Positions 1 to 64,000 of a stretch of 64,000 bases of DNA are shown here, piece after piece. The notes under the pieces were generated by a model. It was given only the letters and a program-made list of their open reading frames with translations. It did not search any database and was not told the origin of the DNA. The stretch comes from Candidatus Omnitrophota bacterium (GTDB lineage Bacteria; Omnitrophota; Gorgyraeia; Gygaellales; Profunditerraquicolaceae): assembly GCA_041648915.1 (NCBI GenBank), contig JBAZOC010000002.1, positions 2,175 to 66,174 on the forward strand. Reading direction: 5' to 3'. Position 1 is the stretch's first letter. Each line of letters starts with the position of its first letter. Both the position numbers and the translations under genes were made by a program.

Positions 1-776
1 CTGAACAGAATATGATGGCGGCAGCAGCCGGCCTGGCTTCTTGCGGCAAGACAGTCTTTGTTTCGACTTTTGCGATTTTTGCTTCCGGCCGCGCCTGGGA
101 CCAGGTGCGTAATTCCATTTGTTACGGTAATCTTAATGTTAAGATCGTCGCCACGCATGCCGGTATCTCTGTCGGCCCGGATGGCGCCAGCCATCAGGCC
201 CTGGAAGATATTGCCTTGATGCGGGTAATCCCGAACATGAATATCCTGGTGCCTTGTGACGGGCCGCAAACTACCGAGGCGATTAATGCCGCATTTAGCA
301 CAACTGGCCCGTTTTACATAAGGTTAGGCAGGCCGAAAGTGCCGACCCTGGAGAATAAGGGAAAGTTTGAATTAGGCAAGGCCCAGGTATTGGCTGAAGG
401 CAGCGATATTACGCTAGTTGCCTGCGGGATCATGGTCGCCGAAGCCCTGGTTGCCGTCGGTAATTTAGCTAAACAGGGCATTAAGGCGCGCCTGATCAAT
501 ATGCCTAGCTTAAGGCCGCTGGATACACAGGTAATACTCAAAGCTGCCCGGGAAACCCGCGGGTTAATCGTCTGCGAAGAGCATAATATCATCGGAGGCC
601 TGGCTTCCAGTATTGATGAAATAGTAGCGGAGAATAATCCCACCAGGGTAATGCGTATAGGCATAAGGAACAGATTCGGCCAATCCGGCGAACCAGCCCA
701 ACTTTTAAAAGAGTATAATCTCACGAGCGCCGATATTGAAAAAGCGGCCTTAACCTGTTTTTCTAAATGTAAGTAA
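1..776 (+). CDS. transketolase C-terminal subunit (split type); 5' end cut by the window edge
   Basis: ORF 12..776 stays open upstream to the window edge. The translation carries the transketolase pyrimidine-binding/C-terminal pattern (AAGLA...THAGISVGPDGASHQALEDIALMRVIPNM...LVACG). Confidence 0.85.
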   Translation, partial: EQNMMAAAAGLASCGKTVFVSTFAIFASGRAWDQVRNSICYGNLNVKIVATHAGISVGPDGASHQALEDIALMRVIPNMNILVPCDGPQTTEAINAAFSTTGPFYIRLGRPKVPTLENKGKFELGKAQVLAEGSDITLVACGIMVAEALVAVGNLAKQGIKARLINMPSLRPLDTQVILKAARETRGLIVCEEHNIIGGLASSIDEIVAENNPTRVMRIGIRNRFGQSGEPAQLLKEYNLTSADIEKAALTCFSKCK

Positions 777-777
777 A

Positions 778-1707
778 TTGGTCATTTATTCCTTTGCCAA
801 AGTCAACCTAGCCCTTGAAATTATCAATAGGCGAGCCGATAATTACCATAATCTCAATACGCTTTTTGAAAGAATAAGCCTCCGCGATAAAATAATTCTA
901 AAAACCCGCCGGGATAATCTAATCAAGGTTTACTGTTCTGACCCAAGTATTCCTCCGGGTAAGTCTAATCTCTGCTGGCAGGCGGCAAAACTGTTGCAGG
1001 ATGCAGGCAGAGTAAAAAAAGGCGTAGATATTAAGGTCACCAAGCGTATTCCCGTCGGTGCAGGTTTAGGCGGTGGCTCAAGCAATGCCGCAAGTATATT
1101 ATTAGCTTTAAATAAGCTCTGGGGGCTAGGCCTTGGCAAAAACAGGCTGGCTGCGCTGGGCGCGCAATTGGGCAGCGACGTGCCTTTTTTTATTTATGAT
1201 ACGCCTTTTGCTCAAGGCCAGGGCCGCGGAGAGAGAATACGCCTTTTAAAAAAGCTAAACAGGGTTAAGCTCTGGCATATACTGGTTGTGCCCAAAATAC
1301 ATGTATCTACCCCCGGGATATATAAAAGATGGGATGCCTGCCTGTCCGGCCGGCAGGCCTGCCTGTCCGGCCGGCAGGCCTGCCGGCCGGCCGGACAGGC
1401 CTTTTCTGGGTTGACAAAGCCTGCCTCCAATGTTAAAATAATAATCTCAAAATTGGCCAAAAAGAATCCCCTTTTTGAGCCGGGTCTCTTATTTAATAGC
1501 TTAGAACCGGTTACTTTAAAACTGTATCCTCAAGTCAGGCGAATCAAGGAAAAGCTCAAGCGCCTGGGGCTCAAGAATGTTTTGATGTCCGGAAGCGGCG
1601 GAGCGGTTTTTGCTACTGTTGCTTCAGAAAAAAAAGCCATAACCTTAGCCAGGAGGCTTAAACAGGAGGGGGGCCCTTGGCGTGCGTTTGCAGTAAGCAC
1701 AGTTTAA
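778..1707 (+). CDS. ispE: 4-diphosphocytidyl-2-C-methyl-D-erythritol kinase (IspE) carrying a 22-codon in-frame GC-rich repeat insertion
   Basis: GHMP-kinase motif KRIPVGAGLGGGSSNAA and C-terminal MSGSGGAVF. TTG start 1 nt after the preceding stop. Confidence 0.9.
   Translation: MVIYSFAKVNLALEIINRRADNYHNLNTLFERISLRDKIILKTRRDNLIKVYCSDPSIPPGKSNLCWQAAKLLQDAGRVKKGVDIKVTKRIPVGAGLGGGSSNAASILLALNKLWGLGLGKNRLAALGAQLGSDVPFFIYDTPFAQGQGRGERIRLLKKLNRVKLWHILVVPKIHVSTPGIYKRWDACLSGRQACLSGRQACRPAGQAFSGLTKPASNVKIIISKLAKKNPLFEPGLLFNSLEPVTLKLYPQVRRIKEKLKRLGLKNVLMSGSGGAVFATVASEKKAITLARRLKQEGGPWRAFAVSTV
1336..1401 (+). repeat. GC-rich tandem/palindromic repeat inside ispE: two 21-nt units gcctgcctgtccggccggcag plus an inverted variant gcctgccggccggccggacaggcc
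   Basis: Read directly at 1336-1356, 1357-1377 and 1378-1401. It translates in frame as ACLSGRQ-ACLSGRQ-ACRPAGQA. Unit 2 and the third segment are near reverse complements. Confidence 0.9.
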
Positions 1708-1722
1708 TCGAGAGCAGCTAGC

Positions 1723-1757
1723 CTGTCGGCCGGCAGCCAGGACTGCCGTAGGCAGTC
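1723..1757 (+). repeat. two GC-rich palindromes in the ispE-spoVG spacer (ctgtcggccggcag; gactgcc-gta-ggcagtc)
   Basis: The first is a near copy of the intragenic ispE repeat core. The second is a 7-3-7 inverted repeat that directly abuts the agggaggg Shine-Dalgarno of the next gene. Confidence 0.7.
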
Positions 1758-1770
1758 AGGGAGGGTCAAG

Positions 1771-2160
1771 ATGGAGATCACAGAGACCAAGGTAGCCTTA
1801 AGAGATTCACCGGACAAGAAGCTCAAGGCATATGCCACGGTAACTTTTGACAATGCCTTCGTGGTCAGGAATATAAAAGTCATTGAAGGGACAAACGGCT
1901 TATTTATCGCCATGCCTTCAAGAAAAGTAAAACAGCCTTGTCCCAAGTGCGGTTTTAAGAACGAAATGCGCAGTAAATATTGTAATCAATGCGCTGCGGC
2001 ATTTCCCCAAAGCTCTAAGCCGGCTGAAGGGGAGGATAACTCTTCAGCTCAATTGGAACATAAAGATATTGCCCATCCGATAACTCAGAGTTTTCGGGAA
2101 TATCTGCAGAAAACAATTTTAGATGCCTACGGACAGGAGAAAGCCAAAGGGGCTGCTTAG
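1771..2160 (+). CDS. spoVG: SpoVG-family protein with an inserted CxxC..CxxC zinc-ribbon and acidic linker
   Basis: The SpoVG core (KLKAYATVTFDNAFVVRNIKVIEGTNGLFIAMPSRK) and the distal DIAHPI motif are separated by CPKCGFKNEMRSKYCNQC plus about 25 aa. SD agggaggg lies 5 nt upstream of the ATG. Confidence 0.85.
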   Translation: MEITETKVALRDSPDKKLKAYATVTFDNAFVVRNIKVIEGTNGLFIAMPSRKVKQPCPKCGFKNEMRSKYCNQCAAAFPQSSKPAEGEDNSSAQLEHKDIAHPITQSFREYLQKTILDAYGQEKAKGAA

Positions 2161-2174
2161 ATTGAACGCTGATT

Positions 2175-2245
2175 TGGGATGTCGTCCAATGGTAGGACAC
2201 GAGAATTTGGGTCTCGCTATCATGGTTCGAATCCATGCGTCCCAG
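2175..2245 (+). tRNA. tRNA-Gln (anticodon UUG)
   Basis: Cloverleaf folded by hand: acceptor tgggatg/cgtccca, D stem gtcc/ggac, anticodon stem cgaga/tctcg with loop atTTGgg, T arm catgg-ttcgaat-ccatg. 71 nt, no encoded CCA. Confidence 0.9.
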
Positions 2246-2255
2246 CTTAATAGCT

Positions 2256-3509
2256 ATGCATAAAAATATTGCGGTGGTGATTTTAGCGGCGGGTAAGGGC
2301 GAACGGATGAATTCCAGTCTTCCTAAGGTCATGCATAAAATATGCGGCCGGCCTATGCTCGCTTATGTGCTTGATCTTACGCGTTCTCTAAAACCCGGTA
2401 AGACAGTTATTGTTTTAGGCCATCAATATGCAGTTATCAGGAAAGAAATCCCTGCGGGTATTACCGCGGTCAGGCAGAGAAGGCTTCTGGGTACAGCTGA
2501 CGCGGTTAAGGATGCTTTACTGAAGCTAAAGGGTTTTAAAGGTACGGTTTTAGTGCTTTACGGGGATATACCGCTACTGAAAAAAGAGAGCGTCGATAAG
2601 CTCCTGAAGTACCACGCCGAAAATAAGCTGGACGCGACTTTGCTGGTTGCCCGGATGAATAAACCAAAAGGGTATGGCCGCATCCTGCGTGATAAATATT
2701 CCAGCATATCCGCGATAGTTGAAGAAAAAGAGGCGGATGATTTTGAAAAGGAGATCAAAGAAGTTAACACCGGTATTATTTGCTTTAATAAATCCAGCCT
2801 GGAAGCGGCTTTAAAAAAAGTCCGGCCGGATAACCGTAAAAAAGAATATTACCTTACCGATAGCGTAAAAATACTTTATCAACAGGGTAAGCTGGTTGAT
2901 GGAGTTAAGATCGACAATATTCATGAGGCCATCGGCATAAACTCGCGGCTGGAATTAGCCCGGGCCAATCTGATTATGCAGCAGCGCATTAATGAGAAAT
3001 TAATGCGCAGCGGGGTCACTCTAATGGATACTTGTTCTACTTTCATAAGTTATGGCACAAAAATAGGCCGGGATTCAGTGATTTATCCCTTTACAGTTAT
3101 AGAAAGGGATGTTAAAATTGGAAAACGTTGTTCTGTCGGCCCGTTTGCCCACCTGAGGGAAGGCACAAGAGTCTCGGATGATGTAACCTTGGGTAATTTT
3201 ATCGAAATCAACCGTACTGCTATCGGCGCAAAGACCTTGATCAAACATTTCTCTTATATCGGAGACGCAGTAGTAGGTGCCCGGGCCAATATCGGCGCAG
3301 GCACGGTCACCGCGAATTTTGACGGCCGCTCTAAACACACCACAGTCATAAAAGATAACGCGCTTATTGGTTCGGATACGATCCTGGTTGCTCCGGTTAA
3401 AGTCGGCCGGGGCGCGCTGACCGGAGCCGGCGCAGTAATTATAAAAAATATTCCGGATAACAAGAAAGCCGTAGGTGTTCCGGCGAGAATCTTAAAGGAG
3501 AAGAGGTAG
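2256..3509 (+). CDS. glmU: bifunctional GlcNAc-1-phosphate uridyltransferase / glucosamine-1-phosphate acetyltransferase (GlmU)
   Basis: N-terminal LAAGKGERM nucleotidyltransferase motif and C-terminal left-handed beta-helix hexapeptide repeats. Start moved to ATG 2256 because ORF start 2235 overlaps the tRNA-Gln. Confidence 0.9.
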   Translation: MHKNIAVVILAAGKGERMNSSLPKVMHKICGRPMLAYVLDLTRSLKPGKTVIVLGHQYAVIRKEIPAGITAVRQRRLLGTADAVKDALLKLKGFKGTVLVLYGDIPLLKKESVDKLLKYHAENKLDATLLVARMNKPKGYGRILRDKYSSISAIVEEKEADDFEKEIKEVNTGIICFNKSSLEAALKKVRPDNRKKEYYLTDSVKILYQQGKLVDGVKIDNIHEAIGINSRLELARANLIMQQRINEKLMRSGVTLMDTCSTFISYGTKIGRDSVIYPFTVIERDVKIGKRCSVGPFAHLREGTRVSDDVTLGNFIEINRTAIGAKTLIKHFSYIGDAVVGARANIGAGTVTANFDGRSKHTTVIKDNALIGSDTILVAPVKVGRGALTGAGAVIIKNIPDNKKAVGVPARILKEKR

Positions 3510-3511
3510 AG

Positions 3512-4447
3512 ATGGATAAGCTAGCGATATTTAGCGGCAATGCGCATCCTGAATTAGCGCAGGATATCTGTAAATATCTTAAGGCCAAGTTATCGGAGGC
3601 GCTGGTAACCAGATTCAGCGAAGGGGAGATCCGCGTAAAGATAAATGAAAATATCCGCGGTAAAGATGTTTTTGTGGTCCAGCCGACCTGCCCCCCGGCT
3701 AATGAGAACCTTATGGAGCTCTTGATTATGATGGACGCCATGAGAAGGTCAAGCGCCCAGCGCATAACCGCGGTCGTCCCTTATTTTGGTTATGCCCGGC
3801 AGGACAGGAAAGACCAGCCGCGCGTCCCGATCACGGCAAAACTGGTAGCCAACCTTTTAACTACCGCCGGAGCAAATAGAGTCCTGACTATGGATTTACA
3901 CGCGGGGCAGATCCAGGGATTTTTTGATATACCGGTGGACCATCTTTTTTCCATAGGCGTCTTCATAGATTATTTTGATCAGAAAATCAAAGATCTGGTA
4001 GTGGTTTCTCCCGACGTGGGAGGAATAAAAATGGCCCGGGCCTACGCCAAGAGAATGGGCGTGCCACTGGCGATTATTGATAAGCGCCGGGAGTCTCCGG
4101 AGAAGACCGAGGCAATGCATATTTTAGGGGAGGTTGAAGACAAGAACGCGATTATCGTTGATGACTTGATCGCTACCGGCAGTTCCCTCTTTGAAGGCGT
4201 GGAGGCGCTTAAAAAAGCAGGCGCGAAAAATATCTACGCGGCGATTGCCCACGGTGTTTTATCGGGCCCGGCGATAGAGCGTTTGGATAAATGCGTGAAT
4301 TTAAAAGAACTGGTGATAACAGACAGTATCCCGCTGGACAAGGACAAAACTCACCCGAGAGTCAGGGTTTTAAGCGTGGCGAATCTTCTGGGCGAGGCAA
4401 TCAAAAGGATTCATAACGAAGAATCAGTCAGTTCATTGTTTGACTAA
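3512..4447 (+). CDS. prs: ribose-phosphate pyrophosphokinase
   Basis: Motifs YFGYARQDRK, DLHAGQIQGFF, VSPDVGG and DDLIATGSS. Confidence 0.95.
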   Translation: MDKLAIFSGNAHPELAQDICKYLKAKLSEALVTRFSEGEIRVKINENIRGKDVFVVQPTCPPANENLMELLIMMDAMRRSSAQRITAVVPYFGYARQDRKDQPRVPITAKLVANLLTTAGANRVLTMDLHAGQIQGFFDIPVDHLFSIGVFIDYFDQKIKDLVVVSPDVGGIKMARAYAKRMGVPLAIIDKRRESPEKTEAMHILGEVEDKNAIIVDDLIATGSSLFEGVEALKKAGAKNIYAAIAHGVLSGPAIERLDKCVNLKELVITDSIPLDKDKTHPRVRVLSVANLLGEAIKRIHNEESVSSLFD

Positions 4448-4490
4448 AGCCTCACCTGCTCAGGCAGGGAGAAAAAAGTGGAGTAAAAAA

Positions 4491-5228
4491 ATGGAAGAAC
4501 TATTTTTGGATGCAGAAATAAGGAATGAAGTCGGCCGGGGTAAGGTTAAGGCCTTGAAGGATAAGGGTTTTATTCCAGCTGTAGTTTATGCCGAAGGCAA
4601 GGAGGCCTTGGCGCTTAAGCTTTCACACCGTCAGCTCGTGCAGTTGGTGCATCAGCACCGGATCGAGGGCGTAGTGATTAATTTAAATATAAAAGATGAT
4701 AAGTCAGAGGACAATGGTTCGGCTCCCGATAGCCGAAGCCACAAGAAGCAGAAATCGCGGTCATGCCTGATTAAGGAGATCCAGCATGATCCGGTCCACG
4801 GAGAGATTATCCATGTGGATTTTAATCAGATATCCTTGACCAAGGTCATTAAGGTGAATATTCCCGTGGCCGCTAAGGGTGAACCTATCGGAGTAAAACA
4901 GGAAGGCGGCTCATTGGAGCATATACTTTGGGAACTGGAAGTAGAGTGTCTTCCTACCAGTATCCCCAAGGATATTGAAATAGATGTTACTCAGCTTAAA
5001 ATGGGCGAAGCAATACATGTTAAAGATATTATTCTGCCGCAAGGCGTAAAGATCCTCAATGATCCGGGCGCAATCATCTTAAGCGTGGCTGCTCCGATGA
5101 AGGAAGAAGTACCGGTTGAGGCCGTAGAAGGCGAAGCAGCACAAGAGCCGGAAGTGATCAAAGAGAAGAAAGAAGCGCCGGCTGAAGGCGCGGAAGAACC
5201 CCCGGAAGAGAAAAAAGAGACCAAATAA
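4491..5228 (+). CDS. rplY: 50S ribosomal protein L25 / general stress protein Ctc (long form)
   Basis: GKVKALKDKGFIPAVVYA L25 N-terminus and acidic/Lys-rich C-terminal tail. Start set at ATG 4491 (ggag SD 6 nt upstream) rather than ORF start 4440. Confidence 0.85.
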   Translation: MEELFLDAEIRNEVGRGKVKALKDKGFIPAVVYAEGKEALALKLSHRQLVQLVHQHRIEGVVINLNIKDDKSEDNGSAPDSRSHKKQKSRSCLIKEIQHDPVHGEIIHVDFNQISLTKVIKVNIPVAAKGEPIGVKQEGGSLEHILWELEVECLPTSIPKDIEIDVTQLKMGEAIHVKDIILPQGVKILNDPGAIILSVAAPMKEEVPVEAVEGEAAQEPEVIKEKKEAPAEGAEEPPEEKKETK

Positions 5229-5233
5229 AAGAA

Positions 5234-5824
5234 GTGAAGCTGATCATAGGGCTGGGTAATCCCGGCATACTCTATCGGAATTCCAGACACAATATCGGTT
5301 TTCAGGTTATCCGTTCTTTAGCCAAAGTCCAAAAAACAGCTCTTAAAAAAGAAAGAGGCGCCTTGGCATTAAGTGCCAAGGCCAGGATCGGGGGGGTGGT
5401 GGCGGTTTTGGCCGTGCCGCTCACCTTTATGAATTTATCAGGAGAGGCAGTTAAGCTCCTGCTGAAAAGATACAGAATAAGCTTGGAAGATCTTTTGGTC
5501 ATCTGCGACGATTTAGATCTGGAATTCGGCAGGATTAAACTTCAGCCAGATGGCTCATCCGCCGGGCACCGGGGGATTCAATCTATAATAGATTTTTTGG
5601 GCAGCAGTGAATTTTGCCGGATGCGTATTGGCATAGGCAGGCCCAAAGGGGACCTGGAAGCAAGCGAATATGTACTGGCGCATTTTAATAAAAAGGAAAA
5701 TACCCAGCTACCCGCAATAATAAATAATGCGTTAGATTGCTGCCGGTCCTGGACGCTCGCGGGCACGGAGAAAAGCATGAATATTTTTAATCGCAGGGTT
5801 AATCTAAAAGGAGTTACCGTATGA
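5234..5824 (+). CDS. pth: peptidyl-tRNA hydrolase
   Basis: LIIGLGNPG..Y..SRHNIGF and AGHRGIQSI motifs. Confidence 0.93.
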   Translation: MKLIIGLGNPGILYRNSRHNIGFQVIRSLAKVQKTALKKERGALALSAKARIGGVVAVLAVPLTFMNLSGEAVKLLLKRYRISLEDLLVICDDLDLEFGRIKLQPDGSSAGHRGIQSIIDFLGSSEFCRMRIGIGRPKGDLEASEYVLAHFNKKENTQLPAIINNALDCCRSWTLAGTEKSMNIFNRRVNLKGVTV

Positions 5825-6108
5825 ATAAATATGAGGCAATGTTTATCGTTAAACCGGAATTATCGGAAGAAGAGAGAAAAAACCTTTTTCAACAGATCGA
5901 TGATATCGTAACTAAGCACCACGGTGTCATAGCGCAAAGCGCTCTTTGGGCGGAGAAAAGAAAATTATTTTTCCCGATCAAGAAACATCTGGAAGGCGTA
6001 TATTATCTTTCCAGTTTTTCGCTTGCTCCCCTGGCTATAAAAGAGATACGCCACGCCTACAATTTAAACGAGAATATTTTAAGGGTACTTATTACCAAGT
6101 TGGAATAA
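5821..6108 (+). CDS. rpsF: 30S ribosomal protein S6
   Basis: MNKYEAMFIVKPELSEEE N-terminus. Sits in the canonical rpsF-ssb-rpsR order. Confidence 0.92.
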   Translation: MNKYEAMFIVKPELSEEERKNLFQQIDDIVTKHHGVIAQSALWAEKRKLFFPIKKHLEGVYYLSSFSLAPLAIKEIRHAYNLNENILRVLITKLE

Positions 6109-6117
6109 GGAGAACCA

Positions 6118-6564
6118 ATGGCTAGCTATAATAAAGTATTATTGATGGGAAATTTAACTAAGGATCCGGAATTACGTTATACACCGCAAGGGACAGCAGT
6201 AGCCAACCTGCGTATGGCGGTTAACCGCCGGTACCGCGACAAAAACCAGGAGTTAAAGGAAGAGGTTTGTTTTATTACCGCGGTAGTCTGGAATAAACAG
6301 GCGGAGACCTGCAACCAGTATCTGCATAAAGGCAGCAGCCTTTTTGTTGAGGGGAGGCTGCAGTCGCGTTCCTGGGAGGATAATACCGGGGCCAAACGCA
6401 GCGTTATTGAAGTCCGGGCAGAACGGGTGCAATTCATGGGTACAAGCCCGGCTAAGGCCCAAAGCGTTCAGGCGGCTGAACCGGCAATGGAAGAATTGTC
6501 AACTGAAGCATCTACAGAATCAACTTGGTTAGGCGAAAGCGAGGGCGAAGCAAATGAAAGTTAA
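6118..6564 (+). CDS. ssb: single-stranded DNA-binding protein (atypical C-terminal tip)
   Basis: OB-fold N-terminus MASYNKVLLMGNLTKDPELRYTPQGTAVANLRMAVNRRY. The tail ends ...GESEGEANES rather than the usual DDD(I/L)PF. Confidence 0.9.
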   Translation: MASYNKVLLMGNLTKDPELRYTPQGTAVANLRMAVNRRYRDKNQELKEEVCFITAVVWNKQAETCNQYLHKGSSLFVEGRLQSRSWEDNTGAKRSVIEVRAERVQFMGTSPAKAQSVQAAEPAMEELSTEASTESTWLGESEGEANES

Positions 6565-6850
6565 GACTAAGACCGGCAGTGGCTCCAGGGCTAAGACATT
6601 TTCCAGAGGCAAACCCGGGGATAAAAAACGAGGCTTACATTCCATCGGTAGAAAAAGATTCTGCCGTCTCTGCGTGGATAAGGCAAAATCGGTGGATTAT
6701 AAAGATACCAAAAGGCTGGAGGCATTTATTACCGAGAGAGGTAAAATGCTCTCGAGCCGCTTATCCGGAAACTGCGCCAAGCACCAGCGGATTATTGCCG
6801 AGGCAATTACCAAGGCCAGGTTTATTTCGCTCTTGCCTTATGTGCGTTAA
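6554..6850 (+). CDS. rpsR: 30S ribosomal protein S18 (N-terminally extended)
   Basis: Core CRLCVDKAKSVDYKDTKRLEAFITERGKMLSSRLSGNCAKHQR..A.AIK.AR. gaggg SD upstream. Confidence 0.9.
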   Translation: MKVKTKTGSGSRAKTFSRGKPGDKKRGLHSIGRKRFCRLCVDKAKSVDYKDTKRLEAFITERGKMLSSRLSGNCAKHQRIIAEAITKARFISLLPYVR

Positions 6851-6876
6851 AGCCACAATTTAAAAAAGGCGGTCCT

Positions 6877-7320
6877 ATGGAAGTCATATTAACCAAAGAT
6901 GTAGTTAAACTAGGTAAGGCCGGCGCGCTGGTGAAAGTCAAAGACGGCTTTGCCCGGAATCTTCTTTTACCTAAGGGGTTGGCCGTACCGGTTACCCCGG
7001 CTAACCTCAAAAAACTGGAACAGGAAAGGCAAAAGGTCGCTCAGGGGTTAGAAAAAGACAAACAAGAAGCTATGGCTATCAAAGAGCGCCTGGATGTTTT
7101 ATCTTTGACTATGCCGGCAATCGCTCAGGATGAAAAAAATTTATACGGGAGTATAACGGCGCTGGATATCTCCAACGCCCTTAAAGAAGAAGGCCTGGAT
7201 TTGGATAAGAGCCGCATTATGCTCAGTGAGCCGATAAAATCATTGGGGATTTATGAAGTCCCCGTAAAATTACACCCGGACCTATCCGCGAAATTAAAGA
7301 TCTGGATTGTAAAGAAATAA
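6877..7320 (+). CDS. rplI: 50S ribosomal protein L9
   Basis: MEVILTKDVVKLGKAGALVKVKDGFARNLLLPKGLA N-terminal domain. Confidence 0.93.
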   Translation: MEVILTKDVVKLGKAGALVKVKDGFARNLLLPKGLAVPVTPANLKKLEQERQKVAQGLEKDKQEAMAIKERLDVLSLTMPAIAQDEKNLYGSITALDISNALKEEGLDLDKSRIMLSEPIKSLGIYEVPVKLHPDLSAKLKIWIVKK

Positions 7321-7321
7321 G

Positions 7322-8659
7322 ATGCCTAACGAAATCACGCTAGATAAAATCCCGCCGCAGAATTTAGACGCTGAAATGGCAGTTTTAGGCTCAATGCTCC
7401 TGGACGAAGAAGCTATCGCCACCGCCGTGGAGACTTTGGATAAGAATTTTTTCTATAAAGATTCCCACCAGAAAATATTCCAGGTTATATCCGATCTCTA
7501 CGCCGTAAATAAGGCGGTTGACCTGATTACCTTGACCGATGCCTTAAAGAAAGAAGGCCTGCTGGAAGCTATCGGCGGGGTGAGCTTTTTGACTGCCCTG
7601 GCTAATTCTGTCCCCACCGCAGCTAATATCAGCCACTATGTCTCGATAGTGAAAGAGAAGAGTATTTTAAGGACTCTGATCAACAACGCTACCAAGATAA
7701 TCTCGCTTTGTTATGAAAGTGAGGGAAATATTACCGAGGTAGTGGATAGCGCCGAAAGATTTATTTTTGAGGTAAGCGAAAGAAAAAATCAGGGGTCCTA
7801 CATACACCTGAAAGAGATTGTTAAGGATAGTATTGAAACCATAGATATCCTTTACCGCAAAAAAGCGCATGTTACCGGCATACCTACCGGCTATATTGAT
7901 TTTGATATTAAGACCGCAGGACTCCAGAATTCAGATTTAATCATCGTTGCCGGCAGGCCTTCTATGGGTAAGAGTTCTTTTGCCTTAGGGATGATTGAGC
8001 ACGCCGGGATAATCGAAAAAGTCCCTACGGCGATCTTCAGCCTGGAGATGTCTAAAGAACAACTTGTCCAGAGGATGCTCTGTTCGCACGCGCGGGTAGA
8101 TGCGCAAAAGGTACGTACCGGGTACCTGGCTACTTCAGATTGGCCGCGCCTGACGGCGGCGGCAGGAAAACTTTCCGAAGCACCGATATTTATAGACGAT
8201 ACGCCGGGGATTTCCGTAATGGAATTACGGGCTAAGGCGCGCAGGCTTAAATCCCAGCAGGATATAAAGTTGATTATCCTTGATTATATGCAGTTGATGC
8301 GCGGTTCCAGCGGCATCGAAAGCCGTCAGCAGGAAATTTCCGAGATTTCGCGCTCTTTGAAAGCGCTGGCCAGGGAATTACATGTTCCGATAGTAGCAAT
8401 CAGCCAGTTGTCGCGCGCGGTAGAATCGCGCAACGACCACCGGCCGCAGCTTTCGGATTTGAGAGAATCCGGAGCTATTGAGCAGGATGCCGATGTCGTC
8501 GTACTTTTATTGAGGGAGGAATATTATACCCAGAGTTCTGAAAATCAGGGTGTCGCCGAAGTGATTATAGCTAAGCAGCGTAACGGCCCGGTAGGTTCCT
8601 TAAAGCTTGCCTTCATAAAAGAGTATACCCGTTTTGAAAATATTGCCAGATTGGAATAA
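7322..8659 (+). CDS. dnaB: replicative DNA helicase DnaB
   Basis: PPQNLDAEMAVLGSML N-terminus, Walker A GRPSMGKSSF, and the later motifs IILDYMQLM and SQLSRAVE. Confidence 0.95.
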   Translation: MPNEITLDKIPPQNLDAEMAVLGSMLLDEEAIATAVETLDKNFFYKDSHQKIFQVISDLYAVNKAVDLITLTDALKKEGLLEAIGGVSFLTALANSVPTAANISHYVSIVKEKSILRTLINNATKIISLCYESEGNITEVVDSAERFIFEVSERKNQGSYIHLKEIVKDSIETIDILYRKKAHVTGIPTGYIDFDIKTAGLQNSDLIIVAGRPSMGKSSFALGMIEHAGIIEKVPTAIFSLEMSKEQLVQRMLCSHARVDAQKVRTGYLATSDWPRLTAAAGKLSEAPIFIDDTPGISVMELRAKARRLKSQQDIKLIILDYMQLMRGSSGIESRQQEISEISRSLKALARELHVPIVAISQLSRAVESRNDHRPQLSDLRESGAIEQDADVVVLLLREEYYTQSSENQGVAEVIIAKQRNGPVGSLKLAFIKEYTRFENIARLE

Positions 8660-8699
8660 TTTGTTGCTTTCAACAGCCACTTCCTATATAATAACGCTA

Positions 8700-11093
8700 A
8701 TGCGTAAGACATTATTCATAGTCGGGCTTTCCTGTTTCGTCGTAATTTTTCCTTTTGTTTCGTTTGCGCAAGATACCCCCAAGCCGCAGGCAGAAACCGC
8801 CTCTTCCCCGACAGTCAAAGAACATCCGCTACAGTTAGTTACCGCCGTTGAAATAAAGGGCAATAAAGCCATCAGTACCAATACTATTATTTCCAAGATG
8901 AAAACCCGTGTCGGCAGCCCCTACCAGGAAAATGTCATCAGCGATGACTTAAAAAGGCTTTATCTTTTGAATTTCTTCAGCGATATAAAGATTGATTCCG
9001 AAAGCTACAAAAACGGGCTGAAGGTTATTATTACCGTAACCGAGCGGCCGATTATTGAAAAAATTACATTTTCCGGAATACTGCGCATCACGATGAAGGA
9101 AGAGAAGCTTAAAGAACAGCTAAAATCCCGGGAAGGACAGTATCTTGATTATCCGGGGCTGGCCGCGGATGTACGGACACTCGAGAAGATGTATGAAAAG
9201 ATGGGTTATAATGCCGCCAGTATTGATTATAAGCTGGATATAAATCCGGAAACAAATAAGGTTAAGATCAATTTTAATGTAATAGAAGGCAAGAGGGTGC
9301 GCATAAAGGACATTATCATTACCGGTAATAAGGAGTTCACCCAGGCGCGGATACTTAAGCTTCTTAAAACTAAGCGCGCCTGGTTTTTTAACGCCGGCGT
9401 GCTTAAGGAAGATGTGCTTAAGGAGGATGCCGGGAGGATCAAGGCTTTTTACACCAGAAACGGTTTTATTGATGTTGCAGTTGATTACGAGGTGAAGCCC
9501 GACGTTAAAATGCCCTATTTATTGTATATCTATATCAAAATAACAGAAGGGAATAAGTATTTAGTCGGTAACGTGGTTATCCAGGGGAACAAGGATGTCT
9601 CAGAGAAAGAGATCCTTAAGCGCCTTCAGTATTGCGTCCCGGGGAAGGTTTTCAGCGAAGAGGCTATGAGAGCCGACGCGGCCAGCATCCAGGGCCTTTA
9701 TTTTGATAAGGGCTATATCTCGGCGCAGGTTCAAGATACTACGTCTTTAAATACCGCCACCAGCCGTGTGGATATACTCTATAGTATTATTGAAAACCAG
9801 ATAACCTATGTGGACAAGATCAAAATCCGCGGTAACATTAAGACCCGGGATATAGTTGTCCGCAGGGAGATGCGTATTCGTCCCGGAGACAAGTTTGACG
9901 GGGAAAAATTAAGGCGCAGCAAGGAGCGCCTGCAGAATCTGGGATTTTTTGAGGATATAAGTTATGATACTGAAGAGACGCCCAGCCCGAATAAGAAGGA
10001 TTTGATTGTTGACGTAAAAGAGACCAAGACCGGTTCATTCAGTTTTGGCGGCGGTTATAGTACGGTTGATGATTTTGTGGGATTTGTAGAGGTTGAGCAG
10101 AAGAATTTTGACTGGAGGAATTGGCCTTATTTTACCGGCGCCGGGCAAGACTTAAGGATTCGCGCCTCAGTCGGTACGACCAGCACGGGTTTTGATTTGA
10201 GTTTTACTGAACCCTGGCTTTTTGATTATCCCATATCTTTTGGTTTTGACGCTTACCGCAAGACCCATAAGAGAGATAGTGACGTAGGTTATGGTTATGA
10301 CGAAAAAGTCACCGGCGGAGATTTACGGCTGGGCAAAGAGCTATCCGAGTATATCCGGACAGATTTTACCTATAGGCTGGATTCAATTGAAATTTCTAAT
10401 ATAGACGAAGGTGCTACTTACCTACAGCAGGAAGCAGGGAAAAATCTTATCAGCAGCATAACTCCCAGTTTTGCTTTTGACAACCGGGACAATATATTTG
10501 ATACGCATAGCGGCAACCTGGTTACCGGCTCTATGCAGCTGGCTGGCGGGCCATTAGGAGGAGATAAAGACTATTGGAAGTTTTTCGGCCGGGCAAGCCA
10601 TTATTTTCCGCTGCCCAGGAACGCATCCCTGGAAATAAGAGGCAGGATAGGCCTGGCCCAGGCTTACGGGGACGGAGATGCCGACCATATACCTATCTAT
10701 GAGAGGTTTTTTGCCGGCGGCGCGTATACGATAAGAGGTTATAAGGAAAGGGCAGTTGGTCCTGTTGATCCTGTCACTAATGATCCCTTGGGAGGTAGTT
10801 CTATGTTAGTCGGAAATATAGAATACCTTTATCCGGTGTTTAGTTTTCTGAAAGTAGCCCTATTTTACGACGTGGGTAATGTCTGGGAAAAACTGGGTGA
10901 TATCGGTACCAATAAGAATGCCAATAACGTAGCTAACAGCGGAGGTTTTAAATCCAGTTTTGGCTTAGGCTTTCGTATCCGCACGCCGGTCGGGCCGATG
11001 ATGCTGGATTACGGCATACCTATGGATAAAGCTTCGGGCGAGAGTTCTAAGTCCAGCGGAAGGTTCCACTTCAGCGTAAGCAATAGTTTCTAA
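8700..11093 (+). CDS. bamA: outer membrane protein assembly factor BamA
   Basis: Signal peptide, POTRA-like repeats, and a C-terminal beta-barrel ending in an aromatic residue (..HFSVSNSF). Start set at ATG 8700 (MRKTLFIVGLS...). Confidence 0.9.
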   Translation: MRKTLFIVGLSCFVVIFPFVSFAQDTPKPQAETASSPTVKEHPLQLVTAVEIKGNKAISTNTIISKMKTRVGSPYQENVISDDLKRLYLLNFFSDIKIDSESYKNGLKVIITVTERPIIEKITFSGILRITMKEEKLKEQLKSREGQYLDYPGLAADVRTLEKMYEKMGYNAASIDYKLDINPETNKVKINFNVIEGKRVRIKDIIITGNKEFTQARILKLLKTKRAWFFNAGVLKEDVLKEDAGRIKAFYTRNGFIDVAVDYEVKPDVKMPYLLYIYIKITEGNKYLVGNVVIQGNKDVSEKEILKRLQYCVPGKVFSEEAMRADAASIQGLYFDKGYISAQVQDTTSLNTATSRVDILYSIIENQITYVDKIKIRGNIKTRDIVVRREMRIRPGDKFDGEKLRRSKERLQNLGFFEDISYDTEETPSPNKKDLIVDVKETKTGSFSFGGGYSTVDDFVGFVEVEQKNFDWRNWPYFTGAGQDLRIRASVGTTSTGFDLSFTEPWLFDYPISFGFDAYRKTHKRDSDVGYGYDEKVTGGDLRLGKELSEYIRTDFTYRLDSIEISNIDEGATYLQQEAGKNLISSITPSFAFDNRDNIFDTHSGNLVTGSMQLAGGPLGGDKDYWKFFGRASHYFPLPRNASLEIRGRIGLAQAYGDGDADHIPIYERFFAGGAYTIRGYKERAVGPVDPVTNDPLGGSSMLVGNIEYLYPVFSFLKVALFYDVGNVWEKLGDIGTNKNANNVANSGGFKSSFGLGFRIRTPVGPMMLDYGIPMDKASGESSKSSGRFHFSVSNSF

Positions 11094-11097
11094 AAAT

Positions 11098-11143
11098 AGG
11101 GACGGTTCTATTCTTATAGCCATAAAGCAATAGAACCGTCCCT
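11098..11143 (+). other. perfect 15-bp hairpin (agggacggttctatt / aatagaaccgtccct, 16-nt loop) between bamA and skp
   Basis: Inverted repeat read directly. No downstream T-tract, so it is not a classical terminator. Confidence 0.7.
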
Positions 11144-11168
11144 GAGTTAAATAAAAGGAGGAAGCAAA

Positions 11169-11669
11169 ATGAAAAAGTTGTTTGTGGTTTTATGCGCGGC
11201 ATTATTAAGTTCTTTTATCTTGACGGGCCTGGCCCAGGCAGCGGATAAGTTTGCTTATATCAATTTAGGCCGCGCCTTTAATGAATATTCCAAAACCAAA
11301 GATTACGATAAGTCCTTGACTGAAAAAGAGAATAGCTACACCGCCGAAAGAGACAAAAAGCTCAAAGAGCTGAATTCTTTTAGGGATAAATTTAAGCTTT
11401 TAAGCGATAGAGACAGAGAGGCCAAGAAGGGCGATCTAGAAAATAAGGCCAAGGCGGTCCAGGATTTTATTACCCGTAGAGAAACAGACCTGCGCAAAGA
11501 ACAGGAAGAGAGGATGAAGGAAATCCTCCAGGATATAGATGCGGTAGTGAAGACCTATGCCGAGAAAGAAGGTTATACCATGGTATTTAATGACCGGGTC
11601 TTGGTTTATCAGAATAAGTCCATGGACATCACGGACGAAATTATAGCTTTATTGAATAAAAAAAGATAG
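11169..11669 (+). CDS. periplasmic chaperone OmpH/Skp family
   Basis: Signal peptide, a Lys/Glu-rich coiled-coil body, and the bamA-skp-lpxD gene order. Confidence 0.85.
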   Translation: MKKLFVVLCAALLSSFILTGLAQAADKFAYINLGRAFNEYSKTKDYDKSLTEKENSYTAERDKKLKELNSFRDKFKLLSDRDREAKKGDLENKAKAVQDFITRRETDLRKEQEERMKEILQDIDAVVKTYAEKEGYTMVFNDRVLVYQNKSMDITDEIIALLNKKR

Positions 11670-11681
11670 CAGAAATAGATA

Positions 11682-12722
11682 ATGCGTAAAACCCTAAAAG
11701 AGATTGCTCAACTAATCCAGGGTGAAGTTATAGGTGACGGCAGTAGCGTAATTACCGGGGTATCCGGGATAAAAGAGGCGCGCGCCGGGGACATTACTTT
11801 TTTAGCTAATGCCAAATATGCCCCTCTTTTGGCTACCACTGCCGCCTCCGCAGTAATAATTTCCAGAGATACAGAGCCTCCTGCTTCTTGCGCCGTAATC
11901 CGTACTGAAAATCCTTCATTAGCCTTTGCCAGGGTTATTTCCCTTATCGTTCCCGCTGAGATAAAACACTATAAGGGTATACACCCCAGCGTCGTATTAG
12001 GTAAAGATGTTAAATTAGGCAAAGATGTCGGTATCGGGCCTTATGTGGTTATCGGAGATAACGCCCAAGTAGGCGATAAAACAGTAATCTATCCCGGGTG
12101 CTTCATCGGCCAGGATACTAAGGTCGGTAATTCCGTACTTATCTATTCTAATGTTTCTGTGCGTGAACGCGTCGCAATCGGCAATAATGTAATCATCCAC
12201 AGCGGTACGGTTATCGGGTCCGATGGGTTCGGTTTTATTGAAGTCAGCGGGAAGCACCACAAAATACCGCAGGTCGGCACAGTTGAGATCGGCGATGATG
12301 TTGAGATCGGCGCTAATGTTACTATTGACCGGGCCCGTTTTGATAAGACAGTTATCGGCCGGGGGACAAAAATCGATAATCTTGTCCAGATTGCCCATAA
12401 TGTGGTGATTGGCCAAGACTGTCTGATTGTAGCCCAGGTCGGTATATCCGGTTCTACTGTGATCGGCAACAATGTCATCCTGGCTGGCCAGGCCGGGTTA
12501 GTCGGGCATATTACCGTCGGCGATAACGCGATAGTCACCGCCCAGTCAGGCGTAAGCAAATCTATTCCTGCGGGTGCCATGTTTTCCGGGTATCCGGCGC
12601 GCCCATTCCAGGAAAACCAGAGAGCGCACGCCTACGTGCACAATCTGCCCAAATTATTCGATACAGTAAAAGAGCTTAAGAAGAAGATAGAAGAGTTGAA
12701 AGCTAAGTTAGAAGGTAAGTAA
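11682..12722 (+). CDS. lpxD: UDP-3-O-acylglucosamine N-acyltransferase
   Basis: N-terminal LpxD domain (ITFLANAKY) followed by long hexapeptide repeats. Sits in the lpx cluster. Confidence 0.92.
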
Positions 12723-12759
12723 CAAGTATATAGTATTTAGTATGTAGGATAAACGCAAG

Positions 12760-14055
12760 ATGAGCAAACAAAAGACGATTCTTAAAGAAATAAGTTTTAG
12801 CGGAGTTGGTTTACATACCGGAAATAAATCCAACGTTACCTTAAGGCCCGCCAAGAGCGGGACGGGGGTTATTTTTGTCCGTAAGGATTTATCCGGTTTT
12901 CCCCAGATTAAGGCCTGCGTCGAAAATATGGTTCCGGCGGAGAAGATGCCGCGGCGCACCTCCATTGAAAAGGGCCCTGCATGCGTGCAGACCGTCGAGC
13001 ACCTTATGGCGGCGTTATCCGGCTTGGGAGTGGATAATTTATATGTGGAGGTGGATAGTAATGAATTGCCGGGCCTGGACGGAAGCAGCTTAAACTTTGT
13101 GGAGTTTATTATTCAAGCAGGCATAAGAGAGCTGGATAAAGAGCGGGAGACGTTTTCTATTAAAGAGCCCATTAAGCTAGAAGAGGGGGGCGCTTCCATT
13201 GTTATCGAGCCGGCCGGAGACTTTAAGATCTCTTATACTCTTGATTACGCTAAATCGCTGCCGGAAAAGGAATTTATAGAGTTAGCGCTCAATCCGGGAA
13301 ACTTCCAGAAAGAAATAGCCCCTGCCCGGACCTTCTGCCTGGAGAGCGAAAGCGCTGAATTAAAACGCCAGGGGTTAGGCTTGGGGGCAAATTATGAGAA
13401 TACCCTGGTTTTGGATAAGACCGGCCAGGTAATTAAGAATAAGGTGCGTTTTTCCGATGAAGCTGTCAGGCATAAGGTTCTGGATTTAATGGGGGATTTA
13501 TTTTTTCTGGGGGTCCCCTTAAAGGCGCACATCAAGGCCTTTAAGAGCGGGCATTCACTAAACCTGAAATTGGTCAGGAAACTAGCCGAACAAAGGAAGA
13601 AAAATTCTATGAAAACTGAAAGCAGCGTTTTGGAAGTGACGGATATTATGAAAATTATACCGCACCGGGAGCCGTTTTTGTTTGTGGACAGGATTACTAA
13701 GATTGAGTACGGCAAGCGCGCTACCGGTATAAAAAATGTAACGATCAACGATTATTTTTTTAAGGGTCATTTTCCCGGCCGGCCCGTTATGCCCGGGGTA
13801 ATTATCGTTGAGGCAATGGCCCAGGTCGGCGCGGTGATGCTGCTTGCTTCCGAAGAATATAAAGGAAAGCTGGCGTTTTTTATGTCAATCGACAACGTGA
13901 AATTCCGTAAGCCCGTTGTGCCAGGCGACCAGCTGGTTTTTGAGGTTGAAACAGTAAAGGTAAAATCTAAAATAGGCCAGGTGCGCGGCAAGGCCTTAGT
14001 GGACGGAAAAGTTGTGGCGGAGGCGGATTTTGTCTGCGCTTTAGTAGAAAATTAA
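12760..14055 (+). CDS. bifunctional UDP-3-O-acyl-GlcNAc deacetylase / 3-hydroxyacyl-ACP dehydratase (LpxC-FabZ fusion)
   Basis: N-terminal LpxC motifs (GVGLHTG, TVEHLMAAL, HKVLDLMGDL). C-terminal FabZ hot-dog motifs (LPHREPFLFVDR, FFKGHFPGRPVMPGV). Confidence 0.92.
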   Translation: MSKQKTILKEISFSGVGLHTGNKSNVTLRPAKSGTGVIFVRKDLSGFPQIKACVENMVPAEKMPRRTSIEKGPACVQTVEHLMAALSGLGVDNLYVEVDSNELPGLDGSSLNFVEFIIQAGIRELDKERETFSIKEPIKLEEGGASIVIEPAGDFKISYTLDYAKSLPEKEFIELALNPGNFQKEIAPARTFCLESESAELKRQGLGLGANYENTLVLDKTGQVIKNKVRFSDEAVRHKVLDLMGDLFFLGVPLKAHIKAFKSGHSLNLKLVRKLAEQRKKNSMKTESSVLEVTDIMKIIPHREPFLFVDRITKIEYGKRATGIKNVTINDYFFKGHFPGRPVMPGVIIVEAMAQVGAVMLLASEEYKGKLAFFMSIDNVKFRKPVVPGDQLVFEVETVKVKSKIGQVRGKALVDGKVVAEADFVCALVEN

Positions 14056-14064
14056 GGGATAACC

Positions 14065-14847
14065 ATGCCGGTACACAAAACAGCCATAGTTGCTAAAAAC
14101 GCTAAAATTGGTGAGCATGTTTTAATCGGGCCTTATGCGGTTATTTCCGGAGAGGCGCTTATCGGCTCCGGGACTAAAATCGCCAGCCACTGTGTTATTG
14201 AAGGCAATACGACCATCGGCAAGAACTGTGAGATATTTACCGGGGCGGTTATCGGTAGCCAGCCGCAGGATTTAAAATATAAAGGAGAGAAGGTTTATCT
14301 GGAAGTCGGGGATAATAATATTATCCGCGAATACTGCACTCTTAACCCCGGGACAGAGGAAGGATCCAAGACTGTTGTCGGGGACGGAAATTTAATAATG
14401 GCCTATTCCCATGTGGCGCATGATTGCCGGGTGGGGAATAATTGCGTTTTAGCGAACGGCTCTACCCTTGCCGGCCACGTTACCATTGAGGACCGGGCAG
14501 TTATCGGCGGGTTAGTGGCGATCCATCAATTTGTCCGGGTCGGTATGCTCTCTATTATCGGCGGCTGCTCCAAAGTCGTTCAGGATATACCCCCCTATTC
14601 AACCTGCGACGGGCATCCTGCGGCAGTATTCGGTTTAAATCTTATAGGCCTGCGCCGGCACAATGTCTCCAAAGAATCCATCGGCAAGCTTTCCGATGCC
14701 TTCAGGATACTTTTTAGTTCCGGGCTCTCGGTAAAACATGCTTTGGAAAAATTAGTCAAAGAAATTAAATTAACCCCCGAAGTCGCGTACCTTGTAGAAT
14801 TCATCAAAAAGACAGAACGCGGAATAGCGCGTTCCTGCCGGAAATAA
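14065..14847 (+). CDS. lpxA: acyl-ACP--UDP-GlcNAc O-acyltransferase
   Basis: Hexapeptide repeats plus the LpxA C-terminal helical domain (GLNLIGLRRH). Confidence 0.92.
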   Translation: MPVHKTAIVAKNAKIGEHVLIGPYAVISGEALIGSGTKIASHCVIEGNTTIGKNCEIFTGAVIGSQPQDLKYKGEKVYLEVGDNNIIREYCTLNPGTEEGSKTVVGDGNLIMAYSHVAHDCRVGNNCVLANGSTLAGHVTIEDRAVIGGLVAIHQFVRVGMLSIIGGCSKVVQDIPPYSTCDGHPAAVFGLNLIGLRRHNVSKESIGKLSDAFRILFSSGLSVKHALEKLVKEIKLTPEVAYLVEFIKKTERGIARSCRK

Positions 14848-14849
14848 CC

Positions 14850-15653
14850 ATGGAGAAAATAGGCTTAATTGCCGGAAACCGGAAATTCCCTCTTTTGTTC
14901 TGCGCAGCTGCCCGGCGTAAAGGCTATTCCGTGGTCGCTGTCGCGATAAAGGCAGAGAGCTCACCCCGGATCAATAAGCTGGCGGATAAAGTCTATTGGT
15001 TGAATTTATCTGAATTCAAGCGCCTGATTGCGATATTTCAGGCTGAAGGAGTAAAAAAAATAGTTATGGCTGGCCAGGTCAGCCCGGTACGGCTATTCAG
15101 TAAAGAGGTAAAAAGAAGCCAGGAGCTGCAGCAGATACTTTCTAGTATAAAAAATAAGAAAGCAGATACGCTATTCGGAGTAATCGCGCAAAAGTTAGAG
15201 AACGCCGGTTTAGAATTGCTCAACTCCGCTACTTTTATGGAAGACCTGTTCCCTAAAAAAGGCACGCTTACGCAGGTTCAGCCTGACCCGGCGGTTTGGG
15301 AGGATGTCTATTTCGGTTTTGAGCTGGCCAAGGCAGTCGGGGCTCTGGATATCGGCCAGACAGTAGCAGTCAAAGACCAGGCGATTGTCGCGGTTGAGGC
15401 CCTGGAGGGCACGGATAACCTTATCCGGCGCGCCGGAAAGATTACCCGCACAGGCATAACCGTAATTAAAGTAGCCAAGCCCAGTCAGGATATGCGATTT
15501 GACATTCCGGTAATCGGTTTAAAGACCATTCAAATCCTGATTAAGGCAGGCGCAAAATGCCTGGCCCTGGAAGCGGGTAAGACACTTTTTATAGACCGTC
15601 AAGCCGCGGTAAATTTAGCCGATAAAAAAGGCCTGGCGATCGTCAGTGTTTAA
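14850..15653 (+). CDS. lpxI: UDP-2,3-diacylglucosamine diphosphatase LpxI (DUF1009 type)
   Basis: IGLIAGNRKFPLL N-terminus, EALEGTDNLIRRAG, and QDMRFDIPVIGLKT. Position after lpxA. Confidence 0.85.
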   Translation: MEKIGLIAGNRKFPLLFCAAARRKGYSVVAVAIKAESSPRINKLADKVYWLNLSEFKRLIAIFQAEGVKKIVMAGQVSPVRLFSKEVKRSQELQQILSSIKNKKADTLFGVIAQKLENAGLELLNSATFMEDLFPKKGTLTQVQPDPAVWEDVYFGFELAKAVGALDIGQTVAVKDQAIVAVEALEGTDNLIRRAGKITRTGITVIKVAKPSQDMRFDIPVIGLKTIQILIKAGAKCLALEAGKTLFIDRQAAVNLADKKGLAIVSV

Positions 15654-15674
15654 GGTTCCGCACTATATTAATAC

Positions 15675-15703
15675 TTGACAGTTTTTAGTCTGGGTGTATA
15701 AAT
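15675..15703 (+). promoter_or_regulatory. sigma70-type promoter (TTGACA - 16/17 nt - TATAAA/ATAAAT)
   Basis: TTGACA at 15675-15680 and an AT-rich -10 at 15697-15703 preceded by TG. Confidence 0.55.
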
Positions 15704-15716
15704 AATAAAGATAACC

Positions 15717-15733
15717 GCCTGCCCTAGGCAGGC
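15717..15733 (+). promoter_or_regulatory. 7-3-7 GC-rich inverted repeat gcctgcc-cta-ggcaggc abutting the Shine-Dalgarno
   Basis: Same architecture and core (CTGCC-nTA-GGCAG) as 1741-1757. Immediately followed by aaggaggaggg and ATG 15749. Confidence 0.6.
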
Positions 15734-15748
15734 AAGGAGGAGGGTAAT

Positions 15749-16024
15749 ATGGCTAGATTGACTGGGTCAAAACTTACTGAATTCAAGCTTTATGCTCCAC
15801 AGGCTAAAAAGGTGAGCTTAGCCGGTACTTTCAACAAATGGGATATAAAAAAGCTTCCCGCGAAAAGCGACTCTAAAGGCAACTGGATGGTTAAGGTTAA
15901 TCTCAAGCCCGGCAGGCATGAATATAAATTTGTCGTGGACGGCGTTTGGATGAGTGACCCGCGTTGTACATCCTACATAGCCAATTCCTTCGGGTCGCAT
16001 AATTGCGTTGTTGAAGTTAAATAG
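15749..16024 (+). CDS. stand-alone glycogen-binding module protein (CBM48 / AMPK-beta-like E-set domain)
   Basis: FKLYAPQAKKVSLAGTFNKWD...GNW...L.PGRHEYKFVVDGVWMSDP pattern. Confidence 0.8.
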   Translation: MARLTGSKLTEFKLYAPQAKKVSLAGTFNKWDIKKLPAKSDSKGNWMVKVNLKPGRHEYKFVVDGVWMSDPRCTSYIANSFGSHNCVVEVK

Positions 16025-16055
16025 GAGATTGTGTTTTCAGAAGCTTGAAATCCTC

Positions 16056-16090
16056 AGGGCGCTATTTAAAGTAGCGCCCTAACTTTTTCT
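16056..16090 (+). terminator. intrinsic terminator
   Basis: 9-bp stem agggcgcta/tagcgccct with a 7-nt loop, followed by aactttttct. Confidence 0.75.
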
Positions 16091-16095
16091 AAAGT

Positions 16096-16815
16096 ATGAA
16101 ATATCTCTACGGTCCGGTAAAATCGCGCAGGCTCGGGTTTTCTTTAGGGGTAAGCCTTACCCCCTATAAGACCTGTGATTTTGATTGTATTTATTGCCAA
16201 CTAGGCAAAACCACTAACCTGACCCCGGAGAGAAAAGAGTATATTCGGGTAAGCGCAATAGTTGACGAATTAAAAACCTGGTTGAGCAGTAATAAGGAAA
16301 CAGCGCAAGGCCTGGAATATATTACGTTCTCCGGTTCGGGCGAGCCTACCTTAAATACAGGATGCGGTGAGTTGATCATGGAAGTCAAGAAACTCACTAA
16401 CCTCAAAATTGCGGTCCTGACCAATGCTTCCTTACTGACAGATGGAGGGCTGCGGCGGCAGCTTTGGGGGGCGGATTTAATTGTTCCTTCCCTGGATGCG
16501 GTGACGCAGGATTTATTTGCCAGGATTGACCGCCCGTATACCGGTATAAAGATTGAAGAAATAATCGCGGGGCTTAAGGCTTTCAGGAGAGAATTCCGCG
16601 GCAAGATCTGGCTTGAGGTAATGCTGCTCAAAGGCATTAATGACGATATAAGGCATATCCGTAAATTAAAAGATGTTATTGACGCAATAAACCCGGATAG
16701 AATACAGTTGAATTCTCCGGCGCGCACTACCTCCGAGGCAGGTATTCAGGCGGTTGCCAAAGGTAAGCTCAAGAAGATCAAGGAAATTTTAGGAGAAAAG
16801 GCGGAGTTTTTTTAA
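16096..16815 (+). CDS. radical SAM protein (small, N-terminal CxxxCxxC; paralog of 36077..36868)
   Basis: YGPVKSRRLGFSLGVSL.P.KTCDFDCIYCQLG and FSGSGEPTL. Function not assignable from the sequence. Confidence 0.85.
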   Translation: MKYLYGPVKSRRLGFSLGVSLTPYKTCDFDCIYCQLGKTTNLTPERKEYIRVSAIVDELKTWLSSNKETAQGLEYITFSGSGEPTLNTGCGELIMEVKKLTNLKIAVLTNASLLTDGGLRRQLWGADLIVPSLDAVTQDLFARIDRPYTGIKIEEIIAGLKAFRREFRGKIWLEVMLLKGINDDIRHIRKLKDVIDAINPDRIQLNSPARTTSEAGIQAVAKGKLKKIKEILGEKAEFF

Positions 16816-16816
16816 C

Positions 16817-16890
16817 GCGCCTGTAGCTCAACTGGATAGAGCGCTAGCCTTCGGAGCTAGGCGTTGCAGGTTCAACTCCTGCCAGGCGCA
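16817..16890 (+). tRNA. tRNA-Arg (anticodon UCG)
   Basis: Acceptor gcgcctg/caggcgc, D arm gctc-aactggata-gagc, anticodon stem ctagc/gctag with loop ctTCGga, T arm gcagg-ttcaact-cctgc. Starts 1 nt after the rSAM stop codon. Confidence 0.9.
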
Positions 16891-16924
16891 TAAAATTATA
16901 TCGGATTTAGATCGTTTCTATTTC

Positions 16925-16953
16925 TTGCAAAGCCACCGGTTTTAAGTTAAAAT
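16925..16953 (+). promoter_or_regulatory. sigma70-type promoter (TTGCAA - 17 nt - TAAAAT) for tRNA-Lys
   Basis: Hexamers at 16925-16930 and 16948-16953. Confidence 0.6.
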
Positions 16954-17010
16954 ATAAGTCAATTTATAAAACAGGGTTGCGCTAACGCGCGGGGAAAAAC
17001 CTAAATTTTA

Positions 17011-17086
17011 GGGCCATTAGCTCAATTGGCAGAGCAGGACACTCTTAATGTCAAGGTCGTAGGTCCGACTCCTACATGGCCCACCA
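17011..17086 (+). tRNA. tRNA-Lys (anticodon CUU), CCA encoded, unusual T-loop
   Basis: Acceptor gggccat/atggccc, D arm gctc-aattggca-gagc, anticodon loop ctCTTaa, T arm gtagg-tccgact-cctac (C where U55 is expected), 3' acca. Confidence 0.8.
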
Positions 17087-17094
17087 TCTAAAAT

Positions 17095-17127
17095 CCCCTC
17101 ACTTAAAAAAAGGTGAGGGGATTTTTT
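17095..17127 (+). terminator. intrinsic terminator
   Basis: 8-bp stem cccctcac/gtgagggg followed by attttttatt. Confidence 0.85.
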
Positions 17128-17164
17128 ATTGCTATCGCCTAAGGAGTTAAGGTATAATTATTCC

Positions 17165-17581
17165 ATGGGAAATTACGAAGTTTTTGAGCATACCGCAGAT
17201 ATTGGTATCCGGGTAAAGGGTAAAGATCTAAAAGACCTGTTTAAAAATGCCGGGCTCGCCCTCTTCCAGGTTTCCAGCCGCAAACAATTCACCAAAAATA
17301 AAGCCCGCGTTAGCCTAAACATCAAAATAAACTCGGATAATTTAGAAAGCCTTTTTGTCGATTGGCTAAATGAATTACTCTCCTTATCCGCGGCCAAGGG
17401 GTTAATCTTCCATAATATTAAGATAAACAAGCTGGAAGATAATTCCGTGGAGGCACTTACCGTGGGTAGCGCTGTAAATAATTATAAAGTAAATACTGAG
17501 ATTAAGGCGGCCACCTATCATCAGCTTAAAGTCGTACGCAAGCCCACCGGCTGGCTGGCCGAGGTGATTCTGGATGTCTGA
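17165..17581 (+). CDS. archease (RtcB activator)
   Basis: MGNYEVFEHTADIGIRVKG N-terminus and C-terminal KAATYH motif. Overlaps the rtcB start. Start set at ATG 17165. Confidence 0.9.
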   Translation: MGNYEVFEHTADIGIRVKGKDLKDLFKNAGLALFQVSSRKQFTKNKARVSLNIKINSDNLESLFVDWLNELLSLSAAKGLIFHNIKINKLEDNSVEALTVGSAVNNYKVNTEIKAATYHQLKVVRKPTGWLAEVILDV

Positions 17582-19022
17582 GATCAATTTAAAGAAGATC
17601 GATGATTTTCGCTGGGAAATCCCCAGGTCTTATAAGCCCGGGATGCGCGTACCCGGGGTTATTTATGCCGACGAGAAATTATTAAGGGACATCCGTCAGG
17701 ATAAGGCTATGGAGCAGGTGGCTAATGTTGCTTTTCTTCCGGGGATCGTCAAGGCATCTTTAGCTATGCCGGATATCCACTGGGGCTATGGTTTTCCTAT
17801 CGGGGGCGTGGCGGCTACCGATATTGCAAATGGCGGAGTTGTTTCTCCGGGCGGAGTCGGATTTGATATCAACTGCGGCGTGCGCCTGCTCAAAACAAAT
17901 TTGTACTTTGCAGACGTAAAGGATAAATTAAGGGATTTGACCTACGCTTTATTCTCGGATGTTCCTTCGGGTGTCGGCGCTCAAGGCGATATCCGGGTGA
18001 GCGCTAAAGAAGAAGAGGAGATTTTGATTAAAGGCGCCAGGTGGGCGGTAGAAAAAGGGTTGGGCACTCAGGATGATTTGGATTGCACCGAGGAGCAGGG
18101 CGCTATTGCCGGGGCGGATCCCGCCGCGGTATCTGAGCGCGCCTACGCCAGGGGGAAGGCGCAAGCAGGGACATTAGGCAGCGGTAATCATTTCTTAGAG
18201 GTTCAAATGATTGATCAGCTTTATGACCGGGATGCTTGTGACGAGTTGAACCTTAATTTGGGCCAGATCACCGTGATGATCCATTCCGGCTCGCGCGGGT
18301 TTGGCTACCAGGTATGCGAGGATTATACGCGCAGCCTGATGCATTGCCTGGCCAAGTATAATATTAATGTCCCAGACCGCCAGCTAGCCAGCGCTCCGGT
18401 AAATTCCACAGAAGGGAAGGCTTATTTAGGAGCGATGAAATGCGCGGCCAACTACGCCTGGGCCAACCGGCAGTGCTTAATGCACCTTACCCGGCAAACC
18501 TTTGAAAGAATATTCCATCTTTCCTGGCAGAAGCTGGGGATGTTTTTAATTTATGATGTGGCGCATAATATCGCTAAAATCGAAAAACAGATGGTTGATG
18601 GCCAGGAGAAAACTTTATGCGTGCATAGAAAGGGAGCCACACGGGCAATCCCTCCGGGGCATCCGGCCTTGCCGCAAAAGTATAAGCAATTAGGCCAACC
18701 CGTTATCATTCCCGGAGATATGGGTAGAAATTCGTATCTACTGGTGGGAACCGCAGGTGCGGCTGAAACTTTCTATTCTGCCTGTCATGGCGCCGGGCGC
18801 GTAAAATCGCGTACTGCCTCAGCCCGCACGATCAACTTAGATACTTTATTGAAAGAATTGGAATCTCAAGGTATAATAGTTAAAGCTTCGGGCAGGGCGA
18901 CGATTGCCGAAGAAGCGCCCGAGGCCTATAAAAATGTTAATACTGTGGTGAGCGTCGTGCATAATGCCGGACTGGCCAAGCGCGTCTGCAGGATGCGGCC
19001 GTTAGGCGTTATAAAGGGGTGA
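17574..19022 (+). CDS. rtcB: RNA 3'-phosphate/2',3'-cyclic phosphate ligase RtcB
   Basis: Motifs PDIHWGYGFPIGGV, GFDINCGVR, SGNHFLEVQ, HSGSRGFG and SACHGAGR. Confidence 0.95.
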   Translation: MSEINLKKIDDFRWEIPRSYKPGMRVPGVIYADEKLLRDIRQDKAMEQVANVAFLPGIVKASLAMPDIHWGYGFPIGGVAATDIANGGVVSPGGVGFDINCGVRLLKTNLYFADVKDKLRDLTYALFSDVPSGVGAQGDIRVSAKEEEEILIKGARWAVEKGLGTQDDLDCTEEQGAIAGADPAAVSERAYARGKAQAGTLGSGNHFLEVQMIDQLYDRDACDELNLNLGQITVMIHSGSRGFGYQVCEDYTRSLMHCLAKYNINVPDRQLASAPVNSTEGKAYLGAMKCAANYAWANRQCLMHLTRQTFERIFHLSWQKLGMFLIYDVAHNIAKIEKQMVDGQEKTLCVHRKGATRAIPPGHPALPQKYKQLGQPVIIPGDMGRNSYLLVGTAGAAETFYSACHGAGRVKSRTASARTINLDTLLKELESQGIIVKASGRATIAEEAPEAYKNVNTVVSVVHNAGLAKRVCRMRPLGVIKG

Positions 19023-19024
19023 AA

Positions 19025-20293
19025 ATGCTGGATATTAAATTTATCAGAGAAAACCCGCAATTGGTAAAGCAGGCGTTAAAAAACCGTAAGCTTAAGCTGG
19101 ATTTAGATGTTTTTATTCAGCTGGATAGCCGACACCGGGAAATTCTAACCAAGCTGGAGGATCTAAGGGCTAAGCGTAATAAAGCCAATGACGAGATCAG
19201 CATCCTGCTTAAACAAAAAAAAGAGGCTAAAGAGAAAATCAACTCTATGAAGGATGTTTCCGGCCAGATTTCCCAGCTGGAGAATGAAATAAAGGAGATT
19301 GATCGCCAGCTCGATATAATCATCTTGACTATTCCCAATATTCCGCATTCATCTATCCCGGTGGGTGAGCCGGCCAAAAACGCGGTGGTGCGCAGCTGGG
19401 GAGAGAAACGGCAATTCGGTTTTAAACCACAAGCACATATTGATTTAGCCCAAAATCTGGATATCATTGATTTTAACCGGGCGACCAAGATTACCGGCTC
19501 GAATTTTATACTATATAAAGGCTGGGGAGCCAGATTAGAGCGCGCCTTGATTAACTTTATGCTGGATTTACATACCGCTAAGCATGGTTACACCGAAGTT
19601 TTTCCGCCATTTTTGGTCAACCGGTCCTCCATGCTTGGAACGGGCCAGTTGCCAAAGCTGGAAGAAGATATGTATAAACTAAAGGACGATGATTTATTTT
19701 TGATTCCTACTGCCGAAGTCCCGGTAACTAATATTTTCCGCGACGAAATCCTCGAAGAAGCCAAATTACCAGTTTATTATACCGCCTATACCGCCTGTTT
19801 CCGGAGAGAGGCGGGGACTTACGGAAAAGAGACCCGGGGTTTAATCCGCGTGCACCAGTTTGACAAAGTAGAAATGGTTAAATTTGTCCGGCCGGAAAAC
19901 TCTTACGCTGAATTGGAAAAACTGGTTAAAGATGCCGAAGAGGTTTTACAGCTTTTAGAGATTCCTTACCGGGTATTGCTGCTGGCGACGCAGGATTTAA
20001 GTTTTTCCGCCAGTAAATGCTATGACCTGGAGGCTTATGCCCCGGGATTAGATAAATGGCTGGAGGTTTCCAGCTGCAGCAATTTTGAAAGTTTCCAGGC
20101 CCGCCGGGCAAATATAAGGTTCAGGAAGCAGGAAGATAAGCGGGTGGATTTTGTGCATACTTTGAATGGCTCGGGGGTTGCGCTTGCGCGCACGGTGGTA
20201 GCGATTTTAGAGAATTACCAGCAGGAAGACGGTTCGATTTTAATACCTAAAGCCTTAAGGGGGTATTTGGATGGAAAAGAAAGAATTTCCTAA
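19025..20293 (+). CDS. serS: seryl-tRNA synthetase
   Basis: MLDIKFIRENP N-terminal coiled-coil arm and class II core (TAEVP, FRREAG.YGK.TRGLIRVHQF, NGSG.A..R). Confidence 0.95.
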   Translation: MLDIKFIRENPQLVKQALKNRKLKLDLDVFIQLDSRHREILTKLEDLRAKRNKANDEISILLKQKKEAKEKINSMKDVSGQISQLENEIKEIDRQLDIIILTIPNIPHSSIPVGEPAKNAVVRSWGEKRQFGFKPQAHIDLAQNLDIIDFNRATKITGSNFILYKGWGARLERALINFMLDLHTAKHGYTEVFPPFLVNRSSMLGTGQLPKLEEDMYKLKDDDLFLIPTAEVPVTNIFRDEILEEAKLPVYYTAYTACFRREAGTYGKETRGLIRVHQFDKVEMVKFVRPENSYAELEKLVKDAEEVLQLLEIPYRVLLLATQDLSFSASKCYDLEAYAPGLDKWLEVSSCSNFESFQARRANIRFRKQEDKRVDFVHTLNGSGVALARTVVAILENYQQEDGSILIPKALRGYLDGKERIS

Positions 20294-20981
20294 TAAATTT
20301 TCTGACCCGAAGATTAAACCTGTCTGGAAAGAGAGAGGAGCTAAGGGGGGCGGATGGTCTAAGCCTGCCTGGATCTCCAATAAGATATTTGATCTCCTGA
20401 AACTCGTTCTGGGTATATGTCTACTCCCTTTTGTTTATTCCTCTTCGGTAGCTTTCCTGGGCCAGATCTCTTCTATTGATGTTGTGCTGCAGAATTATTT
20501 CTGGGCTGGGGTAGTTACCCTGGTTTTGGTCTATTTATTCATTTGGGAGCCGACAGTTATTTACGAGCGGGGACACAGATTGGTGGAGATAATTTTTAGT
20601 TTTTTCCAACCTCTGGTTAGATTCGCGCCGTATCTCTTGCCTGTCTACACGATAGTTTTATTTATTCTCTACCTTTTCCTGTGCGTCTTTATCAAGGATA
20701 AATGGTTGATGGAATGGGCGATGTTCTTCTTTGGTTTAAGTATCGCCATGCATTTGGTATTCGCGGCTCAATCTATCCGCTCTAAAAAAGGAGACCTGCT
20801 TAAAAGCAATTATATTTTCGGGTTTTCTTTTATGTACATTATCAGCCTCGGGTTAATGGCGTTATTCCTTAATTTCCTATTCAAGGAATTTTCCATCGTT
20901 AGTTTTTCCAACGAGGCATATTCTCTAGCCGGTTCAATCTTTAAGGCTATTTTTTCTCAGCTTTTTATAGTTAAATCTTAG
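20271..20981 (+). CDS. hypothetical polytopic membrane protein
   Basis: Several long hydrophobic segments seen by eye. No motif I recognise. The start is uncertain (overlaps the serS end by 23 nt). Confidence 0.6.
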   Translation: MEKKEFPNKFSDPKIKPVWKERGAKGGGWSKPAWISNKIFDLLKLVLGICLLPFVYSSSVAFLGQISSIDVVLQNYFWAGVVTLVLVYLFIWEPTVIYERGHRLVEIIFSFFQPLVRFAPYLLPVYTIVLFILYLFLCVFIKDKWLMEWAMFFFGLSIAMHLVFAAQSIRSKKGDLLKSNYIFGFSFMYIISLGLMALFLNFLFKEFSIVSFSNEAYSLAGSIFKAIFSQLFIVKS

Positions 20982-21065
20982 GTGGGGTGCCAGAGTGGTC
21001 GAATGGGCCTGTCTTGAAAACAGGTGTCCTTCACGGGACCGTGAGTTCGAATCCCACCCCCACCG
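20981..21065 (+). tRNA. tRNA-Ser (anticodon UGA)
   Basis: Acceptor ggtgggg/ccccacc, anticodon stem cctgt/acagg with loop ctTGAaa, long variable arm. The first nt coincides with the last nt of the upstream stop codon. Confidence 0.88.
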
Positions 21066-21136
21066 TAAATTAATCCGGAGAGTTGGTAGAGCGGCCGAAG
21101 GCGGCGCCTGCGGGAAGAATCAGGAAGATACATATT

Positions 21137-23170
21137 ATGGAAGATATTTCATTAAAAGAATTTCTTACTCTGGTTGAAGTTGATGATTTTGATAAACGTT
21201 ACGCCCAAGATATAGGCAACGGTAAATATTTTGGGTTTCCTCTTGAACCGGTGATCCAGGCGGAGAAGAGGCTGCGCGAAGAGAAAGAGGGATCTATTGC
21301 TTATTTCTCCATGGAGTATGGCTTAGCTACAAGTTTTTATAATACATTCCAATCGCAAAACCCTTCTCGGGTAGAGAATAAGACCCCCCGGAATACCGTT
21401 TTTTCAAATTACCGTATAGCCGATTATTTTTTTGACGTACAGATTAACAGTCTTATTGACCTGCCTATATACAGCGGCGGATTAGGGGTTTTGGCGGGGG
21501 ATACCGTCAAAACAATGGCGGATTATAAGCTGCCGGCTGTAGGTATCGGTATCTTGTGGCATTCCGGATATTTTCGCCAGGAATTTTGGTTTAAATACGG
21601 GCAGGTTCCGGAGAAGACGCATTGGGATGCCTATAGCTACCCCGGGCTGATTCCGCTTAAAAATACCGTAACGCTCCGGCTTAAGAACGAAGAGATACAT
21701 TTGAAGCTTTGGAAATATTATGTCTATAGCTATAAGCGTGATTACGCGCTTCCGCTTATTTTACTTGATGCGGAGATACCCGAGAACAGGGAAGATCTGA
21801 AAACGCTTACCGAACAGCTGTACCGCAGCGACAATTCCTGGATTAAGCTCATGCAAAGAGTAGTCTTGGGTTTTGGCGGCGTAAACGCTATAAATGCCTT
21901 AGGTTATCCGATTAAGATCTTTCATCTGAACGAAGGACACGCGGTCTTTGCTTTCATGGAGAAGGCGCGCGGTTATACCGATCAACAGGTGGAAGAGCTC
22001 AAGAAACAGTTTTGCTATACCTGCCATACTCCGGTTCAGGCCGGGCATGACCGTTTTTCTCAGGATGACCTGCAGGGGGTCCTGCAGGAAGAAGATTTCA
22101 GGCTCATCCAGAGTTTAGGGAGGGAAGATTCAGGGCTGATTAATTTAACCCTTCTTTCCATGAATATAGCTTCTTCCATAAATGCGGTCTCTAAAAGGCA
22201 CCAGGAAGTCATGCAGTTACAGTTTCCCTCATATAAGGAGAGGATAAAATACGTTACCAACGGTGTCCATCCCTATACCTGGATTTCCGGAGATTACCTG
22301 AAGTTATTTAAAAGTTTTAGCCCTCCCCTGGGCGATGTTGAATCTGATCCTATGTCGCTGGTCCAGGCTGGGAATTTGAAGGAGAATAGTGATTTTCGCA
22401 AACAAATATGGCTGGCGCATAGAGCTAATAAGGAGAGGCTCTGTTCTTTGCTCGAGAAGTGGAAGTTCAAAGAGGATGTATTTACTGTCTGCTGGGCGCG
22501 CAGAATAGCCGCTTATAAAAGGCCAAGTCTTATCCTCCAGGATATAGACAGGCTTATGGAAATTGCCCGAAAAACCGGGCCTTTGCAAATAATCCTGGCC
22601 GGGAAGGCCCATCCCAACGATAATTTAGGTTTTACTTTTATCAATGAAATGCTGGACAAAGTTGATAAACTGGCCGATAAGGATTACGATATATTAAAGA
22701 TCGTAATCCTGGAAAATTACGATATTTATTTAGGAAAGCTGCTTACCTCGGGAGTAGACTTATGGCTGAATAATCCTTATCCTCCTTTTGAAGCCTCCGG
22801 GACAAGCGGAATGAAAGCGATCCTGAATGGAGTCGTGCAGATGACTACAGCGGACGGCTGGGTGGTGGAAGCGGAGGATAAGGGGATCGGAAGGGTTTTC
22901 GGATACCGTTATGCCGGCGGTAAGATCGGAAGCGAGTTTGACCGCTCCATAAAAGCCGACGCCCAGGATCTTTATGAAACGCTGGAGGAGCTCTCTACAG
23001 TATATTATTCAACTTTTAAGGATGAGTTTAATCTTTCTTCCCAATGGATTGATATGATGATTAATTGCGTGGCTACGGGTGCGCATTTTAATACCTATAG
23101 GATGCTCAATGAATATAAAAGCCTGGTTTGGGATCCTTGCTTGCAAAAGGAGGGGGTTTTAAGGGCTTAG
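21137..23170 (+). CDS. glgP: alpha-glucan (glycogen/maltodextrin) phosphorylase, GT35 short alpha-glucan family
   Basis: YFSMEYGL, GGLGVLAGD, NEGHA, and the PLP-lysine region EASGTSGMKA. Start set at ATG 21137 (aggaag SD). Confidence 0.9.
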   Translation: MEDISLKEFLTLVEVDDFDKRYAQDIGNGKYFGFPLEPVIQAEKRLREEKEGSIAYFSMEYGLATSFYNTFQSQNPSRVENKTPRNTVFSNYRIADYFFDVQINSLIDLPIYSGGLGVLAGDTVKTMADYKLPAVGIGILWHSGYFRQEFWFKYGQVPEKTHWDAYSYPGLIPLKNTVTLRLKNEEIHLKLWKYYVYSYKRDYALPLILLDAEIPENREDLKTLTEQLYRSDNSWIKLMQRVVLGFGGVNAINALGYPIKIFHLNEGHAVFAFMEKARGYTDQQVEELKKQFCYTCHTPVQAGHDRFSQDDLQGVLQEEDFRLIQSLGREDSGLINLTLLSMNIASSINAVSKRHQEVMQLQFPSYKERIKYVTNGVHPYTWISGDYLKLFKSFSPPLGDVESDPMSLVQAGNLKENSDFRKQIWLAHRANKERLCSLLEKWKFKEDVFTVCWARRIAAYKRPSLILQDIDRLMEIARKTGPLQIILAGKAHPNDNLGFTFINEMLDKVDKLADKDYDILKIVILENYDIYLGKLLTSGVDLWLNNPYPPFEASGTSGMKAILNGVVQMTTADGWVVEAEDKGIGRVFGYRYAGGKIGSEFDRSIKADAQDLYETLEELSTVYYSTFKDEFNLSSQWIDMMINCVATGAHFNTYRMLNEYKSLVWDPCLQKEGVLRA

Positions 23171-23175
23171 AGACT

Positions 23176-23262
23176 GGAGAGTTGGCAGAGCGGTTGAATG
23201 CGGCGGTTTCGAAAACCGTTGTCGTCGTAAGACGACCGGAGGTTCAAATCCTCCACTCTCCG
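23176..23262 (+). tRNA. tRNA-Ser (anticodon CGA)
   Basis: Acceptor ggagagt/actctcc, anticodon stem gcggt/accgt with loop ttCGAaa, long variable arm gtcgtcgtaagacgac, T arm ggagg-ttcaaat-cctcc. Confidence 0.88.
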
Positions 23263-23308
23263 TTAGTATTTTACGACAAGAAAAATTCTGATTATAGCTT
23301 TAAATTTG

Positions 23309-23396
23309 GGAGAGGTGCCGGAGCGGTCGAACGGGCATGTCTGGAGAACATGTGAGCCGCAAGGTTCCCAGGGTTCGAATCCCTGCCTCTCCGCCA
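23309..23396 (+). tRNA. tRNA-Ser (anticodon GGA), CCA encoded
   Basis: Acceptor ggagagg/cctctcc, anticodon stem catgt/acatg with loop ctGGAga, long variable arm, T arm caggg-ttcgaat-ccctg, 3' gcca. Confidence 0.9.
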
Positions 23397-23529
23397 GTTT
23401 TTAGGTGAACCCTTCAGACGAGGAGGGTGGCAAAGAATGTCCACACTAATTGTGGACGCGAACCCTAGATTGAAATTGAAGGTGTTTGCTAAAATTATCC
23501 GAGATCATTGTTTTTTTATTAGGATTTAA

Positions 23530-24147
23530 ATGAAAGACGAAACAAAGTTATTCTATGATTTGATGGCGGAGAAAACCGCTGATGAATGGTATAAAAACGA
23601 CATTTTATTACCAACGATAAAAGATTTTTTCAGCCTTCTTCCGTTCAAGCCACGTATATTAGATCTGGGCTGTGGCCCTGGACACGAGAGTATGCGATTG
23701 GAATCATTGGGGGCAAAAGTGGTCGGTATTGATTTTAGTGGTGAATGCATCAAGGTTGCAAAGGAGAGATGTCCTCGATGCAGATTTGAAGCTATGAATT
23801 TTTTCAAATTGGATGATAGCCTTGGAAAGTTTGATGCCGTTTTTGCCTGTGCATCTTTGATTCATGTGACCGAAAATCTATTGGAAACAGTTTTGCGCAA
23901 TGTGGCTGATTTAATAGCTGAAAAAGGATATTTTCTCGCAATAGTTCAAGATGGCCGGGGCATTAATGAAAAGTGGAGCACTTTAGAAGTTAGTGGCAGA
24001 AAGATCCGTAGAGAAGTTCATTGTTTCAACAAAGAATGTTTAGTGATAAATACTCAGAGGGCAGGTTTGTGCTTCATAAGAGAGGGGTATTTGGATAAAA
24101 GTCTTTTTGAGCAAAAATGGAGAAATTATATATTTCAGAAGGTTTAA
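23530..24147 (+). CDS. class I SAM-dependent methyltransferase
   Basis: Motif I ILDLGCGPGHES, then VVGIDFS and the post-I/II pattern. Confidence 0.8.
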   Translation: MKDETKLFYDLMAEKTADEWYKNDILLPTIKDFFSLLPFKPRILDLGCGPGHESMRLESLGAKVVGIDFSGECIKVAKERCPRCRFEAMNFFKLDDSLGKFDAVFACASLIHVTENLLETVLRNVADLIAEKGYFLAIVQDGRGINEKWSTLEVSGRKIRREVHCFNKECLVINTQRAGLCFIREGYLDKSLFEQKWRNYIFQKV

Positions 24148-24337
24148 TCTATCGCAGGTTTTTGTCGATAGTTTTATCGCGATGTAAAAATGGGAATACC
24201 GGCTCATCCAGGGCGATAAGCCAGCCCATACTCCGTTTTCGATAAATTTTTATAAGTAGGCTTGCTTCAACGATTTGTAGGGTTCGCCTGGCGTCAACGA
24301 CAAGCCGTTATTTTTTAGCGTACGTATAAGGAATATT

Positions 24338-25972
24338 ATGAAGATCGGCGAATATTTAATTAAGCAAGTGCTCGCAACAGGAACGCAGCACGTATTTGGC
24401 ATTCAGGGCGATTACGTATTAAATTTCTACGCCCAGCTTTGTAAAAGTCCGCTTAAGGTCATCAATACCTGTAATGAGGAGGGAGCTGGTTTTGCTGCAG
24501 ATGCCTACGCACGAGTAAAAGGGTTTGGGGTTGTATGTGTTACCTATGGTGTCGGCGGGCTTAAGCTTGCGAATAGCACAGCGCAGGCTTTTGCCGAGAT
24601 CTCTCCTGTACTTGTGATTAGCGGCGCTCCGGGAATGGCCGAACGCAGGCATAATCCGCTTCTTCATCATAAGGTCCGTTCTTTTGAAACGCAACTTAAT
24701 GTATTCAGGGAAATGACCGTAGCGCAGGCAGTATTGGGGGATGCCAAAACCGCTGCTGCCGAAATCCAGCGTGTCATAGATGTCATTAAAGAAATTAAGA
24801 GGCCTGGATATATAGAACTGCCTAGAGATATGGTAGATGTGGATATATGTGAGCCGCAGGTGCCTGTTTCGGGAGAATCTTCAGATTTAGACCGGCCGGC
24901 TATTGACGAGGCTCTGCGCGAAGTTTTGGGTATGCTTGCGGCAGCGAAACGCCCGATAATAATAGCCGGGGTTGAAATTAATCGTTTTGGATTACAGGCA
25001 CTTTTCTTAAAATTTCTCGAACGCTCAGGGCTTCCGTTTGTGACCGGTGTTCTGGGAAAATCAGTAGTATCAGAGAGTCATCCGCATTTTATTGGTGTTT
25101 ATGCGGGAGGGATGAGTCCTGAGGATGTTCGCGAGGCGGTAGAAGATTCCGATTGCGTTATAGCAGTAGGTCCGTATGTAACCGATCTTGCCACCGGGAT
25201 ATTTACGCATCATATAGATATTGCGCAGAGTATAGTTATGGCGCCGGATAAAATTTCGGTCAAGCATCATTCTTATCCGGAGGTTGGCATGAAGTATTTT
25301 CTTGAATCTTTGGTTGCGGCGATACCGAAAACCCCGAAAAAAATCAGGCAACCCAAAAAGTATGAACTTTCGCCATTTATTTATCAAAAAGGCAGCAAAA
25401 TAACCGTAAATCGTCTTTTTGCATGTTTAAATACTTTCTTAGACGATAATACTACGGTGATTGCAGAACCGGGAGATTCGCTCTTTGGCTCGCTTGATCT
25501 AAGAGTCCATGGGATGGCAGAATTCCTTTCTCCGGCTTATTATGCTTCATTAGGTTTTTCAGTCCCTGCGTCAATAGGCGTTCAACTTGCTGCTGCGCAT
25601 CGGCGTCCGCTTGTCCTTGTCGGAGACGGAGCCTTTCAAATGTCGGGAATGGAGCTTTCCGTCAGTGTCCGGTATGGCCTTAGCCCGATCGTAGTTATTC
25701 TCGATAATGGCGGATATGGAACGTTTCGCCCTATGCTCAACGGATCTTTTAACGATATCCAGCCTTGGCAATACGCGGATATCGTTAAGGTTATTGGCGG
25801 CGGAAAGGGGTACACGGTTTCTACTGAAGACGAACTTATATCTGCCCTTGAGGCCGCAAGGAAAAATGATTCCTTCCCTACTATTATAGACGTTAGACTT
25901 GAAAAATATGATTGTTCTGACCGGTTAAAGAAGTTGAGCGGTAAATTGAAAAAACAGGTGAAACAACAATAA
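24338..25972 (+). CDS. thiamine-diphosphate-dependent alpha-keto-acid decarboxylase (indolepyruvate/phenylpyruvate decarboxylase family)
   Basis: N-terminal Pyr domain (HVFGIQGDYVLNF..NEEGAGFAADAYAR..GVGGL) and C-terminal PP domain GDGAFQM...LDNGGYG. Confidence 0.85.
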   Translation: MKIGEYLIKQVLATGTQHVFGIQGDYVLNFYAQLCKSPLKVINTCNEEGAGFAADAYARVKGFGVVCVTYGVGGLKLANSTAQAFAEISPVLVISGAPGMAERRHNPLLHHKVRSFETQLNVFREMTVAQAVLGDAKTAAAEIQRVIDVIKEIKRPGYIELPRDMVDVDICEPQVPVSGESSDLDRPAIDEALREVLGMLAAAKRPIIIAGVEINRFGLQALFLKFLERSGLPFVTGVLGKSVVSESHPHFIGVYAGGMSPEDVREAVEDSDCVIAVGPYVTDLATGIFTHHIDIAQSIVMAPDKISVKHHSYPEVGMKYFLESLVAAIPKTPKKIRQPKKYELSPFIYQKGSKITVNRLFACLNTFLDDNTTVIAEPGDSLFGSLDLRVHGMAEFLSPAYYASLGFSVPASIGVQLAAAHRRPLVLVGDGAFQMSGMELSVSVRYGLSPIVVILDNGGYGTFRPMLNGSFNDIQPWQYADIVKVIGGGKGYTVSTEDELISALEAARKNDSFPTIIDVRLEKYDCSDRLKKLSGKLKKQVKQQ

Positions 25973-25994
25973 TAGAGTTCAGAAATGAAAAAGT

Positions 25995-26022
25995 TTGACA
26001 AAAATTTCAAATAGTTTATACT
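25995..26022 (+). promoter_or_regulatory. sigma70-type promoter (TTGACA - 16 nt - TATACT)
   Basis: Hexamers at 25995-26000 and 26017-26022, about 80 nt upstream of the small ORF at 26104. Confidence 0.6.
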
Positions 26023-26103
26023 GTCGCTGGCGGTAATTATTTTCCATAAAGGGGCGCTTGAGGCAGAACTACCGGCAATATATTCTCAAAATGGAGGCGC
26101 AAG

Positions 26104-26214
26104 ATGAAATCAAAAAAGGTAAACAAGAAAGCAAAAGCAAAAAAAGTAAATAAAACTACGAAAGCGAAGAAGAAGCTCTCGCGCTACTGCCGATCAGGCA
26201 GGGTTTTGTGGTAA
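26104..26214 (+). CDS. 36-aa lysine-rich small ORF (MKSKKVNKKAKAKKVNKTTKAKKKLSRYCRSGRVLW), candidate RiPP precursor
   Basis: Below the ORF-track cutoff; found by hand. ggagg SD lies 6 nt upstream of the ATG. It is the first ORF after the promoter and sits ~100 nt upstream of a radical SAM/SPASM gene. Confidence 0.45.
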   Translation: MKSKKVNKKAKAKKVNKTTKAKKKLSRYCRSGRVLW

Positions 26215-26417
26215 GGATCTTTGCGCCAGCCGGAACATTCTTAATATCTGCGTTTTACAAAAATCCAGATTAGGTATCAAGCAATCAGGCGGGACTCCGT
26301 ATTTTTTAGGAGTAGATTATTATTAAAAGACTTTCACCAGTTGTTTTATTCCATAAATTAGGCCGCTATATCGGCATATCTACATCTACGGGGGATTTTT
26401 ACGATCTGTCTCCGGAA

Positions 26418-27821
26418 ATGTATAATTTATTAAAAAAATGGAATAAAGAGCTATCCTCTTTTCCGTTTCCTCCTAAACAGGAAGCCGCAGTTTTAGCAAA
26501 GAAGTTAAATATCCCCCTAAAAATAATAAATTTTTTTCCCGTTTCCGACAAAAAGATATCATTTAAAAGCGATAAGAGCACATCTGCCGGGCTCACCGAT
26601 CTAACCCTCAATTTAACGTCAAGCTGTAATCTTCGTTGTGTTTATTGCTGGAATGATCATGGCCAATATTCCAATCGGCACTTTTCGGAGAAACAAAACA
26701 GAGAATTTAAGGAAGATATTAAAGATGCATCTATGTCAATTAGGACTGCCTTAAAGGCGGTAGATATCTTAGTTGGTGCGCGGGGAAAAGAAAAAAATTT
26801 AGTAGTGGATTTTTATGGCGGTGAGCCCCTGTTGAATCTTAGAACACTTAGGACAACGGTTGATTATTGCCGAGAAAACCAATCAAAATGGAAAACAAAG
26901 TTTCATTTCCTCTTGGCAACGAATGGGACCCTTTTAAGCCCGGATGTAGCCGAGGAGTTAATTAATAAGGGGGTGCAAATTGCCGTGAGCATCGATGGCC
27001 CCAGGGCTGTCCATGATAATAACCGCCCGTTTATCAATCAAAGGGGCAGTTTTGATATAATTTTAGCAAACCTTAAAAGAATGCCTAGGGCAGTCATGAA
27101 AAGGCTGGTGGGCCGTACTACGGTAACCCCATTTTTTCCGGATATGGTAAAATTGTATGAGAATTTAAGGAACCTGGGGTTTGAGCGGATTGAGCTTTTT
27201 GAAAGTGAAGATGCCTGCCATAGGTTCTTCCCCGGGCAGGAGGCAAGTTTTTTCAGCACGGAAGATAGTTATAAGCTTCTATGCAAAACATACGAGAAAT
27301 TGGCATTGCGCTATATCGATGATGTTGTTTCGGGAAATTTGAATTACAGTAAAACGTTCTTTAACCGGTTTTTTAAATTAATGCAAAGGTTATATTATAA
27401 CCAGGAAGTTTCCGGAGGCTGCCCTGCCGCCAAAGGACAGATTGCAGTAGGTATTGACGGTAAGATTTATCCCTGTACTTCATTTTTAGGGGTGCGTGAA
27501 TTTGAATTGGGGCAGGTGGATTGCGGTATTGATAATAAGAGGTTTCAGGCGTTTATCGAAAAGATAAATAAGCGGTTTGAATATTGCCAGAAAGATTGTG
27601 ATCTCTTCAGCCTTTGCCGTTCAACAGGTTCCTGCCTGAATGTTAATTATTTTTTTAATGGAGACCCTGCCGTACCGCATAAAAGAAGTTGCGCTCTTTT
27701 TGCCGAAAAATTAGCTTTGGCCGCCGCAAGTTTATCTATTCTTTCCGAGAAAATCCCTCACCGGCTGGAGGAGTTGTTTGGCTTTGACCCAATAGGTAGA
27801 AGAGGAAATAAATTATATTAA
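26418..27821 (+). CDS. radical SAM / SPASM-domain enzyme (peptide-maturase or anSME-like); true start probably upstream at ~26316
   Basis: CNLRCVYC cluster, FYGGEPLL, and a C-terminal Cys-rich SPASM region (GGCPA..YPC...CQKDCDLFSLCRSTGSC). The frame stays open 34 codons upstream of the ATG, behind an aggag SD. Confidence 0.85.
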   Translation: MYNLLKKWNKELSSFPFPPKQEAAVLAKKLNIPLKIINFFPVSDKKISFKSDKSTSAGLTDLTLNLTSSCNLRCVYCWNDHGQYSNRHFSEKQNREFKEDIKDASMSIRTALKAVDILVGARGKEKNLVVDFYGGEPLLNLRTLRTTVDYCRENQSKWKTKFHFLLATNGTLLSPDVAEELINKGVQIAVSIDGPRAVHDNNRPFINQRGSFDIILANLKRMPRAVMKRLVGRTTVTPFFPDMVKLYENLRNLGFERIELFESEDACHRFFPGQEASFFSTEDSYKLLCKTYEKLALRYIDDVVSGNLNYSKTFFNRFFKLMQRLYYNQEVSGGCPAAKGQIAVGIDGKIYPCTSFLGVREFELGQVDCGIDNKRFQAFIEKINKRFEYCQKDCDLFSLCRSTGSCLNVNYFFNGDPAVPHKRSCALFAEKLALAAASLSILSEKIPHRLEELFGFDPIGRRGNKLY

Positions 27822-27830
27822 AAAAAACAC

Positions 27831-27858
27831 TTGACAAAAAGCGGTAAGAGGATAAACT
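27831..27858 (+). promoter_or_regulatory. sigma70-type promoter (TTGACA - 16 nt - TAAACT) of the Fur-headed locus
   Basis: Hexamers at 27831-27836 and 27853-27858. Confidence 0.6.
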
Positions 27859-27861
27859 AGT

Positions 27862-27874
27862 AATGGTAACCATT
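27862..27874 (+). promoter_or_regulatory. 6-1-6 palindrome AATGGT-A-ACCATT, candidate operator overlapping the transcription start
   Basis: Perfect inverted repeat read directly, 4 nt downstream of the -10 element and 22 nt upstream of the fur-family ATG. Confidence 0.5.
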
Positions 27875-27896
27875 TTCAATAACTAAGGAAATTAAT

Positions 27897-28367
27897 ATGC
27901 CAAGAAGAGATTGTGCGGGGCCGCTATGGTGGCACGGAAAATTCAGAGGCTGTGGCTATCGGATAACTTCCGGCAGGGAGGCTATTCTGGAGGTGCTTTC
28001 TAAATCCGATAAACATCTAAGCGCCGAAGATATCTATATGAAAGTCCATCCCAAATATCCTAATATTGGTTTAACCACTATCTATAGGACATTGGATGTC
28101 TTAGCCAGCTTAGGTCTTATTTTCAAGTTTGATTTTGGGGATAAAAGAGCGCGTTATGAATTAGCAGAAGGCCCTAAGGGCGCGCACCATCACCACCATT
28201 TAATATGCACAAGCTGTAATCGTGTTATTGATTATGCGGACTTTATTGATGAAGAGGTAGAACTGCTCAATCAGACAGAAAAAGGCCTGGCTAAGAAATA
28301 CGACTTTAAGATTACTAACCATTTAATTCAGTTTTACGGTTTATGTAATGCCTGTGTTAAGAAATAG
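27897..28367 (+). CDS. fur: Fur-family metalloregulator with a ~20-aa N-terminal extension
   Basis: Winged-helix region (ILEVLSKSDKHLSAEDIY...TIYRTLD.L), metal-site HHHHHLIC, and paired CxxC motifs (CTSC, CNAC). Confidence 0.88.
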   Translation: MPRRDCAGPLWWHGKFRGCGYRITSGREAILEVLSKSDKHLSAEDIYMKVHPKYPNIGLTTIYRTLDVLASLGLIFKFDFGDKRARYELAEGPKGAHHHHHLICTSCNRVIDYADFIDEEVELLNQTEKGLAKKYDFKITNHLIQFYGLCNACVKK

Positions 28368-28496
28368 CTGTATTTTTTTCTTATATAATGGAAATGGTTT
28401 TTACTAGCAATAAAATAGGCAATGGCTAGGTCAAGATTTATGGAGCTGGCCGTGAGCCGATAAAGATAAAAAAAGCAAAGGAAGGAGGTGTTTAAT

Positions 28497-28883
28497 ATGC
28501 CAAGAGGAGATGGAACAGGGCCAATGGGATTAGGTCCGGCAACAGGAAGAGCAGCGGGTTTCTGTGCGGGTTATTCTATGCCTGGCTATGCGAATCCGGT
28601 ACCGGGCAGAGGTTATGTTGGCCAAGGTAGAAAAGGGTTCTTCGGCCGCGGTAGCAACAGGGGCCGGAGAAATTGGTATTACGCTACCGGCATTCCTGGA
28701 TGGCAGAGAGCCTCAATGGGGATGCCTGCTTTTGGCGGGGCGTATTCTTATGCGCCTGAAGTTACTCCGAAGCAGGAAGCAGATATCTTAAAAAATGAAG
28801 CTGATTTTTTGAAAAAACAGCTTGAAGATATCCAGAGCCGCATTGAGACGTTAGAAAATGTCCAGGCAGCAAAAAGTGAGTAA
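28497..28883 (+). CDS. DUF5320-like protein (MPRGDGTGP N-terminus, Gly/Arg-rich middle, C-terminal coiled coil)
   Basis: The N-terminal MPRGDGTGPMGLGP.TGR..G.CAG pattern is recalled from the DUF5320 family. Start set at ATG 28497 (ggagg SD). Confidence 0.75.
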   Translation: MPRGDGTGPMGLGPATGRAAGFCAGYSMPGYANPVPGRGYVGQGRKGFFGRGSNRGRRNWYYATGIPGWQRASMGMPAFGGAYSYAPEVTPKQEADILKNEADFLKKQLEDIQSRIETLENVQAAKSE

Positions 28884-28891
28884 CTACTAGA

Positions 28892-28930
28892 AGATGAGGG
28901 AATAGGTAATGAAGATCTATTCCCTCATCT
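28892..28930 (+). other. perfect 14-bp hairpin (agatgagggaatag / ctattccctcatct, 11-nt loop) between cistrons
   Basis: Read directly. Followed by gggtttatt, a weak T-tract. Confidence 0.65.
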
Positions 28931-28955
28931 GGGTTTATTAGAATAAGGAGCGAAT

Positions 28956-29354
28956 ATGCGTGTAGCTATATCTACCGATGGAGAGTTTGTATCCGCCCAT
29001 TTTGGCAGGTGCCCAACTTTTACTCTTGTTGATATCGAGAAGGGCAAGGTAACCCAGATGACGGAAGTGGCAAACCCCGGGCATCAGCCGGGCGCAATTC
29101 CTGAATTTTTGCATAAAAAAGGTGTAAATTGTATTGTTGCCGGCGGTATGGGGATGCGGGCAACATCATTTTTTGAAGAGTACAGCATCAAGACAATTGT
29201 GGGGATAAGCGGGAAGATCGCTGCAGTGGTAGAACAGTTTAAAAAAGGCACCTTGGAAGGAGGAGAGAGCCTCTGTAGGCCCGGAGAGGGTAAAGGTTAT
29301 GGCTTAGAAAAAGAAGAATGCGATCATCCGCATAAAGAGGATTGTGACCATTAA
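28956..29354 (+). CDS. NifB/NifX-type (dinitrogenase FeMo-cofactor-biosynthesis domain) cluster-binding protein
   Basis: MRVAIST.G..VS.HFGRCP.F..VDIE.G pattern plus a C-terminal Cys/His-rich tail. Confidence 0.8.
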   Translation: MRVAISTDGEFVSAHFGRCPTFTLVDIEKGKVTQMTEVANPGHQPGAIPEFLHKKGVNCIVAGGMGMRATSFFEEYSIKTIVGISGKIAAVVEQFKKGTLEGGESLCRPGEGKGYGLEKEECDHPHKEDCDH

Positions 29355-29368
29355 GGAGGTTTGAGGTT

Positions 29369-29746
29369 ATGAAAATATGTGTTACTTCAGAAGGCAGCAG
29401 TTTAGATTCTAAGGTAGATCCGCGTTTCGGCAGGTGCCAGCATTTTATTATCGTTGATACCGATTCTTTAGAATTTGAAGCAGTCGAAAACCCGAATATT
29501 GAATCTATGGGGGGCGCCGGGATTCAGTCGGCACAACTCGTGGCTTCTAAAAAGGTTAAGGCCGTAGTTACGGGAAACATGGGCCCGAATGCTTTTCAGA
29601 CCCTGCAGGCGGCAGGAATAGAAGTTTTTACGGGAGCCTCGGGTACGGTTCAGGAGGCGCTTAATAAATATAAAAAAGGAGAATTTAAGGCAGTTTCCGG
29701 CCCCAGCGTAGGTTCGCATTCTGGAATACCGAATAAGAATAAATAA
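29369..29746 (+). CDS. NifB/NifX-type cluster-binding protein (second copy)
   Basis: MKICVTSEG..L.S.VDPRFGRCQHFIIVD....FEAVENP and VVTGNMGPNAF. Confidence 0.8.
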   Translation: MKICVTSEGSSLDSKVDPRFGRCQHFIIVDTDSLEFEAVENPNIESMGGAGIQSAQLVASKKVKAVVTGNMGPNAFQTLQAAGIEVFTGASGTVQEALNKYKKGEFKAVSGPSVGSHSGIPNKNK

Positions 29747-29808
29747 GTAGTTGTTATGGCGACGACGCAGATTTTAGTTGGAAAATAGCGGAAAAGGAGG
29801 TGATGAAT

Positions 29809-29997
29809 ATGCCGAGAGGAGACGGAACTGGCCCTAGAGGCCAAGGTGCAGGGATGGGTAGGGGTAGAAGGGGTAATGCGGGCCCCGGAGGGAATTGCAT
29901 ATGTCCTTCCTGCGGGGAAAAGATCCCGCATCAGGCAGGCACACCCTGTGCTTCGATGAATTGCCCTAAGTGCGGGATAAGGATGGTAAGAGAATAA
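29809..29997 (+). CDS. DUF5320-like small protein with a C-terminal double zinc-ribbon
   Basis: MPRGDGTGPRG N-terminus, Gly/Arg-rich region, then CICPSCG...CPKCG. Start set at ATG 29809. Confidence 0.7.
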   Translation: MPRGDGTGPRGQGAGMGRGRRGNAGPGGNCICPSCGEKIPHQAGTPCASMNCPKCGIRMVRE

Positions 29998-30015
29998 CAG
30001 AAGGGAGCAGAATAA

Positions 30016-30501
30016 ATGGGTACAAAAGCAAGAGAGTTAGTCGGTGCCGATGTTAAAAAGGTGGTTATTTTGTTAAACAAGGCTTTTGCGGATGAATGGC
30101 TTGCCTATTATCAATATTGGGTAGGAGCTAAAATCGCGCGCGGACAGATGCGTAATGCAGTCGTCAATGAATTAGAACAGCATGCGGGCGAAGAACTGAA
30201 GCACGCCGGGATGCTTACCGAAAGAATCATTCAGCTTGGCGGGATACCTGTATTGAAGCCCGAGGATTGGTATAAAGAGGCAAATTGCGAATATGCTGCG
30301 CCTGAAGATCCTGCGGTCAATGCGCTTTTAAAACAAAATATCAAAGGCGAGCAATGTGCCATAGAAGTTTACCGGAAGCTCTCAGAGGCCACAAAGGATA
30401 AGGATGTGGTTACATATCATCTTGCGCTGGAAATAATGGCGGATGAGATTGAACACGAAGAAGATTTGGAATCTCTATTGGAAGATATGACGAGTAAGTA
30501 G
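30016..30501 (+). CDS. ferritin-like / Dps-like di-iron protein
   Basis: Four-helix-bundle ligand pattern: E..H in ELEQHAGEELKHA and E..H in ADEIEHEEDL. Confidence 0.75.
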   Translation: MGTKARELVGADVKKVVILLNKAFADEWLAYYQYWVGAKIARGQMRNAVVNELEQHAGEELKHAGMLTERIIQLGGIPVLKPEDWYKEANCEYAAPEDPAVNALLKQNIKGEQCAIEVYRKLSEATKDKDVVTYHLALEIMADEIEHEEDLESLLEDMTSK

Positions 30502-30507
30502 GCACCT

Positions 30508-31113
30508 TTGGATAAAGAAATTTTAGAGAACAACAAAAAGTATTTAGAGCGGGTTGCGTTTTACCGAAGCAACGGGTACGATTTAGAAAAGGAAAGAGAT
30601 TTTATCCTGGATAAATCCCTGCCTATTTCCGGGGAAATCCTTGAAATCGGGACCGGTAAGGGCCATTTTGCGCTTGCTTTGGCAAAGCGGGGCTATAGTT
30701 TCACGAGTATAGATATCTCTCAACAGGATCAAGAGATAGCTAGGCTAAACTTGCGTTATTTTGGTCTGGAAAAACAGGTTATCCTCAAGATGGAAGACGC
30801 CGAACGTTTGAGTTTTCCGGGCCAAAGTTTTCATATTATATTTTCCATTAATGTATTCCATCATTTAAAGAGGCCAGTAGCTGTTTTAGATGAAATAATC
30901 CGCTTGTTGCGCCCAAAGGGCAAGGCGGTCTTAAGCGATTTTAGCGCTAGGGGCTTAGAGATTATTAACGCCTGCCATACGCGCGAGGGCAGGACGCACG
31001 ATCATTGCAAGTACCGTTTAAGAGAAGCAAAAAATTATTTCGTTAGAAAAGGATTTAGCATTAAGGAGTGCCAGAGCGCAGTCCAGGAAGTACTTATAGC
31101 CGAGGGAACTTAA
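30508..31113 (+). CDS. class I SAM-dependent methyltransferase
   Basis: Motif I ILEIGTGKGHFA, then IDIS and VLRPKG. TTG start. Confidence 0.75.
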   Translation: MDKEILENNKKYLERVAFYRSNGYDLEKERDFILDKSLPISGEILEIGTGKGHFALALAKRGYSFTSIDISQQDQEIARLNLRYFGLEKQVILKMEDAERLSFPGQSFHIIFSINVFHHLKRPVAVLDEIIRLLRPKGKAVLSDFSARGLEIINACHTREGRTHDHCKYRLREAKNYFVRKGFSIKECQSAVQEVLIAEGT

Positions 31114-31124
31114 GGATAAAAGAT

Positions 31125-31979
31125 ATGATTATTTCAGTGGCCAGCGGAAAAGGCGGGACGGGAAAGACGACAGTGGCGGTTAATTTGGCTTTATCCCTAA
31201 GCAACGTGCAGCTTGTTGATTGCGATGTTGAAGAGCCTAACGCCCATATTTTTTTAAAACCAATTATTAAAAAGCAAAATAAGGCTTATATTCCTGTCCC
31301 GGAAATTGATGATGCAAAATGCGTTTATTGCGGAGAATGCGCCAAGGTTTGTGTTTATAATGCGCTAGCCGTACTTCCGGGGGCAGAAGGCAAGAAAGGC
31401 ACAACCCTGGTGTTTGCGCAGCTATGCCATGGCTGCGGCGCCTGCAGCGCTCTTTGTCCTGAAAAGGCGATAAAAGAAGTAAATAGGGAAATAGGAGTAG
31501 TGGAGATAGGCAATTGCGGAAAAGTAGAATTTGTCCACGGGAAACTCAATATCGGCGAAGCGATGTCCCCGCCTCTTATCCGCCAGGTTAAAGAACATAT
31601 CAACATTAAGAAGACTGTGATCATTGACGCCCCTCCGGGTACGTCTTGCCCGGTAGTTACTTCAGTTCAGGGTAGTAATTTTTGTTTATTAGTTACTGAA
31701 CCTACTCCATTTGGCTTAAATGATTTGGTTTTAGCGGTAGAGGTATTAAGAAAAATAAAGATTCCTTTTGGGGTAGTGATTAATCGTTCAGATTTAGGAA
31801 ATAATAAAACCGAGGCATACTGCAAGCAAGAAGGTATTTCGGTATTGATGAGAATACCATTTAAAAAAGAAATAGCCAGGGCTTATTCCCAGGGAGAGCC
31901 TATAGTTAAGGCATTCCCGGAGTATAAAAAAGATTTTCGTAGCCTTTTTAATACAATTAAAAATGGAAAATTTAGTTAA
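31125..31979 (+). CDS. MinD/ParA-type P-loop ATPase with an inserted 2x[4Fe-4S] ferredoxin domain
   Basis: Deviant Walker A ASGKGGTGKTT and two CxxCxxCxxxCP motifs (CVYCGECAKVC, CHGCGACSALCP). Start set at ATG 31125. Confidence 0.85.
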   Translation: MIISVASGKGGTGKTTVAVNLALSLSNVQLVDCDVEEPNAHIFLKPIIKKQNKAYIPVPEIDDAKCVYCGECAKVCVYNALAVLPGAEGKKGTTLVFAQLCHGCGACSALCPEKAIKEVNREIGVVEIGNCGKVEFVHGKLNIGEAMSPPLIRQVKEHINIKKTVIIDAPPGTSCPVVTSVQGSNFCLLVTEPTPFGLNDLVLAVEVLRKIKIPFGVVINRSDLGNNKTEAYCKQEGISVLMRIPFKKEIARAYSQGEPIVKAFPEYKKDFRSLFNTIKNGKFS

Positions 31980-32376
31980 AGATTTCTTAAAGCAGAAAAG
32001 ATTCGCCGTAGTAGGTTCATTCAGGAATGAGGAAAAATTTGCCTATAAAATTTTAATTAATTTAACAGAAAAAAATTATGAAGTTTTTCCTGTTAATCCA
32101 CGTATGCGCGAAGTTGGAGGGAGGGTTTGTTATAAGACTATAAGCGATATTCCATATAAGGTGGATGTTGCCAATATAGTTACTCCTCCGTTGATAACTG
32201 AAGGTATTTTAAAAGAATGCTCGCGGAAAGGCATAAAAAGAGCATGGCTTCAGCCTGGCGCAGAGAATCAAGCTGGCATCAAGTTTTGTCATGATCATGG
32301 CATAAAGGTAATTCATGGCCTTTGTGTCCGGTTAGAATTGTTGAAAGAAAGGGAGACCTTATGTGTAAAAAGGTAG
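31963..32376 (+). CDS. CoA-binding domain protein
   Basis: FAVVGSFRNEEKFAYKI...NYEVFPVNPR and Rossmann-like CoA_binding pattern. Confidence 0.75.
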   Translation: MENLVKDFLKQKRFAVVGSFRNEEKFAYKILINLTEKNYEVFPVNPRMREVGGRVCYKTISDIPYKVDVANIVTPPLITEGILKECSRKGIKRAWLQPGAENQAGIKFCHDHGIKVIHGLCVRLELLKERETLCVKR

Positions 32377-33710
32377 ATATACTTATTATCGGCGCGGGCC
32401 CCGCAGGCGTAGTAAGTGCCGTAACTGCCAGAAAATACTATCCCTCAAAAAGCATTTTAGTGATTAAGGATATTGAAGATGGGGTGATCCCCTGCGGAAT
32501 TCCTTATATGTTTGCCAGCCTGGATAACCCTGCTGAGAATAAGTTAGGGATGGCATCTTTGGAAAAGAACAATATTGAATTAGTCATTGATACGGCTGTA
32601 AGTATAAATCGAAAAGGAAAAACGATAGAAACGGCAAGCAAGGTTCAATATTCCTATGAAAAGTTAGTTTTGGCCATTGGTTCAACGCCCTTGATCTTGC
32701 CTATTAAGGGGGTAGATAAGCAGGGGGTCTATCTAATAAATAAAGAAATGAGGTATTTAAAGAACGTTATAGCGCAGATTAAACTCTGTAAAAATGTCTT
32801 AGTAATCGGAGGAGGGTTTATCGGTGTTGAGTTCGCTGATGAGCTTTGTAAATTAAAGGGAATAAAGGTTACCTTGGTAGAGATGCTCCCGCATTTACTG
32901 GCTAATTCCTTTGACCCTGAGTTTTCGCAGATGGCTGAAGCACGTTTAAAGGAAAAAGGAGCTCACATTTTAACTAATACTCGGGTGGAGGAAATAATCG
33001 GCCAGGGTAAAGTCGAAAAAATTAAGTTTAGCGACGGTAAAGTAATGCCCGCTGAAGGAGTAATTCTTGGTGTGGGTTCAAGCCCGAATGTAAAGCTAGC
33101 TATAGATGCGGGATTGGAGCTGGGGTCTTGTAAGGGCATTTTAACCGATGAATATATGCGTACTTCGGTTGACCCGGATATTTTTGCGATTGGAGATTGT
33201 TCTTGCAAGAGAGATTTTTATACCCGCAAAGCCATTTCCGTGATGCTTGCGTCTACTGCGACGGCTGAAGCGAGAATCGCGGGAGCCAATCTTTATCAGA
33301 TAAAAGTTATCCGTGAGAACAAGGGGACGATTGCTATATATTCAACGTATATTGACGGACTGGTTCTGGGTTCGGCAGGGCTTACCGAAAAGACCGCGCG
33401 GGAAGAAGGTTTTGAAATTGTAGTCGTCAGCATAGATGGCGTTGATAAGCATCCCGCTTCTTTACCGGGGGCTTGTAAAGGCAAAATTAAACTAATTTTT
33501 TCTAAACAGTCCGGGATTATTTTGGGAGGCCAGGTTAGTTGTGGTATGTCTTGCGCCCAAATGATCAATATCATTGGTATTGCTATCCAGAAGCGTATGT
33601 CGGCAACCGAACTGGAGACTTTACAGGTAGCCACGCACCCTTATCTAACCAGCGCGCCTACGATGTACCCTATTATTCTAGCCGCTCAAGATGTGTATGG
33701 GAAAATATAA
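32361..33710 (+). CDS. FAD-dependent pyridine nucleotide-disulfide oxidoreductase, CoA-disulfide reductase / NADH oxidase family
   Basis: GAGPAG FAD fold, single redox Cys in VIPCGIPYMF, second GGGFIGVE fold, and AIGDC. Confidence 0.82.
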   Translation: MCKKVDILIIGAGPAGVVSAVTARKYYPSKSILVIKDIEDGVIPCGIPYMFASLDNPAENKLGMASLEKNNIELVIDTAVSINRKGKTIETASKVQYSYEKLVLAIGSTPLILPIKGVDKQGVYLINKEMRYLKNVIAQIKLCKNVLVIGGGFIGVEFADELCKLKGIKVTLVEMLPHLLANSFDPEFSQMAEARLKEKGAHILTNTRVEEIIGQGKVEKIKFSDGKVMPAEGVILGVGSSPNVKLAIDAGLELGSCKGILTDEYMRTSVDPDIFAIGDCSCKRDFYTRKAISVMLASTATAEARIAGANLYQIKVIRENKGTIAIYSTYIDGLVLGSAGLTEKTAREEGFEIVVVSIDGVDKHPASLPGACKGKIKLIFSKQSGIILGGQVSCGMSCAQMINIIGIAIQKRMSATELETLQVATHPYLTSAPTMYPIILAAQDVYGKI

Positions 33711-33726
33711 CCAAGGATAAGATTAT

Positions 33727-34578
33727 ATGAAACAGATTGCAGTCATCAGCGGGAAAGGCGGTACAGGTAAGACCGTAATCACGGGGGCATTTGCGGCATT
33801 AGCGAGAAATAAAGTTATGGCTGATTGCGATGTGGACGCTGCGGATTTACATTTATTATTACAACCAAAAATTAAGGAACGCCATGACTTCAAAAGTGGT
33901 TTAAGCGCTGCAATTGACAAAAAAATCTGCCAGCAATGCGGGAAGTGTATCGCAGCCTGTAGATTCTCTGCTATAAGCGCTAGTTTTGTTATTGACCATG
34001 TTTCCTGTGAAGGGTGCGGTTTTTGCAGCCATATTTGCCCGGTGGGGGCCATTAAGATGGAAGAGAATCTTGCGGGAGAGTGGTTTATTTCTGAAACACG
34101 ATTTGGCCCTTTGGTGCACGCCAAGCTTGGGATCGCCCAAGAGAATTCGGGCAAACTTGTTTCCTTAGTTAGGGTGCAGGCAAAAGAACTGGCCGAAAAG
34201 AATAGCTGCGATTGGGTAATTATTGACGGCGCTCCGGGTATAGGTTGCCCGGTTATTGCTTCACTTTCAGGTATCGATTGCGCGGTAGTGGTAACTGAGC
34301 CCACGTTGTCCGGCTTGCATGATGCGTTAAGGGTTATAGAAGTAACCAGGCATTTTAATGTCCCCTCGAGGTTAGTAATTAACAAGTATGATTTAAACCC
34401 GGATATGTCAGGTAAAATAGAAAAATATTGCGTAAAAAACGAGATTTCTTTAATCGGTAAAGTCAGGTTTGATAAAATAGTAGTAGAAGCCATGGTGGAG
34501 GGTAAGACTATCATGGAGTATAAGGATACGCCAGTTAAAGATGAAATCAATGAAATATGGGACAAACTACAGGTTTAA
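33727..34578 (+). CDS. MinD/ParA-type P-loop ATPase with an inserted ferredoxin domain (second copy)
   Basis: ISGKGGTGKT Walker A plus CQQCGKCIAACR and CEGCGFCSHICP motifs. Confidence 0.85.
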   Translation: MKQIAVISGKGGTGKTVITGAFAALARNKVMADCDVDAADLHLLLQPKIKERHDFKSGLSAAIDKKICQQCGKCIAACRFSAISASFVIDHVSCEGCGFCSHICPVGAIKMEENLAGEWFISETRFGPLVHAKLGIAQENSGKLVSLVRVQAKELAEKNSCDWVIIDGAPGIGCPVIASLSGIDCAVVVTEPTLSGLHDALRVIEVTRHFNVPSRLVINKYDLNPDMSGKIEKYCVKNEISLIGKVRFDKIVVEAMVEGKTIMEYKDTPVKDEINEIWDKLQV

Positions 34579-34581
34579 ATT

Positions 34582-35580
34582 ATGGATTCTGTAAATAAAC
34601 GGGATATGCACATATTAAAATATTTTTCATCGTTGGTAAGTATTTCTCATGGGCAAGTGATCAATATTACTGAGCCAACGCTTATGTTTTGTCCATTGGC
34701 AAAGCACCTGTATAAAGATTTTAGCAACGTAGGGGACAATGACAAAGAAGCTATTAAAAGCGCTATAAAAAGCGTGATTGAATCAAAAATAAGAGATTAT
34801 GGTTTTTTCACCGAGAAAAGAAAATTTTCATTTAATGATGTGGCAATACCATATGGCGCATCGGAGATGCTTAGTCTCGCGTTAGGAAAAAAGGCGATTG
34901 ATGCGGCAGTTGTCGTTTGCGAAGGTGCAGGAACAGTTATTGCAGATACGCCGAAAATTGTCCAGGGAATAGGCGCACGAATGAATAGCTTGTTATTGAC
35001 ATCGCCCATTAAAGGGATTATTGAAAAACTTAAAAATTCTGGTTGCCGGGTAATATTTGAAGACGCGCTTATTGATCAGTTTCAGGGAACCCGGGAAGCG
35101 CTAAGGGCAGGATATAAGACTATTGCCGTTACTGTAAGCGGTCATGCAGCCGAGGATTTGAAGAGGTTACGTTTATTAGAAGAAGAACACGGCGTCAGAA
35201 TAATTTTATTGGCGGTATGCACAACGGGTGTAGCTAAAGACAAAATCGCCAGGATACGCGATTACGCTGATCTAGTGTGGAGCTGCGCTTCTTTTGATAT
35301 ACGCCGGATGATCGGGCCTTTAGCGAAGTATCAACTTTCCAAACAAATACCTGTTTTTGTGCTTACTAAGAACGGGGTAGATTTTGTTTCTTCCTGCGCA
35401 GAAGAAAGCGAACTAGTGAAAAGTCTGGATACAAGAAAACAGTACCTTTTCTCAAATGAGCTTAGCGGGCAATGCCTTCATCTCGGAAGTTTTAAAGCAT
35501 TTATCAGCGAATCTAAACTGCCGGTTAACGCCCATAAGATGCCGAGCTTTGAAGGTAAGAATGAATACGCGCCGGCATAG
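34582..35580 (+). CDS. conserved hypothetical protein (possibly DUF2099 / methanogenesis-marker-8-like; tentative)
   Basis: Long clean ORF, tightly spaced. The AAVVVCEGAGTVI motif resembles what I recall of DUF2099, but I cannot verify this. Confidence 0.5.
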   Translation: MDSVNKRDMHILKYFSSLVSISHGQVINITEPTLMFCPLAKHLYKDFSNVGDNDKEAIKSAIKSVIESKIRDYGFFTEKRKFSFNDVAIPYGASEMLSLALGKKAIDAAVVVCEGAGTVIADTPKIVQGIGARMNSLLLTSPIKGIIEKLKNSGCRVIFEDALIDQFQGTREALRAGYKTIAVTVSGHAAEDLKRLRLLEEEHGVRIILLAVCTTGVAKDKIARIRDYADLVWSCASFDIRRMIGPLAKYQLSKQIPVFVLTKNGVDFVSSCAEESELVKSLDTRKQYLFSNELSGQCLHLGSFKAFISESKLPVNAHKMPSFEGKNEYAPA

Positions 35581-35609
35581 ATAAAGAATTTTACAAGGGA
35601 GATACTCCT

Positions 35610-36005
35610 ATGGGAAATGAAAGCAATAAAGAAGAAACTATAGGCTATCCTAAAAAAGTTGTTGAGCTTTTGAATAATCCGCAGTTCTTTGGCAGAATGA
35701 ACGACCCAACAGCCTCGTCATATTTAAAAGGGCCTTGCGGGGATGCTATGGAATTTTATCTAGTAATAGAAAATAAAAGGATTACCGATATCAGGTATTA
35801 TACAAATGGATGCGGCGCTACAAGGGCCTGCGCGGCAATGGTTGCGCATTTGGCTTACGGCAAAACCATTAAGGAAGCATTAAATATTTCCGCGGGAGAG
35901 GTAATTGCACAGTTGAAAGGGTTGCCCGAAGATCATTTACATTGTTCGATACTTTCTGTAAGTACTCTTTATAGGGCCATAGCGGATTATCTGCTCAAGA
36001 AGTAG
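35610..36005 (+). CDS. IscU/NifU-N-type Fe-S cluster scaffold protein
   Basis: Three ligand cysteines in GPCGD, NGCGAT and HLHCS, the standard IscU spacing. Confidence 0.85.
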   Translation: MGNESNKEETIGYPKKVVELLNNPQFFGRMNDPTASSYLKGPCGDAMEFYLVIENKRITDIRYYTNGCGATRACAAMVAHLAYGKTIKEALNISAGEVIAQLKGLPEDHLHCSILSVSTLYRAIADYLLKK

Positions 36006-36076
36006 CAGCTCATTAAGCTTTAATTATGCATTGTTTCTAGCCGGGAAGAAGAAATTTAAATCAGTCGTGATAAACC

Positions 36077-36868
36077 ATGAAGCCAGTGTTTAAATATATT
36101 TATGGCCCAGTACCATCCTGGAGATTAGGGAGTTCTCTAGGCGTAGATCTACTTTCTCAGGAAGAAAAAATCTGTAACTTTGATTGTGTTTATTGTCAGC
36201 TTGAGCCGGCTAAAAAGCATGTGGTGGAAAGGAAAATTTATGTGCCACTGGAAAAAATTATCGGAGAGTTCAAAACACTTCCCGATGTAGGTATAGATTA
36301 TGTTACTTTTTCCGGCAGAGGGGAGCCTACCCTGGCAGCTAATTTAGGCCAGGCGATAGAAGCAATAAAATCAATCCGTAAAGAGCCGGTTGCAGTTTTA
36401 ACTAATAGTTCTTTAATCGGGCTGGATGGAGTAAGAGAGGAACTTATTTTGGCAGATTTTGTTATCGCTAAACTAGATGCTTGCTCTCTGAAGTCCTTAC
36501 AGGAAATTAACAGGCCAGCCCGGGGGGTAGAGTTCAGTAGCATTTTAGATGGCCTAAAAAAATTCAGGAAAAATTACCCGGGGAAATTCGCCTTGCAAAT
36601 AATGTTTAGTGAAAGCAACAAACTGGATAGCAATAAGTATATCTATTTGGCAAATTATATTCAGCCGGATGAAATTCAAGTTAATACGCCGTTACGGCCT
36701 TGTAACGTCAAGCCGTTGGCAAAGGAAGAAATCTTAAGGATAAAAGATTATTTTATTTCCGCTTGCAAAGGAATTAATATAGTCTCCGTTTATGACGATA
36801 GAATGTTTAAAGATATAGCGTCCATCAGCAGTAAAGATACATTAAAAAGAAGAGGTAAAGTAAAATGA
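36077..36868 (+). CDS. radical SAM protein (paralog of 16096..16815)
   Basis: YGPVPSWRLGSSLGVDL....ICNFDCVYCQLE and FSGRGEPTL, collinear with the 16096 protein. Confidence 0.85.
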   Translation: MKPVFKYIYGPVPSWRLGSSLGVDLLSQEEKICNFDCVYCQLEPAKKHVVERKIYVPLEKIIGEFKTLPDVGIDYVTFSGRGEPTLAANLGQAIEAIKSIRKEPVAVLTNSSLIGLDGVREELILADFVIAKLDACSLKSLQEINRPARGVEFSSILDGLKKFRKNYPGKFALQIMFSESNKLDSNKYIYLANYIQPDEIQVNTPLRPCNVKPLAKEEILRIKDYFISACKGINIVSVYDDRMFKDIASISSKDTLKRRGKVK

Positions 36869-37761
36869 AGACATATTTGGATTGTATTCCTTGCTTCTTT
36901 AGGCAGGCGCTTGAGGGCGCGCGGATCATTAAAGCATCTCCAGGCCAGCAAAAGTGGATTATAGATGGATTTGCCAGAAAAATACCTAAAATTTCACTTA
37001 AATCCAGTCCCCCTGAGATAGCCAGACTCGGGTACGCTCTTTTAAAAAAGATAAGTCCCCAGGGGGATCCTTATAAGGAAATAAAACAAAAAAGTAACCG
37101 TATTGCTTTAAGGCTATTAGGTAAATTAGAAAATAAGGTAGACCATTCACGGGACAGGCTTTTAACGGCATTAGAATTAGCTATCGCCGGCAACATTATA
37201 GATTTTGGCGTAAAGAATGATTTGGACGTGAAAGCGGAATTAAAGAAGATACTCGCAGAAGAAGGCAGGGCTATCCGCAAGAAAACCAAATTTCATTATT
37301 CAGAGTTCAGGCGAACCTTGAAAGGCGCAAAAAATATCTTATACCTGGCGGATAACGCGGGAGAGGTGGTCTTTGACCGGGTCTTGGTTGAAGAAATAAA
37401 AAAAGAGTATCCGGATAAGGACATTTATTACGCTGTTAAAGCAAAACCTGTTATAAATGATGCGTTGTTTGAAGATGCAAAAGCTTGCGGAATTAATAAG
37501 ACGGCTCGGCTTATCTCTAATGGTACGGACGCCCCGGGAACGCTGCTCACTTTATGCTCAAAAGAATTTAAGCTGCTCTATAATAGCGCGGATATGATAA
37601 TTAGCAAGGGCCAGGGAAATTTTGAGTCTTTATCGCAGGAAAAAAGGCCCATCTTTTTTTTGTTTATGGTGAAATGCCCGGTAGTGGCTAGAGAGACTAA
37701 ATGCAAAATCGGAAATATAGTATTATTTTATAATTTAAAGAAAAGCCGAGGTTCTAAATGA
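36865..37761 (+). CDS. DUF89 (ARMT1-like damage-control phosphatase) family protein
   Basis: N-terminal CIPC, then LADNAGEVVFD and SKGQGNFESL motifs. ATGA overlap with the upstream rSAM gene. Confidence 0.8.
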   Translation: MKTYLDCIPCFFRQALEGARIIKASPGQQKWIIDGFARKIPKISLKSSPPEIARLGYALLKKISPQGDPYKEIKQKSNRIALRLLGKLENKVDHSRDRLLTALELAIAGNIIDFGVKNDLDVKAELKKILAEEGRAIRKKTKFHYSEFRRTLKGAKNILYLADNAGEVVFDRVLVEEIKKEYPDKDIYYAVKAKPVINDALFEDAKACGINKTARLISNGTDAPGTLLTLCSKEFKLLYNSADMIISKGQGNFESLSQEKRPIFFLFMVKCPVVARETKCKIGNIVLFYNLKKSRGSK

Positions 37762-38183
37762 AATTGGTCACTAAAAATATCCATTATGCGATTAAGTCGC
37801 TTCTTTATTTTGCTAAGGATCCAGCTCAGGTAATTTCTGTAGATGAGCTGGTAGAGAAATTAAATATGCGCAGAGCTTTTTTACGAAAAATTCTGCAGGC
37901 CTTAAGTAAACAGGGAATACTAAAGTCTTTAAAAGGAAGTGGCGGGGGTTTTAGGTTGAATATTGTGCCGGGTAAAATACGCATTATAGATATAGTAAGT
38001 ATTTTTCGGGATACTAGAGCTATCTTTAGTTGTTTATTTGAGGAAGATGCTTGCCCTCAACCCGACGGATGCCTGTTAATGCAAAGAATGAAAAAGACAG
38101 AGGCTCAATTAAATAAAACATTAAGGCAACTTACCATAGCAAGGCTGTTTAAGAGTATTAACAGGCAGGCTAGAAAAGATTAG
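37758..38183 (+). CDS. Rrf2-family transcriptional regulator with a Cys-x7-Cys-x5-Cys cluster motif
   Basis: N-terminal wHTH (YAIKSLLYFAK...ISVDELVEKLNMRRAFLRKILQALSKQGILKS.KG.GGG) and SCLFEEDACPQPDGC. Confidence 0.85.
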   Translation: MKLVTKNIHYAIKSLLYFAKDPAQVISVDELVEKLNMRRAFLRKILQALSKQGILKSLKGSGGGFRLNIVPGKIRIIDIVSIFRDTRAIFSCLFEEDACPQPDGCLLMQRMKKTEAQLNKTLRQLTIARLFKSINRQARKD

Positions 38184-38193
38184 CCTGTTTTTT
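38166..38193 (+). terminator. intrinsic terminator overlapping the Rrf2 stop
   Basis: 7-bp stem caggcta/tagcctg followed by tttttt. Confidence 0.6.
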
Positions 38194-38209
38194 AAAAGGC
38201 GGTTTTTAG

Positions 38210-38923
38210 ATGCGGATAAAAGTAATTTTTGATAAAGGCGCTTTGGGGAAAGACCTGCATACCGGTTGGGGCCTCTCTTTTTTAGTTGACGAGAAGGTAT
38301 TGTTTGATACCGGCGAAAATGGAGAATGGCTTATTGAAAACATGCGCTCTCTGGGAGTTGATATAAACAAGATCGAAGCGGTAGTAATCTCTCATGACCA
38401 TTGGGACCATACCGGAGGCTTGTGGAGAATATTGAAAGAAAAAAAAGGGCTTAAACTATATGGCTGTTCCGGTTTTAGCAATGAATTTAAAGATAAGGTA
38501 AAAGCGGCGCAGGCGAAGCTTATCGAAGTTGCAAAAGTTACAGAGATTACGCCGGGTATTTATACTACGGGAGAAATACCCGGTATTTACCATGGCAAAT
38601 ATATGCCTGAACAAGCAGTAGCATTAAAGACACAAAATGGGCTTACTGTAATCACAGGATGCGCCCATCCTGGAATCCTCAAAATACTAGAGAAGCTGAA
38701 GGCAGGGTTTTTAGCTGAGCCTATTTATCTTGTATTGGGCGGATTCCACCTGATGGAATCAGAGAAAAGGGCAATAGAGGTAGTAGCCGAAAATTTTAAG
38801 AAGATCAATATAATAAAAGCCGGTCCTACGCATTGCTCCGGAGATATGGCAGAAGGCATTTTTAAGAAATATTATGAAGGAGATTTTGTTTCGGTCAAAG
38901 CGGGGCAGGAGATAGAGGTCTAA
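38210..38923 (+). CDS. MBL-fold metallo-hydrolase
   Basis: ISHDHWDHTGG (HxHxDH) motif and a later GCAHPG motif. Confidence 0.8.
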   Translation: MRIKVIFDKGALGKDLHTGWGLSFLVDEKVLFDTGENGEWLIENMRSLGVDINKIEAVVISHDHWDHTGGLWRILKEKKGLKLYGCSGFSNEFKDKVKAAQAKLIEVAKVTEITPGIYTTGEIPGIYHGKYMPEQAVALKTQNGLTVITGCAHPGILKILEKLKAGFLAEPIYLVLGGFHLMESEKRAIEVVAENFKKINIIKAGPTHCSGDMAEGIFKKYYEGDFVSVKAGQEIEV

Positions 38924-38927
38924 TAAA

Positions 38928-39569
38928 ATGGATAAGAACATTTTAAGGGAATTAAAGGCGCACGCGCCTTTTACAATATTTGGCGCAATTACGGGAATAA
39001 TTATTATGGCATTTTCATTGAAGCTGCCCTATAAGGTTTCCTATAATATTTTTTATGTGCTTCATCCGTTACATGTATTTTTAAGCGCATTGGTTACAGC
39101 GGCGATGTATAAACTCCATACGTGTCCTCGAATAGGAAGCAGTTGTATTAAAGGACGCTGCAACTTTTGGGCTTTGATCGCCATAGGTTACATTGGTTCC
39201 GTGGGTATTGCCACCATAAGCGATTCATTGATTCCTTACGTGGCTGAGTCCATGCTCGGCATGCCTAATAGGGGGATGCATTTTGGCTTTATCGAAAAAT
39301 GGTGGTTAGTTAATCCTTTGGCTATGATAGGCATAGCCGTAGCTTACTATAAGCCAACAACAAAATTTCCCCACAGCCTCCATGTATTATTAAGCACGTG
39401 GGCGTCTTTATTCCATATAATCATGGCGAAGGTTGAAGTTGCAAGCTGGTTTTCCTTTATTACTATCTTTATATTCTTATTCTTAGCGGTCTGGCTTCCC
39501 TGTTGCGTAAGCGATATAGTTTTTCCGTTAGTATTTGTAAAAGATAATAAAAAATATAAAAGGTTTTAA
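38928..39569 (+). CDS. hypothetical membrane protein with duplicated H-[PS]-L-H-V-[FL]-L-S motif (candidate metal transporter)
   Basis: About 6 hydrophobic segments. LHPLHVFLSAL at aa 45-55 and PHSLHVLLSTW at aa 148-158. Confidence 0.6.
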   Translation: MDKNILRELKAHAPFTIFGAITGIIIMAFSLKLPYKVSYNIFYVLHPLHVFLSALVTAAMYKLHTCPRIGSSCIKGRCNFWALIAIGYIGSVGIATISDSLIPYVAESMLGMPNRGMHFGFIEKWWLVNPLAMIGIAVAYYKPTTKFPHSLHVLLSTWASLFHIIMAKVEVASWFSFITIFIFLFLAVWLPCCVSDIVFPLVFVKDNKKYKRF

Positions 39570-39572
39570 GAT

Positions 39573-39944
39573 ATGCATGAAACAAGATTTATTAATGAAA
39601 TATTTACTATTTTAAAGCAGGAGTTGAGTAAAACTACGGCTGCGGGGCAGATTGTGGTTAATGCCCGTTTAAGCCCCTTTAGCCATGTCGCTGCCGGGAG
39701 CTTGCAAGAATCTTTTAAGGAGTTGCTTAAGGGGGAGAACCTTAAGCATGTGCGCCTTAAAATCCTGCCTCTGGAGATCCTGTTAGAGTGTAAAGATTGC
39801 AAGCGGAGCACCCGAATTACCAAAAAAGTATTCGGTTGCCCTTTTTGTAAGAGTGCCGATGTTAATATCCAAATGGATAAAGAGTTTTTCGTTGAATCAA
39901 TAGAGTTTATACATAAAGAGGAGGGGCCAAAAAACAGGGATTAA
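39573..39944 (+). CDS. hypA: HypA/HybF-like nickel/zinc metallochaperone
   Basis: MHE N-terminus and a C-terminal zinc ribbon CKDC...CPFC. Confidence 0.7.
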   Translation: MHETRFINEIFTILKQELSKTTAAGQIVVNARLSPFSHVAAGSLQESFKELLKGENLKHVRLKILPLEILLECKDCKRSTRITKKVFGCPFCKSADVNIQMDKEFFVESIEFIHKEEGPKNRD

Positions 39945-39984
39945 TATTTGAGCATTTATCCGGCAGCCAGGGCGGGGTGAGCGT

Positions 39985-40302
39985 ATGCTGAATTTTAAAC
40001 AGATTGATGAAGCCAGAAGAATATTAGGTTTAGACGAAGAGGCAAGCGCAGAAGAAATTAAGCATGCGTTTAGAGCTTTAGCCCTTAAATACCATCCTGA
40101 TAGATGCAGGGGGAAGGATAAGAAACGCTGCGAAGAAAAGTTTAAAAAAATCAACCAGGCAAAAGATATTATTGAAAGCTACCGCACAAATTACAGGTAT
40201 TCATTTAAAGAAAAAGAGGTGAAGAAGAATACTATGTCTAAAGAGGAATATGAGCATCTTAAACGGTTTTATGACGGTTGGTTCGGAGATTTAGATTTAT
40301 GA
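39985..40302 (+). CDS. J-domain (DnaJ-like) protein
   Basis: EEIKHAFRALALKYHPDR J-domain signature; no Zn-finger or CTD. Confidence 0.8.
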   Translation: MLNFKQIDEARRILGLDEEASAEEIKHAFRALALKYHPDRCRGKDKKRCEEKFKKINQAKDIIESYRTNYRYSFKEKEVKKNTMSKEEYEHLKRFYDGWFGDLDL

Positions 40303-40922
40303 GCGATGTTTTCGGCAGATACTATAAAAAATATGACGCATGGTATGATAAACATAAATTTGCTTTTTTATCAGAAATAGAGGCAATAAAAAAAATCCTG
40401 CCGCAGAATGAAAAAGGTTTGGAAATCGGAATAGGCACAGGCAGATTTGCCGCGCGTCTTGGTATTGCCATGGGGATAGACCCTTCAGGCAAAATGCTCA
40501 AGATTGCTCAAGAGAGGGGGGCGCATGTCTGTTTGGGCCTCGGCGAAGATATCCCTTTTTTGAATGAGGCTTTTGGTTATGTAGCGATTATTATTACTCT
40601 ATGTTTTGTAAAGAACCCCAAAAAAGTTATCGAAGAAGCAGCCCGGGTTTTAAAGAAAAATGGAAAAATAATAATTGGCATAGTAGATAAAGAAAGCTTT
40701 CTGGGGGAATTCTACCGGAGAAAGAAAAGCGCGTTTTATACAGCGGCAAAATTCTTAAGCGTGAAAGAGGCTGCGGACTTGCTTAAGGAAGCCGGTTTTG
40801 CCCGTTTTTTTTATTATCAGACAATATCTATTTTACCTGATGAGATGAGTTCAGTCGAGAAACCCAAAAAAGGCTTTGGCCAGGGCGGGTTTGTCGTAAT
40901 TTCAGGGGAGATTCCTAAATGA
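40299..40922 (+). CDS. class I SAM-dependent methyltransferase
   Basis: GLEIGIGTGRFA motif I, then GIDPS and LKKNGKIIIG. ATGA overlap with the J-domain gene. Confidence 0.78.
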   Translation: MSDVFGRYYKKYDAWYDKHKFAFLSEIEAIKKILPQNEKGLEIGIGTGRFAARLGIAMGIDPSGKMLKIAQERGAHVCLGLGEDIPFLNEAFGYVAIIITLCFVKNPKKVIEEAARVLKKNGKIIIGIVDKESFLGEFYRRKKSAFYTAAKFLSVKEAADLLKEAGFARFFYYQTISILPDEMSSVEKPKKGFGQGGFVVISGEIPK

Positions 40923-41098
40923 AAACCTATTTAAATAAATGTTGGATAGCTTTATCTTTTATACACAAGATTTGCCCTTTCTGCGTAATGGCCCGTAAAT
41001 TTCCGCAATCTAAATTTGCAAAAATAGTTTTTCTCTGGGGCAGGGTTTGCCCCTGTTGCGCTATTTTCTTTTTGGCAAAGAAGAAAAAGCTTATTTAA
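40919..41098 (+). CDS. 59-aa Cys-rich small ORF (CPFC ... CPCC)
   Basis: Just under the ORF-track cutoff; found by hand. Its ATG overlaps the upstream TGA (ATGA). Translation: MKTYLNKCWIALSFIHKICPFCVMARKFPQSKFAKIVFLWGRVCPCCAIFFLAKKKKLI. Confidence 0.45.
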   Translation: MKTYLNKCWIALSFIHKICPFCVMARKFPQSKFAKIVFLWGRVCPCCAIFFLAKKKKLI

Positions 41099-41217
41099 TA
41101 TCTCTTCCCTAGTAGCCTACCCGATTATTCTTTAAGCTACCTATAATCTATGCTAAAATTAACTGGAAGCGTAAGGCCCAGCGCAGCGAAAGATGGGGTT
41201 TTGCTTAGAGAAACGTT

Positions 41218-42594
41218 ATGAAAAAAATATTAATCAGTGAATTATTAATAATTCCCGCGGTTCTCTATGCCTCAAGCCATATTAGGGATCCTTTTATTTT
41301 TATTATCTTTTTAAATATAGCACTCTGGGTATTATTTACTACTCTACTGACGGTAGTTTTTTTAAAGCTTTTTTTACGAGGTAAAAGATTATCGGCAATC
41401 AGTGCTATTTTTGTAATCATTATTTTTTTATTGATAATTTTTCGTTCAGGTATTCATATATTCATCCAGGCCCCTGCGGATGAAAGGCTTAAGTCTCTGC
41501 CGTATTTGACCTGGGCCCCGGTCCAGGGAGAAAATAGCCAAAAAACTGGCGTTACCAAATATAACCGTAAACTATCCTGGGAAGGTGTAAATATCTATAA
41601 TTCCCGTAATTTACCGGCAGCCTACCTGATAGATATGTCCGGCAATGTCCTGCATACCTGGTCAGCTAAAATTAATCAAGAGGATAGCTGGCAGCAGATA
41701 AAATACCGGGGAGACGGGGACTTATTGGCCATGGTCAAGGACAAACTGCTTATTAGGCTGGATTGGAATTCTAAAGTTAAGTGGTTCAGCAAAATGCGCT
41801 TCCACCATGATATGGATGTAGACAGGGATGAAAAGATCTGGGTTTTAGCCCGAAGGGATGAAGTTGTTTTTATATCCGGTATCCCGGTGCCGATACTGAA
41901 TGATTATATCGTCGTTTTGTCTCCTGACGGAAAGATCGAGCGCGAGGTCTCATTTTTTAAGCTGTTAAAAAATGAAGTCAAGGCGGACAGGATAATTAGC
42001 ATCTACCACTATATTTTGAGTCCGGATTTTATAATTTCACTATTAAAGCGTAAAATAAAGGGGGAGCCTGTCTTAGGCGAGGAGGAATACCTTTTTGATA
42101 TTTTTCATGCCAATGCTATCGAGGTAATAGACCAGGATATCCCAGGGGTATGCCGAAAAGGAGACCTGTTGATTTCGCTGCGTAATTTGGACCTTATTGG
42201 GATAGTGGATATTAGAAAAGAAAAGTTGATCTGGAGCTGGGGAAAAAATAACCTAAGCCGGCAGCATCACCCAACCCTGCTTAAAAATCAAAACATCCTG
42301 GTTTTTGATAATGGTTGTCAGAGAAGATATTCGCGCGTAGTAGAGATCAATCCACGGACCAATAAAATCGAGTGGGAATATAAGGCTAGCCCTCCCGAAA
42401 GGTTTTTTTCGGAAGGCAGCGGTTCAAGCCAGCGGTTGCCTAACGGCAATACCCTGATTACCGAGAGCGATAGCGGCTACGTTTTTGAAATTACTCCTGG
42501 CGGAGAAATGGTCTGGGAATTCTATAATCCGCAGATAAGAAAAGAATCTAATTCCCGGGCAGTAATCTATCGTATGTTGCGGATGCGTATGTAA
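41218..42594 (+). CDS. membrane-anchored arylsulfotransferase (ASST)-like beta-propeller protein
   Basis: N-terminal TM segments, then motifs I associate with the ASST family (HHDMDV, FHANAIEV, QHHPTLL.N.NILVFDNG, LITES). Confidence 0.6.
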   Translation: MKKILISELLIIPAVLYASSHIRDPFIFIIFLNIALWVLFTTLLTVVFLKLFLRGKRLSAISAIFVIIIFLLIIFRSGIHIFIQAPADERLKSLPYLTWAPVQGENSQKTGVTKYNRKLSWEGVNIYNSRNLPAAYLIDMSGNVLHTWSAKINQEDSWQQIKYRGDGDLLAMVKDKLLIRLDWNSKVKWFSKMRFHHDMDVDRDEKIWVLARRDEVVFISGIPVPILNDYIVVLSPDGKIEREVSFFKLLKNEVKADRIISIYHYILSPDFIISLLKRKIKGEPVLGEEEYLFDIFHANAIEVIDQDIPGVCRKGDLLISLRNLDLIGIVDIRKEKLIWSWGKNNLSRQHHPTLLKNQNILVFDNGCQRRYSRVVEINPRTNKIEWEYKASPPERFFSEGSGSSQRLPNGNTLITESDSGYVFEITPGGEMVWEFYNPQIRKESNSRAVIYRMLRMRM

Positions 42595-42751
42595 TTTCAT
42601 CCAAGAAAGCCCCGGCACATCGCCGTTATTAAGGACCCAGCCAAATAAATCCTGCCTGATGAGTTCTAGTGGATTTTTCCCTGCATTGTGCTAAAATGAC
42701 TTTATTATGCGTAACGGGTTAGAAAATTAATGGTTAAGAAGGCGCAGTAAG

Positions 42752-42933
42752 GTGCTCTGTAGAAAATGCGTATTACCTGAAAATAAACCGGATATAACGT
42801 TAAATATAGACGTGTATGCAATATCTGCTTTGGTACTCAAAAAAAGCATCGGGCAATCCGGAATAAAGATCTATTTCAAAAATATTTTATCAGCAATATT
42901 ACCGAAAAGTTGAATTGCGGAGGCTTGCAATAG
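42752..42933 (+). pseudogene. frameshifted, truncated remnant of an N-acetyl-sugar amidotransferase-type gene (N-terminal zinc-ribbon only)
   Basis: Frame 1 reads LCRKCVLPENKPDITLNID. After a shift near 42808-42815 it continues VCNICFGTQKK...LNCGGLQ*, i.e. the CxxC..P.I.F...GVCNxC N-terminus without the PP-loop body. Confidence 0.4.
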
Positions 42934-42935
42934 AG

Positions 42936-43172
42936 ATGAAATCCAGCGGGGCCTTTGAGAAGGCAGCAGTAAAATTATTCCGGGCAATACAGAAAATATT
43001 ACTAACTATTTTCCTGGTTTTGATTTATATTTTCGGTTTTGGGTTTACTTTCGTTTTAACAGTCTTATTCAACCGTAAAACTATTTTCTCCTCAAGAAAA
43101 AATAGAGATTCCTCCTGGTTAAAGGCCCAAGGCTATCAACCGGATTTAGAAGATTGCTTCAGGCAATCTTAG
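42936..43172 (+). CDS. small membrane protein, tentatively SxtJ-like
   Basis: One or two hydrophobic helices followed by a basic tail. Position upstream of DUF5989 plus carbamoyltransferase, an arrangement recalled from database annotations. Confidence 0.5.
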   Translation: MKSSGAFEKAAVKLFRAIQKILLTIFLVLIYIFGFGFTFVLTVLFNRKTIFSSRKNRDSSWLKAQGYQPDLEDCFRQS

Positions 43173-43345
43173 GGAAGGTAAGGAATGAAAAAATTGCCTA
43201 TAAGCTTAAAGAGATGTTTTATCTGGTCAGAAAATATAAGTTGTATTTTCTGGCGCCGTTATTGAGCATGTTTGTTTTACTGGCATTTTTGGCTTTTTAC
43301 CTGGGGCCGAGCGTAGTCATTTCTTTTATCTATGCCGGCTTCTGA
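43154..43345 (+). CDS. DUF5989-like small membrane protein
   Basis: VRKYKLYFLAPLL...LGPSVVISFIYAGF resembles the R.KK.WLLP....APFIYTLF pattern of DUF5989. TTG start uncertain. Confidence 0.55.
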   Translation: MLQAILGKVRNEKIAYKLKEMFYLVRKYKLYFLAPLLSMFVLLAFLAFYLGPSVVISFIYAGF

Positions 43346-43354
43346 TAGCAATTA

Positions 43355-45037
43355 ATGAATATATTAGGGATATCCTGTTTTTGCCATGATTCAGCGGCCT
43401 GTCTTCTTAAAGACGGGAAGATAGTTGCCGCTGCCTCGGAAGAAAGATTCAACCGCCAAAAAAATTCTTCAACTTTTCCTAGCCAGGCAATCAATTTCTG
43501 TCTGCAAAAAGCCGGCTTGCTGGTTTACGATATTGATTACCTGGGTTTTCACGAAAAACCTTTCCTTAAATTTTCCAGGGTGCTTTTAGGGCATCTTAAA
43601 TCCTATCCATTTTCGTTGGGGAACTTTCTGGAGAGCATGCCTTTTTGGCTCCAGGAGAGGTTGACTATTCCGCTGGTCTTCAAGCAGGAGTTAGGCTATG
43701 AAGGCAAAACCTTGTTTATCAAGCACCATCTTTCCCATGCCGCAAGCTCTTTTTTAGTTTCTCCTTTTGAAGAAGCGGCTATCCTTACCGCCGACGGAGT
43801 GGGAGAATGGGCTACCACTACTTACGGTTTAGGCAAAGGAAACAATATCAAGATATTCAGAGAGATATATTTTCCGGATTCCCTGGGTTTGCTTTATACG
43901 GCAGTAACCACTTATCTGGGGTTTACGGCCCGGGAGGGCGAAGGAAAAGTTATGGGGCTGGCCAGTTACGGCAAACCAGTCTATTTAGACAAATTTAAAC
44001 AAATCGTAAACGTCTATCCCGACGGTAGTTTCAACCTGGCCCAGCGCTGCTTCGGGTTTAACCGGGGCTCCCGGATGTATAACGCCAGATTCATTAAGTT
44101 GTTCGGCAGGGAGAGGCAGGTTGGGGGAGAGATTGAAGAAAGGCATTGCGATATTGCCGCCAGCCTGCAAAAACTTACCGAAGATATCTTGATTGGCATT
44201 ACTAGAAGAATACACCAGGAATTAAAAGTTGATCAGCTCTGCCTAGCCGGAGGCCTATTCTTGAATTGTGTGGCTAATAACCGGATTTTAGAAGAGACTC
44301 CTTTTAAGGAAATATTTATTCAACCGGCTGCCGGAGATAGCGGGGGAGCCCTGGGGGTTGCTGCCTATATCTATAATTCAATACTGGATAACCGCCGTAA
44401 TTATGTAATGCGCGATGCTTATCTTGGACCGGATTTTTCAACGGAAGATATTCGCCGGAATTTGTTTAACCGGGAGATTAAATTTAAAGAGTTGGGGGAT
44501 GCTGAACTCTGCCAGTATGTTGCCGCCAGGATAGCTGAGGATAAAATCGTTGGCTGGTTTCAGGGAAGGATGGAATTCGGGCCTAGGGCCTTAGGTAGCC
44601 GCTCGATATTAGCTTCTCCCTGCAACCCCAAGATAAAGGATCTATTAAATTCAAAAGTTAAACAAAGGGAGTCTTTTCGGCCTTATGCCCCGGCGGTATT
44701 AGAAGAAAGGGTTAGGGATTTTTTCCAGGCTAAACAATTCTCTCCGTTTATGCTTCTGGCAGCTGAAGTACGGGAAGATAAAAGGTTAGTAATTCCGGGA
44801 GTGACTCATGTGGATGGAAGCGCCAGGGTGCAGGTTGTCGCCAAAGAAACCAATCCTAAATTTTGGCTTTTGATCAAGGAATTTGAAAACCTAACCGGGG
44901 TCCCGGTAGTTATCAATACCTCTTTTAATCTCAGGGGCCAACCGATAGTCTGCAGCCCCGCAGATGCCTTAAATGCTTTCGATAATAGCCAGCTGGATTG
45001 CCTGGTGCTTGAGAATTTAGTTGTTGAGCGTACTTAG
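43355..45037 (+). CDS. carbamoyltransferase (NodU/CmcH family)
   Basis: MNILGIS..HDSAACL..DG.IVAA.EERF.R.K N-terminus, HH.SHAAS, and the C-terminal carbamoyltransferase domain (NTSFNLRGQPIV). Confidence 0.9.
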   Translation: MNILGISCFCHDSAACLLKDGKIVAAASEERFNRQKNSSTFPSQAINFCLQKAGLLVYDIDYLGFHEKPFLKFSRVLLGHLKSYPFSLGNFLESMPFWLQERLTIPLVFKQELGYEGKTLFIKHHLSHAASSFLVSPFEEAAILTADGVGEWATTTYGLGKGNNIKIFREIYFPDSLGLLYTAVTTYLGFTAREGEGKVMGLASYGKPVYLDKFKQIVNVYPDGSFNLAQRCFGFNRGSRMYNARFIKLFGRERQVGGEIEERHCDIAASLQKLTEDILIGITRRIHQELKVDQLCLAGGLFLNCVANNRILEETPFKEIFIQPAAGDSGGALGVAAYIYNSILDNRRNYVMRDAYLGPDFSTEDIRRNLFNREIKFKELGDAELCQYVAARIAEDKIVGWFQGRMEFGPRALGSRSILASPCNPKIKDLLNSKVKQRESFRPYAPAVLEERVRDFFQAKQFSPFMLLAAEVREDKRLVIPGVTHVDGSARVQVVAKETNPKFWLLIKEFENLTGVPVVINTSFNLRGQPIVCSPADALNAFDNSQLDCLVLENLVVERT

Positions 45038-45083
45038 TATATTTTAAAACGATTATAGATACTATCCGCATATAACCATTACA

Positions 45084-45215
45084 ATGATGGGTTATAATGA
45101 CATGAGGCTTATGCATACGCGTATTTTAAAAAAATTCCAAAAAGAGGGTTATGCTCGGGTAAATGAAGATAGCTTGGAGCCGAAGGTAATAAAGAAAGAG
45201 TATTTCAAGAAATGA
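45084..45215 (+). CDS. 43-aa small ORF, hypothetical
   Basis: Found by hand. Its stop overlaps the next ATG (ATGA). No recognisable motif. Confidence 0.25.
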   Translation: MMGYNDMRLMHTRILKKFQKEGYARVNEDSLEPKVIKKEYFKK

Positions 45216-46798
45216 AAAAAAATCTAGTATTTCTTCTCCTGATATTATTAGGCCTGGGCTTAAGATTATACAGCCTGGATAAATATCCTCTCTGGCTAGA
45301 TGAAGTCACTGCTGCCTCTACCGGGCGTAATATCCCTTGCCTATTGAGCCTAGGCAAAGCCTCTCATCAATCCCCGGGTTTAGAGAAAAATGATTATCTT
45401 TATTCCTATAACCGGTTTTTTATCTACTACTGGAAAAAGATATCCGGAGATTCGGAATTTGCCCTTAGATTGTCTTCGGTGCTTTTTGCGCTCCTGGGGC
45501 TATATATGCTCTTTAGGCTGGGTAATCTTCTTTATGGCCCGGGTATTGCCCGGATCAGTCTTTTCCTTCTGGCGATTTCTCCTTTTCATATATATTATTC
45601 CCAGGAATTAAGATCGTATGCCGCAGTATCTTTTCTTAGCCTCCTGGCTTTCTATATTTCGCTTAAGATCATCAAAAAAGAGAAGACCATTTACTGGGTT
45701 GGTTATATTTTAGTCAATTTCCTGAGTTTAGCTTTTAATTATATGATCTTGAGTCTGGTCCTGGCCCAGTTTGTATTTTTGGCGCTTAACCGTCGCCGGG
45801 AGGATAATTTCTTATGCAAATTGATAATTACGCATCTGGTTATTTTTTCTCTGGGCGCCGGTTTAATCTTATTTTTTCATCCGGCTTTATTATTTAATCT
45901 CAATAGGCCCGTACCTATTGAACTTACGGATCTTCCGGTTTGGGGCCAGGAGGTCAACTTGAGCAATATTTTGTTCACTTTGAAAAATTTTAGCCTGGGC
46001 TACAATATCGATTCCTATTCTCCGTCGGGGTTGATTTTTGCCTTGATCTTTTTTTCTCTCTTCGTGGCAGGCTGCTATAGGGATAAATCTAAAGCAGCAC
46101 TTACCTTTAAGGCAGTAATCGTATTTTTACCGATCGCGCTTATTTTTCTAGCCTCAAAATTCGTAAAATCCTGCTACCTCTACCGGTATTTTTTAGCGGC
46201 CTATCCGGTCTATCTATTAGGCGTTGCCGCAGGGTTATATAATTTAAAAAGAAGCCTGCGGTATTTCTTATTAGCGGCAATATCAGTGGCTACGGTTTTT
46301 AGCCTTAAGAATTATTACCAGGCAATATTACCGGGAAGCCATTTTCAGCATACCGGGGTATTTTCCAAAGATACCGATATTACCGGTGCAATAAGATTTG
46401 TTGCGGGCCGGTTCCTTAAAAACGATAAAATATTCTTTACCTCCTGGCTGACTATTCCGCCTTTTAAATTTTATATCCCTCAAGCCATCAATCAAGGCCG
46501 ATTGCAAGATAGACATGAATTCATCCAGGAAGCAGGGGAGGGAAAACTATTCTGGCTGGATAATGAGGATAAGTTGATGTTTATTCCCTATAAAGATTTC
46601 CGGCCCGGCCCGGATTCCGCCAAGGCCCTTGTTTACTCAAACCTTCCCAATAGACTCTGGTTAGTCAACGATTTATTTGACTCTAAACCGGCAGTTATTA
46701 AGGTACTGCAAAATATGTATGGCCCGGCCCAAAAGCATAATTTCAAGAACTTAGAGGTTTACTTGTTTTTCCGGGAAAAGCGGGTTAAGCGGATCTAA
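45212..46798 (+). CDS. GT39/GT83-type (ArnT/PMT-like) polyprenyl-phosphate-sugar-dependent membrane glycosyltransferase
   Basis: Many TM helices, with N-terminal LRLYSLDKYPLWLDEV (DE motif in the first periplasmic loop). Confidence 0.75.
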   Translation: MKKNLVFLLLILLGLGLRLYSLDKYPLWLDEVTAASTGRNIPCLLSLGKASHQSPGLEKNDYLYSYNRFFIYYWKKISGDSEFALRLSSVLFALLGLYMLFRLGNLLYGPGIARISLFLLAISPFHIYYSQELRSYAAVSFLSLLAFYISLKIIKKEKTIYWVGYILVNFLSLAFNYMILSLVLAQFVFLALNRRREDNFLCKLIITHLVIFSLGAGLILFFHPALLFNLNRPVPIELTDLPVWGQEVNLSNILFTLKNFSLGYNIDSYSPSGLIFALIFFSLFVAGCYRDKSKAALTFKAVIVFLPIALIFLASKFVKSCYLYRYFLAAYPVYLLGVAAGLYNLKRSLRYFLLAAISVATVFSLKNYYQAILPGSHFQHTGVFSKDTDITGAIRFVAGRFLKNDKIFFTSWLTIPPFKFYIPQAINQGRLQDRHEFIQEAGEGKLFWLDNEDKLMFIPYKDFRPGPDSAKALVYSNLPNRLWLVNDLFDSKPAVIKVLQNMYGPAQKHNFKNLEVYLFFREKRVKRI

Positions 46799-46906
46799 AA
46801 AAGTATTATTTTACGAATTTAACTTTCAGCAGTATAATAGGTTAGGAAAAAACCATTCCTTAATTTTCCATTTTTTAAACCATCAAATGAAGCAGGTAGT
46901 TTCCAG

Positions 46907-48214
46907 ATGATTAAAAGCAGGATAGTGATCCTGGGAGCGGGATTAAGCGGGCTAAGTATTGCCTGGCACCTTAACCGGATGGGGGTAGAATGCCGGTTAT
47001 TTGAGAAGGAAGGCGAGGTTGGCGGGTTATGCCGCTCCAGGAATATTCGCGGTTTTTGTTTTGATTACTCCGGGCATCTCTTGCATTTTAATAACCGCTA
47101 CGCTTTTGATTTAATAAAATCTCTTTTAGGGAGCAATTTGGCGGAACATCAGCGTAGCGCCTGGATTTATACTCACGGCAGATATATTCCCTATCCTTTT
47201 CAGGCCAATCTCTATAAACTACCGGAAAAGGTAAAGCAGGAATGCCTATCCGGATTAATCCGGGCCTCCGGAGCCAAGCGCCAAAAGAAAAAAAATAATT
47301 TTTTAGGTTGGATAGAAGAAAATTTTGGCCAAGGGATAGCCAAAAATTTTTTCATCCCCTACAATACTAAATTCTGGACCATCTCCCCGCAGGATATGAC
47401 TTGTGAGTGGCTGGATGGTTTTATCCCGGTGCCTTCTTTGAGCCAGATGTTGGCGGGCGCAGTTAAAGCTAGTAAGGACAGCTTTGGTTATAATGTTAAA
47501 TTCTGGTACCCTAAGAAAGGCGGAATCGCCAGCCTCTCTAACTCTTTAGCCAGTAGCGTTAAAAATATTTATACCGGTTGTAAGGTAACCGGGATAGACC
47601 TGGCTAGAAAAGAAATAACACTCTGTGGGTCTGAAAAAGAAAAATTTGATTATTTGATTTCGACGCTTCCCTTACCGGAAATTCCCGCGCTTACCAAAGC
47701 GCTGCCCGGAAGAATAGCGGATTCATTTTCCCGGCTAAGGTGGAATTCCGTATTCAACCTTAACCTGGGGATAGACCGCAAGGCTGACAAACTAAAGCAT
47801 TGGGTCTATTTTCCGGAAAAGAAAATTCCTTTTTTCCGGGTTGGATTCTTCCATAATTTTTCTGCTTATCTTACTCCCCAGTCTAAAGGCTCACTATATA
47901 CCGAAGTATCTTATCCTCAAGGTAAAGAAATTAATGACAAAATTATTTCCCGGGCCAAAGACGCCCTGCGGAGGACAGGAATATTAGACAGCGCTAAAGT
48001 TTGTATCCAGGATATTAACCGGATCAAGTATGCCTATCCCATCTACGATCATAACTATGCTTTAGCCAGGTTAAATATTTTACAGTTCCTGAGGCGAAAA
48101 AATATTTTTTCCTGCGGGCGTTACGGTTCCTGGCGCTACTTATCCATGCAAGGCGTTATTTTGGAGGCCAGGGCCGCCGCTAAGGAGATTTACAGGTGTT
48201 TAAAGAAAAAATAA
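46907..48214 (+). CDS. FAD-dependent oxidoreductase, UDP-galactopyranose-mutase / amine-oxidase-like fold
   Basis: ILGAGLSGLS...FEKEGEVGGLCRS dinucleotide fold and C-terminal GRYGSWRY. Confidence 0.65.
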   Translation: MIKSRIVILGAGLSGLSIAWHLNRMGVECRLFEKEGEVGGLCRSRNIRGFCFDYSGHLLHFNNRYAFDLIKSLLGSNLAEHQRSAWIYTHGRYIPYPFQANLYKLPEKVKQECLSGLIRASGAKRQKKKNNFLGWIEENFGQGIAKNFFIPYNTKFWTISPQDMTCEWLDGFIPVPSLSQMLAGAVKASKDSFGYNVKFWYPKKGGIASLSNSLASSVKNIYTGCKVTGIDLARKEITLCGSEKEKFDYLISTLPLPEIPALTKALPGRIADSFSRLRWNSVFNLNLGIDRKADKLKHWVYFPEKKIPFFRVGFFHNFSAYLTPQSKGSLYTEVSYPQGKEINDKIISRAKDALRRTGILDSAKVCIQDINRIKYAYPIYDHNYALARLNILQFLRRKNIFSCGRYGSWRYLSMQGVILEARAAAKEIYRCLKKK

Positions 48215-48975
48215 ACCGCCTTTTTTTGTGCCGGCGCACCCTCTGGGACATGAGCGTGGCGCAATGGAGATCCAGGTATGCCGGTTCTTACCTGGGTATA
48301 TGGTGGACGATAATTCCTCCTTTGGTATTAGCCGCCAGCATCAATTTTGTATTTCAGCTGGTTTTTAAGATAGCTATGCCGGGTTATACCATATTTGCGC
48401 TTTCGGGGATCCTCCCCTGGTTTTTCCTGGTGAATTCTCTGGAACAGGCGACGAATTCGTTTATCGTAAGCGCTCCCCTATTAAGGCAGGGGATATTCCC
48501 CCGGGAATTTATCCCCTTAGCTTTTGTTTTGGCGAATTTAATTAATTTCATCATAAGTTTGGCCTTATTCCTGCCTTTAATCATTTTTTTAAATCCTAAA
48601 ATCGGCTTTTTACCGTTACTTCTGCCCCTAGTGGTCATTCTTCACTTCGTCTTTGTTTTTGGACTAGCGCTGTTATTGGCGAGCGTCAACGTTTTTATAA
48701 GGGATGTAGCGCATTTTTTGACGACTGTTTTTATGATCTGGTTCTGGGTGACTCCGGTATTTTATCCCTTAGAAATGGTGGCGTTTCCTTTACGCTGGGT
48801 CTGCCTGTTGAACCCGATGACGCATTATATTATCTTGTACCAGAAACTGCTTTTCTATGGTACCCGCCCCAGCCCGAGAGAGATAGGCATAGTCTTCCTG
48901 ATCTCGGGTTTTTCTCTTTTTCTGGGTTATTTATATTTTGCCAGGAAGCAGTCAATTTTATCTAAAAGCATATGA
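48196..48975 (+). CDS. wzm: ABC-2 type polysaccharide export permease (Wzm/TagG-like)
   Basis: RSRYAGSYLGIWWTIIPPL N-terminal signature and 6 TM segments. ATGA overlap with the ATPase gene. Confidence 0.85.
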   Translation: MFKEKINRLFLCRRTLWDMSVAQWRSRYAGSYLGIWWTIIPPLVLAASINFVFQLVFKIAMPGYTIFALSGILPWFFLVNSLEQATNSFIVSAPLLRQGIFPREFIPLAFVLANLINFIISLALFLPLIIFLNPKIGFLPLLLPLVVILHFVFVFGLALLLASVNVFIRDVAHFLTTVFMIWFWVTPVFYPLEMVAFPLRWVCLLNPMTHYIILYQKLLFYGTRPSPREIGIVFLISGFSLFLGYLYFARKQSILSKSI

Positions 48976-51900
48976 AGATAGTCGAACTTAAAAACGTCTG
49001 GGAGAAGTACCGCATAAAATTTATCCGCGCCAGGCGGGTATACTGGGAAGATGTCTGGGCTCTGAAAGATATAAATTTGAGTCTGGAAAAGGGAGAGGTC
49101 CTGGGGATAATCGGGCAAAACGGAGCCGGTAAAACGACTTTGTTGAAGATAATCGCCGGGATGTTCGCGCCGGATAAGGGGGAAGTGGATATCCGCGGCA
49201 AGGTAGCTACTCTCATGGAGCTGGGCGCAGGGTTTAATCCCGAATTTACCGGCCGGCAAAATTTAATCTTTAATTCCAGGATGTACGGCCTGGACGATGA
49301 AACCTTAAGCCGGCAGATAGATAAGGTCATTGATTTCGCCAGTTTGGGTAAGTTTATCGATGCCCCGGTCAAGTTTTACTCCCAGGGGATGTATACGCGC
49401 CTGGCCTTTGCCTTAGCTATATTTGTTGAGCCGGATATACTGCTTATAGACGATATCCTGGCAGTGGGGGATGAAGAAGCCCGGCAAAAGTGTATTGATA
49501 AAATATTTGAATTAAAACAGGCCGGCAAGACCATAATCGTAGTCAGCCATGATTTAAACATGGTCGGTAAATTATGCAGCCGTTCGATTATATTAGAAAA
49601 CGGCCGGATCATCCAGGAAGATTCATCCGACAGGGTTATTTCTTATTACCTTGAGACTGTAGGCGTAAAATCAGGAATCGCTATTTTAAAAAAAGATAAA
49701 ATAAAACTGGTATTTAACAACGGCAGGATGGCGATCAATTATAGCGGTTATCCGATTACTAAAGGTCTCGGGGTTTACGCGTCATTTTTCAGGCCGCATT
49801 TAAACGAATGGTTCGTCCCTAACAGCCTTTTATGGCGGATAAAATCATTATCAGCGGATGAGGCCATTATAGAAGGATCTGCCATTGATGGGACCCTAGT
49901 CCAGGGGTGGAGGATAAAACTGGAAGATGGATATTTTAACCTGGTCGTGGAATTGAAGGAAAGAGGGGAAAAGCTGCATGCGGATTTTATCCTCGTCTCC
50001 GGGTATAAAAAATGGTTGACCCTGAAGAATGAAGGCGAATTTCCGGTCTATGCCGATAAGACAAATTGGCAGGATCTGGATCTAGAGGGATGCCCTAAAG
50101 GGACAGTTGCTCTGGCCGCGGATGAAGCGGATACTCCGCTGCCGGGGATTATTTTTGAGAATAAAGACGGCAGCAACCAGTTGAAAGTTTTCAATACCGG
50201 CTATGAACAGGAAGCCAGGGTTATTCAGCCTTATGCCGGAAATAATGAATTGCTTTCTTTAAGCCTGGGGTTATTTTTTGATAATGTGAAATTTAATGAT
50301 TATTTTTCCAAACTTAAGCAGCAGTTCCTTGCGGATCAGCAGTCGGATGAAAGCGCCTCGGGTAAGATCCGGGTTTTATACACTCTAGCCTCTGCTAATA
50401 TGCGGCTTGATGCTGATCTTAAACGTAAGTTCATAAAGGTTTTCTATTCAGATAGAGAGTTGACCAAGGCCAGTGGCCTGCACAGCGGGTTTTTACTTAA
50501 CGGTATCTGGTATGATACTTCGACTGCCCAGTGGAGCGTAGATTCCAAAGAAAATGCTATGTGGATCCGATTATCTTGGAAGGGCCTTGATTTTAACGAG
50601 GTCTGGGAATTAAAATTCGAGGGGCAGAAGCTCAACTGGGATATGGGTATTATCAATAACGGGACAGGGGGTATCCCGGAAATCATAAAATTCGGTCTCT
50701 TCTTAGACGATAATTATCAAGATTTTTTCTGCGGGCATCAGGAAGGAGCTTTCCCTTTAGCATTTAAGCAATGGCAGGATCTGGCCCTGGATAATTCGGG
50801 CGCTACGCTTTTTGGTTTTAAAAAAACAGGCCTATTTCCGGCAGTCACCATTGTCAATAATGATGGCTTGAATTGCGTAATACAGAACAGTGATGCTAAG
50901 ATGGGTTGTCGTATATTACAATTAAGTCTGTCCGGAGGGCGTTTTTGCGGCCAGGCCAAAGAGCATCATTTTAAAGCCCAGCTTAATCTGCTTAACGATA
51001 ACAACCAGATAGATGCTTATCTGAAATCGGAACGGGAAAAAATCATTGCCTCGCGCACTAGCTATTCCGCTAAGGCCAGAATTTTTGCTGACCCGGAGAG
51101 CAGAAGAATAAGGATTTTTTATCAGGATAAAGAAATCACCGGAGGTTATGGGCTTTATGCGACGGTTTTTTTCTCCGACGAAAAGATCTGGTTTAATTCT
51201 TATGATAACGATACCCAGTGGGAGGTAGAAAAGATTTCCGCAGAGAAATTGAGACTACGTATTACTGATAAGAGGCTTGCTTATTTTAGTTTTGATTGGG
51301 AATTGCTGTTAGCCGAAGATGATTCATTGAAGATTAAGATATCGATAGAAACGACAAAGAAATGTTCTTTAATTTACCGGGATTTAAGGCTGGAAGTTGC
51401 CGATGAATACCAGGGATGGAAAACCGTCTACGAAGAAGGCAATTTCTCCGCAAGGAACTATATCCATGGCCTGGCCCCGGTAAGATTAAAGAACAATAAG
51501 GTCTCCGGCTTAATTCTGGAGCCAAAAGATAAAAATAATCTTTTTAATGTAAGTTTTTATGCCTTATCGCCAGCCGAGAAAGTTGTATTAAGCCTAGCTA
51601 AAAGATTGGCATCTAGGAATGCATACCTGGGCCTGAATTTTTCTACGGTAGTCCCCAGGAACGAGCAAGTAGTATCACCCGGGAAAAATATTTTTTTCAA
51701 GGCGGGAGTAGTTTTAGGTAAAAGGATCAAATTAGAGGAGGCCTGGAAAGACAGGGTTATATTAACTAAACAAAATTTAAAATTGATTTTCGACCGCGGC
51801 CGGACCGCCATTGCCTATAAAGAAAAAGAACTGACCCAGGATTTGGGTATGTATACTTCGGTGTGTTGCGGCAACGTATGGTATGATTCCTACCAGGCGG

Positions 51901-52391
51901 TTTGGAATATAAATAAGGCGGATGCAAATAAAATATCGGCTATGGGAAGCTGGCCTAATGTCCCGATTCTACAGTTTTGGCGCTTAGAATTAAAGGGCAA
52001 TGATTTGATATACTGGAAGGTTGATATGGATGTTTACGGAGAGGTTGCCTTGGGGATAGAGCAGGTAAATATTATGCTATCCAGCGTATATAATTCCTGG
52101 CTTATCCCCCCGCTAACGCGAGGTAAATTCATGGATGAATATACCGATGCTTACGATATCCTTCCTTTTAGGTTTTGGTACGGCAAAAGCAGCGAAATCA
52201 TAGCTAAAGCCCCGAAATTACCGAAGGTGAGTTTTAGGAATAATCTCAAGGATTCAGGACTGAGGGCAGTTATAGAAAACACCGATAATTTATACCGGGC
52301 TAGGCTACTTCAGTTCCAAAAGAGCAAAGAGGTAGGTTATCCGGGTGCCAGGAAATACCGTTATTTCGAAGGAGTAATCAAAATTGGATAA
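48972..52391 (+). CDS. wzt: polysaccharide ABC exporter ATPase (Wzt/TagH-like NBD) with a ~900-aa C-terminal extension of four tandem ~230-aa modules
   Basis: Walker A GQNGAGKTT, signature YSQGM, Walker B ILLIDD, H-loop VSHD in aa 1-~230. The remainder is repeat modules (see findings). Confidence 0.9.
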   Translation: MKIVELKNVWEKYRIKFIRARRVYWEDVWALKDINLSLEKGEVLGIIGQNGAGKTTLLKIIAGMFAPDKGEVDIRGKVATLMELGAGFNPEFTGRQNLIFNSRMYGLDDETLSRQIDKVIDFASLGKFIDAPVKFYSQGMYTRLAFALAIFVEPDILLIDDILAVGDEEARQKCIDKIFELKQAGKTIIVVSHDLNMVGKLCSRSIILENGRIIQEDSSDRVISYYLETVGVKSGIAILKKDKIKLVFNNGRMAINYSGYPITKGLGVYASFFRPHLNEWFVPNSLLWRIKSLSADEAIIEGSAIDGTLVQGWRIKLEDGYFNLVVELKERGEKLHADFILVSGYKKWLTLKNEGEFPVYADKTNWQDLDLEGCPKGTVALAADEADTPLPGIIFENKDGSNQLKVFNTGYEQEARVIQPYAGNNELLSLSLGLFFDNVKFNDYFSKLKQQFLADQQSDESASGKIRVLYTLASANMRLDADLKRKFIKVFYSDRELTKASGLHSGFLLNGIWYDTSTAQWSVDSKENAMWIRLSWKGLDFNEVWELKFEGQKLNWDMGIINNGTGGIPEIIKFGLFLDDNYQDFFCGHQEGAFPLAFKQWQDLALDNSGATLFGFKKTGLFPAVTIVNNDGLNCVIQNSDAKMGCRILQLSLSGGRFCGQAKEHHFKAQLNLLNDNNQIDAYLKSEREKIIASRTSYSAKARIFADPESRRIRIFYQDKEITGGYGLYATVFFSDEKIWFNSYDNDTQWEVEKISAEKLRLRITDKRLAYFSFDWELLLAEDDSLKIKISIETTKKCSLIYRDLRLEVADEYQGWKTVYEEGNFSARNYIHGLAPVRLKNNKVSGLILEPKDKNNLFNVSFYALSPAEKVVLSLAKRLASRNAYLGLNFSTVVPRNEQVVSPGKNIFFKAGVVLGKRIKLEEAWKDRVILTKQNLKLIFDRGRTAIAYKEKELTQDLGMYTSVCCGNVWYDSYQAVWNINKADANKISAMGSWPNVPILQFWRLELKGNDLIYWKVDMDVYGEVALGIEQVNIMLSSVYNSWLIPPLTRGKFMDEYTDAYDILPFRFWYGKSSEIIAKAPKLPKVSFRNNLKDSGLRAVIENTDNLYRARLLQFQKSKEVGYPGARKYRYFEGVIKIG
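49698..52388 (+). other. four tandem protein-level repeats (approx aa 243-476, 477-701, 702-935, 936-1139 of Wzt) of an unassigned module
   Basis: Hand alignment on the recurring skeleton [KR]hhF..G+..I.Y...ElT...GhY.Sh....WYDS..A.W.h......h.h...W. Boundaries are approximate. Confidence 0.7.
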
Positions 52392-55300
52392 CACCAAAAA
52401 CAATTACCAGAAATTCCGGCAACATCTTAAATCCGGAGGTTTGATGTATAGTTTTTGGCGGGGCTTGAAGTATTTAAAATTTTTGGCCAAAAAACAAAGT
52501 CCAGACGGAGTTTCATTATTAGCCGGAGAGAAGATGCTTAGGCTGGTTTATTCTCACTGTGGCTTAAACATCTTATACAATAATATACCGCTTACTAGCG
52601 GGGTAGGCTTGAATATAGCTGTTAATACCGTAGGGGGCTGGACAGATTCTTCAATAGCCGAATGGCAAGTATTAAAGAGGAGTGAAGATTTTATTAAACT
52701 TAAAATAACCTTTCGGGAATTGCCTTTAGCGTTTTTCTGGGATTTGAAAATAGTAAATCAGCAGCATATAGATTGGCAGGTCTATCTTCGGGCCGAGGAG
52801 TATCTGGTGATAGATGAATTGCGCATAGTTTGCCTGCTTAAGCCGGATTATAGATCCTGGTTTACTGAAAATAAGCTTATGGATTTTCCTAAATTTGAAG
52901 ACGCCTGGCAGGACTTATGCTTTATTGACCAACCGGCTTCTTCAATCGGAGCAATATCCGGTAGCGGCATTTTACCTTATTTTATACTAAAAGGCATTGG
53001 CGGGAACACCCGACCCTTCATCCAAAATACTCCTAAAAGAATGCCGTCCCGTTGTATTGGTTTTAGAATGATTCAACCCGGGGAATACCCCAGGGGCAAT
53101 TACCAGATTTTTCAAGGCAGGATAATTTTAACCACTAATGTCCTAGCACTGAAAAAAGTGGCAGGTAAGTTGTCGGATAAACTAGTCAACCTTAAGCCCA
53201 AAGTTTTACTGGTTAATCTCCCCTGGAAAAAAGAGGGCAGGTGGGGGGTAAGGGCCGGCTCGCGCTGGCCGCATATTAAAGATGAAACCGAAGAAGGAAA
53301 TTATTTGCCTTTTCCTTTTTTTCTGGCTTATGCTGCCAGCCTATTAAGAAAATATGATTTTAAGGCCTGTTTGATTGATGCGCTGGCAGATAAGATAAAC
53401 ACAGAAGAACTATTCAGGCAGATTAAGGCCAGCGCACCGGATTTATTGGTGGTGGAGACTTCCATCCCTTCGTTAAATCACGACTTGGAGTTGTTAAATA
53501 GAATCGGCAATAAAAATTTTAAAATTTGCCTCTGCGGCCCGGTATTTAACCTGAGAGAACCGGATTTCCTTAAGGATAATAAATTCATTGATTATGTTCT
53601 CAGCGGTGAATACGAATATCCCCTGCTGGATTTGGCCCGGGCCATTTCCGGAGAGATAGACTTTCAAAATATCCACGGATTAATCCAGCGAGAGACTGAT
53701 ACTGATACGGTTAAGGTAAATCCTTGCGGAGAGTTAATAGATTTAGATAGTCTACCCTGGCCGTTAAGGGAAGGCCTGCCGATGGAAAAATATTGCGATA
53801 CTCCCGGCGCAATACCCTTGCCTTCAGCCCAGATGATCGCGTCACGGGGTTGCCCTTTTGGTTGTGGTTTCTGTCTTTGGCCGCAGGTAATGTACCAGGG
53901 CAGCCAATACCGCTCCAGGCGTATTAGCGATATTGTGGATGAGATGGAATATTTAGTTAAAACAATGGGTTTTAAGTCAATTTATTTTGACGACGATACG
54001 TTTAATATCGGTAAAGAGAGGATGCTGGAGTTCTGCCGGCAGCTCAAAGAACGGGGTTTACATAAGATACCCTGGGCAATTATGGCCAGGCCTGATCTGA
54101 TGGATGAAGAAGTGCTTACCCGGATGAAAGAGGCTGGTTTAGCTGCGGTAAAATATGGAGTAGAATCTTCTTCTCAGGAGCTTCTGGATAACTGCGGTAA
54201 AAATATGGATTTAAAAAAAGCCGAGAAGATGATTTTATTTACCAGGGGTTTAGGCATTAAAACTCATCTTACCTTTACCTTTGGCCTGCCCGGAGAGACC
54301 AGGCAAACTATAGAGCAAACCATAAAATATGCCCTTAAACTAAAACCTTATTCAGTCCAGTTTTCCATTACTACGCCTTTTCCGGGAACCAGGTATTATG
54401 ATGAACTGGAGAGCAAGGGTTTGATTGCCAATAAAAATTGGGATGAATATGACGGAAATTTTAAGAGTGTGATCCGGTTAGAGCACCTATCCAAAGAAGA
54501 GCTGGAGTTTTCCCGGAAAAGGGCCTATAAGATATGGGCGGCAGCAAAGGCTAATAAGAATGATTTCAAAAAAATATGGCAGAAATTTTTTACCTACCGT
54601 AAACAGGGGGGTATCCGCCTTGGCTTGAATAAAGCTTTTCAGTATTTAAAAAAGAAAAAAATAACTTATCTATTAGATAAATTTCAAGGCGATTATTTAA
54701 ATATTCTGGGAATTTTAAACGGCAGCCGGGCCTTTAAAGGGCCGGATATGCTTCAGATTGATTTAACCGATCACTGCAACAATAACTGTATTGCCTGTTG
54801 GTGTAATTCGCCGTTATTAAACCGGGAGAGGTTAGCTAGGCCAAAATACTCTTTGCCCAAGGACTTGATTAAGGGAGTCATTGTTGAGGCGCGCGACCTG
54901 GGGTTAAAAGAAATATATTTTTCCGGAGGCGGGGAGCCATTTATGCATCCGGATTGCCTGGAGATAATTGCCTACGCTAAAAAGAAAAAGATTACCTGTT
55001 CGGTAAATACCAATTTTACCCTGGTTAATGAAGATATTATTGATAGATTGATTGATCTTGGCCTGGATAACCTTACGGTAAGCGTCTGGTCAGGCACGCC
55101 TGAGTCCTATAAATCAATGCACCCGAACAGGAGCGCGGAAGACTTCTATAAGATTCGCGACAAGCTGTACTTTCTTAATTCCCGTAAGTATACCTATCCT
55201 TATGTAAAGATTTATAACGTTATCTGTAGCCTTAATTATGACCAGATAAAACCAATCCTGGGTTTTACGGAGCAGACTAAATCTGATTCTGTGGAGTTTA

Positions 55301-55842
55301 CCGTGGTGGACACTATACCCGGGGCTACGGATAAACTCCTGCTTTCCGATGGACAGAGAAAGGCAATATTAGAGCAATTCAGCCAGGTCAACCAAGATGG
55401 AAAAAAAATAATTAACCGGGAGCATTTTTTACGCCGGATCGCCAACCAAGATGCCCGGCAAGCCGAATACGACAGCCGCTTTATCGATACCCTGCCTTGC
55501 TATATAGGATGGCTTTTTGCCCGGATTATGCCTAATGGAGACGTAAACTCCTGCCTTAAATCTCACCGTTTTCCGGTAGGTAATATACACCAGGAGTCCT
55601 TTAAGGATATCTGGAATTCCCGCAAGCAAATGTACTTCAGGAATAAGACTAAAAGCGCGAATAAGGAGGATCCCTTTTTTAAGCTGATCGGTAATGACCC
55701 CGACTCTAGGATCGGATGTTATAAGAGCTGTGACAATATCGCCAGGAATATAGCCATGGATAAAAAAATAAAGTCGCTTACTGTTTATGACAAGGTTGTC
55801 CTTAAGCTTTTAGGCAGGATAAAAGCATTTAACCGTATTTAA
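52384..55842 (+). CDS. three-part protein: Wzt-tail-like module + B12-binding radical SAM domain + second radical SAM domain with a SPASM/twitch-like C-terminus
   Basis: aa ~50-250 align to the Wzt repeats. B12-binding-like region VLLVNLPW...RAGSRWPH...LLVVETS. First cluster CPFGCGFC (nt 53851-53874) and second cluster CNNNCIAC (nt 54775-54798). TTG start uncertain. Confidence 0.85.
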   Translation: MDNTKNNYQKFRQHLKSGGLMYSFWRGLKYLKFLAKKQSPDGVSLLAGEKMLRLVYSHCGLNILYNNIPLTSGVGLNIAVNTVGGWTDSSIAEWQVLKRSEDFIKLKITFRELPLAFFWDLKIVNQQHIDWQVYLRAEEYLVIDELRIVCLLKPDYRSWFTENKLMDFPKFEDAWQDLCFIDQPASSIGAISGSGILPYFILKGIGGNTRPFIQNTPKRMPSRCIGFRMIQPGEYPRGNYQIFQGRIILTTNVLALKKVAGKLSDKLVNLKPKVLLVNLPWKKEGRWGVRAGSRWPHIKDETEEGNYLPFPFFLAYAASLLRKYDFKACLIDALADKINTEELFRQIKASAPDLLVVETSIPSLNHDLELLNRIGNKNFKICLCGPVFNLREPDFLKDNKFIDYVLSGEYEYPLLDLARAISGEIDFQNIHGLIQRETDTDTVKVNPCGELIDLDSLPWPLREGLPMEKYCDTPGAIPLPSAQMIASRGCPFGCGFCLWPQVMYQGSQYRSRRISDIVDEMEYLVKTMGFKSIYFDDDTFNIGKERMLEFCRQLKERGLHKIPWAIMARPDLMDEEVLTRMKEAGLAAVKYGVESSSQELLDNCGKNMDLKKAEKMILFTRGLGIKTHLTFTFGLPGETRQTIEQTIKYALKLKPYSVQFSITTPFPGTRYYDELESKGLIANKNWDEYDGNFKSVIRLEHLSKEELEFSRKRAYKIWAAAKANKNDFKKIWQKFFTYRKQGGIRLGLNKAFQYLKKKKITYLLDKFQGDYLNILGILNGSRAFKGPDMLQIDLTDHCNNNCIACWCNSPLLNRERLARPKYSLPKDLIKGVIVEARDLGLKEIYFSGGGEPFMHPDCLEIIAYAKKKKITCSVNTNFTLVNEDIIDRLIDLGLDNLTVSVWSGTPESYKSMHPNRSAEDFYKIRDKLYFLNSRKYTYPYVKIYNVICSLNYDQIKPILGFTEQTKSDSVEFTVVDTIPGATDKLLLSDGQRKAILEQFSQVNQDGKKIINREHFLRRIANQDARQAEYDSRFIDTLPCYIGWLFARIMPNGDVNSCLKSHRFPVGNIHQESFKDIWNSRKQMYFRNKTKSANKEDPFFKLIGNDPDSRIGCYKSCDNIARNIAMDKKIKSLTVYDKVVLKLLGRIKAFNRI

Positions 55843-55844
55843 AT

Positions 55845-57299
55845 ATGCAAGATAGCGTAGAACGTAATATTATTCAAGACGCCGATATACTTTTGGTGGT
55901 AACTCCGCCGGTTTTTACCATGATGCCCCATATCGGAGTCGCTTATTTATCAAGTTTTTTAAGGGATCGAGGCTTTCGGGTCGATGTCCATGATTTGAGC
56001 CTAAGGCTGTTCAATAAAGCCAGGCCGGGTTTAAAACGCTTCTGGAGAGTGGATTGTGTTAATTCATTTTTTCAGGAGCAGATTGCCGCAAACATATTCA
56101 AAAATTTTAACAGGGAACTGGACGGGTTTGTAGAGGCTATTCTTTCGACGAGAACCAAGGTCATCGGTTTTTCGGTAAATCTTATCAGTATCTACCTGGC
56201 TAACAAGATAGCCGAAAAGATCAAGCGAAAGGATCCCGAGAGGCTCATCATCTTCGGCGGACCGGGCACTTTTTTTAAGCACCCCCGCGATTTGATTGTT
56301 CCTGCCTTTGCCGATATTTATGTTATCGGAGAGGGAGAAAATACGCTTTTAAGTATTCTAAAGGCCTGCTACAACAACGCCAAAATCGTCAGTGCTCCGG
56401 GAATACTTTTGGCTAAGGACTTGGGCAAAATTGAGCCTCTCCTTCCTGAAGCAATCCAGGATTTGAATCAAATCCCTTTTCCGGATTTTTCCGGGTTTAG
56501 GCTAAGAGAATATAACCAGGGTTTTGATTATAAGCCGCTGCCTTTATTATTAAGCCGGGGGTGTACCAGGCGTTGCACTTATTGTATAGACCATATTATG
56601 TGGCCTAAGTATAGGTTTAGGGCGCCGAGCCAGATTATGGAAGAAATCAACTACCATATGCTAAAAAATAATACCAGGGCTTTTGAATTTATTGACCTTA
56701 TCTGTAACGGCAATCTGGAGCAGCTTTCCGGCATCTCGGATTTAATAATCGCATCTAAGTTAAAATTTGAATGGGTTAGTTACGCCATTATAAGGAAAGA
56801 TATGGAGTTTTCTTTATTCTCTAAATTAAACCAAGCGGGTTGCCATACCCTTATTTATGGGGTAGAGAGTGGTTCAGACAGGATACTTAAAAAAATGGGC
56901 AAGGCTTATACTGCCCAGGAAGCTTCTGAGGTAATCCGGAAGACCCACCAGGCCGGTATCTGCACCAATATTAATATCATTGTGGGTTTTCCGGGAGAGA
57001 CCGAGGACGATTTTAATCAAACGATTGATTTTATACTTAAAAATAAAGACTCTATCGATGAAATAACCAATATTTCGGGATTTACTCTCTTTCCTGCAGC
57101 CGAAGTAGGAGTAAATAAAGATAGCTACGGAGTTTCCTGGCAGGAAGGGACTGACCCCATGCTTTTTACCGATGCTAACGGCCTTGACCGCCAGGCCAGG
57201 AATAAGAGGGTAGCAAAGCTGGTAGGGATAGTAAATGGCCTTAAGCTTAATAAGGCAATCGTAAATAAACCGGTATTAAATCCCCAGGTTAGGCAATGA
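55845..57299 (+). CDS. B12-binding-domain radical SAM protein (class B)
   Basis: N-terminal Rossmann-like region (ILLVVTPP...GVAYLSSFLR..GF.V.V.DL...IFGGPG) and cluster CTRRCTYC. Confidence 0.85.
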   Translation: MQDSVERNIIQDADILLVVTPPVFTMMPHIGVAYLSSFLRDRGFRVDVHDLSLRLFNKARPGLKRFWRVDCVNSFFQEQIAANIFKNFNRELDGFVEAILSTRTKVIGFSVNLISIYLANKIAEKIKRKDPERLIIFGGPGTFFKHPRDLIVPAFADIYVIGEGENTLLSILKACYNNAKIVSAPGILLAKDLGKIEPLLPEAIQDLNQIPFPDFSGFRLREYNQGFDYKPLPLLLSRGCTRRCTYCIDHIMWPKYRFRAPSQIMEEINYHMLKNNTRAFEFIDLICNGNLEQLSGISDLIIASKLKFEWVSYAIIRKDMEFSLFSKLNQAGCHTLIYGVESGSDRILKKMGKAYTAQEASEVIRKTHQAGICTNINIIVGFPGETEDDFNQTIDFILKNKDSIDEITNISGFTLFPAAEVGVNKDSYGVSWQEGTDPMLFTDANGLDRQARNKRVAKLVGIVNGLKLNKAIVNKPVLNPQVRQ

Positions 57300-57418
57300 G
57301 AAGAGGCCTAAGAAGTAAAATAATATTCTTAGTGGTCGCTATGTTTTCTATCTTAGTTGAATTTTACCACATTATGCTAAAAGGGTTGCGCGGCTGGACT
57401 CTTTTCCCCGGAGGATAG
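57296..57418 (+). CDS. 40-aa small single-TM ORF, hypothetical
   Basis: Found by hand. ATGA overlap with the upstream stop, and it ends 3 nt before the next start. Translation: MRRGLRSKIIFLVVAMFSILVEFYHIMLKGLRGWTLFPGG. Confidence 0.35.
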   Translation: MRRGLRSKIIFLVVAMFSILVEFYHIMLKGLRGWTLFPGG

Positions 57419-57421
57419 ACC

Positions 57422-58591
57422 TTGAAGATATTAATGCTCCATCCGCATGATATCTTTTCTTATGCCGAGCCTTGGACCATCAGGATCGTCAGCCTGGCCC
57501 AGGAGTTTAGGGCTAGCGGGCATCAGGTTAAATTAGCTTATTGTCCTTTAGGGGTTAAAGAAGAAAAAAGGCGTATGGATATCAAGGGGATAGAAATAAT
57601 TACCTTGAGCAGGAGAGCCGGAATCAATAATCTGTTTGGTAATTTTCTGAAGATAAAAAAAGCTTCCCAATGGGCACAGATCATCCATTTCCAGAAATAC
57701 TTCCACTATATATCCATACCTGCGCTTCTGTGTAGTTGGTGTTTAAATAAGCCTATACACTATGATTGGGATGATTGGGAAGAAAAGATCTGGCAGCATT
57801 CCAATAAGAAGTCCATCCATTCTTTTATTTTTGGCCGGTTTATCCGGCTTTTAGAAACGTATATTCCAAAATTAGTGGATACGATCTCAGTCTCCAGCCG
57901 TAAACTGGAACAAATCTGCCTGGCTTCAGGCGTAGCAAGAGACCGTATTTTCCATGTTCCCGTAGGGGCGGACCTAAAAAAATTCGGCCCGCATATCTCC
58001 GGTAGAAGGATAAGGAAAGAATGTGGCTTAGGCGGAGAGCCCGTAATTATGTATATCGGCCAACTGCACAGCGGCCAGTATACTCAGATTTTGCTGGAGG
58101 CGGCCAATATTGTCCTGCACCATTATCCCGAGGCCCGTTTTCTGATTATCGGTAAAGGTTATATGCTAGAGCAGCTGAAAGAATTAGTCAGGCAGCGGGG
58201 AGTAAAGGAGCGGATAGTATTTACCGATTCCATAGCCTATGAATTTATCCCCGAATATATAGCGGCTGCTGATATCTGCGTAGCTCCTTTTGAGGATAAT
58301 GCGATAACTATCTGTAAAAGCCCCCTGAAGGTCGCTGAATACCTGGCCTCCGGTAAGCCGATTGTGGCTTCTTTGGTAGGTGAAATACGCAATATGGCTG
58401 GCGGCGCAGGCTTATTAGTAAAACCGGGTAATCACATAGCTTTGGCTGAAGGGATTATTTCTTTGCTTAAAGATGATAAATTAAGAGAGAAGATGGGCTT
58501 AATCAGCAGGCGCCGCGCCGAAGACAAATACAATTGGCCGCACGCAGCAGGAGAGATTTTAAAAGCCTATAAGAAGGCTTTCAACCTTTAG
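57422..58591 (+). CDS. GT4-family (GT-B) glycosyltransferase
   Basis: C-terminal EX7E-type region (PFEDNAITICKSPLKVAEYLASGKPIV). TTG start. Confidence 0.82.
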   Translation: MKILMLHPHDIFSYAEPWTIRIVSLAQEFRASGHQVKLAYCPLGVKEEKRRMDIKGIEIITLSRRAGINNLFGNFLKIKKASQWAQIIHFQKYFHYISIPALLCSWCLNKPIHYDWDDWEEKIWQHSNKKSIHSFIFGRFIRLLETYIPKLVDTISVSSRKLEQICLASGVARDRIFHVPVGADLKKFGPHISGRRIRKECGLGGEPVIMYIGQLHSGQYTQILLEAANIVLHHYPEARFLIIGKGYMLEQLKELVRQRGVKERIVFTDSIAYEFIPEYIAAADICVAPFEDNAITICKSPLKVAEYLASGKPIVASLVGEIRNMAGGAGLLVKPGNHIALAEGIISLLKDDKLREKMGLISRRRAEDKYNWPHAAGEILKAYKKAFNL

Positions 58592-58603
58592 CGGAGGGTT
58601 AAG

Positions 58604-59533
58604 ATGGTATCGGTTATTGTCCCCGTCTATAATGAAGAAAAAAACTTAACGCCTATTAATTCCCGGCTTATAGAGATTTTGAGCAAGTTAAATAAAGAAT
58701 ATGAAATTATCTACATAGATGATTGCAGCAAAGACGCTAGTTACACTGTCCTAAGAGAATTGGCTAATGCTAGTAATAGATTAAAAATAATAAGTTTAAG
58801 CCGGAATTTCGGCCAGACTTTGGCCATTCAAGCCGGCATAGATAATGCCCGAGGAGATATCCTGGTTTTTATTGATGCGGATATGCAGAATGACCCCGCA
58901 GATATACCTAAGCTATTATCCAAGATAGAAGAGGGTTACGATGTAGTCAGCGGCTGGCGCAGGCAGAGGAAAGATACCTTGTTGAGCAAGAAGCTTCCTT
59001 CGTTTATCGCTAATAGCCTGATCTCCTTGCTATTTAAGACCCGTATTCACGACCTTGGCTGCGCCCTGAAAGCTTATAAAAAAGAGGTATTTTCGAATAT
59101 TAGGCTATATGGCGAGATGCACCGATTGTTGCCTTTATATGCCGCAATCAACGGCGCTTCCATCGCCGAAGTTGAAGTCAGGCATAATTCCAGGTCTGCC
59201 GGAAAGAGCCATTATGGGTGGTCGCGGCTCTTTAAAGTAAGCCTGGATTTAATAACTGTCAGGTTCTTTGAAGGTTATGCGACTAAGCCCATCTATTTCT
59301 TCGGCGGGGTAGGAGTTTTTTCCCTGTCTTTGGGTATGCTAGCTGGCATTATAGTTATAGTAAGGAAAATATTATTCCAGGGTATCTGGGTCAGCCCGTT
59401 ATTATTTACTTCTTTTTTATTCATTCTGGTAGGTATACAGTTAATCCTAATCGGCTTATTGGCCGAAATAACCATCCGTATTTATTATAAATCTGCTAAC
59501 AATCCAACATATATTATCAGGGATAAGCATTAA
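58604..59533 (+). CDS. GT2-family polyprenyl-phosphate sugar synthase (ArnC/GtrB/DPM1-like) with two C-terminal TM helices
   Basis: VSVIVPVYNEE, IIYIDDCSKD, FIDADMQNDP, then a C-terminal hydrophobic pair. Confidence 0.85.
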   Translation: MVSVIVPVYNEEKNLTPINSRLIEILSKLNKEYEIIYIDDCSKDASYTVLRELANASNRLKIISLSRNFGQTLAIQAGIDNARGDILVFIDADMQNDPADIPKLLSKIEEGYDVVSGWRRQRKDTLLSKKLPSFIANSLISLLFKTRIHDLGCALKAYKKEVFSNIRLYGEMHRLLPLYAAINGASIAEVEVRHNSRSAGKSHYGWSRLFKVSLDLITVRFFEGYATKPIYFFGGVGVFSLSLGMLAGIIVIVRKILFQGIWVSPLLFTSFLFILVGIQLILIGLLAEITIRIYYKSANNPTYIIRDKH

Positions 59534-59544
59534 ATTCTCAAATT

Positions 59545-61434
59545 ATGTGCGGTATAACCGGATTTGCCTCGGCAAAAATCAATTCCCCTCAACTAAAATC
59601 AGAAATATTATCTGGAATGCTTAAGTCCATCCGCCATCGCGGCCCCGATGATGAAGGGGCTATGCTGGAAGGTGCTATCGCTTTAGCCGCCGCCAGGTTA
59701 AGTATTATCGATATAGACGGAGGCCGCCAGCCCATCCACAACGAAAATAAAACTATCTGGATAGTCTTCAATGGAGAGGTCTACAATTACCCCCAGTTAA
59801 GGCAAGAGCTTATAAAACAAGGGCATATCTTCTCTACGCATAGCGATACCGAAGTCATTGTGCATCTTTATGAAGAATACGGTTATGCCTGTATTGAAAA
59901 AATGGAAGGCATGTTTGCCTTTTGTATCTGGGATAAAAATAAACGTATTCTATTCCTGGGCCGTGACCGTTTCGGCATAAAACCGCTATACTATACCCGG
60001 CTAAACTCAGAGTTTATCTTTGCTTCGGAAATTAAATCCATACTGAAATTTCCCGGGATTAGCCGGGAGATGGACCTGGTTTCCCTGGAGCAATACCTGG
60101 CTTTGGAGTATGTACCCAGCCCGCGCTCTATATTCAAAGGCATTAAAAAATTATCGGCGGCTAACTTTTTAATCTATAACTATGTTAATCAAGTTATAAC
60201 GATTACTGAATATTGGAAAATGGATTTTGCGCATAAATATGATAAGAAACAGCCGCAGAAGGCCTTAGCCGGGCTTTTAAAAGATTCTCTGAAAAAACAT
60301 CTAATCAGCGATGTACCGGTAGGTATTTTTTTAAGCGGAGGCATTGATTCGAGTATGTTGTTAGCTTTTGTCCGGATGCTCAATCCGGCTAAAATCAAGA
60401 CTTTCTCCATGGGTTTTGAGGAAGATTCTTTTGATGAGTCCAGGTACATCCAAAGAGTATCCGGTTTATTTGAAACACAGCATTATCATTATATGTTTAG
60501 GTGCAGGGATCTGCGGGATTCTCTTCTTTGCGCCGGTTCATTATTAGATGAGCCGTTGGCCGACGCTTCATTTTTTCCTACCTACTTGTTGTCAAAATTC
60601 GCCCGTCGAGAAGTCAAGGCAGTCCTAAGCGGCGACGGAGGTGATGAGATATTCGCCGGATACCCTACTTACCCGGCACATAAGTTAATGGAATACTATC
60701 ATTGGATACCCGCTTGCCTCAGGCAGAATTTGCTTAACCGGCTCATTAACCGCCTGCCGGTCTCTTTGAATAACTTTAGCCTTGATTTTAAAATGAAGAG
60801 GATGGTCTCTTCCGGAGACCTGCCATTAGAGATCAGGCACCTTTCCTGGATGGGTGCCTTTAGCCATAAAGAGAGGCAGGATCTATGCCTGCCCGGCTTG
60901 ACCCGTTATTTTAGCCAGGATGCTTCAACTGAATTACTCGCCAGCTATCTGCATGAATTTAAAGCACGGGGTAACCTGGATAAGCTGCAATACCTGGATA
61001 TTAAAACTTATTTGCAGGATGATATTCTGGTAAAGACTGACCGGGCCAGCATGCTTAACTCATTAGAGGTGCGCCTTCCGTATTTAGACCGCCGGTTGGC
61101 TGAATTTATGTTCAGTCTACCAGAAAATTTAAAATTAAGGAGGTTTAAAACCAAATATATCTTTAAGCAAACAGCAAGCAGATTGCTCCCTCCGGAGATC
61201 GTGAATAGAAGTAAAAAAGGCTTTGGGATCCCGGTAGGTTTTTGGATTAAGTCTGGGCTTAGAGATATGGTCTTGGATGTTTTGGCAGAAGAGAAGGTTA
61301 AAAAAGACGGAATTTTTAATTATAAATATATAAATAATATGTTGAGCCAGCATTTAAGCAATAAAGCGGATAACCGTAAGAAGATCTGGACAATCTTTAT
61401 GTTTCAGCTATGGCTTAATCAGTATTTAAGGTAG
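59545..61434 (+). CDS. asnB: asparagine synthase (glutamine-hydrolysing) family amidotransferase
   Basis: N-terminal MCGI nucleophile and the PP-loop FLSGGIDSS. Confidence 0.9.
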   Translation: MCGITGFASAKINSPQLKSEILSGMLKSIRHRGPDDEGAMLEGAIALAAARLSIIDIDGGRQPIHNENKTIWIVFNGEVYNYPQLRQELIKQGHIFSTHSDTEVIVHLYEEYGYACIEKMEGMFAFCIWDKNKRILFLGRDRFGIKPLYYTRLNSEFIFASEIKSILKFPGISREMDLVSLEQYLALEYVPSPRSIFKGIKKLSAANFLIYNYVNQVITITEYWKMDFAHKYDKKQPQKALAGLLKDSLKKHLISDVPVGIFLSGGIDSSMLLAFVRMLNPAKIKTFSMGFEEDSFDESRYIQRVSGLFETQHYHYMFRCRDLRDSLLCAGSLLDEPLADASFFPTYLLSKFARREVKAVLSGDGGDEIFAGYPTYPAHKLMEYYHWIPACLRQNLLNRLINRLPVSLNNFSLDFKMKRMVSSGDLPLEIRHLSWMGAFSHKERQDLCLPGLTRYFSQDASTELLASYLHEFKARGNLDKLQYLDIKTYLQDDILVKTDRASMLNSLEVRLPYLDRRLAEFMFSLPENLKLRRFKTKYIFKQTASRLLPPEIVNRSKKGFGIPVGFWIKSGLRDMVLDVLAEEKVKKDGIFNYKYINNMLSQHLSNKADNRKKIWTIFMFQLWLNQYLR

Positions 61435-61445
61435 GCAAGGCGAGC

Positions 61446-62510
61446 ATGATATCTTGGATAAAGGAATTCCGGTTTTACCGGCATTTATTTAGATGGGGAA
61501 ATATAGGGGATGCTTTCAAGGATTATCTTTTATATTCCTTTGCCCAGGATAAGTGTAAAACCAACCTCCTGAGCCTGAATTTCCTGATTACTTCGATGTG
61601 CAATCTTGGATGCAGTATCTGCAGTTTTGGCAGTAATTTAAATTCTACAGATAACGGGATAACCCTTGAAGATTTTGAAAAATTTATAGGCAGGATATCC
61701 GGAAAAAATAAGCCTGTCCTATTTTTTAGCGGCGGAGAGCCTTTTCTTAGGGAGGATATATTTGATATTTTAAAGGTGGCCAAGAAACACGAATTTCAGT
61801 GTGGAGTTAATACGAACGGCACCTTGCTGGATGAGGTTAAGATTAACCGGTTAATTGAGCTAGGGGTTGAGCTGCTAATTTTTTCCATCTACGGCCCGCA
61901 GGATATTCATGATGCCCTAACTTCGGTAAAGGGGAGCTATGCGAAGATTTTAGAGGCCGTTCGTTTAACCTGCGCTCAAAAGACTAAGAAAACTAAAGTT
62001 ATTTTAAGCTCTACCATAACCCGCCAGGGCCTGGATACTTTAGAAACAATTCCTTCTCTCGCTAAAGGCCTGGGAGTTGATGCGGTTAAATTTGAGCATC
62101 TGAACTTTATCACTAGCCAAGAGCTTAGAAATAGGCGCCTGGGGACCCTGCTAACTGATGCTTATAATTCATCTGACGGCTTCAGCAGCAAACTGATTGA
62201 AAGATTGGCTAATATTAGGAAGAAGTACGGCAATTTTGTTTTAATCAAGCCTGATTTAAACAGCCAGGAAATAAAAAACTGGTATGCAGGGGAATTCCGC
62301 ACTAAAAGAAAGTGTTTTTTTATCTGGCATTCTCTTTTTATCCGCCCGGACGGCGTAGTTACTCCCTGTCAGTTTTTGCTCGATTATGAATTGGGCGCTA
62401 TCCAGAAACAAAGCCCGGAAGAGATTTTTAATAATACTAAGATTTTTGGTTTACGCAAGGCATTGCGCCGGGGGTTGCTTCCGGAATGCTGCCGTTGCTG
62501 CAAACTATAA
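61446..62510 (+). CDS. radical SAM protein with a SPASM/twitch-like Cys-rich C-terminus
   Basis: Cluster CNLGCSIC, then FFSGGEPFL, and C-terminal C...PC...CCRCC. Confidence 0.85.
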   Translation: MISWIKEFRFYRHLFRWGNIGDAFKDYLLYSFAQDKCKTNLLSLNFLITSMCNLGCSICSFGSNLNSTDNGITLEDFEKFIGRISGKNKPVLFFSGGEPFLREDIFDILKVAKKHEFQCGVNTNGTLLDEVKINRLIELGVELLIFSIYGPQDIHDALTSVKGSYAKILEAVRLTCAQKTKKTKVILSSTITRQGLDTLETIPSLAKGLGVDAVKFEHLNFITSQELRNRRLGTLLTDAYNSSDGFSSKLIERLANIRKKYGNFVLIKPDLNSQEIKNWYAGEFRTKRKCFFIWHSLFIRPDGVVTPCQFLLDYELGAIQKQSPEEIFNNTKIFGLRKALRRGLLPECCRCCKL

Positions 62511-62514
62511 CCCT

Positions 62515-64000
62515 ATGCAGATTAAGAAAAAATCATTTGTAGAAACAATAAAACTGCCCTGCCTAGTAATTTTCTGGAGTATTATTCTTTTCCATTTAAT
62601 AAATAATTACTTTTGGCTTAAATTCAGCACGGAAATAGCCGGGGATGATGTCAGTTGCCATCTTTTTTATCAGTTAAAGTTCTACAATATTTTTAAACAT
62701 ATTCTAAATAATGATCTACTTTCTTTTTCAATTAAATCCGGGCAGCTCCTGGAATTATTTAATACGCCGCTTTCTTACGTTGCGAATATCTACTGGCCGA
62801 ACTTGGTTTATTTTATTTCCTCTCTGTTTGGTTTATACGCGGGTAATTCATTATTTGTAGCCAGATTTTCCATGTTTGTTTTCCTTTTAGTTTTAATGCT
62901 CTCTACCTATTTTATCGCTAAAGATGCTTTGCATAAACAAGCGGGGCTGTTAGCGATGTTTCTGGTTTCTATGTATCCACTGGTTTTTGAAAGCTCAAGA
63001 CAATATTCCCTGGATTTGCCTTTAGCCGCCATGGTCGCACTGTCTATTTTTTTCATGCTCAGAACAGGCTATTTCGCCAATTCTTTTTACTCTCTACTTT
63101 TAGGTATTTCTGCCGGCCTGGCTCTATTAATGAAGGGGCAGTTCGTTTTATTTTTTATCTGGCCGTTGCTGTTGATCTTAAGTCGGTATATATTAAAAAA
63201 TAACCGGCCTTCATTGAAAGTTGTATTTAATATAAGCTTGTTTATACTTATCGCCCTATTAATCGCTTCGCTATGGTGGGGTAATAAAGTCGGCATGATT
63301 TTAAAGGGATTGCATACGCACCTGGCCAGCCGCCAAAAATTTTTGGAAAATCATGAAATAGGTGCTATTTATAGCCTGAAATTTTACCTTTACCATTTCA
63401 AATCGTTATTTTTCAATTCTATAGGTACCCTCCTGGCAATACCATTTTTTGCATCTTTATTTTATTTCCCGAAACTAAAAATCAAATATAAGATTATTCT
63501 TTTAACGTGGATAGTTATACCCTTTATTTTATTCTCCTGTTTTTTTGTAATTAAACATGACCGGTTTTTAATGCCGCTCTTACCTCCCGTAGCGATATTA
63601 TCTTCTTGCGCTATCTGGCATATAAAGAACAGGAAAGTAAGGGCTTTATTATTATCGTTATTGATTAGCGTAGCGATAATTATTTATTTTGCTTTTTCTT
63701 ATTTCTACTTATATTGCCCAAAGCGACATTGTATTCGGATAGGGCAGGAGACAATATTAACCGGAGTTAAATCATCTTCCTACGGGACCCGGTTTGCTTA
63801 CGATTCTGAAAAAATAAAGTTGACCAAAGAAGCAGTGGAGATAATAGCTAAAGATTACGGAGGCAGGAATAACTGCAGGATAGGCACAATAGTATCTTCC
63901 GGGCATATGAATAGTTATGAAACCATTTATTGGCTATACTATTGGAATAGTGAACTATATGTTGCAGATTGGCTGGAGCCATACTACTCTTTTTATGAAA
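62515..64000 (+). CDS. GT39/ArnT-like polytopic membrane glycosyltransferase; 3' end cut by the window edge
   Basis: Not in the ORF track because it has no stop. I translated from ATG 62515 by hand and the frame stays open to 64000. Many hydrophobic helices. Confidence 0.65.
   Translation, partial: MQIKKKSFVETIKLPCLVIFWSIILFHLINNYFWLKFSTEIAGDDVSCHLFYQLKFYNIFKHILNNDLLSFSIKSGQLLELFNTPLSYVANIYWPNLVYFISSLFGLYAGNSLFVARFSMFVFLLVLMLSTYFIAKDALHKQAGLLAMFLVSMYPLVFESSRQYSLDLPLAAMVALSIFFMLRTGYFANSFYSLLLGISAGLALLMKGQFVLFFIWPLLLILSRYILKNNRPSLKVVFNISLFILIALLIASLWWGNKVGMILKGLHTHLASRQKFLENHEIGAIYSLKFYLYHFKSLFFNSIGTLLAIPFFASLFYFPKLKIKYKIILLTWIVIPFILFSCFFVIKHDRFLMPLLPPVAILSSCAIWHIKNRKVRALLLSLLISVAIIIYFAFSYFYLYCPKRHCIRIGQETILTGVKSSSYGTRFAYDSEKIKLTKEAVEIIAKDYGGRNNCRIGTIVSSGHMNSYETIYWLYYWNSELYVADWLEPYYSFYE

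What the first reader, a model, noticed from the sequence alone, without database searches (positions are those of the whole stretch)
26104..27821. Candidate RiPP pair: a 36-aa lysine-rich peptide directly upstream of a radical SAM/SPASM enzyme
Seen in the sequence: a consensus promoter (25995-26022) is followed by a hand-found ORF with a ggagg SD. The ORF encodes MKSKKVNKKAKAKKVNKTTKAKKKLSRYCRSGRVLW, with an extremely basic N-terminal two-thirds and a distinct C-terminal LSRYCRSGRVLW containing the only Cys, Tyr and Trp. The next gene is an rSAM with a full Cys-rich SPASM domain. Established knowledge: SPASM rSAM enzymes install Cys thioether (sacti- and ranthipeptides) or C-C cross-links involving Lys/Arg with Trp/Tyr (streptide-type) on short precursors encoded immediately upstream. 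Inference: precursor plus maturase. No protease or exporter is adjacent, and the leader is atypically basic, so this remains a hypothesis. The A-rich stretch could also be non-coding.
Basis: partly seen in the sequence, partly recalled or inferred. Interest (0 to 1): 0.6.

Follow-up and report, generated by a model that had tools for sequence, protein, structure and literature searches.

The report
Conserved small peptide and its maturase
An unannotated 36-residue, lysine-rich peptide gene whose last 12 residues are identical across about a hundred uncultured bacteria almost always sits next to a radical SAM enzyme of the peptide-crosslinking type, so it is very probably an undescribed enzyme-modified peptide whose chemistry and role are still unknown.

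Summary
The 36-aa ORF (26104-26214), its GGAGG ribosome-binding site, an 11/12 promoter match and the downstream radical SAM/SPASM gene are all present.

The interpretation (precursor plus maturase) is strongly supported:
- A peptide ending [Y/F]C..[G/S]RVLW-stop lies next to the enzyme's orthologs in about 45 of 49 genomic loci.
- A blind DNA search for the motif found 73 real peptide genes. 69 had the enzyme gene adjacent.
- Across 74 distinct DNA versions, the last 12 codons vary only at synonymous sites. The ORF is translated and under very strong purifying selection.
- In five or six loci the peptide gene is inverted but still adjacent, which excludes a cis-acting leader peptide.

The enzyme has a predicted N-terminal peptide-recognition domain, a CX3CX2C motif and seven invariant SPASM cysteines. 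It is closest to the thioether-forming maturases CteB and PapB, not to sulfatase maturase, but scores below every curated family cut-off.

The likeliest chemistry is a thioether ring from the single invariant Cys. This is inferred, not shown.

No peptide model or paper mentions the motif.

Two side findings: the enzyme gene probably starts at a clade-conserved AUU codon, so its public annotation is truncated. A highly conserved B12-radical SAM gene follows the pair in about a quarter of loci, but not here.

The parts
25995..26022 (+). Sigma-70-like promoter of the peptide gene (TTGACA, 16 nt, TATACT)
   Evidence: 11 of 12 matches, the best in the region; promoter-like sites of at least 10/12 lie upstream of the peptide gene in 38 of 85 non-redundant loci, against 6 of 85 control stretches. 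At 11/12 or better the counts are 25 against 0.
26093..26097 (+). Shine-Dalgarno GGAGG, 6 nt before the ATG
   Evidence: sequence.
26104..26214 (+). Precursor peptide gene, 36 aa plus stop, not called in public annotations of this contig
   Evidence: not called; 95 distinct homologs; codon-position test.
26104..26175 (+). Polybasic leader, residues 1-24. KKVNK occurs twice (residues 4-8 and 13-17). Asn16 (26149-26151) is the near-invariant Asn, 21 residues from the C-terminus
   Evidence: the minimal family form is 26-27 aa. A hydrophobic-Asn-Lys/Arg motif keeps a fixed distance of 13 residues to the Cys in types 1 and 2. Leader length varies from 0 to about 26 extra residues.
26176..26211 (+). 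Invariant core LSRYCRSGRVLW. Cys29 is at 26188-26190 and the C-terminal Trp36 at 26209-26211, followed directly by TAA
   Evidence: only synonymous variation in 74 distinct DNAs; across all variants the constants are [Y/F]-C-x-x-[G/S]-R-V-L-W-stop.
26215..26315 (.). 101-nt spacer between the peptide gene and the enzyme gene. No conserved element found
   Evidence: the spacer ranges from -1 to 158 nt (median 71) over 79 loci; no Rfam match; entropy about 1.9 bits at all positions after the stop.
26307..26311 (+). Shine-Dalgarno AGGAG of the enzyme gene
26316..27821 (+). Radical SAM/SPASM peptide maturase, about 499-501 aa, probably starting at ATT 26316, 26319 or 26322. The public annotation starts at ATG 26418
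26337..26531 (+). Predicted N-terminal peptide-recognition (RRE-like) domain, residues about 8-72: three strands then three helices
   Evidence: strands 9-14, 17-22, 28-31 and helices 33-46, 54-63, 68-71, with pLDDT mostly above 80. Foldseek aligns 492 columns to CteB 5wgg_A, which has an N-terminal RRE domain (PMC6231123).
26625..26648 (+). CX3CX2C radical SAM cluster motif (Cys104, Cys108, Cys111)
   Evidence: invariant in 94 of 94 sequences. Same residue numbers as CteB (PMC10177961).
27420..27692 (+). SPASM domain with seven invariant cysteines (C369, C387, C424, C428, C434, C440, C459)
   Evidence: 94 of 94 each. The alignment to CteB places them on CteB C344/C362/C413 (auxiliary cluster 1, three ligands) and C400/C403/C409/C432 (auxiliary cluster 2), using the residue list in PMC10177961.

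Best explanation
This is a two-gene cassette for an enzyme-modified peptide.

A strong promoter drives a short, very basic precursor of 36 aa here (26-27 aa in its minimal form). The adjacent radical SAM/SPASM enzyme probably binds the leader through its N-terminal recognition domain. The conserved hydrophobic-Asn-Lys/Arg element sits 13 residues before the Cys. The enzyme then modifies the invariant C-terminal core [Y/F]-C-R-[S/C]-G-R-V-L-W-COOH.

The most likely reaction is as follows. Reductive cleavage of SAM gives a 5'-deoxyadenosyl radical. [quoted passage not shown] This closes a ring of at most 8 residues that may reach the C-terminal Trp, whose free carboxylate is invariant.

No conserved protease or exporter is present, and the core is invariant while the leader varies. 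The product therefore probably acts inside the cell, or on a conserved target, as the full-length polycation, rather than being a diversifying antibiotic.

Shown: the peptide is translated and under strong selection, it is coupled to the enzyme gene in both directions, and the enzyme has the domain and cysteine architecture. Inferred: substrate relationship (about 0.85), thioether chemistry (about 0.45-0.5), ring position, and cellular role.
For: Co-occurrence
- The peptide lies next to the enzyme ortholog in about 45 of 49 genomic loci with at least 35% enzyme identity.
- A blind motif scan gave 73 real peptides, 69 with the enzyme adjacent. Most of the rest are cut by contig ends.
- Of 110 non-redundant loci, 96 have the peptide upstream on the same strand and 5 have it convergent.

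Co-variation
- Type-1 peptides (..LSRYCRSGRVLW) go with enzymes of 48-100% identity.
- Type-2 (..AAFCRCGRVLW) and other variants go with enzymes of 35-50% identity.

Coding evidence
- Only synonymous variation in the core.

Enzyme
- Best NCBIfam hits are thioether-forming maturases: PapB 232.6, SCIFF maturase 181.4, QhpD 174.8 and CcpM 165.9 bits. The nif11-peptide maturase, whose chemistry I do not know, scores 195.1.
- The best solved relative by sequence is CteB, E 1e-35, against anSME at 3e-8. SuiB and PqqE are not detected.
- The best relative by fold is also CteB, E 1e-27, TM 0.71/0.80.
- Seven invariant SPASM cysteines map onto CteB's 3+4 ligand scheme.

Precedent from the literature
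- Substrate Cys/Sec binds the auxiliary cluster in PapB and Tte1186 (PMC10177961).
- PapB needs a carboxylate next to the attacked carbon. In vitro it can link Cys to a C-terminal Gly or D-residue, but not to a carboxamide (PMC12373016).
- The CteA leader MKHIKILNGSTLKDSLKKGGC has the same Asn-x12-Cys register.
Against: - No product has been observed.
- The enzyme scores below every curated family cut-off.
- The core lacks Asp and Glu, the acceptors used by PapB and QhpD. It also lacks Thr, the acceptor reported for CteB.
- PapB did not accept L-amino acids other than Gly at the C-terminus, so a Cys-to-Trp-C-alpha link has no direct precedent.
- Each enzyme subfamily has an extra conserved Cys in the linker before the SPASM domain: C301 in type 1 and position 295 in most type-2 sequences. 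This could complete auxiliary cluster 1, as in SuiB or anSME, and would remove the open site assumed for Cys binding.
- Leader similarity to CteA is marginal (shuffle p = 0.046).
- C-x-[S/C]-x-R resembles the sulfatase motif, and R-x-x-W resembles Arg/Lys-Trp cross-link motifs.
- The family is found in tens of species, not throughout the phylum, so a housekeeping role is not established.
Confidence: 0.7

Rival explanations
1. Same precursor-maturase pair, different chemistry. Three options:
(a) a carbon-carbon cross-link from the C-terminal Trp, or from the Tyr/Phe, to an Arg side chain, as in streptide-type or WprB-type enzymes;
(b) oxidative decarboxylation and cyclisation of the C-terminal residue, as MftC does on the ..GVY end of the mycofactocin precursor;
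(c) oxidation of the Cys in C-x-[S/C]-x-R to formylglycine, as the anaerobic sulfatase maturase does on C-x-P-x-R.
For: - Invariant R-V-L-W-COOH with an invariant stop right after Trp, and an invariant aromatic residue before Cys.
- Cys-to-Arg spacing equals that of the sulfatase motif.
- anSME is the second-best structural match: E 8e-19, TM 0.61 normalised by the query and 0.80 by the target.
- The extra linker Cys could give fully ligated clusters, as in anSME and SuiB.
- A Trp-Arg cross-linking enzyme, WprB, exists (PMC11851443, abstract).
Against: - Trp/Lys cross-linkers, MftC and PqqE are absent from the 25 best NCBIfam hits, all with E of 6e-14 or better, while thioether families reach 1e-69 to 1e-48.
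- SuiB is not detected by sequence and superposes poorly, TM 0.46-0.53.
- anSME models score 64-74 bits against cut-offs of 349-441. From my own knowledge, anSME lacks an N-terminal recognition domain.
- None of the other mycofactocin genes is conserved nearby.
- The Cys is the most conserved residue apart from Trp.
Confidence: 0.22
2. The small ORF is a cis-acting regulatory leader or ribosome-arrest peptide (TnaC- or SecM-like, with a lysine-rich stalling tract) that controls translation or termination of the downstream enzyme gene. It would not be a substrate.
For: - The peptide is usually directly upstream on the same strand (96 of 110 loci).
- The conserved residues are at the C-terminus next to the stop codon, as in TnaC.
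- A-rich lysine codons are present.
- A 5-bp hairpin followed by a T-rich run lies inside the core codons (26187-26201).
Against: - In L012, L018, L019/L110, L022 and L037 the peptide gene lies downstream of the enzyme gene in convergent orientation, with its own promoter-like site (10-12 of 12). It keeps the identical core.
- The spacer varies from -1 to 158 nt with no conserved element.
- The hairpin is at chance level: 5 sites found against 2.5 expected.
- Peptide type co-varies with enzyme clade.
Confidence: 0.03
3. The peptide is an independent small basic protein, for example ribosome- or nucleoid-associated. It is only syntenic with the radical SAM gene, and the enzyme's real substrate is elsewhere.
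For: - Its composition resembles small ribosomal or histone-H1-like proteins. L027, for example, has MATAKKKVVKKKVVKKKPAKKK...
- No protease or exporter is present.
- The core is invariant, as expected for a structural partner.
Against: - Adjacency is kept in both search directions and through gene inversion, duplication and type divergence. L006 carries both types, each next to its own enzyme.
- No other gene is conserved with either partner across the loci.
- The enzyme has a peptide-recognition domain and belongs to the peptide-maturase clade.
Confidence: 0.05

Closest known systems
SCIFF system (precursor CteA/Tte1186a with maturase CteB/Tte1186, class Clostridia)
   Same: - A two-gene cassette without a conserved protease or transporter.
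- A core conserved across a large lineage.
- The enzyme is the best solved relative by sequence and fold, with the same RRE / radical SAM / SPASM layout, identical CX3CX2C positions and the same seven SPASM cysteines.
- A lysine-rich leader with Asn 13 residues before the first Cys.
   Different: - The SCIFF core has six Cys in about 45 aa. Here there are one or two Cys in 26-53 aa.
- Here the core ends in an invariant Trp and has no Thr.
- The enzyme scores 181 bits against a cut-off of 425, and 175 against 855 for the ScfB-related orphan model.
- No peptide-model match even at E = 10.
- Different phyla.
PapB / freyrasin-type ranthipeptide maturases
   Same: - Highest-scoring curated family (232.6 bits, aligned over the whole 330-position model).
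- Thioether formation from Cys towards a C-terminal acceptor.
- Dependence on a carboxylate, which could explain the invariant free C-terminus (PMC12373016).
   Different: - Below the 340-bit cut-off.
- The PapA core has six CX3D repeats, whereas this core has no Asp or Glu.
- PapB's C-terminal cyclisation is an in-vitro side activity on Gly, D- or beta-residues, not on L-Trp.
QhpD / QhpC of quinohemoprotein amine dehydrogenase
   Same: - A SPASM enzyme that makes Cys thioethers in a small polypeptide that stays in the cell as a functional part (174.8 bits).
- From my own knowledge, QhpC also carries a Cys-Trp derived cofactor, which makes the invariant Cys...Trp pair here suggestive.
   Different: - Cut-off 453 bits not reached.
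- No dehydrogenase subunits, QhpG or peptidase nearby.
- Acceptors in QhpC are Asp and Glu.
Anaerobic sulfatase maturase (anSME)
   Same: - SPASM fold, second-best structural match.
- The target motif C-x-P/A-x-R resembles C-x-[S/C]-x-R in the core.
   Different: - 64-74 bits against cut-offs of 349-441.
- No conserved sulfatase partner.
- The enzyme here has an N-terminal recognition domain and a dedicated 26-36 aa partner.

Membership tests
Radical SAM/SPASM peptide maturases of the CteB/PapB/Tte1186 (thioether-forming) group | CX3CX2C motif binding the SAM-cleaving [4Fe-4S] cluster | tested here: met
   C104, C108 and C111 are invariant in 94 of 94 sequences. Pfam PF04055, 58 bits.
Radical SAM/SPASM peptide maturases of the CteB/PapB/Tte1186 (thioether-forming) group | SPASM domain with seven Cys: three for auxiliary cluster 1 (open site) and four for auxiliary cluster 2 | tested here: inconclusive
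   The seven invariant Cys align with the CteB ligands. An extra subfamily-conserved linker Cys (C301, or position 295) might supply a fourth ligand.
Radical SAM/SPASM peptide maturases of the CteB/PapB/Tte1186 (thioether-forming) group | N-terminal RiPP recognition element (winged-helix, three strands plus three helices) | tested here: met
   The AlphaFold2 model has mean pLDDT 87.9 and pTM 0.89, with strand-strand-strand-helix-helix-helix in residues 9-71. Full-length Foldseek alignment to CteB. This is a prediction only. No Pfam PqqD hit.
Radical SAM/SPASM peptide maturases of the CteB/PapB/Tte1186 (thioether-forming) group | Short Cys-containing precursor encoded next to the enzyme | tested here: met
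Radical SAM/SPASM peptide maturases of the CteB/PapB/Tte1186 (thioether-forming) group | Product carries a Cys-S-to-carbon thioether (-2 Da per link) | not testable with these tools
   Needs expression and mass spectrometry.
PapB family (NF047865) | HMM score at or above the curated cut-off (340 bits), and a substrate with CX3D/E motifs | tested here: not met
   232.6 bits. No Asp or Glu in any of the 95 cores.
SCIFF (TIGR03973 peptide / TIGR03974 maturase) | Peptide of about 45 aa with six Cys, and a maturase score of at least 425 bits | tested here: not met
   One or two Cys in 26-53 aa. No NCBIfam peptide hit at E up to 10. Maturase 181.4 bits.
Anaerobic sulfatase maturase (TIGR03942 / NF010321) | HMM score above cut-off, no dedicated small precursor, sulfatase substrate with C/S-x-P/A-x-R | tested here: not met
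   73.9 and 64.3 bits against 349 and 441. A dedicated peptide partner is present. A sulfatase-like gene was seen beside the peptide only in L079, and it lacks the motif.
Streptide-type Lys/Arg-Trp cross-linking enzymes (StrB/SuiB, WgkB, WprB) | Sequence or fold affinity to SuiB/StrB, and a K/R-x(n)-W core | tested here: inconclusive
   The core has R-V-L-W. However, SuiB is not detected by sequence, TM is only 0.46-0.53, and the family is not among the 25 best NCBIfam hits.
Mycofactocin (MftA/MftC) | C-terminal Gly-Val-Tyr precursor with mftB, mftD, mftE and mftF in the cluster | tested here: not met
   The C-terminus is Val-Leu-Trp. No such genes are conserved nearby. MftC is not among the best 25 hits.

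The most novel reading that the evidence does not exclude
The peptide is not a secreted natural product. It is a conserved intracellular molecule made by up to two radical SAM enzymes: the SPASM enzyme plus the 72-89% conserved B12-dependent enzyme that follows it in about a quarter of loci. It would be either a Cys/Trp-derived cofactor-like moiety on a polycationic carrier, or a modified nucleic-acid- or ribosome-binding microprotein of Omnitrophota and Elusimicrobiota. The chemistry might be a natural Cys-to-C-terminal-residue link, which has not been seen in nature.
Probability: 0.3. Interest if true: 0.75.

Novelty: new variant of a known kind. Interest (0 to 1): 0.55.

Why it matters
The kind is familiar: a short precursor next to a radical SAM/SPASM maturase. 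This family departs from it in several ways.
- The precursor matches no peptide model and no paper in the searched library.
- It is usually missed by gene callers.
- Its pattern is the inverse of the usual one: the core is invariant and the leader is variable.
- It has a single Cys, an obligatory C-terminal Trp, and none of the acceptor residues used by its nearest enzyme relatives.

That combination points to new cross-link chemistry, or at least a new acceptor. It also points to a product with a conserved cellular target in two poorly understood, mostly uncultured phyla.

The system is small (about 1.7 kb, two genes) and can be tested directly by co-expression.

The probable AUU start matters in practice. 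Anyone cloning the annotated 467-aa gene would delete the predicted peptide-binding domain and probably see no activity.

Tried and rejected
- **Rfam, 24000-30000, E up to 1:** no RNA family. The A-rich stretch is not a known RNA.
- **NCBIfam and Pfam on the peptide:** nothing, even at E = 10.
- **Literature search for the motif strings:** only unrelated hits. Omnitrophota with RiPP or ranthipeptide gave only general gene-cluster surveys.
- **Profile search of 1.84 billion representatives:** only 4 hits, all plain peptides of this family. No larger protein carries the motif.
- **Exact look-up of 8 peptides:** only 2 are in the protein collection, one named 'hypothetical protein'.
- **First metagenome pattern:** rejected for having 13 specified bases. 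It worked after being extended by the Tyr/Phe codon.
- **Six of the 79 pattern matches:** chance GSV[F/L]W matches without ORF context.
- **Conserved neighbours other than the B12 enzyme:** none. TPR proteins in 7 loci and antisense ORFs inside the enzyme gene are not meaningful.
- **Fur, ferritin and NifX-like genes downstream, and the TPP decarboxylase upstream:** not conserved with the pair.
- **Terminator-like hairpins:** at chance level.
- **DNA-level tandem repeat for the duplicated KKVNK:** not detected.
- **Leader similarity to CteA:** only p = 0.046.
- **Distance from C301 to the auxiliary cluster:** could not be measured because model coordinates are not exposed.
Full report
**What is in the window**

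The window comes from a Candidatus Omnitrophota metagenome-assembled genome. P0001 is 100% identical and is named 'radical SAM protein [Candidatus Omnitrophota bacterium]'.

The ORF 26104-26214 (+) encodes MKSKKVNKKAKAKKVNKTTKAKKKLSRYCRSGRVLW. GGAGG lies 6 nt upstream (26093-26097). TTGACA-16-TATACT lies at 25995-26022 and is the best promoter-like site in the region, 11 of 12. The peptide is not called as a gene on either public copy of this contig.

The next gene ends at 27821 and is a radical SAM/SPASM protein. Its first ATG is at 26418. Orthologs of about 503 aa align from 26316, directly after TAG 26313-26315.

**Is the small ORF real?**

Alone it would not be convincing, since 114 ORFs of at least 30 aa overlap 20000-34000. 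Comparative data settle the question.

- A scan of one genome per species with the enzyme alignment returned 77 loci.
- In the 49 loci whose enzyme is at least 35% identical, a small ORF ending ...[Y/F]C..[G/S]RVLW-stop lies next to it in about 45.
- It is usually directly upstream. In L012, L018, L019, L022 and L037 it lies just downstream in convergent orientation.
- L026 has none. L035 and L048 are cut by contig ends.
- More distant enzymes of about 30% identity (Krumholzibacteriota and others) lack the peptide.

The reverse test used a degenerate DNA pattern for [Y/F]CRxGRVLW-stop against metagenome contigs, with no reference to the enzyme.

- It gave 79 loci. 73 are real peptide genes and 6 are chance GSV[F/L]W matches.
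- 69 of the 73 have the enzyme gene adjacent.
- L120 and L149 end too close to the peptide to tell. L078 has a transposase-like ORF after the peptide. L079 has the B12 enzyme described below.

Over 110 non-redundant loci:

| Arrangement | Loci |
|---|---|
| Upstream, same strand | 96 |
| Convergent | 5 |
| No enzyme match at E ≤ 1e-20 (most cut by contig ends) | 9 |

The spacer ranges from -1 to 158 nt.

**Coding test**

In 74 distinct DNA versions of the type-1 gene, the last 12 codons have about 0 bits of entropy at positions 1 and 2. Most third positions show 1.0-1.8 bits; only Cys (0.36) and Trp (0) are lower. All synonymous codons are used, including CGN/AGR for Arg and CTN/TTR for Leu. 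Entropy rises to about 1.9 bits at every position right after the stop.

The sequence is translated and the peptide is under very strong purifying selection. No Rfam family matches.

**Anatomy of the peptide family (95 distinct sequences)**

- The minimal form is 26-27 aa, for example MKAKKINKTTKSKKKLSRYCRSGRVLW.
- **Type 1:** ends LSRYCRSGRVLW. It has a Lys-rich leader that can be extended by up to about 26 residues (for example MATAKKKVVKKKVVKKKPAKKK...).
- **Window peptide:** the 27-mer plus nine residues, so that KKVNK occurs twice.
- **Type 2:** MIRLLNRRKNGRxYRAAFCRCGRVLW.
- **Rarer forms:** ...RTR[F/Y]CRSGRVLW and ...RFCGCSRVLW (L042).
- **Constant in all:** an aromatic residue, Cys, then x-x-[G/S]-R-V-L-W and the stop.
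- **Asn:** in types 1 and 2 an Asn in a hydrophobic-Asn-Lys/Arg context sits exactly 13 residues before the Cys.
- **Pattern:** the core is invariant and the leader variable, the reverse of most modified-peptide families.
- **Co-variation:** type 1 goes with enzymes of 48-100% identity to the window's. The other types go with enzymes of 35-50% identity.
- **Multiple copies:** L006 has both types, each next to its own enzyme gene.
- **Promoters:** the peptide genes carry strong promoter-like sites far more often than control stretches. At 11/12 or better the counts are 25 of 85 against 0 of 85.

**The enzyme**

The NCBIfam ranking:

| Family | Bits | Curated cut-off |
|---|---|---|
| PapB ranthipeptide maturase | 232.6 | 340 |
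| nif11-peptide maturase | 195.1 | 518.7 |
| SCIFF maturase | 181.4 | 425 |
| QhpD | 174.8 | 453 |
| ScfB-related orphan | 174.9 | 855 |
| CcpM | 165.9 | 500 |
| Anaerobic sulfatase maturase | 73.9 and 64.3 | 349 and 441 |

It therefore belongs to the peptide-maturase part of the SPASM group but to no named family.

- Against solved structures by sequence, CteB (5wgg) is far ahead at E 1e-35. TigE follows at 1e-13 and anSME at 3e-8. SuiB and PqqE are not detected.
- An AlphaFold2 model built on 94 homologs (mean pLDDT 87.9, pTM 0.89) has three strands and three helices in residues 9-71. A TIM-barrel-like core and a helical/hairpin C-terminal domain follow.
- Foldseek puts CteB first: E 1e-27, 492 aligned columns, TM 0.71/0.80. 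Then come anSME, ChlB, TigE and, poorly, SuiB.
- C104, C108 and C111 are invariant (CX3CX2C).
- Seven further Cys are invariant: 369, 387, 424, 428, 434, 440 and 459. In the CteB alignment they fall on CteB's auxiliary-cluster ligands C344/C362/C413 and C400/C403/C409/C432, as listed in PMC10177961.
- CteB's auxiliary cluster 1 has an open site that binds a Cys of its peptide (PMC6231123). Selenium spectroscopy shows direct substrate-cluster contact in PapB and Tte1186 (PMC10177961).
- One uncertainty remains. Type-1 enzymes keep an extra Cys at 301, and most type-2 enzymes one at 295, in the linker before the SPASM domain. This could be a fourth ligand, as in SuiB.

**Surroundings**

Only the peptide and the enzyme are conserved across 50 loci.

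In the window the neighbours are:
- upstream: seryl-tRNA synthetase, a phosphorylase-like protein, a methyltransferase and a TPP-dependent decarboxylase;
- downstream, behind their own promoter-like site: Fur, DUF5320, two NifX-like proteins, ferritin, a methyltransferase and a MinD-type Fe-S protein.

None of these is conserved with the pair, and no protease or exporter is.

There is one partial exception.
- An orthologous B12-binding radical SAM protein of about 520 aa lies directly after the SPASM enzyme in 22 of the 23 loci that carry it, out of about 83 with enough flank.
- It is 72-89% identical between loci. Its best family match is BchE, at 188 bits against a cut-off of 481.
- It occurs with both peptide types. 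In L079 it lies directly after the peptide.
- It is not next to the pair in this window. The nearest B12-type genes, at 53.2-57.0 kb, are only 24-34% identical.

**Mechanism**

The best-supported model is a precursor-maturase pair.
1. The leader docks as a strand on the N-terminal recognition domain, as CteA does on CteB (PMC6231123).
2. The Cys, 13 residues downstream of the Asn, reaches auxiliary cluster 1.
3. The 5'-deoxyadenosyl radical abstracts a hydrogen from a residue between the Cys and the C-terminus.
4. A thioether closes a ring of at most eight residues.

The invariant stop right after Trp suggests the free carboxylate matters. PapB requires a carboxylate next to the carbon it attacks. 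In vitro it can link Cys to a C-terminal Gly or D-residue, but not to L-residues or an amide (PMC12373016). A Cys-to-C-terminal-Trp link is therefore an attractive but unprecedented possibility.

My estimates are about 0.85 for the pairing and about 0.45-0.5 for thioether chemistry.

Rival chemistries are listed separately: an Arg-Trp or aromatic carbon-carbon link, C-terminal decarboxylation, and formylglycine in the sulfatase-like C-x-[S/C]-x-R. The cis-regulatory leader-peptide idea fails on the convergent loci.

**Comparison with known systems**

The system works most like SCIFF/CteAB.
- Shared: a two-gene cassette, no protease or exporter, a lineage-wide conserved core, the same enzyme architecture, and the same Asn-x12-Cys register in MKHIKILNGSTLKDSLKKGGC. 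That last similarity is weak, with shuffle p = 0.046.
- Not a member: it has one or two Cys rather than six, no peptide-model hit, and an enzyme score below the cut-off. It also fails the PapB, anSME and mycofactocin membership tests.

**Novelty**

The motif was not found in the searchable literature or in NCBIfam or Pfam. Only four representatives exist among 1.84 billion predicted proteins, because gene callers mostly miss the peptide.

I rate it a new variant of a known kind. Interest is moderate: new radical SAM peptide families are found often. However, the invariant single-Cys/C-terminal-Trp core, the polycationic body, the link to a second radical SAM enzyme and the host phyla make it a good experimental target.

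**Side observation on the start codon**

In the clade with at least 69% identity to the window's enzyme, 21 of about 38 distinct loci have no in-frame ATG, GTG or TTG between the upstream stop and conserved residue 8. They share the pattern 'GAGG, 3-6 nt, ATT ATT ATT AAG'. More distant clades use ATG or GTG.

Initiation at AUU (or AUC) is the simplest reading. It would keep the enzyme scarce relative to the peptide. It also means the deposited 467-aa protein lacks the predicted recognition strands.

Noticed in passing
window 26307-26324 (also L001, L128, L130, L004, L105, L091, L097 and others at the enzyme start): The enzyme gene has no canonical start before its conserved N-terminus. It has a clade-conserved 'GAGG, 3-6 nt, ATT ATT ATT AAG'. 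21 of about 38 distinct loci at 69% identity or more lack any in-frame ATG, GTG or TTG, which implies AUU/AUC initiation. The public 467-aa annotation (P0001) is N-terminally truncated by about 34 residues.
   Followed up: yes
L003 5573-7132; L004 5646-7211; L044 4136-5701; L079 3-959 (-); 23 loci in all: An orthologous B12-binding radical SAM protein of about 520 aa lies directly downstream of the SPASM enzyme, with both peptide types. It is 72-89% identical between loci. It is BchE-like but far below the cut-off. In L079 it lies directly after the peptide with no SPASM gene between. It is absent next to the window's pair.
   Followed up: partly
L006 283-387 and 5216-5296; L010 and L033 (same MAG, JBAYMG01): Single genomes can carry two systems. 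L006 has type 1 plus type 2 within 5 kb. One MAG has two type-1 copies whose enzymes are 72% and 81% identical to the window's. The core stays invariant in all copies.
   Followed up: partly
window 26113-26127 and 26140-26154: KKVNK occurs twice in the leader, 9 residues apart. 12 of 15 bases are identical, and the differences are at third positions. This suggests an old 9-codon duplication that turned the 27-mer into the 36-mer class. The repeat finder reported no DNA repeat.
   Followed up: partly
window 26187-26201: A 5-bp hairpin (CTGCC-GATCA-GGCAG) followed by GGTTTTGTGG lies inside the codons for C-R-S-G-R-V-L-W. The scan flags it as terminator-like, but at chance level. Conservation of the pairing was not tested.
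   Followed up: no
window 27831-31979: Downstream there is a separate iron-related cluster behind its own promoter-like site (TTGACA-16-TAAACT, 27831-27858). It contains a Fur-family regulator, DUF5320, two NifX/NifB-like Fe-Mo-cofactor-domain proteins, ferritin, a methyltransferase and a MinD/ParA-type protein with 4Fe-4S motifs. It is not conserved with the peptide-enzyme pair.
   Followed up: partly
window 24338-25972: Directly upstream lies a TPP-dependent enzyme closest to indolepyruvate/phenylpyruvate decarboxylase (389 bits, cut-off 554). It is not conserved with the pair, so its closeness to a Trp-ending peptide is probably coincidence.
   Followed up: partly
window 53266-54504, 56130-57038, 61566-62210: The same window holds further radical SAM genes. 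Two are B12-binding class B-like genes, 24-34% identical to the locus-linked ones. One is a distant relative of the SPASM enzyme, 24% identical over 247 aa.
   Followed up: no
L078 1368-1463 and 1531-1797 (-); L079 1313-2785 (-): Two atypical type-2 loci. In L078 the peptide is followed by an integrase/transposase-like ORF instead of the enzyme. In L079 the peptide is preceded by a sulfatase-like alkaline-phosphatase-superfamily protein that lacks the C-x-P-x-R motif (judged by eye), and before that by a phosphodiesterase-like protein.
   Followed up: partly
L001, L002, L004, L015, L020, L023, L049 (record titles): Several loci carrying this Omnitrophota-type cassette are labelled Paceibacterota, Planctomycetales, delta proteobacterium or Myxococcales in their records. 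This is either binning or labelling noise, or real spread beyond Omnitrophota and Elusimicrobiota.
   Followed up: no

Follow-up and report, generated by a model that had tools for sequence, protein, structure and literature searches.

A Fur-family regulator with a DUF5320-like start and a conserved arm in place of its first helix, at the head of an ORP-type operon

Three genes lying inside 2 kb of the DNA analysed here (the window, a stretch of 64 kb from a Candidatus Omnitrophota bacterium) open with almost the same peptide, MPR(R/G)D..GP, which has no other occurrence in the window, and one of the three encodes a regulator of the Fur family. How a transcription factor came to share its start with its neighbours, and what such a start may do, is the question raised by this locus. 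The Fur reading frame (27897-28367) begins with MPRRDCAGPLWWHGKFRGCGY (DNA atgccaagaagagat), the DUF5320 frame with ATG 28497 begins with MPRGDGTGPMGLGPATGRAAGFCAGY (atgccaagaggagat) and a third frame of 62 aa, with ATG 29809, begins with MPRGDGTGPRGQG (atgccgagaggagac). The near identity of these starts, pointed out in a preliminary description of the sequence, proved to be real, since a scan of the six frames of the 64 kb for MP[RK].[DNE]..G[PQ] gave exactly three matches, all of them at these gene starts. The motif is confined to genes of a system characterised by DUF5320, NifX-like and MinD-ferredoxin proteins, which in the window comprises the following features:

27897..28367, + strand: Fur-family regulator, 156 aa (Pfam FUR, structure matches, homologues)
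28497..28883, + strand: DUF5320 protein, 128 aa (PF17253 over residues 1-119, 99.2 bits, 3e-28, above the gathering score)
28892..28930, + strand: 16-bp hairpin 3' of the DUF5320 gene (fold energy -26.5 kcal/mol, z = -4.2)
28956..29354, + strand: NifX-like (Nitro_FeMo-Co) protein 1 (PF02579, 2.5e-20; matches the MrpORP C-terminal domain)
29369..29746, + strand: NifX-like (Nitro_FeMo-Co) protein 2 (PF02579, 1.4e-28; matches the MrpORP C-terminal domain)
29809..29997, + strand: 62-aa protein with the start MPRGDGTGP (29809-29835), a Gly/Arg-rich linker and a six-Cys ribbon (own family)
30016..30501, + strand: ferritin-like protein (PF00210, 2.7e-26)
30508..31113, + strand: SAM-dependent methyltransferase (domain match; present in many related loci)
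31125..31979, + strand: MinD-like ATPase with an inserted 2x[4Fe-4S] ferredoxin domain, Orp3/Orp4 type (CbiA/ParA + Fer4)
33727..34578, + strand: second MinD-ferredoxin ATPase (CbiA/ParA + Fer4)

The DUF5320 protein is built of a 26-aa N-terminal module (28497-28574), a disordered middle rich in Gly, Arg and aromatic residues, and a C-terminal helix. AlphaFold2 gave a pLDDT of 41-57 over residues 1-90 and of 83-90 for the greater part of helix 91-126, and the module is predicted to be disordered. No work on DUF5320 was found in the literature, where the name appears only in two papers on unrelated subjects. The 62-aa protein had originally been taken for a second DUF5320-like protein, an assignment that is not sustained by its 12.2 bits against the PF17253 cut-off of 27, reached over residues 1-20 only. 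It belongs instead to a small Cys-rich family of its own, with 243 homologue clusters, most of them not assigned to any Pfam family, and a few of the members are tagged PF17253 by way of the module. A search of Rfam with positions 26000-36000, covering the shared 5' sequence and the hairpin, returned nothing at E <= 1.

The operon downstream of fur belongs to the type known from Desulfovibrio as "orange protein" (ORP) operons. The two PF02579 proteins are single-domain Nitro_FeMo-Co proteins like Orp8, and the two MinD-like ATPases (31125-31979 and 33727-34578) each carry two [4Fe-4S] ferredoxin motifs, as Orp3 and Orp4 do. No gene of the region encodes the MrpORP fusion of Mrp/NBP35 with Nitro_FeMo-Co (Orp9), for which the best score was 96 against 450 bits. 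In the Desulfovibrio ORP cluster the small Cys-rich protein is of the type of the [2Fe-2S] protein Dde_3197/Orp5, for which the 62-aa protein with its six Cys is a candidate counterpart. Clusters of this type, with NifX-like proteins, MinD-ferredoxin ATPases and DUF5320, are widespread in anaerobes. The Desulfovibrio ORP operons are served by a regulator of their own, which senses redox potential via an Fe-S cluster (PMC8359166, PMC6345978); in Desulfovibrio vulgaris this is OrpR, the sigma-54 activator of the orp genes (PMC8359166). Like OrpR, the Fur protein of the window is a dedicated regulator beside an ORP-type cluster that is its only predicted target. OrpR nevertheless belongs to an unrelated family, being an enhancer-binding activator with a PAS domain and not a Fur-type repressor, and the sensing by an Fe-S cluster is OrpR's. 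No sigma-54/OrpR control was found at the window locus, where the promoter is of the sigma-70 type and has a Fur box, and where Fur is the regulator next to the cluster.

The family assignment of the regulator is straightforward. Pfam FUR (PF01475) matches residues 20-147 with 118 bits (3e-34), 24 solved Fur-family chains match by sequence, Foldseek retrieved structures of Fur and PerR (E about 1e-12), and 120 homologues share 74-100% identity with it. The architecture is that of the family, with a winged-helix DNA-binding domain followed by a dimerisation domain. Both CxxC pairs of the structural Cys4 zinc site (C104/C107 and C150/C153) are invariant in 65 homologues, and the His/Glu ligands of the regulatory metal site (H40, E88, H98-H101 and H142) are invariant as well, aligning with H33, E81, H87, H88, D89, H90 and H125 of Vibrio cholerae Fur, although the Glu for E108 is ambiguous there. 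None of the NCBIfam equivalog cut-offs for Fur, PerR, Zur and Irr was reached; the Bacillus-type Fur model came closest (132 against 220 bits) and the PerR model gave 92 against 180 bits. The window protein shares with Fur, PerR and Zur the fold, the domain order, the Cys4 site, the His/Glu ligands and a Fur box over its own promoter, and differs from them in the region of helix alpha-1, where WWHGKFRGCGYR is found after a DUF5320-like start, and in having strong operator sites within the 64 kb at its own operon only.

The features at the beginning of the gene are:

27831..27858, + strand: promoter-like site of fur, TTGACA, 16 nt, TAAACT (read from the sequence)
27860..27882, + strand: Fur-box operator GTAATGGTAACCATTTTCAATAA, following the -10 box and preceding the ribosome site of fur
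27885..27889, + strand: Shine-Dalgarno-like AAGGA of fur (read from the sequence)
27897..27923, + strand: codons 1-9 of fur, MPRRDCAGP, the DUF5320-like start (HMM score, hhalign)
27927..27962, + strand: codons 11-22 of fur, WWHGKFRGCGYR, a conserved arm in place of helix alpha-1 (conservation, profile search)
28385..28407, + strand: second, weaker operator-like site, 3' of fur and ahead of the DUF5320 gene (+ strand 15.9 bits, - strand 15.4 bits)

The start codon at 27897 is forced. It is the first one downstream of the stop that precedes fur, it has AAGGA 8 nt to its 5' side, and the frame has no further ATG, GTG or TTG until V33, a residue already inside the DNA-binding domain. The suggestion that the true start might be a later codon fails on this ground and on the conservation of residues 11-22 as protein in 79 species-level sequences. 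On the other hand, the N-terminus had been described as an add-on of some 20 aa, on the premise that canonical Fur proteins begin directly with the DNA-binding helix. Alignment to solved Fur proteins and to a canonical paralogue contradicts the premise: residue 17 of the window protein corresponds to residues 13, 14 and 24 of Bacillus cereus Fur, PerR and Campylobacter Fur, respectively, and in the canonical Fur paralogue of a related genome LKIT is preceded by 21 residues. The N-terminus is no longer than that of canonical Fur and falls within the range of the family, which includes the long N-termini of Campylobacter jejuni and Helicobacter pylori Fur, the latter being the longer of the two. 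It replaces the usual first helix (alpha-1) rather than adding length.

Within this N-terminus two parts behave very differently. Residues 11-22, the arm, have an entropy of 0.83 bits across the 79 species-level sequences, a conservation equal to that of the Fur core, and residues 2-10 are the most variable nine-residue window of the protein (2.53 versus 0.97 bits); the expectation that the extension would be conserved in Fur homologues beside DUF5320 genes thus held for the former and not for the latter. The arm averages 23% Gly, 18% Arg and 9% Trp with a mean net charge of +4.2, and contains [RK]GC in 55 of the 79 sequences against 1 of 644 control N-termini. Cys19 is present in 78% of the species and His13 in 73%, and therefore neither can be an indispensable ligand. 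AlphaFold2 places a short helix at 10-15 (pLDDT about 67), the arm as a whole being at 48-67 and not confidently predicted. A profile search of the arm against 1.84 billion representative sequences gave 20 matches, all Fur proteins or fragments of them with the exception of one repetitive protein, a candidate for occurrence of the arm outside Fur that was dismissed as a chance match.

The likeness to DUF5320 (PF17253) is limited to residues 1-9, which match the first nine positions of the 26-residue module, and does not extend over some 20 aa as first described; Fur has neither the C-terminal coiled coil nor the remainder of the module (GxGPxTGRGxGYC). In hhalign only columns 1-9 of Fur and DUF5320 were aligned (P = 8.9e-4, with a probability of only 23%). 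Of the invariant module positions M1, P2, G8, P9, G17, G21 and C23, the window protein has M1, P2, G8 and P9; pairing its G14, G18 and C19 with G17, G21 and C23 requires gaps and adds about 0 bits. The Pfam DUF5320 model gave no match to residues 1-35, and the best Fur homologue (P0115) reached 15.5 bits (E = 0.039) against PF17253, whose gathering score is 27. Against an HMM of the module the start MPRRDCAGP scored 9.9 bits, rank 10 of 79 Fur N-termini, of which 22 exceeded all 644 control N-termini and 37 the 99th percentile. Well-preserved forms (MPWRDGTGPP, MPRRDGTGPQ, MPGGNGTGPP, MPRGDGKGPP) are scattered across the Fur tree in several phyla, and many Fur proteins have unrelated starts (MAEDFDRGR, MMKSTQKQP) and still keep the operon.

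The promoter region points to autoregulation. The operator at 27860-27882 scores 33.1 of 36.8 possible bits against a matrix built from 72 of 78 species (consensus ATAATGGAAACCATTTTCAATAA) and is the only strong site across the 64 kb. An AT-rich palindromic Fur box of this kind, typical of promoters regulated by the family, is found in 72 of the 78 loci, downstream of the -10 box and ahead of the ribosome site, and TTGACA with a TATA(A/C)T-like box is visible in most of the 78 fur upstream regions. The idea of a special operator was discarded, the site being a Fur-box variant that grades into the classical AATGATAATCATT in some species, and the arm could therefore simply be a DNA-contacting or structural element.

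This apparently undescribed Fur subfamily is present in 80 species-level genomes at 62-81% identity, from at least 12 phylum-level groups by record labels, which come from metagenome bins and may be wrong in some cases. In 66 of 68 evaluable loci the operon of DUF5320, NifX-like, Cys-ribbon and MinD-ferredoxin genes lies directly downstream of fur on the same strand, a gene order that links the regulator to the DUF5320 operon. Directly upstream of fur the window holds a radical-SAM/SPASM gene (26418-27821), which would suit a reading of the shared peptide as a RiPP precursor, yet such an enzyme accompanies the operon in only 1 of 80 related loci and the reading was rejected for that reason.

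The idea of a portable module, also put forward at the outset, found support: MPxxDGTGP occurs on coiled-coil DUF5320, Cys-ribbon, NifX-like, ferredoxin and DUF134 DNA-binding proteins. DUF5320 proteins of 171 aa carry two modules in tandem, and there are fusions of a NifX-like domain with the module and a cationic tail, of DUF134 with the module, and of the module with ferredoxin. The DUF134 (PF02001) regulator accompanies these operons where Fur is absent, being found in 38 of 120 tag-bearing metagenome loci versus 0 of 80 Fur loci. Like Fur it adjoins DUF5320, NifX-like and MinD-ferredoxin genes, in several cases directly upstream of the DUF5320 gene; unlike Fur it has another DNA-binding fold, and where it bears the MPxxDGTGP module, as some members do, this is C-terminal and complete (34-40 bits on PF17253). 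Gly/Arg-rich tails holding Cys are frequent in it.

A recent gain of the Fur start from the DUF5320 gene next to it, through recombination or gene conversion, the alternative offered in the preliminary description, would account for the 21 of 27 identical bases at the two gene starts, for the presence in both of CCA and AGA, codons that are rare locally (8% of Pro and 16% of Arg, respectively), and for the same codon at 4 of 5 identical residues (P = 0.039 under interior codon usage). However, the tag genes of all 80 genomes strongly prefer CCA, AGA and GGA at codons 2-6 (CCA 70% versus a background of 16%), and A/T-ending codons are enriched at these positions in every operon gene; the DNA identity reflects this general codon bias at gene starts and not gene conversion. 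Moreover, close relatives show graded variants of the Fur start (MPRRDCPGP, MPRRDYIGP, MPGRNCLGP), and in 66 genomes the identity of Fur and neighbour tags had no within-genome excess in protein or DNA, their correlation within genomes being absent (p = 0.68-0.96 for protein and 0.62-0.69 for DNA). Since Fur tags resemble those of their own genome and of other genomes equally, both recent recombination and co-evolution with a shared partner are argued against, and the former, largely refuted, is highly improbable. Translation by eye of the 129-nt spacer before the DUF5320 gene, in frame, as a candidate remnant of a second module revealed nothing convincing beyond the ribosome-site region.

The reading that we favour, with a probability of about one half, is that the Fur protein acts as a local, autoregulated repressor of the ORP-type iron-sulfur operon, taken as the genes for DUF5320, two NifX-like proteins, the small Cys-ribbon protein and two MinD-ferredoxin ATPases. 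This Fur subfamily, widespread in anaerobes, would occupy the place held in other lineages by the DUF134 regulator, and its 22 N-terminal residues would form a cationic, Gly/Arg/Trp/Cys-rich arm instead of the usual amphipathic first helix. The first nine, ancestrally perhaps MPxRDGTGP, would be what is left of the DUF5320-type module, kept under weak constraint, and we infer a common origin of the two. The module itself is presumably a disordered peptide, rich in Gly and Arg and bearing Cys, that passes from one protein of the system to another. As far as sequence can suggest, the arm would most likely respond to the same Fe-S species or partner as the module handles, beside intact canonical Fur metal sites, and may in this way sense Fe-S status. 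A purely structural or DNA-contacting arm that senses nothing, with residues 1-9 as a neutral leftover, is possible though doubtful. It suits the position of the arm, which is that of canonical helix alpha-1 and the loop into the DNA-binding domain, its strongly basic character and the complete canonical metal sites, which require no extra sensor; yet no special arm is needed for a standard Fur-box variant, an arm contacting DNA would not usually have conserved Trp-Trp, Gly and Cys, and the alternative regulator DUF134 often ends in a Cys-holding Gly/Arg-rich tail or a full module.

Residues 1-9 could also be a working tag for interaction, processing or cluster binding, required to couple Fur physically to the DUF5320, NifX-like and MinD-ferredoxin proteins, as the preliminary description preferred. 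The restriction of the motif to genes of this system, its near-invariance in DUF5320 and Cys-ribbon proteins, the full module on a second regulator family and the retention of P2 in 73% and G8 in 75% of the species speak for it, but such a role is unlikely given the variability of residues 2-10, the small share of species (22 of 79) that surpass all controls, the operons kept beside unrelated starts and the uncorrelated tags within genomes. Quite unlikely is convergence with no common origin, through selection on the first codons (A-rich, unstructured mRNA and a Met-Pro start) together with a Gly/Pro cap before the conserved WW segment. Synonymous choice at codons 2-6 is strongly constrained, the likeness is short and statistically modest, and G8, P9 and P10 stand immediately ahead of the arm, all of which convergence would explain; nevertheless, D-G-T-G-P recurs exactly at positions 5-9 of Fur in several phyla, the NifX, MinD-ferredoxin and methyltransferase genes share the start-codon bias and none has the motif, and some Fur proteins contain longer Gly/Arg insertions resembling the module, e.g. 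MPRRDDGFTGRQGRGPHWW.

If the favoured repressor model holds, one conserved Fur subfamily guards the ORP-type cluster as a local regulator and bears a remnant of the cluster's signature peptide; the unrelated DUF134 regulator bears the peptide in full. Arm mutants, of which few are needed, and a known operator sequence would offer a handle on the signal answered by these operons, and on whether anaerobes sense iron-sulfur stores directly; were the arm merely structural, a clean case of a regulator subfamily defined by gene context would still be at hand. In this line, the thioferrate storage protein IssA of Pyrococcus furiosus, which binds thioferrate, combines a NifX-like domain and a disordered, Gly-rich tail of cationic and aromatic character, in which the only Cys of the protein is found (PMC5524996). 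A further and unlikely extension of the model is that the arm and the DUF134 tails and modules are miniature tails of the IssA type, binding an anionic Fe-S species (thioferrate-like or a bridging cluster) handled by the DUF5320 and NifX-like proteins. Fur and DUF134 regulators would then measure stored or assembled iron-sulfur beyond free Fe(II), and the long-unexplained ORP-type clusters of anaerobes would be assigned to Fe-S storage or delivery. Unlike in IssA, the NifX-like domain and the Gly/Arg-rich protein of the window are on separate genes and thioferrate binding is only putative; the fusions of a NifX-like domain with the module and a cationic tail come closer, and the Fur arm resembles the IssA tail in chemical character.

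Three ORFs of the window share near-identical first codons, exactly as given in the preliminary description, and a six-frame search of the 64 kb for the pattern MP[RK].[DNE]..G[PQ] gave three matches, one at the start of each of these genes. The first ORF belongs to the FUR family (Pfam, residues 20-147, 3e-34) and the second is DUF5320 (Pfam, 3e-28). The two neighbours of Fur had both been called DUF5320-like, which by Pfam's cut-off holds for the second ORF but not for the third, a 62-aa protein composed of the common start and a six-cysteine ribbon that reached 12.2 bits with the DUF5320 model (cut-off 27 bits), in a match confined to residues 1-20. A true Fur start further downstream can be set aside: the codon is the first start after a stop, no in-frame ATG, GTG or TTG lies before V33, AAGGA stands 8 nt upstream, and other genomes preserve the residues concerned at the protein level.

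The likeness between Fur and DUF5320 is real but short. An HMM of the 26-residue module that opens DUF5320 proteins was run on 79 Fur N-termini and 644 control N-termini, and placed 22 of the former above all controls and 37 above the 99th percentile, with the window Fur at rank 10 (9.9 bits). This signal is located at positions 1-10, the RGCGY segment contributing ~0 bits, and hhalign aligned columns 1-9 alone (P = 8.9e-4, probability 23%). With the Pfam DUF5320 model the homologue P0115 reached 15.5 bits and the window's Fur peptide had no match; by this measure the N-terminus does not belong to DUF5320. The best-preserved Fur starts are MPWRDGTGPP (Nitrospirota), MPRRDGTGPQ and MPFRDGTGPP (Omnitrophota), MPGGNGTGPP (Clostridia), MPRGDGKGPP (Elusimicrobiota), and MPGRDGMGPP and MPNFDGMGPP (Firestonebacteria, Planctomycetota), and they are dispersed across a neighbour-joining tree of the Fur core. 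Such a distribution fits a putative ancestral MPxRDGTGPPWWHG[KR]FRGCGYR that would have eroded in many lineages, on a tree too weak for proof.

The first ~20 residues of Fur had been regarded as an add-on, a view that does not stand, as their length is not beyond that of canonical Fur and the region takes the place of helix alpha-1. Position 17 of the query corresponds to residue 13 in Bacillus cereus Fur, 14 in PerR, 9 in Vibrio Fur and 24 in Campylobacter Fur; the window protein is two residues shorter than Helicobacter Fur, and a canonical Fur paralogue adjoining one homologue has 21 residues ahead of LKIT. AlphaFold2 predicts a short helix at residues 10-15 with low to moderate confidence. 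Conservation among homologues holds for residues 11-22 (WWHGKFRGCGYR), which are conserved like the core (entropy 0.83 vs 0.97 bits), but not for residues 2-10, which vary more than any other 9-residue stretch of the protein (2.53 bits); across species P2 is retained in 73%, G8 in 75%, P9 in 53% and C19 in 78%. A profile of residues 1-30 matched 20 proteins among 1.84 billion representatives, all Fur proteins or fragments bar one repetitive protein (a chance match), and the conserved part of the arm is Fur-specific. Gly makes up 23% of the arm, Arg 18% and Trp 9%, its mean net charge is +4.2, and [RK]GC is found in 55 of 79 arms versus one of the 644 controls.

The window Fur is 100% identical to a protein of a Candidatus Omnitrophota MAG; among the relatives listed, 120 show 74-100% identity over the full length, and all full-length ones have the N-terminal region. 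One scan of species-representative genomes gave 80 loci at 62-81% identity, whose labels, to be read with caution since they derive from metagenome bins, comprise Omnitrophota, Nitrospirota/Thermodesulfovibrionales, Planctomycetota, Elusimicrobiota, Atribacterota, WOR-3, TA06, Syntrophia-type Deltaproteobacteria, Clostridia, Calditrichota, Firestonebacteria, Lentisphaerae and others. Genes of the type found in the "orange protein" (ORP) clusters of Desulfovibrio follow Fur on the same strand in 66 of the 68 loci with enough downstream sequence (within 4 kb: NifX-like 60, MinD-ferredoxin 60, DUF5320 52, Cys-ribbon 37). Upstream of Fur, 72 of 78 loci present the layout TTGACA, TATA(A/C)T-like box, ATAATGGAAACCATTTTCAATAA and ribosome site. 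The operator is a Fur-box variant that in some species shades into the classical AATGATAATCATT, and no sites other than the two listed here exceed 13 bits in the 64 kb.

Features of the window around fur
26418-27821, radical-SAM/SPASM gene, directly upstream of fur
27831-27858, promoter-like site of fur
27860-27882, Fur operator, 33.1 of 36.8 possible bits
27897-28367 (+), fur, 156 aa
28385-28407, weaker operator copy, 5' of the DUF5320 gene
28497-28883, DUF5320 gene
29809-29997, Cys-ribbon gene
30508-31113, class-I SAM methyltransferase, a frequent operon member in many of the Fur loci
31963-33710, CoA-binding protein and CoA-disulfide-reductase-like flavoprotein, between two MinD-ferredoxin genes
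34582-38923, cluster continuation: DUF2099, NifU_N, radical-SAM enzyme, ARMT1-like, Rrf2-family regulator, metallo-beta-lactamase-fold protein
37758-38183, Rrf2-family regulator

Both CxxC pairs, H40, E88, H98-H101 and H142 are invariant in this Fur, and the metal ligands of Vibrio cholerae Fur align with these residues. Given the operator at its own promoter and the invariant metal ligands, the window protein is, judged by its sequence, a genuine Fur with complete metal sites, predicted to regulate itself and to control a single operon. It is a Fur-family member by every sequence and fold test, yet it scores below every named equivalog of NCBIfam, and no account of the subfamily or of its tie to ORP-type clusters was found in the literature. 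In a related genome (L001), a canonical second Fur (9281-9721, 146 aa, N-terminus MTNRDHEASVELFKKTCAQKGLKIT), absent from the window, is the divergent neighbour of the ORP-type Fur. Among Nitrospirota/Thermodesulfovibrionales, the four loci with the best-preserved Fur tags, MPW[RK]DGTGPP (L022, L023, L030, L042), have no operator within 100 nt upstream of Fur; in L023 and L042 the sequence 5' of Fur resembles, by eye, the tail of a preceding gene, and in L023 the 6 kb downstream of Fur are also free of ORP-type genes.

The order after fur is DUF5320, two Nitro_FeMo-Co (NifX-like) genes, Cys-ribbon, ferritin-like, SAM methyltransferase, MinD-ferredoxin ATPase, CoA-binding, CoA-disulfide-reductase-like flavoprotein and a second MinD-ferredoxin ATPase. 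The core of this string matches the ORP clusters of Desulfovibrio, in which two MinD-like proteins, Orp3 and Orp4, each have two [4Fe-4S] motifs, Orp8 consists of a single Nitro_FeMo-Co domain and Orp5 is a homologue of a small [2Fe-2S] protein (PMC6345978). On the other hand, the operon lacks MrpORP and the sigma-54 control exerted in Desulfovibrio by OrpR, a dedicated activator that senses redox potential via an Fe-S cluster and has no further targets (PMC8359166). The radical-SAM/SPASM gene lies outside the conserved neighbourhood, with a homologue in one of 80 loci. The Rrf2-family gene is a second Fe-S-type regulator within one gene string with Fur.

The idea of a portable N-terminal tag was borne out as to portability, by tandem copies and fusions. 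Many Omnitrophota DUF5320 proteins have 171 aa and two tandem modules. In the 80 loci the motif is restricted to Fur (25 occurrences), DUF5320 (66), Cys-ribbon (30) and small unclassified proteins (8), in which the same Gly-rich module continues by eye. A metagenome scan with a DNA pattern encoding MPxxDGTGP yielded, in a sample of 152 occurrences, 92 DUF5320-like and 37 Cys-ribbon proteins; of the remainder, 22 were unclassified, for the most part short peptides rich in Gly and Arg, and a single one had a ferredoxin domain. Several occurrences are internal to longer ORFs, and Pfam confirmed three kinds of fusion: Nitro_FeMo-Co with the module and a cationic Gly/Lys/Arg tail (L108, L125), helix-turn-helix DUF134 with the module (L154, L186; 34-40 bits), and module with Fer4 (L135). 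The first has the architecture of IssA, the thioferrate storage protein of Pyrococcus furiosus, whose cationic, aromatic, Gly-rich tail holds its sole cysteine (PMC5524996). Sulfur induces IssA. The module and the next 60 residues of DUF5320 are predicted to be disordered, the C-terminal helix alone being confident; no paper discussing DUF5320 was found in the literature searched.

DUF134 is encoded in 38 of 120 sampled metagenome loci, several times directly upstream of a DUF5320 gene, and many of these proteins carry a C-terminal Cys ribbon followed by a Gly/Arg-rich tail with one Cys (e.g. GRGCRRQRRG, GRGCGKRGG). Since neither the window nor any of the 80 Fur loci encodes DUF134, and window-type Fur is encoded in four of the 120, the two regulators look like alternatives for one operon. 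DUF134 proteins of L089, L098, L102, L109, L127, L153, L154 and others commonly open with MPRP(R/K)x(C/R)R, which makes DUF134 the fourth family of the system to show Met-Pro-Arg starts.

Recombination with the neighbouring gene, advanced to explain the shared starts, could draw on the locally rare CCA and AGA that window Fur and DUF5320 have in common (P = 0.039, interior codon usage). Nevertheless, Fur tags are no closer to the DUF5320 tag of their own genome than to those of others (66 genomes: 3.88 vs 3.99 of 9 residues, p = 0.96; 15.0 vs 15.1 of 27 bases, p = 0.69), nor to the Cys-ribbon tag (28 genomes); a slight within-genome excess appeared between DUF5320 and Cys-ribbon tags (p = 0.02 and 0.006). 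At codons 2-6 of tag genes in all genomes the share of CCA among Pro codons is 70% (background 16%), that of AGA among Arg codons at position 3 is 88% (25%) and that of GGA among Gly codons at positions 4 and 6 is 78-85% (28%), and A/T-ending codons are likewise enriched there in NifX, MinD-ferredoxin and methyltransferase genes. This bias, general at gene starts, explains the DNA identity without gene conversion.

Altogether, the original observation is confirmed and its interpretation partly supported: the first nine Fur residues show a weak and variable likeness to the beginning of the portable disordered module of the regulated system, and a second regulator family, DUF134, carries that module in full. 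We favour descent of residues 1-9 from the module, with a probability of about 0.6. The loss of the motif in two thirds of the species, which nonetheless keep the operon, the operator and the remaining protein, makes a strict tag function for these residues unlikely. The plainest alternative is that the arm serves in structure or DNA contact and that residues 1-9 are a neutral leftover. Beyond descent from the module, the arm might, as a tentative proposal, couple the regulator to the Fe-S species or partner handled by the module. The broader pattern, that of ORP-type or IssA-type clusters whose regulators bear Gly/Arg/Cys peptides of the controlled system, is what most merits further work.

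Several minor observations concern the tag genes. The window DUF5320 gene has one module; in the tandem form (P0121-P0240; L040 6523-7023; L052 6533-7021) MPGFDGTGP...GYCV is followed by a ~20-aa linker and MPRGDGTGP, and the residues before the second Met are those that a ribosome site would encode, so that long and short products are both possible. Six sediment metagenome loci (L099, L105, L115, L116, L132, L151) hold 3-4 small tag genes within 1-1.5 kb: double-module DUF5320, single-module DUF5320 with GRGFGRG repeats, and Cys-ribbon protein. Synonymous codons 2-6 of tag genes (window 28497-28514 and 29809-29826; L003-L082) are nearly fixed across phyla, with A favoured over T at third positions and a bias exceeding that of adjacent genes, which suggests selection on the mRNA start of very short, probably abundant proteins. 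Given the conserved Met-Pro start, N-terminal methylation of tag proteins may be a candidate activity of the operon's methyltransferase. A perfect 16-bp hairpin (28892-28930; -26.5 kcal/mol, z = -4.2) separates the DUF5320 gene from the first NifX-like gene; it matches no Rfam family, has only a weak U-tract 3' of it, and could determine how much DUF5320 is made relative to the proteins encoded downstream.
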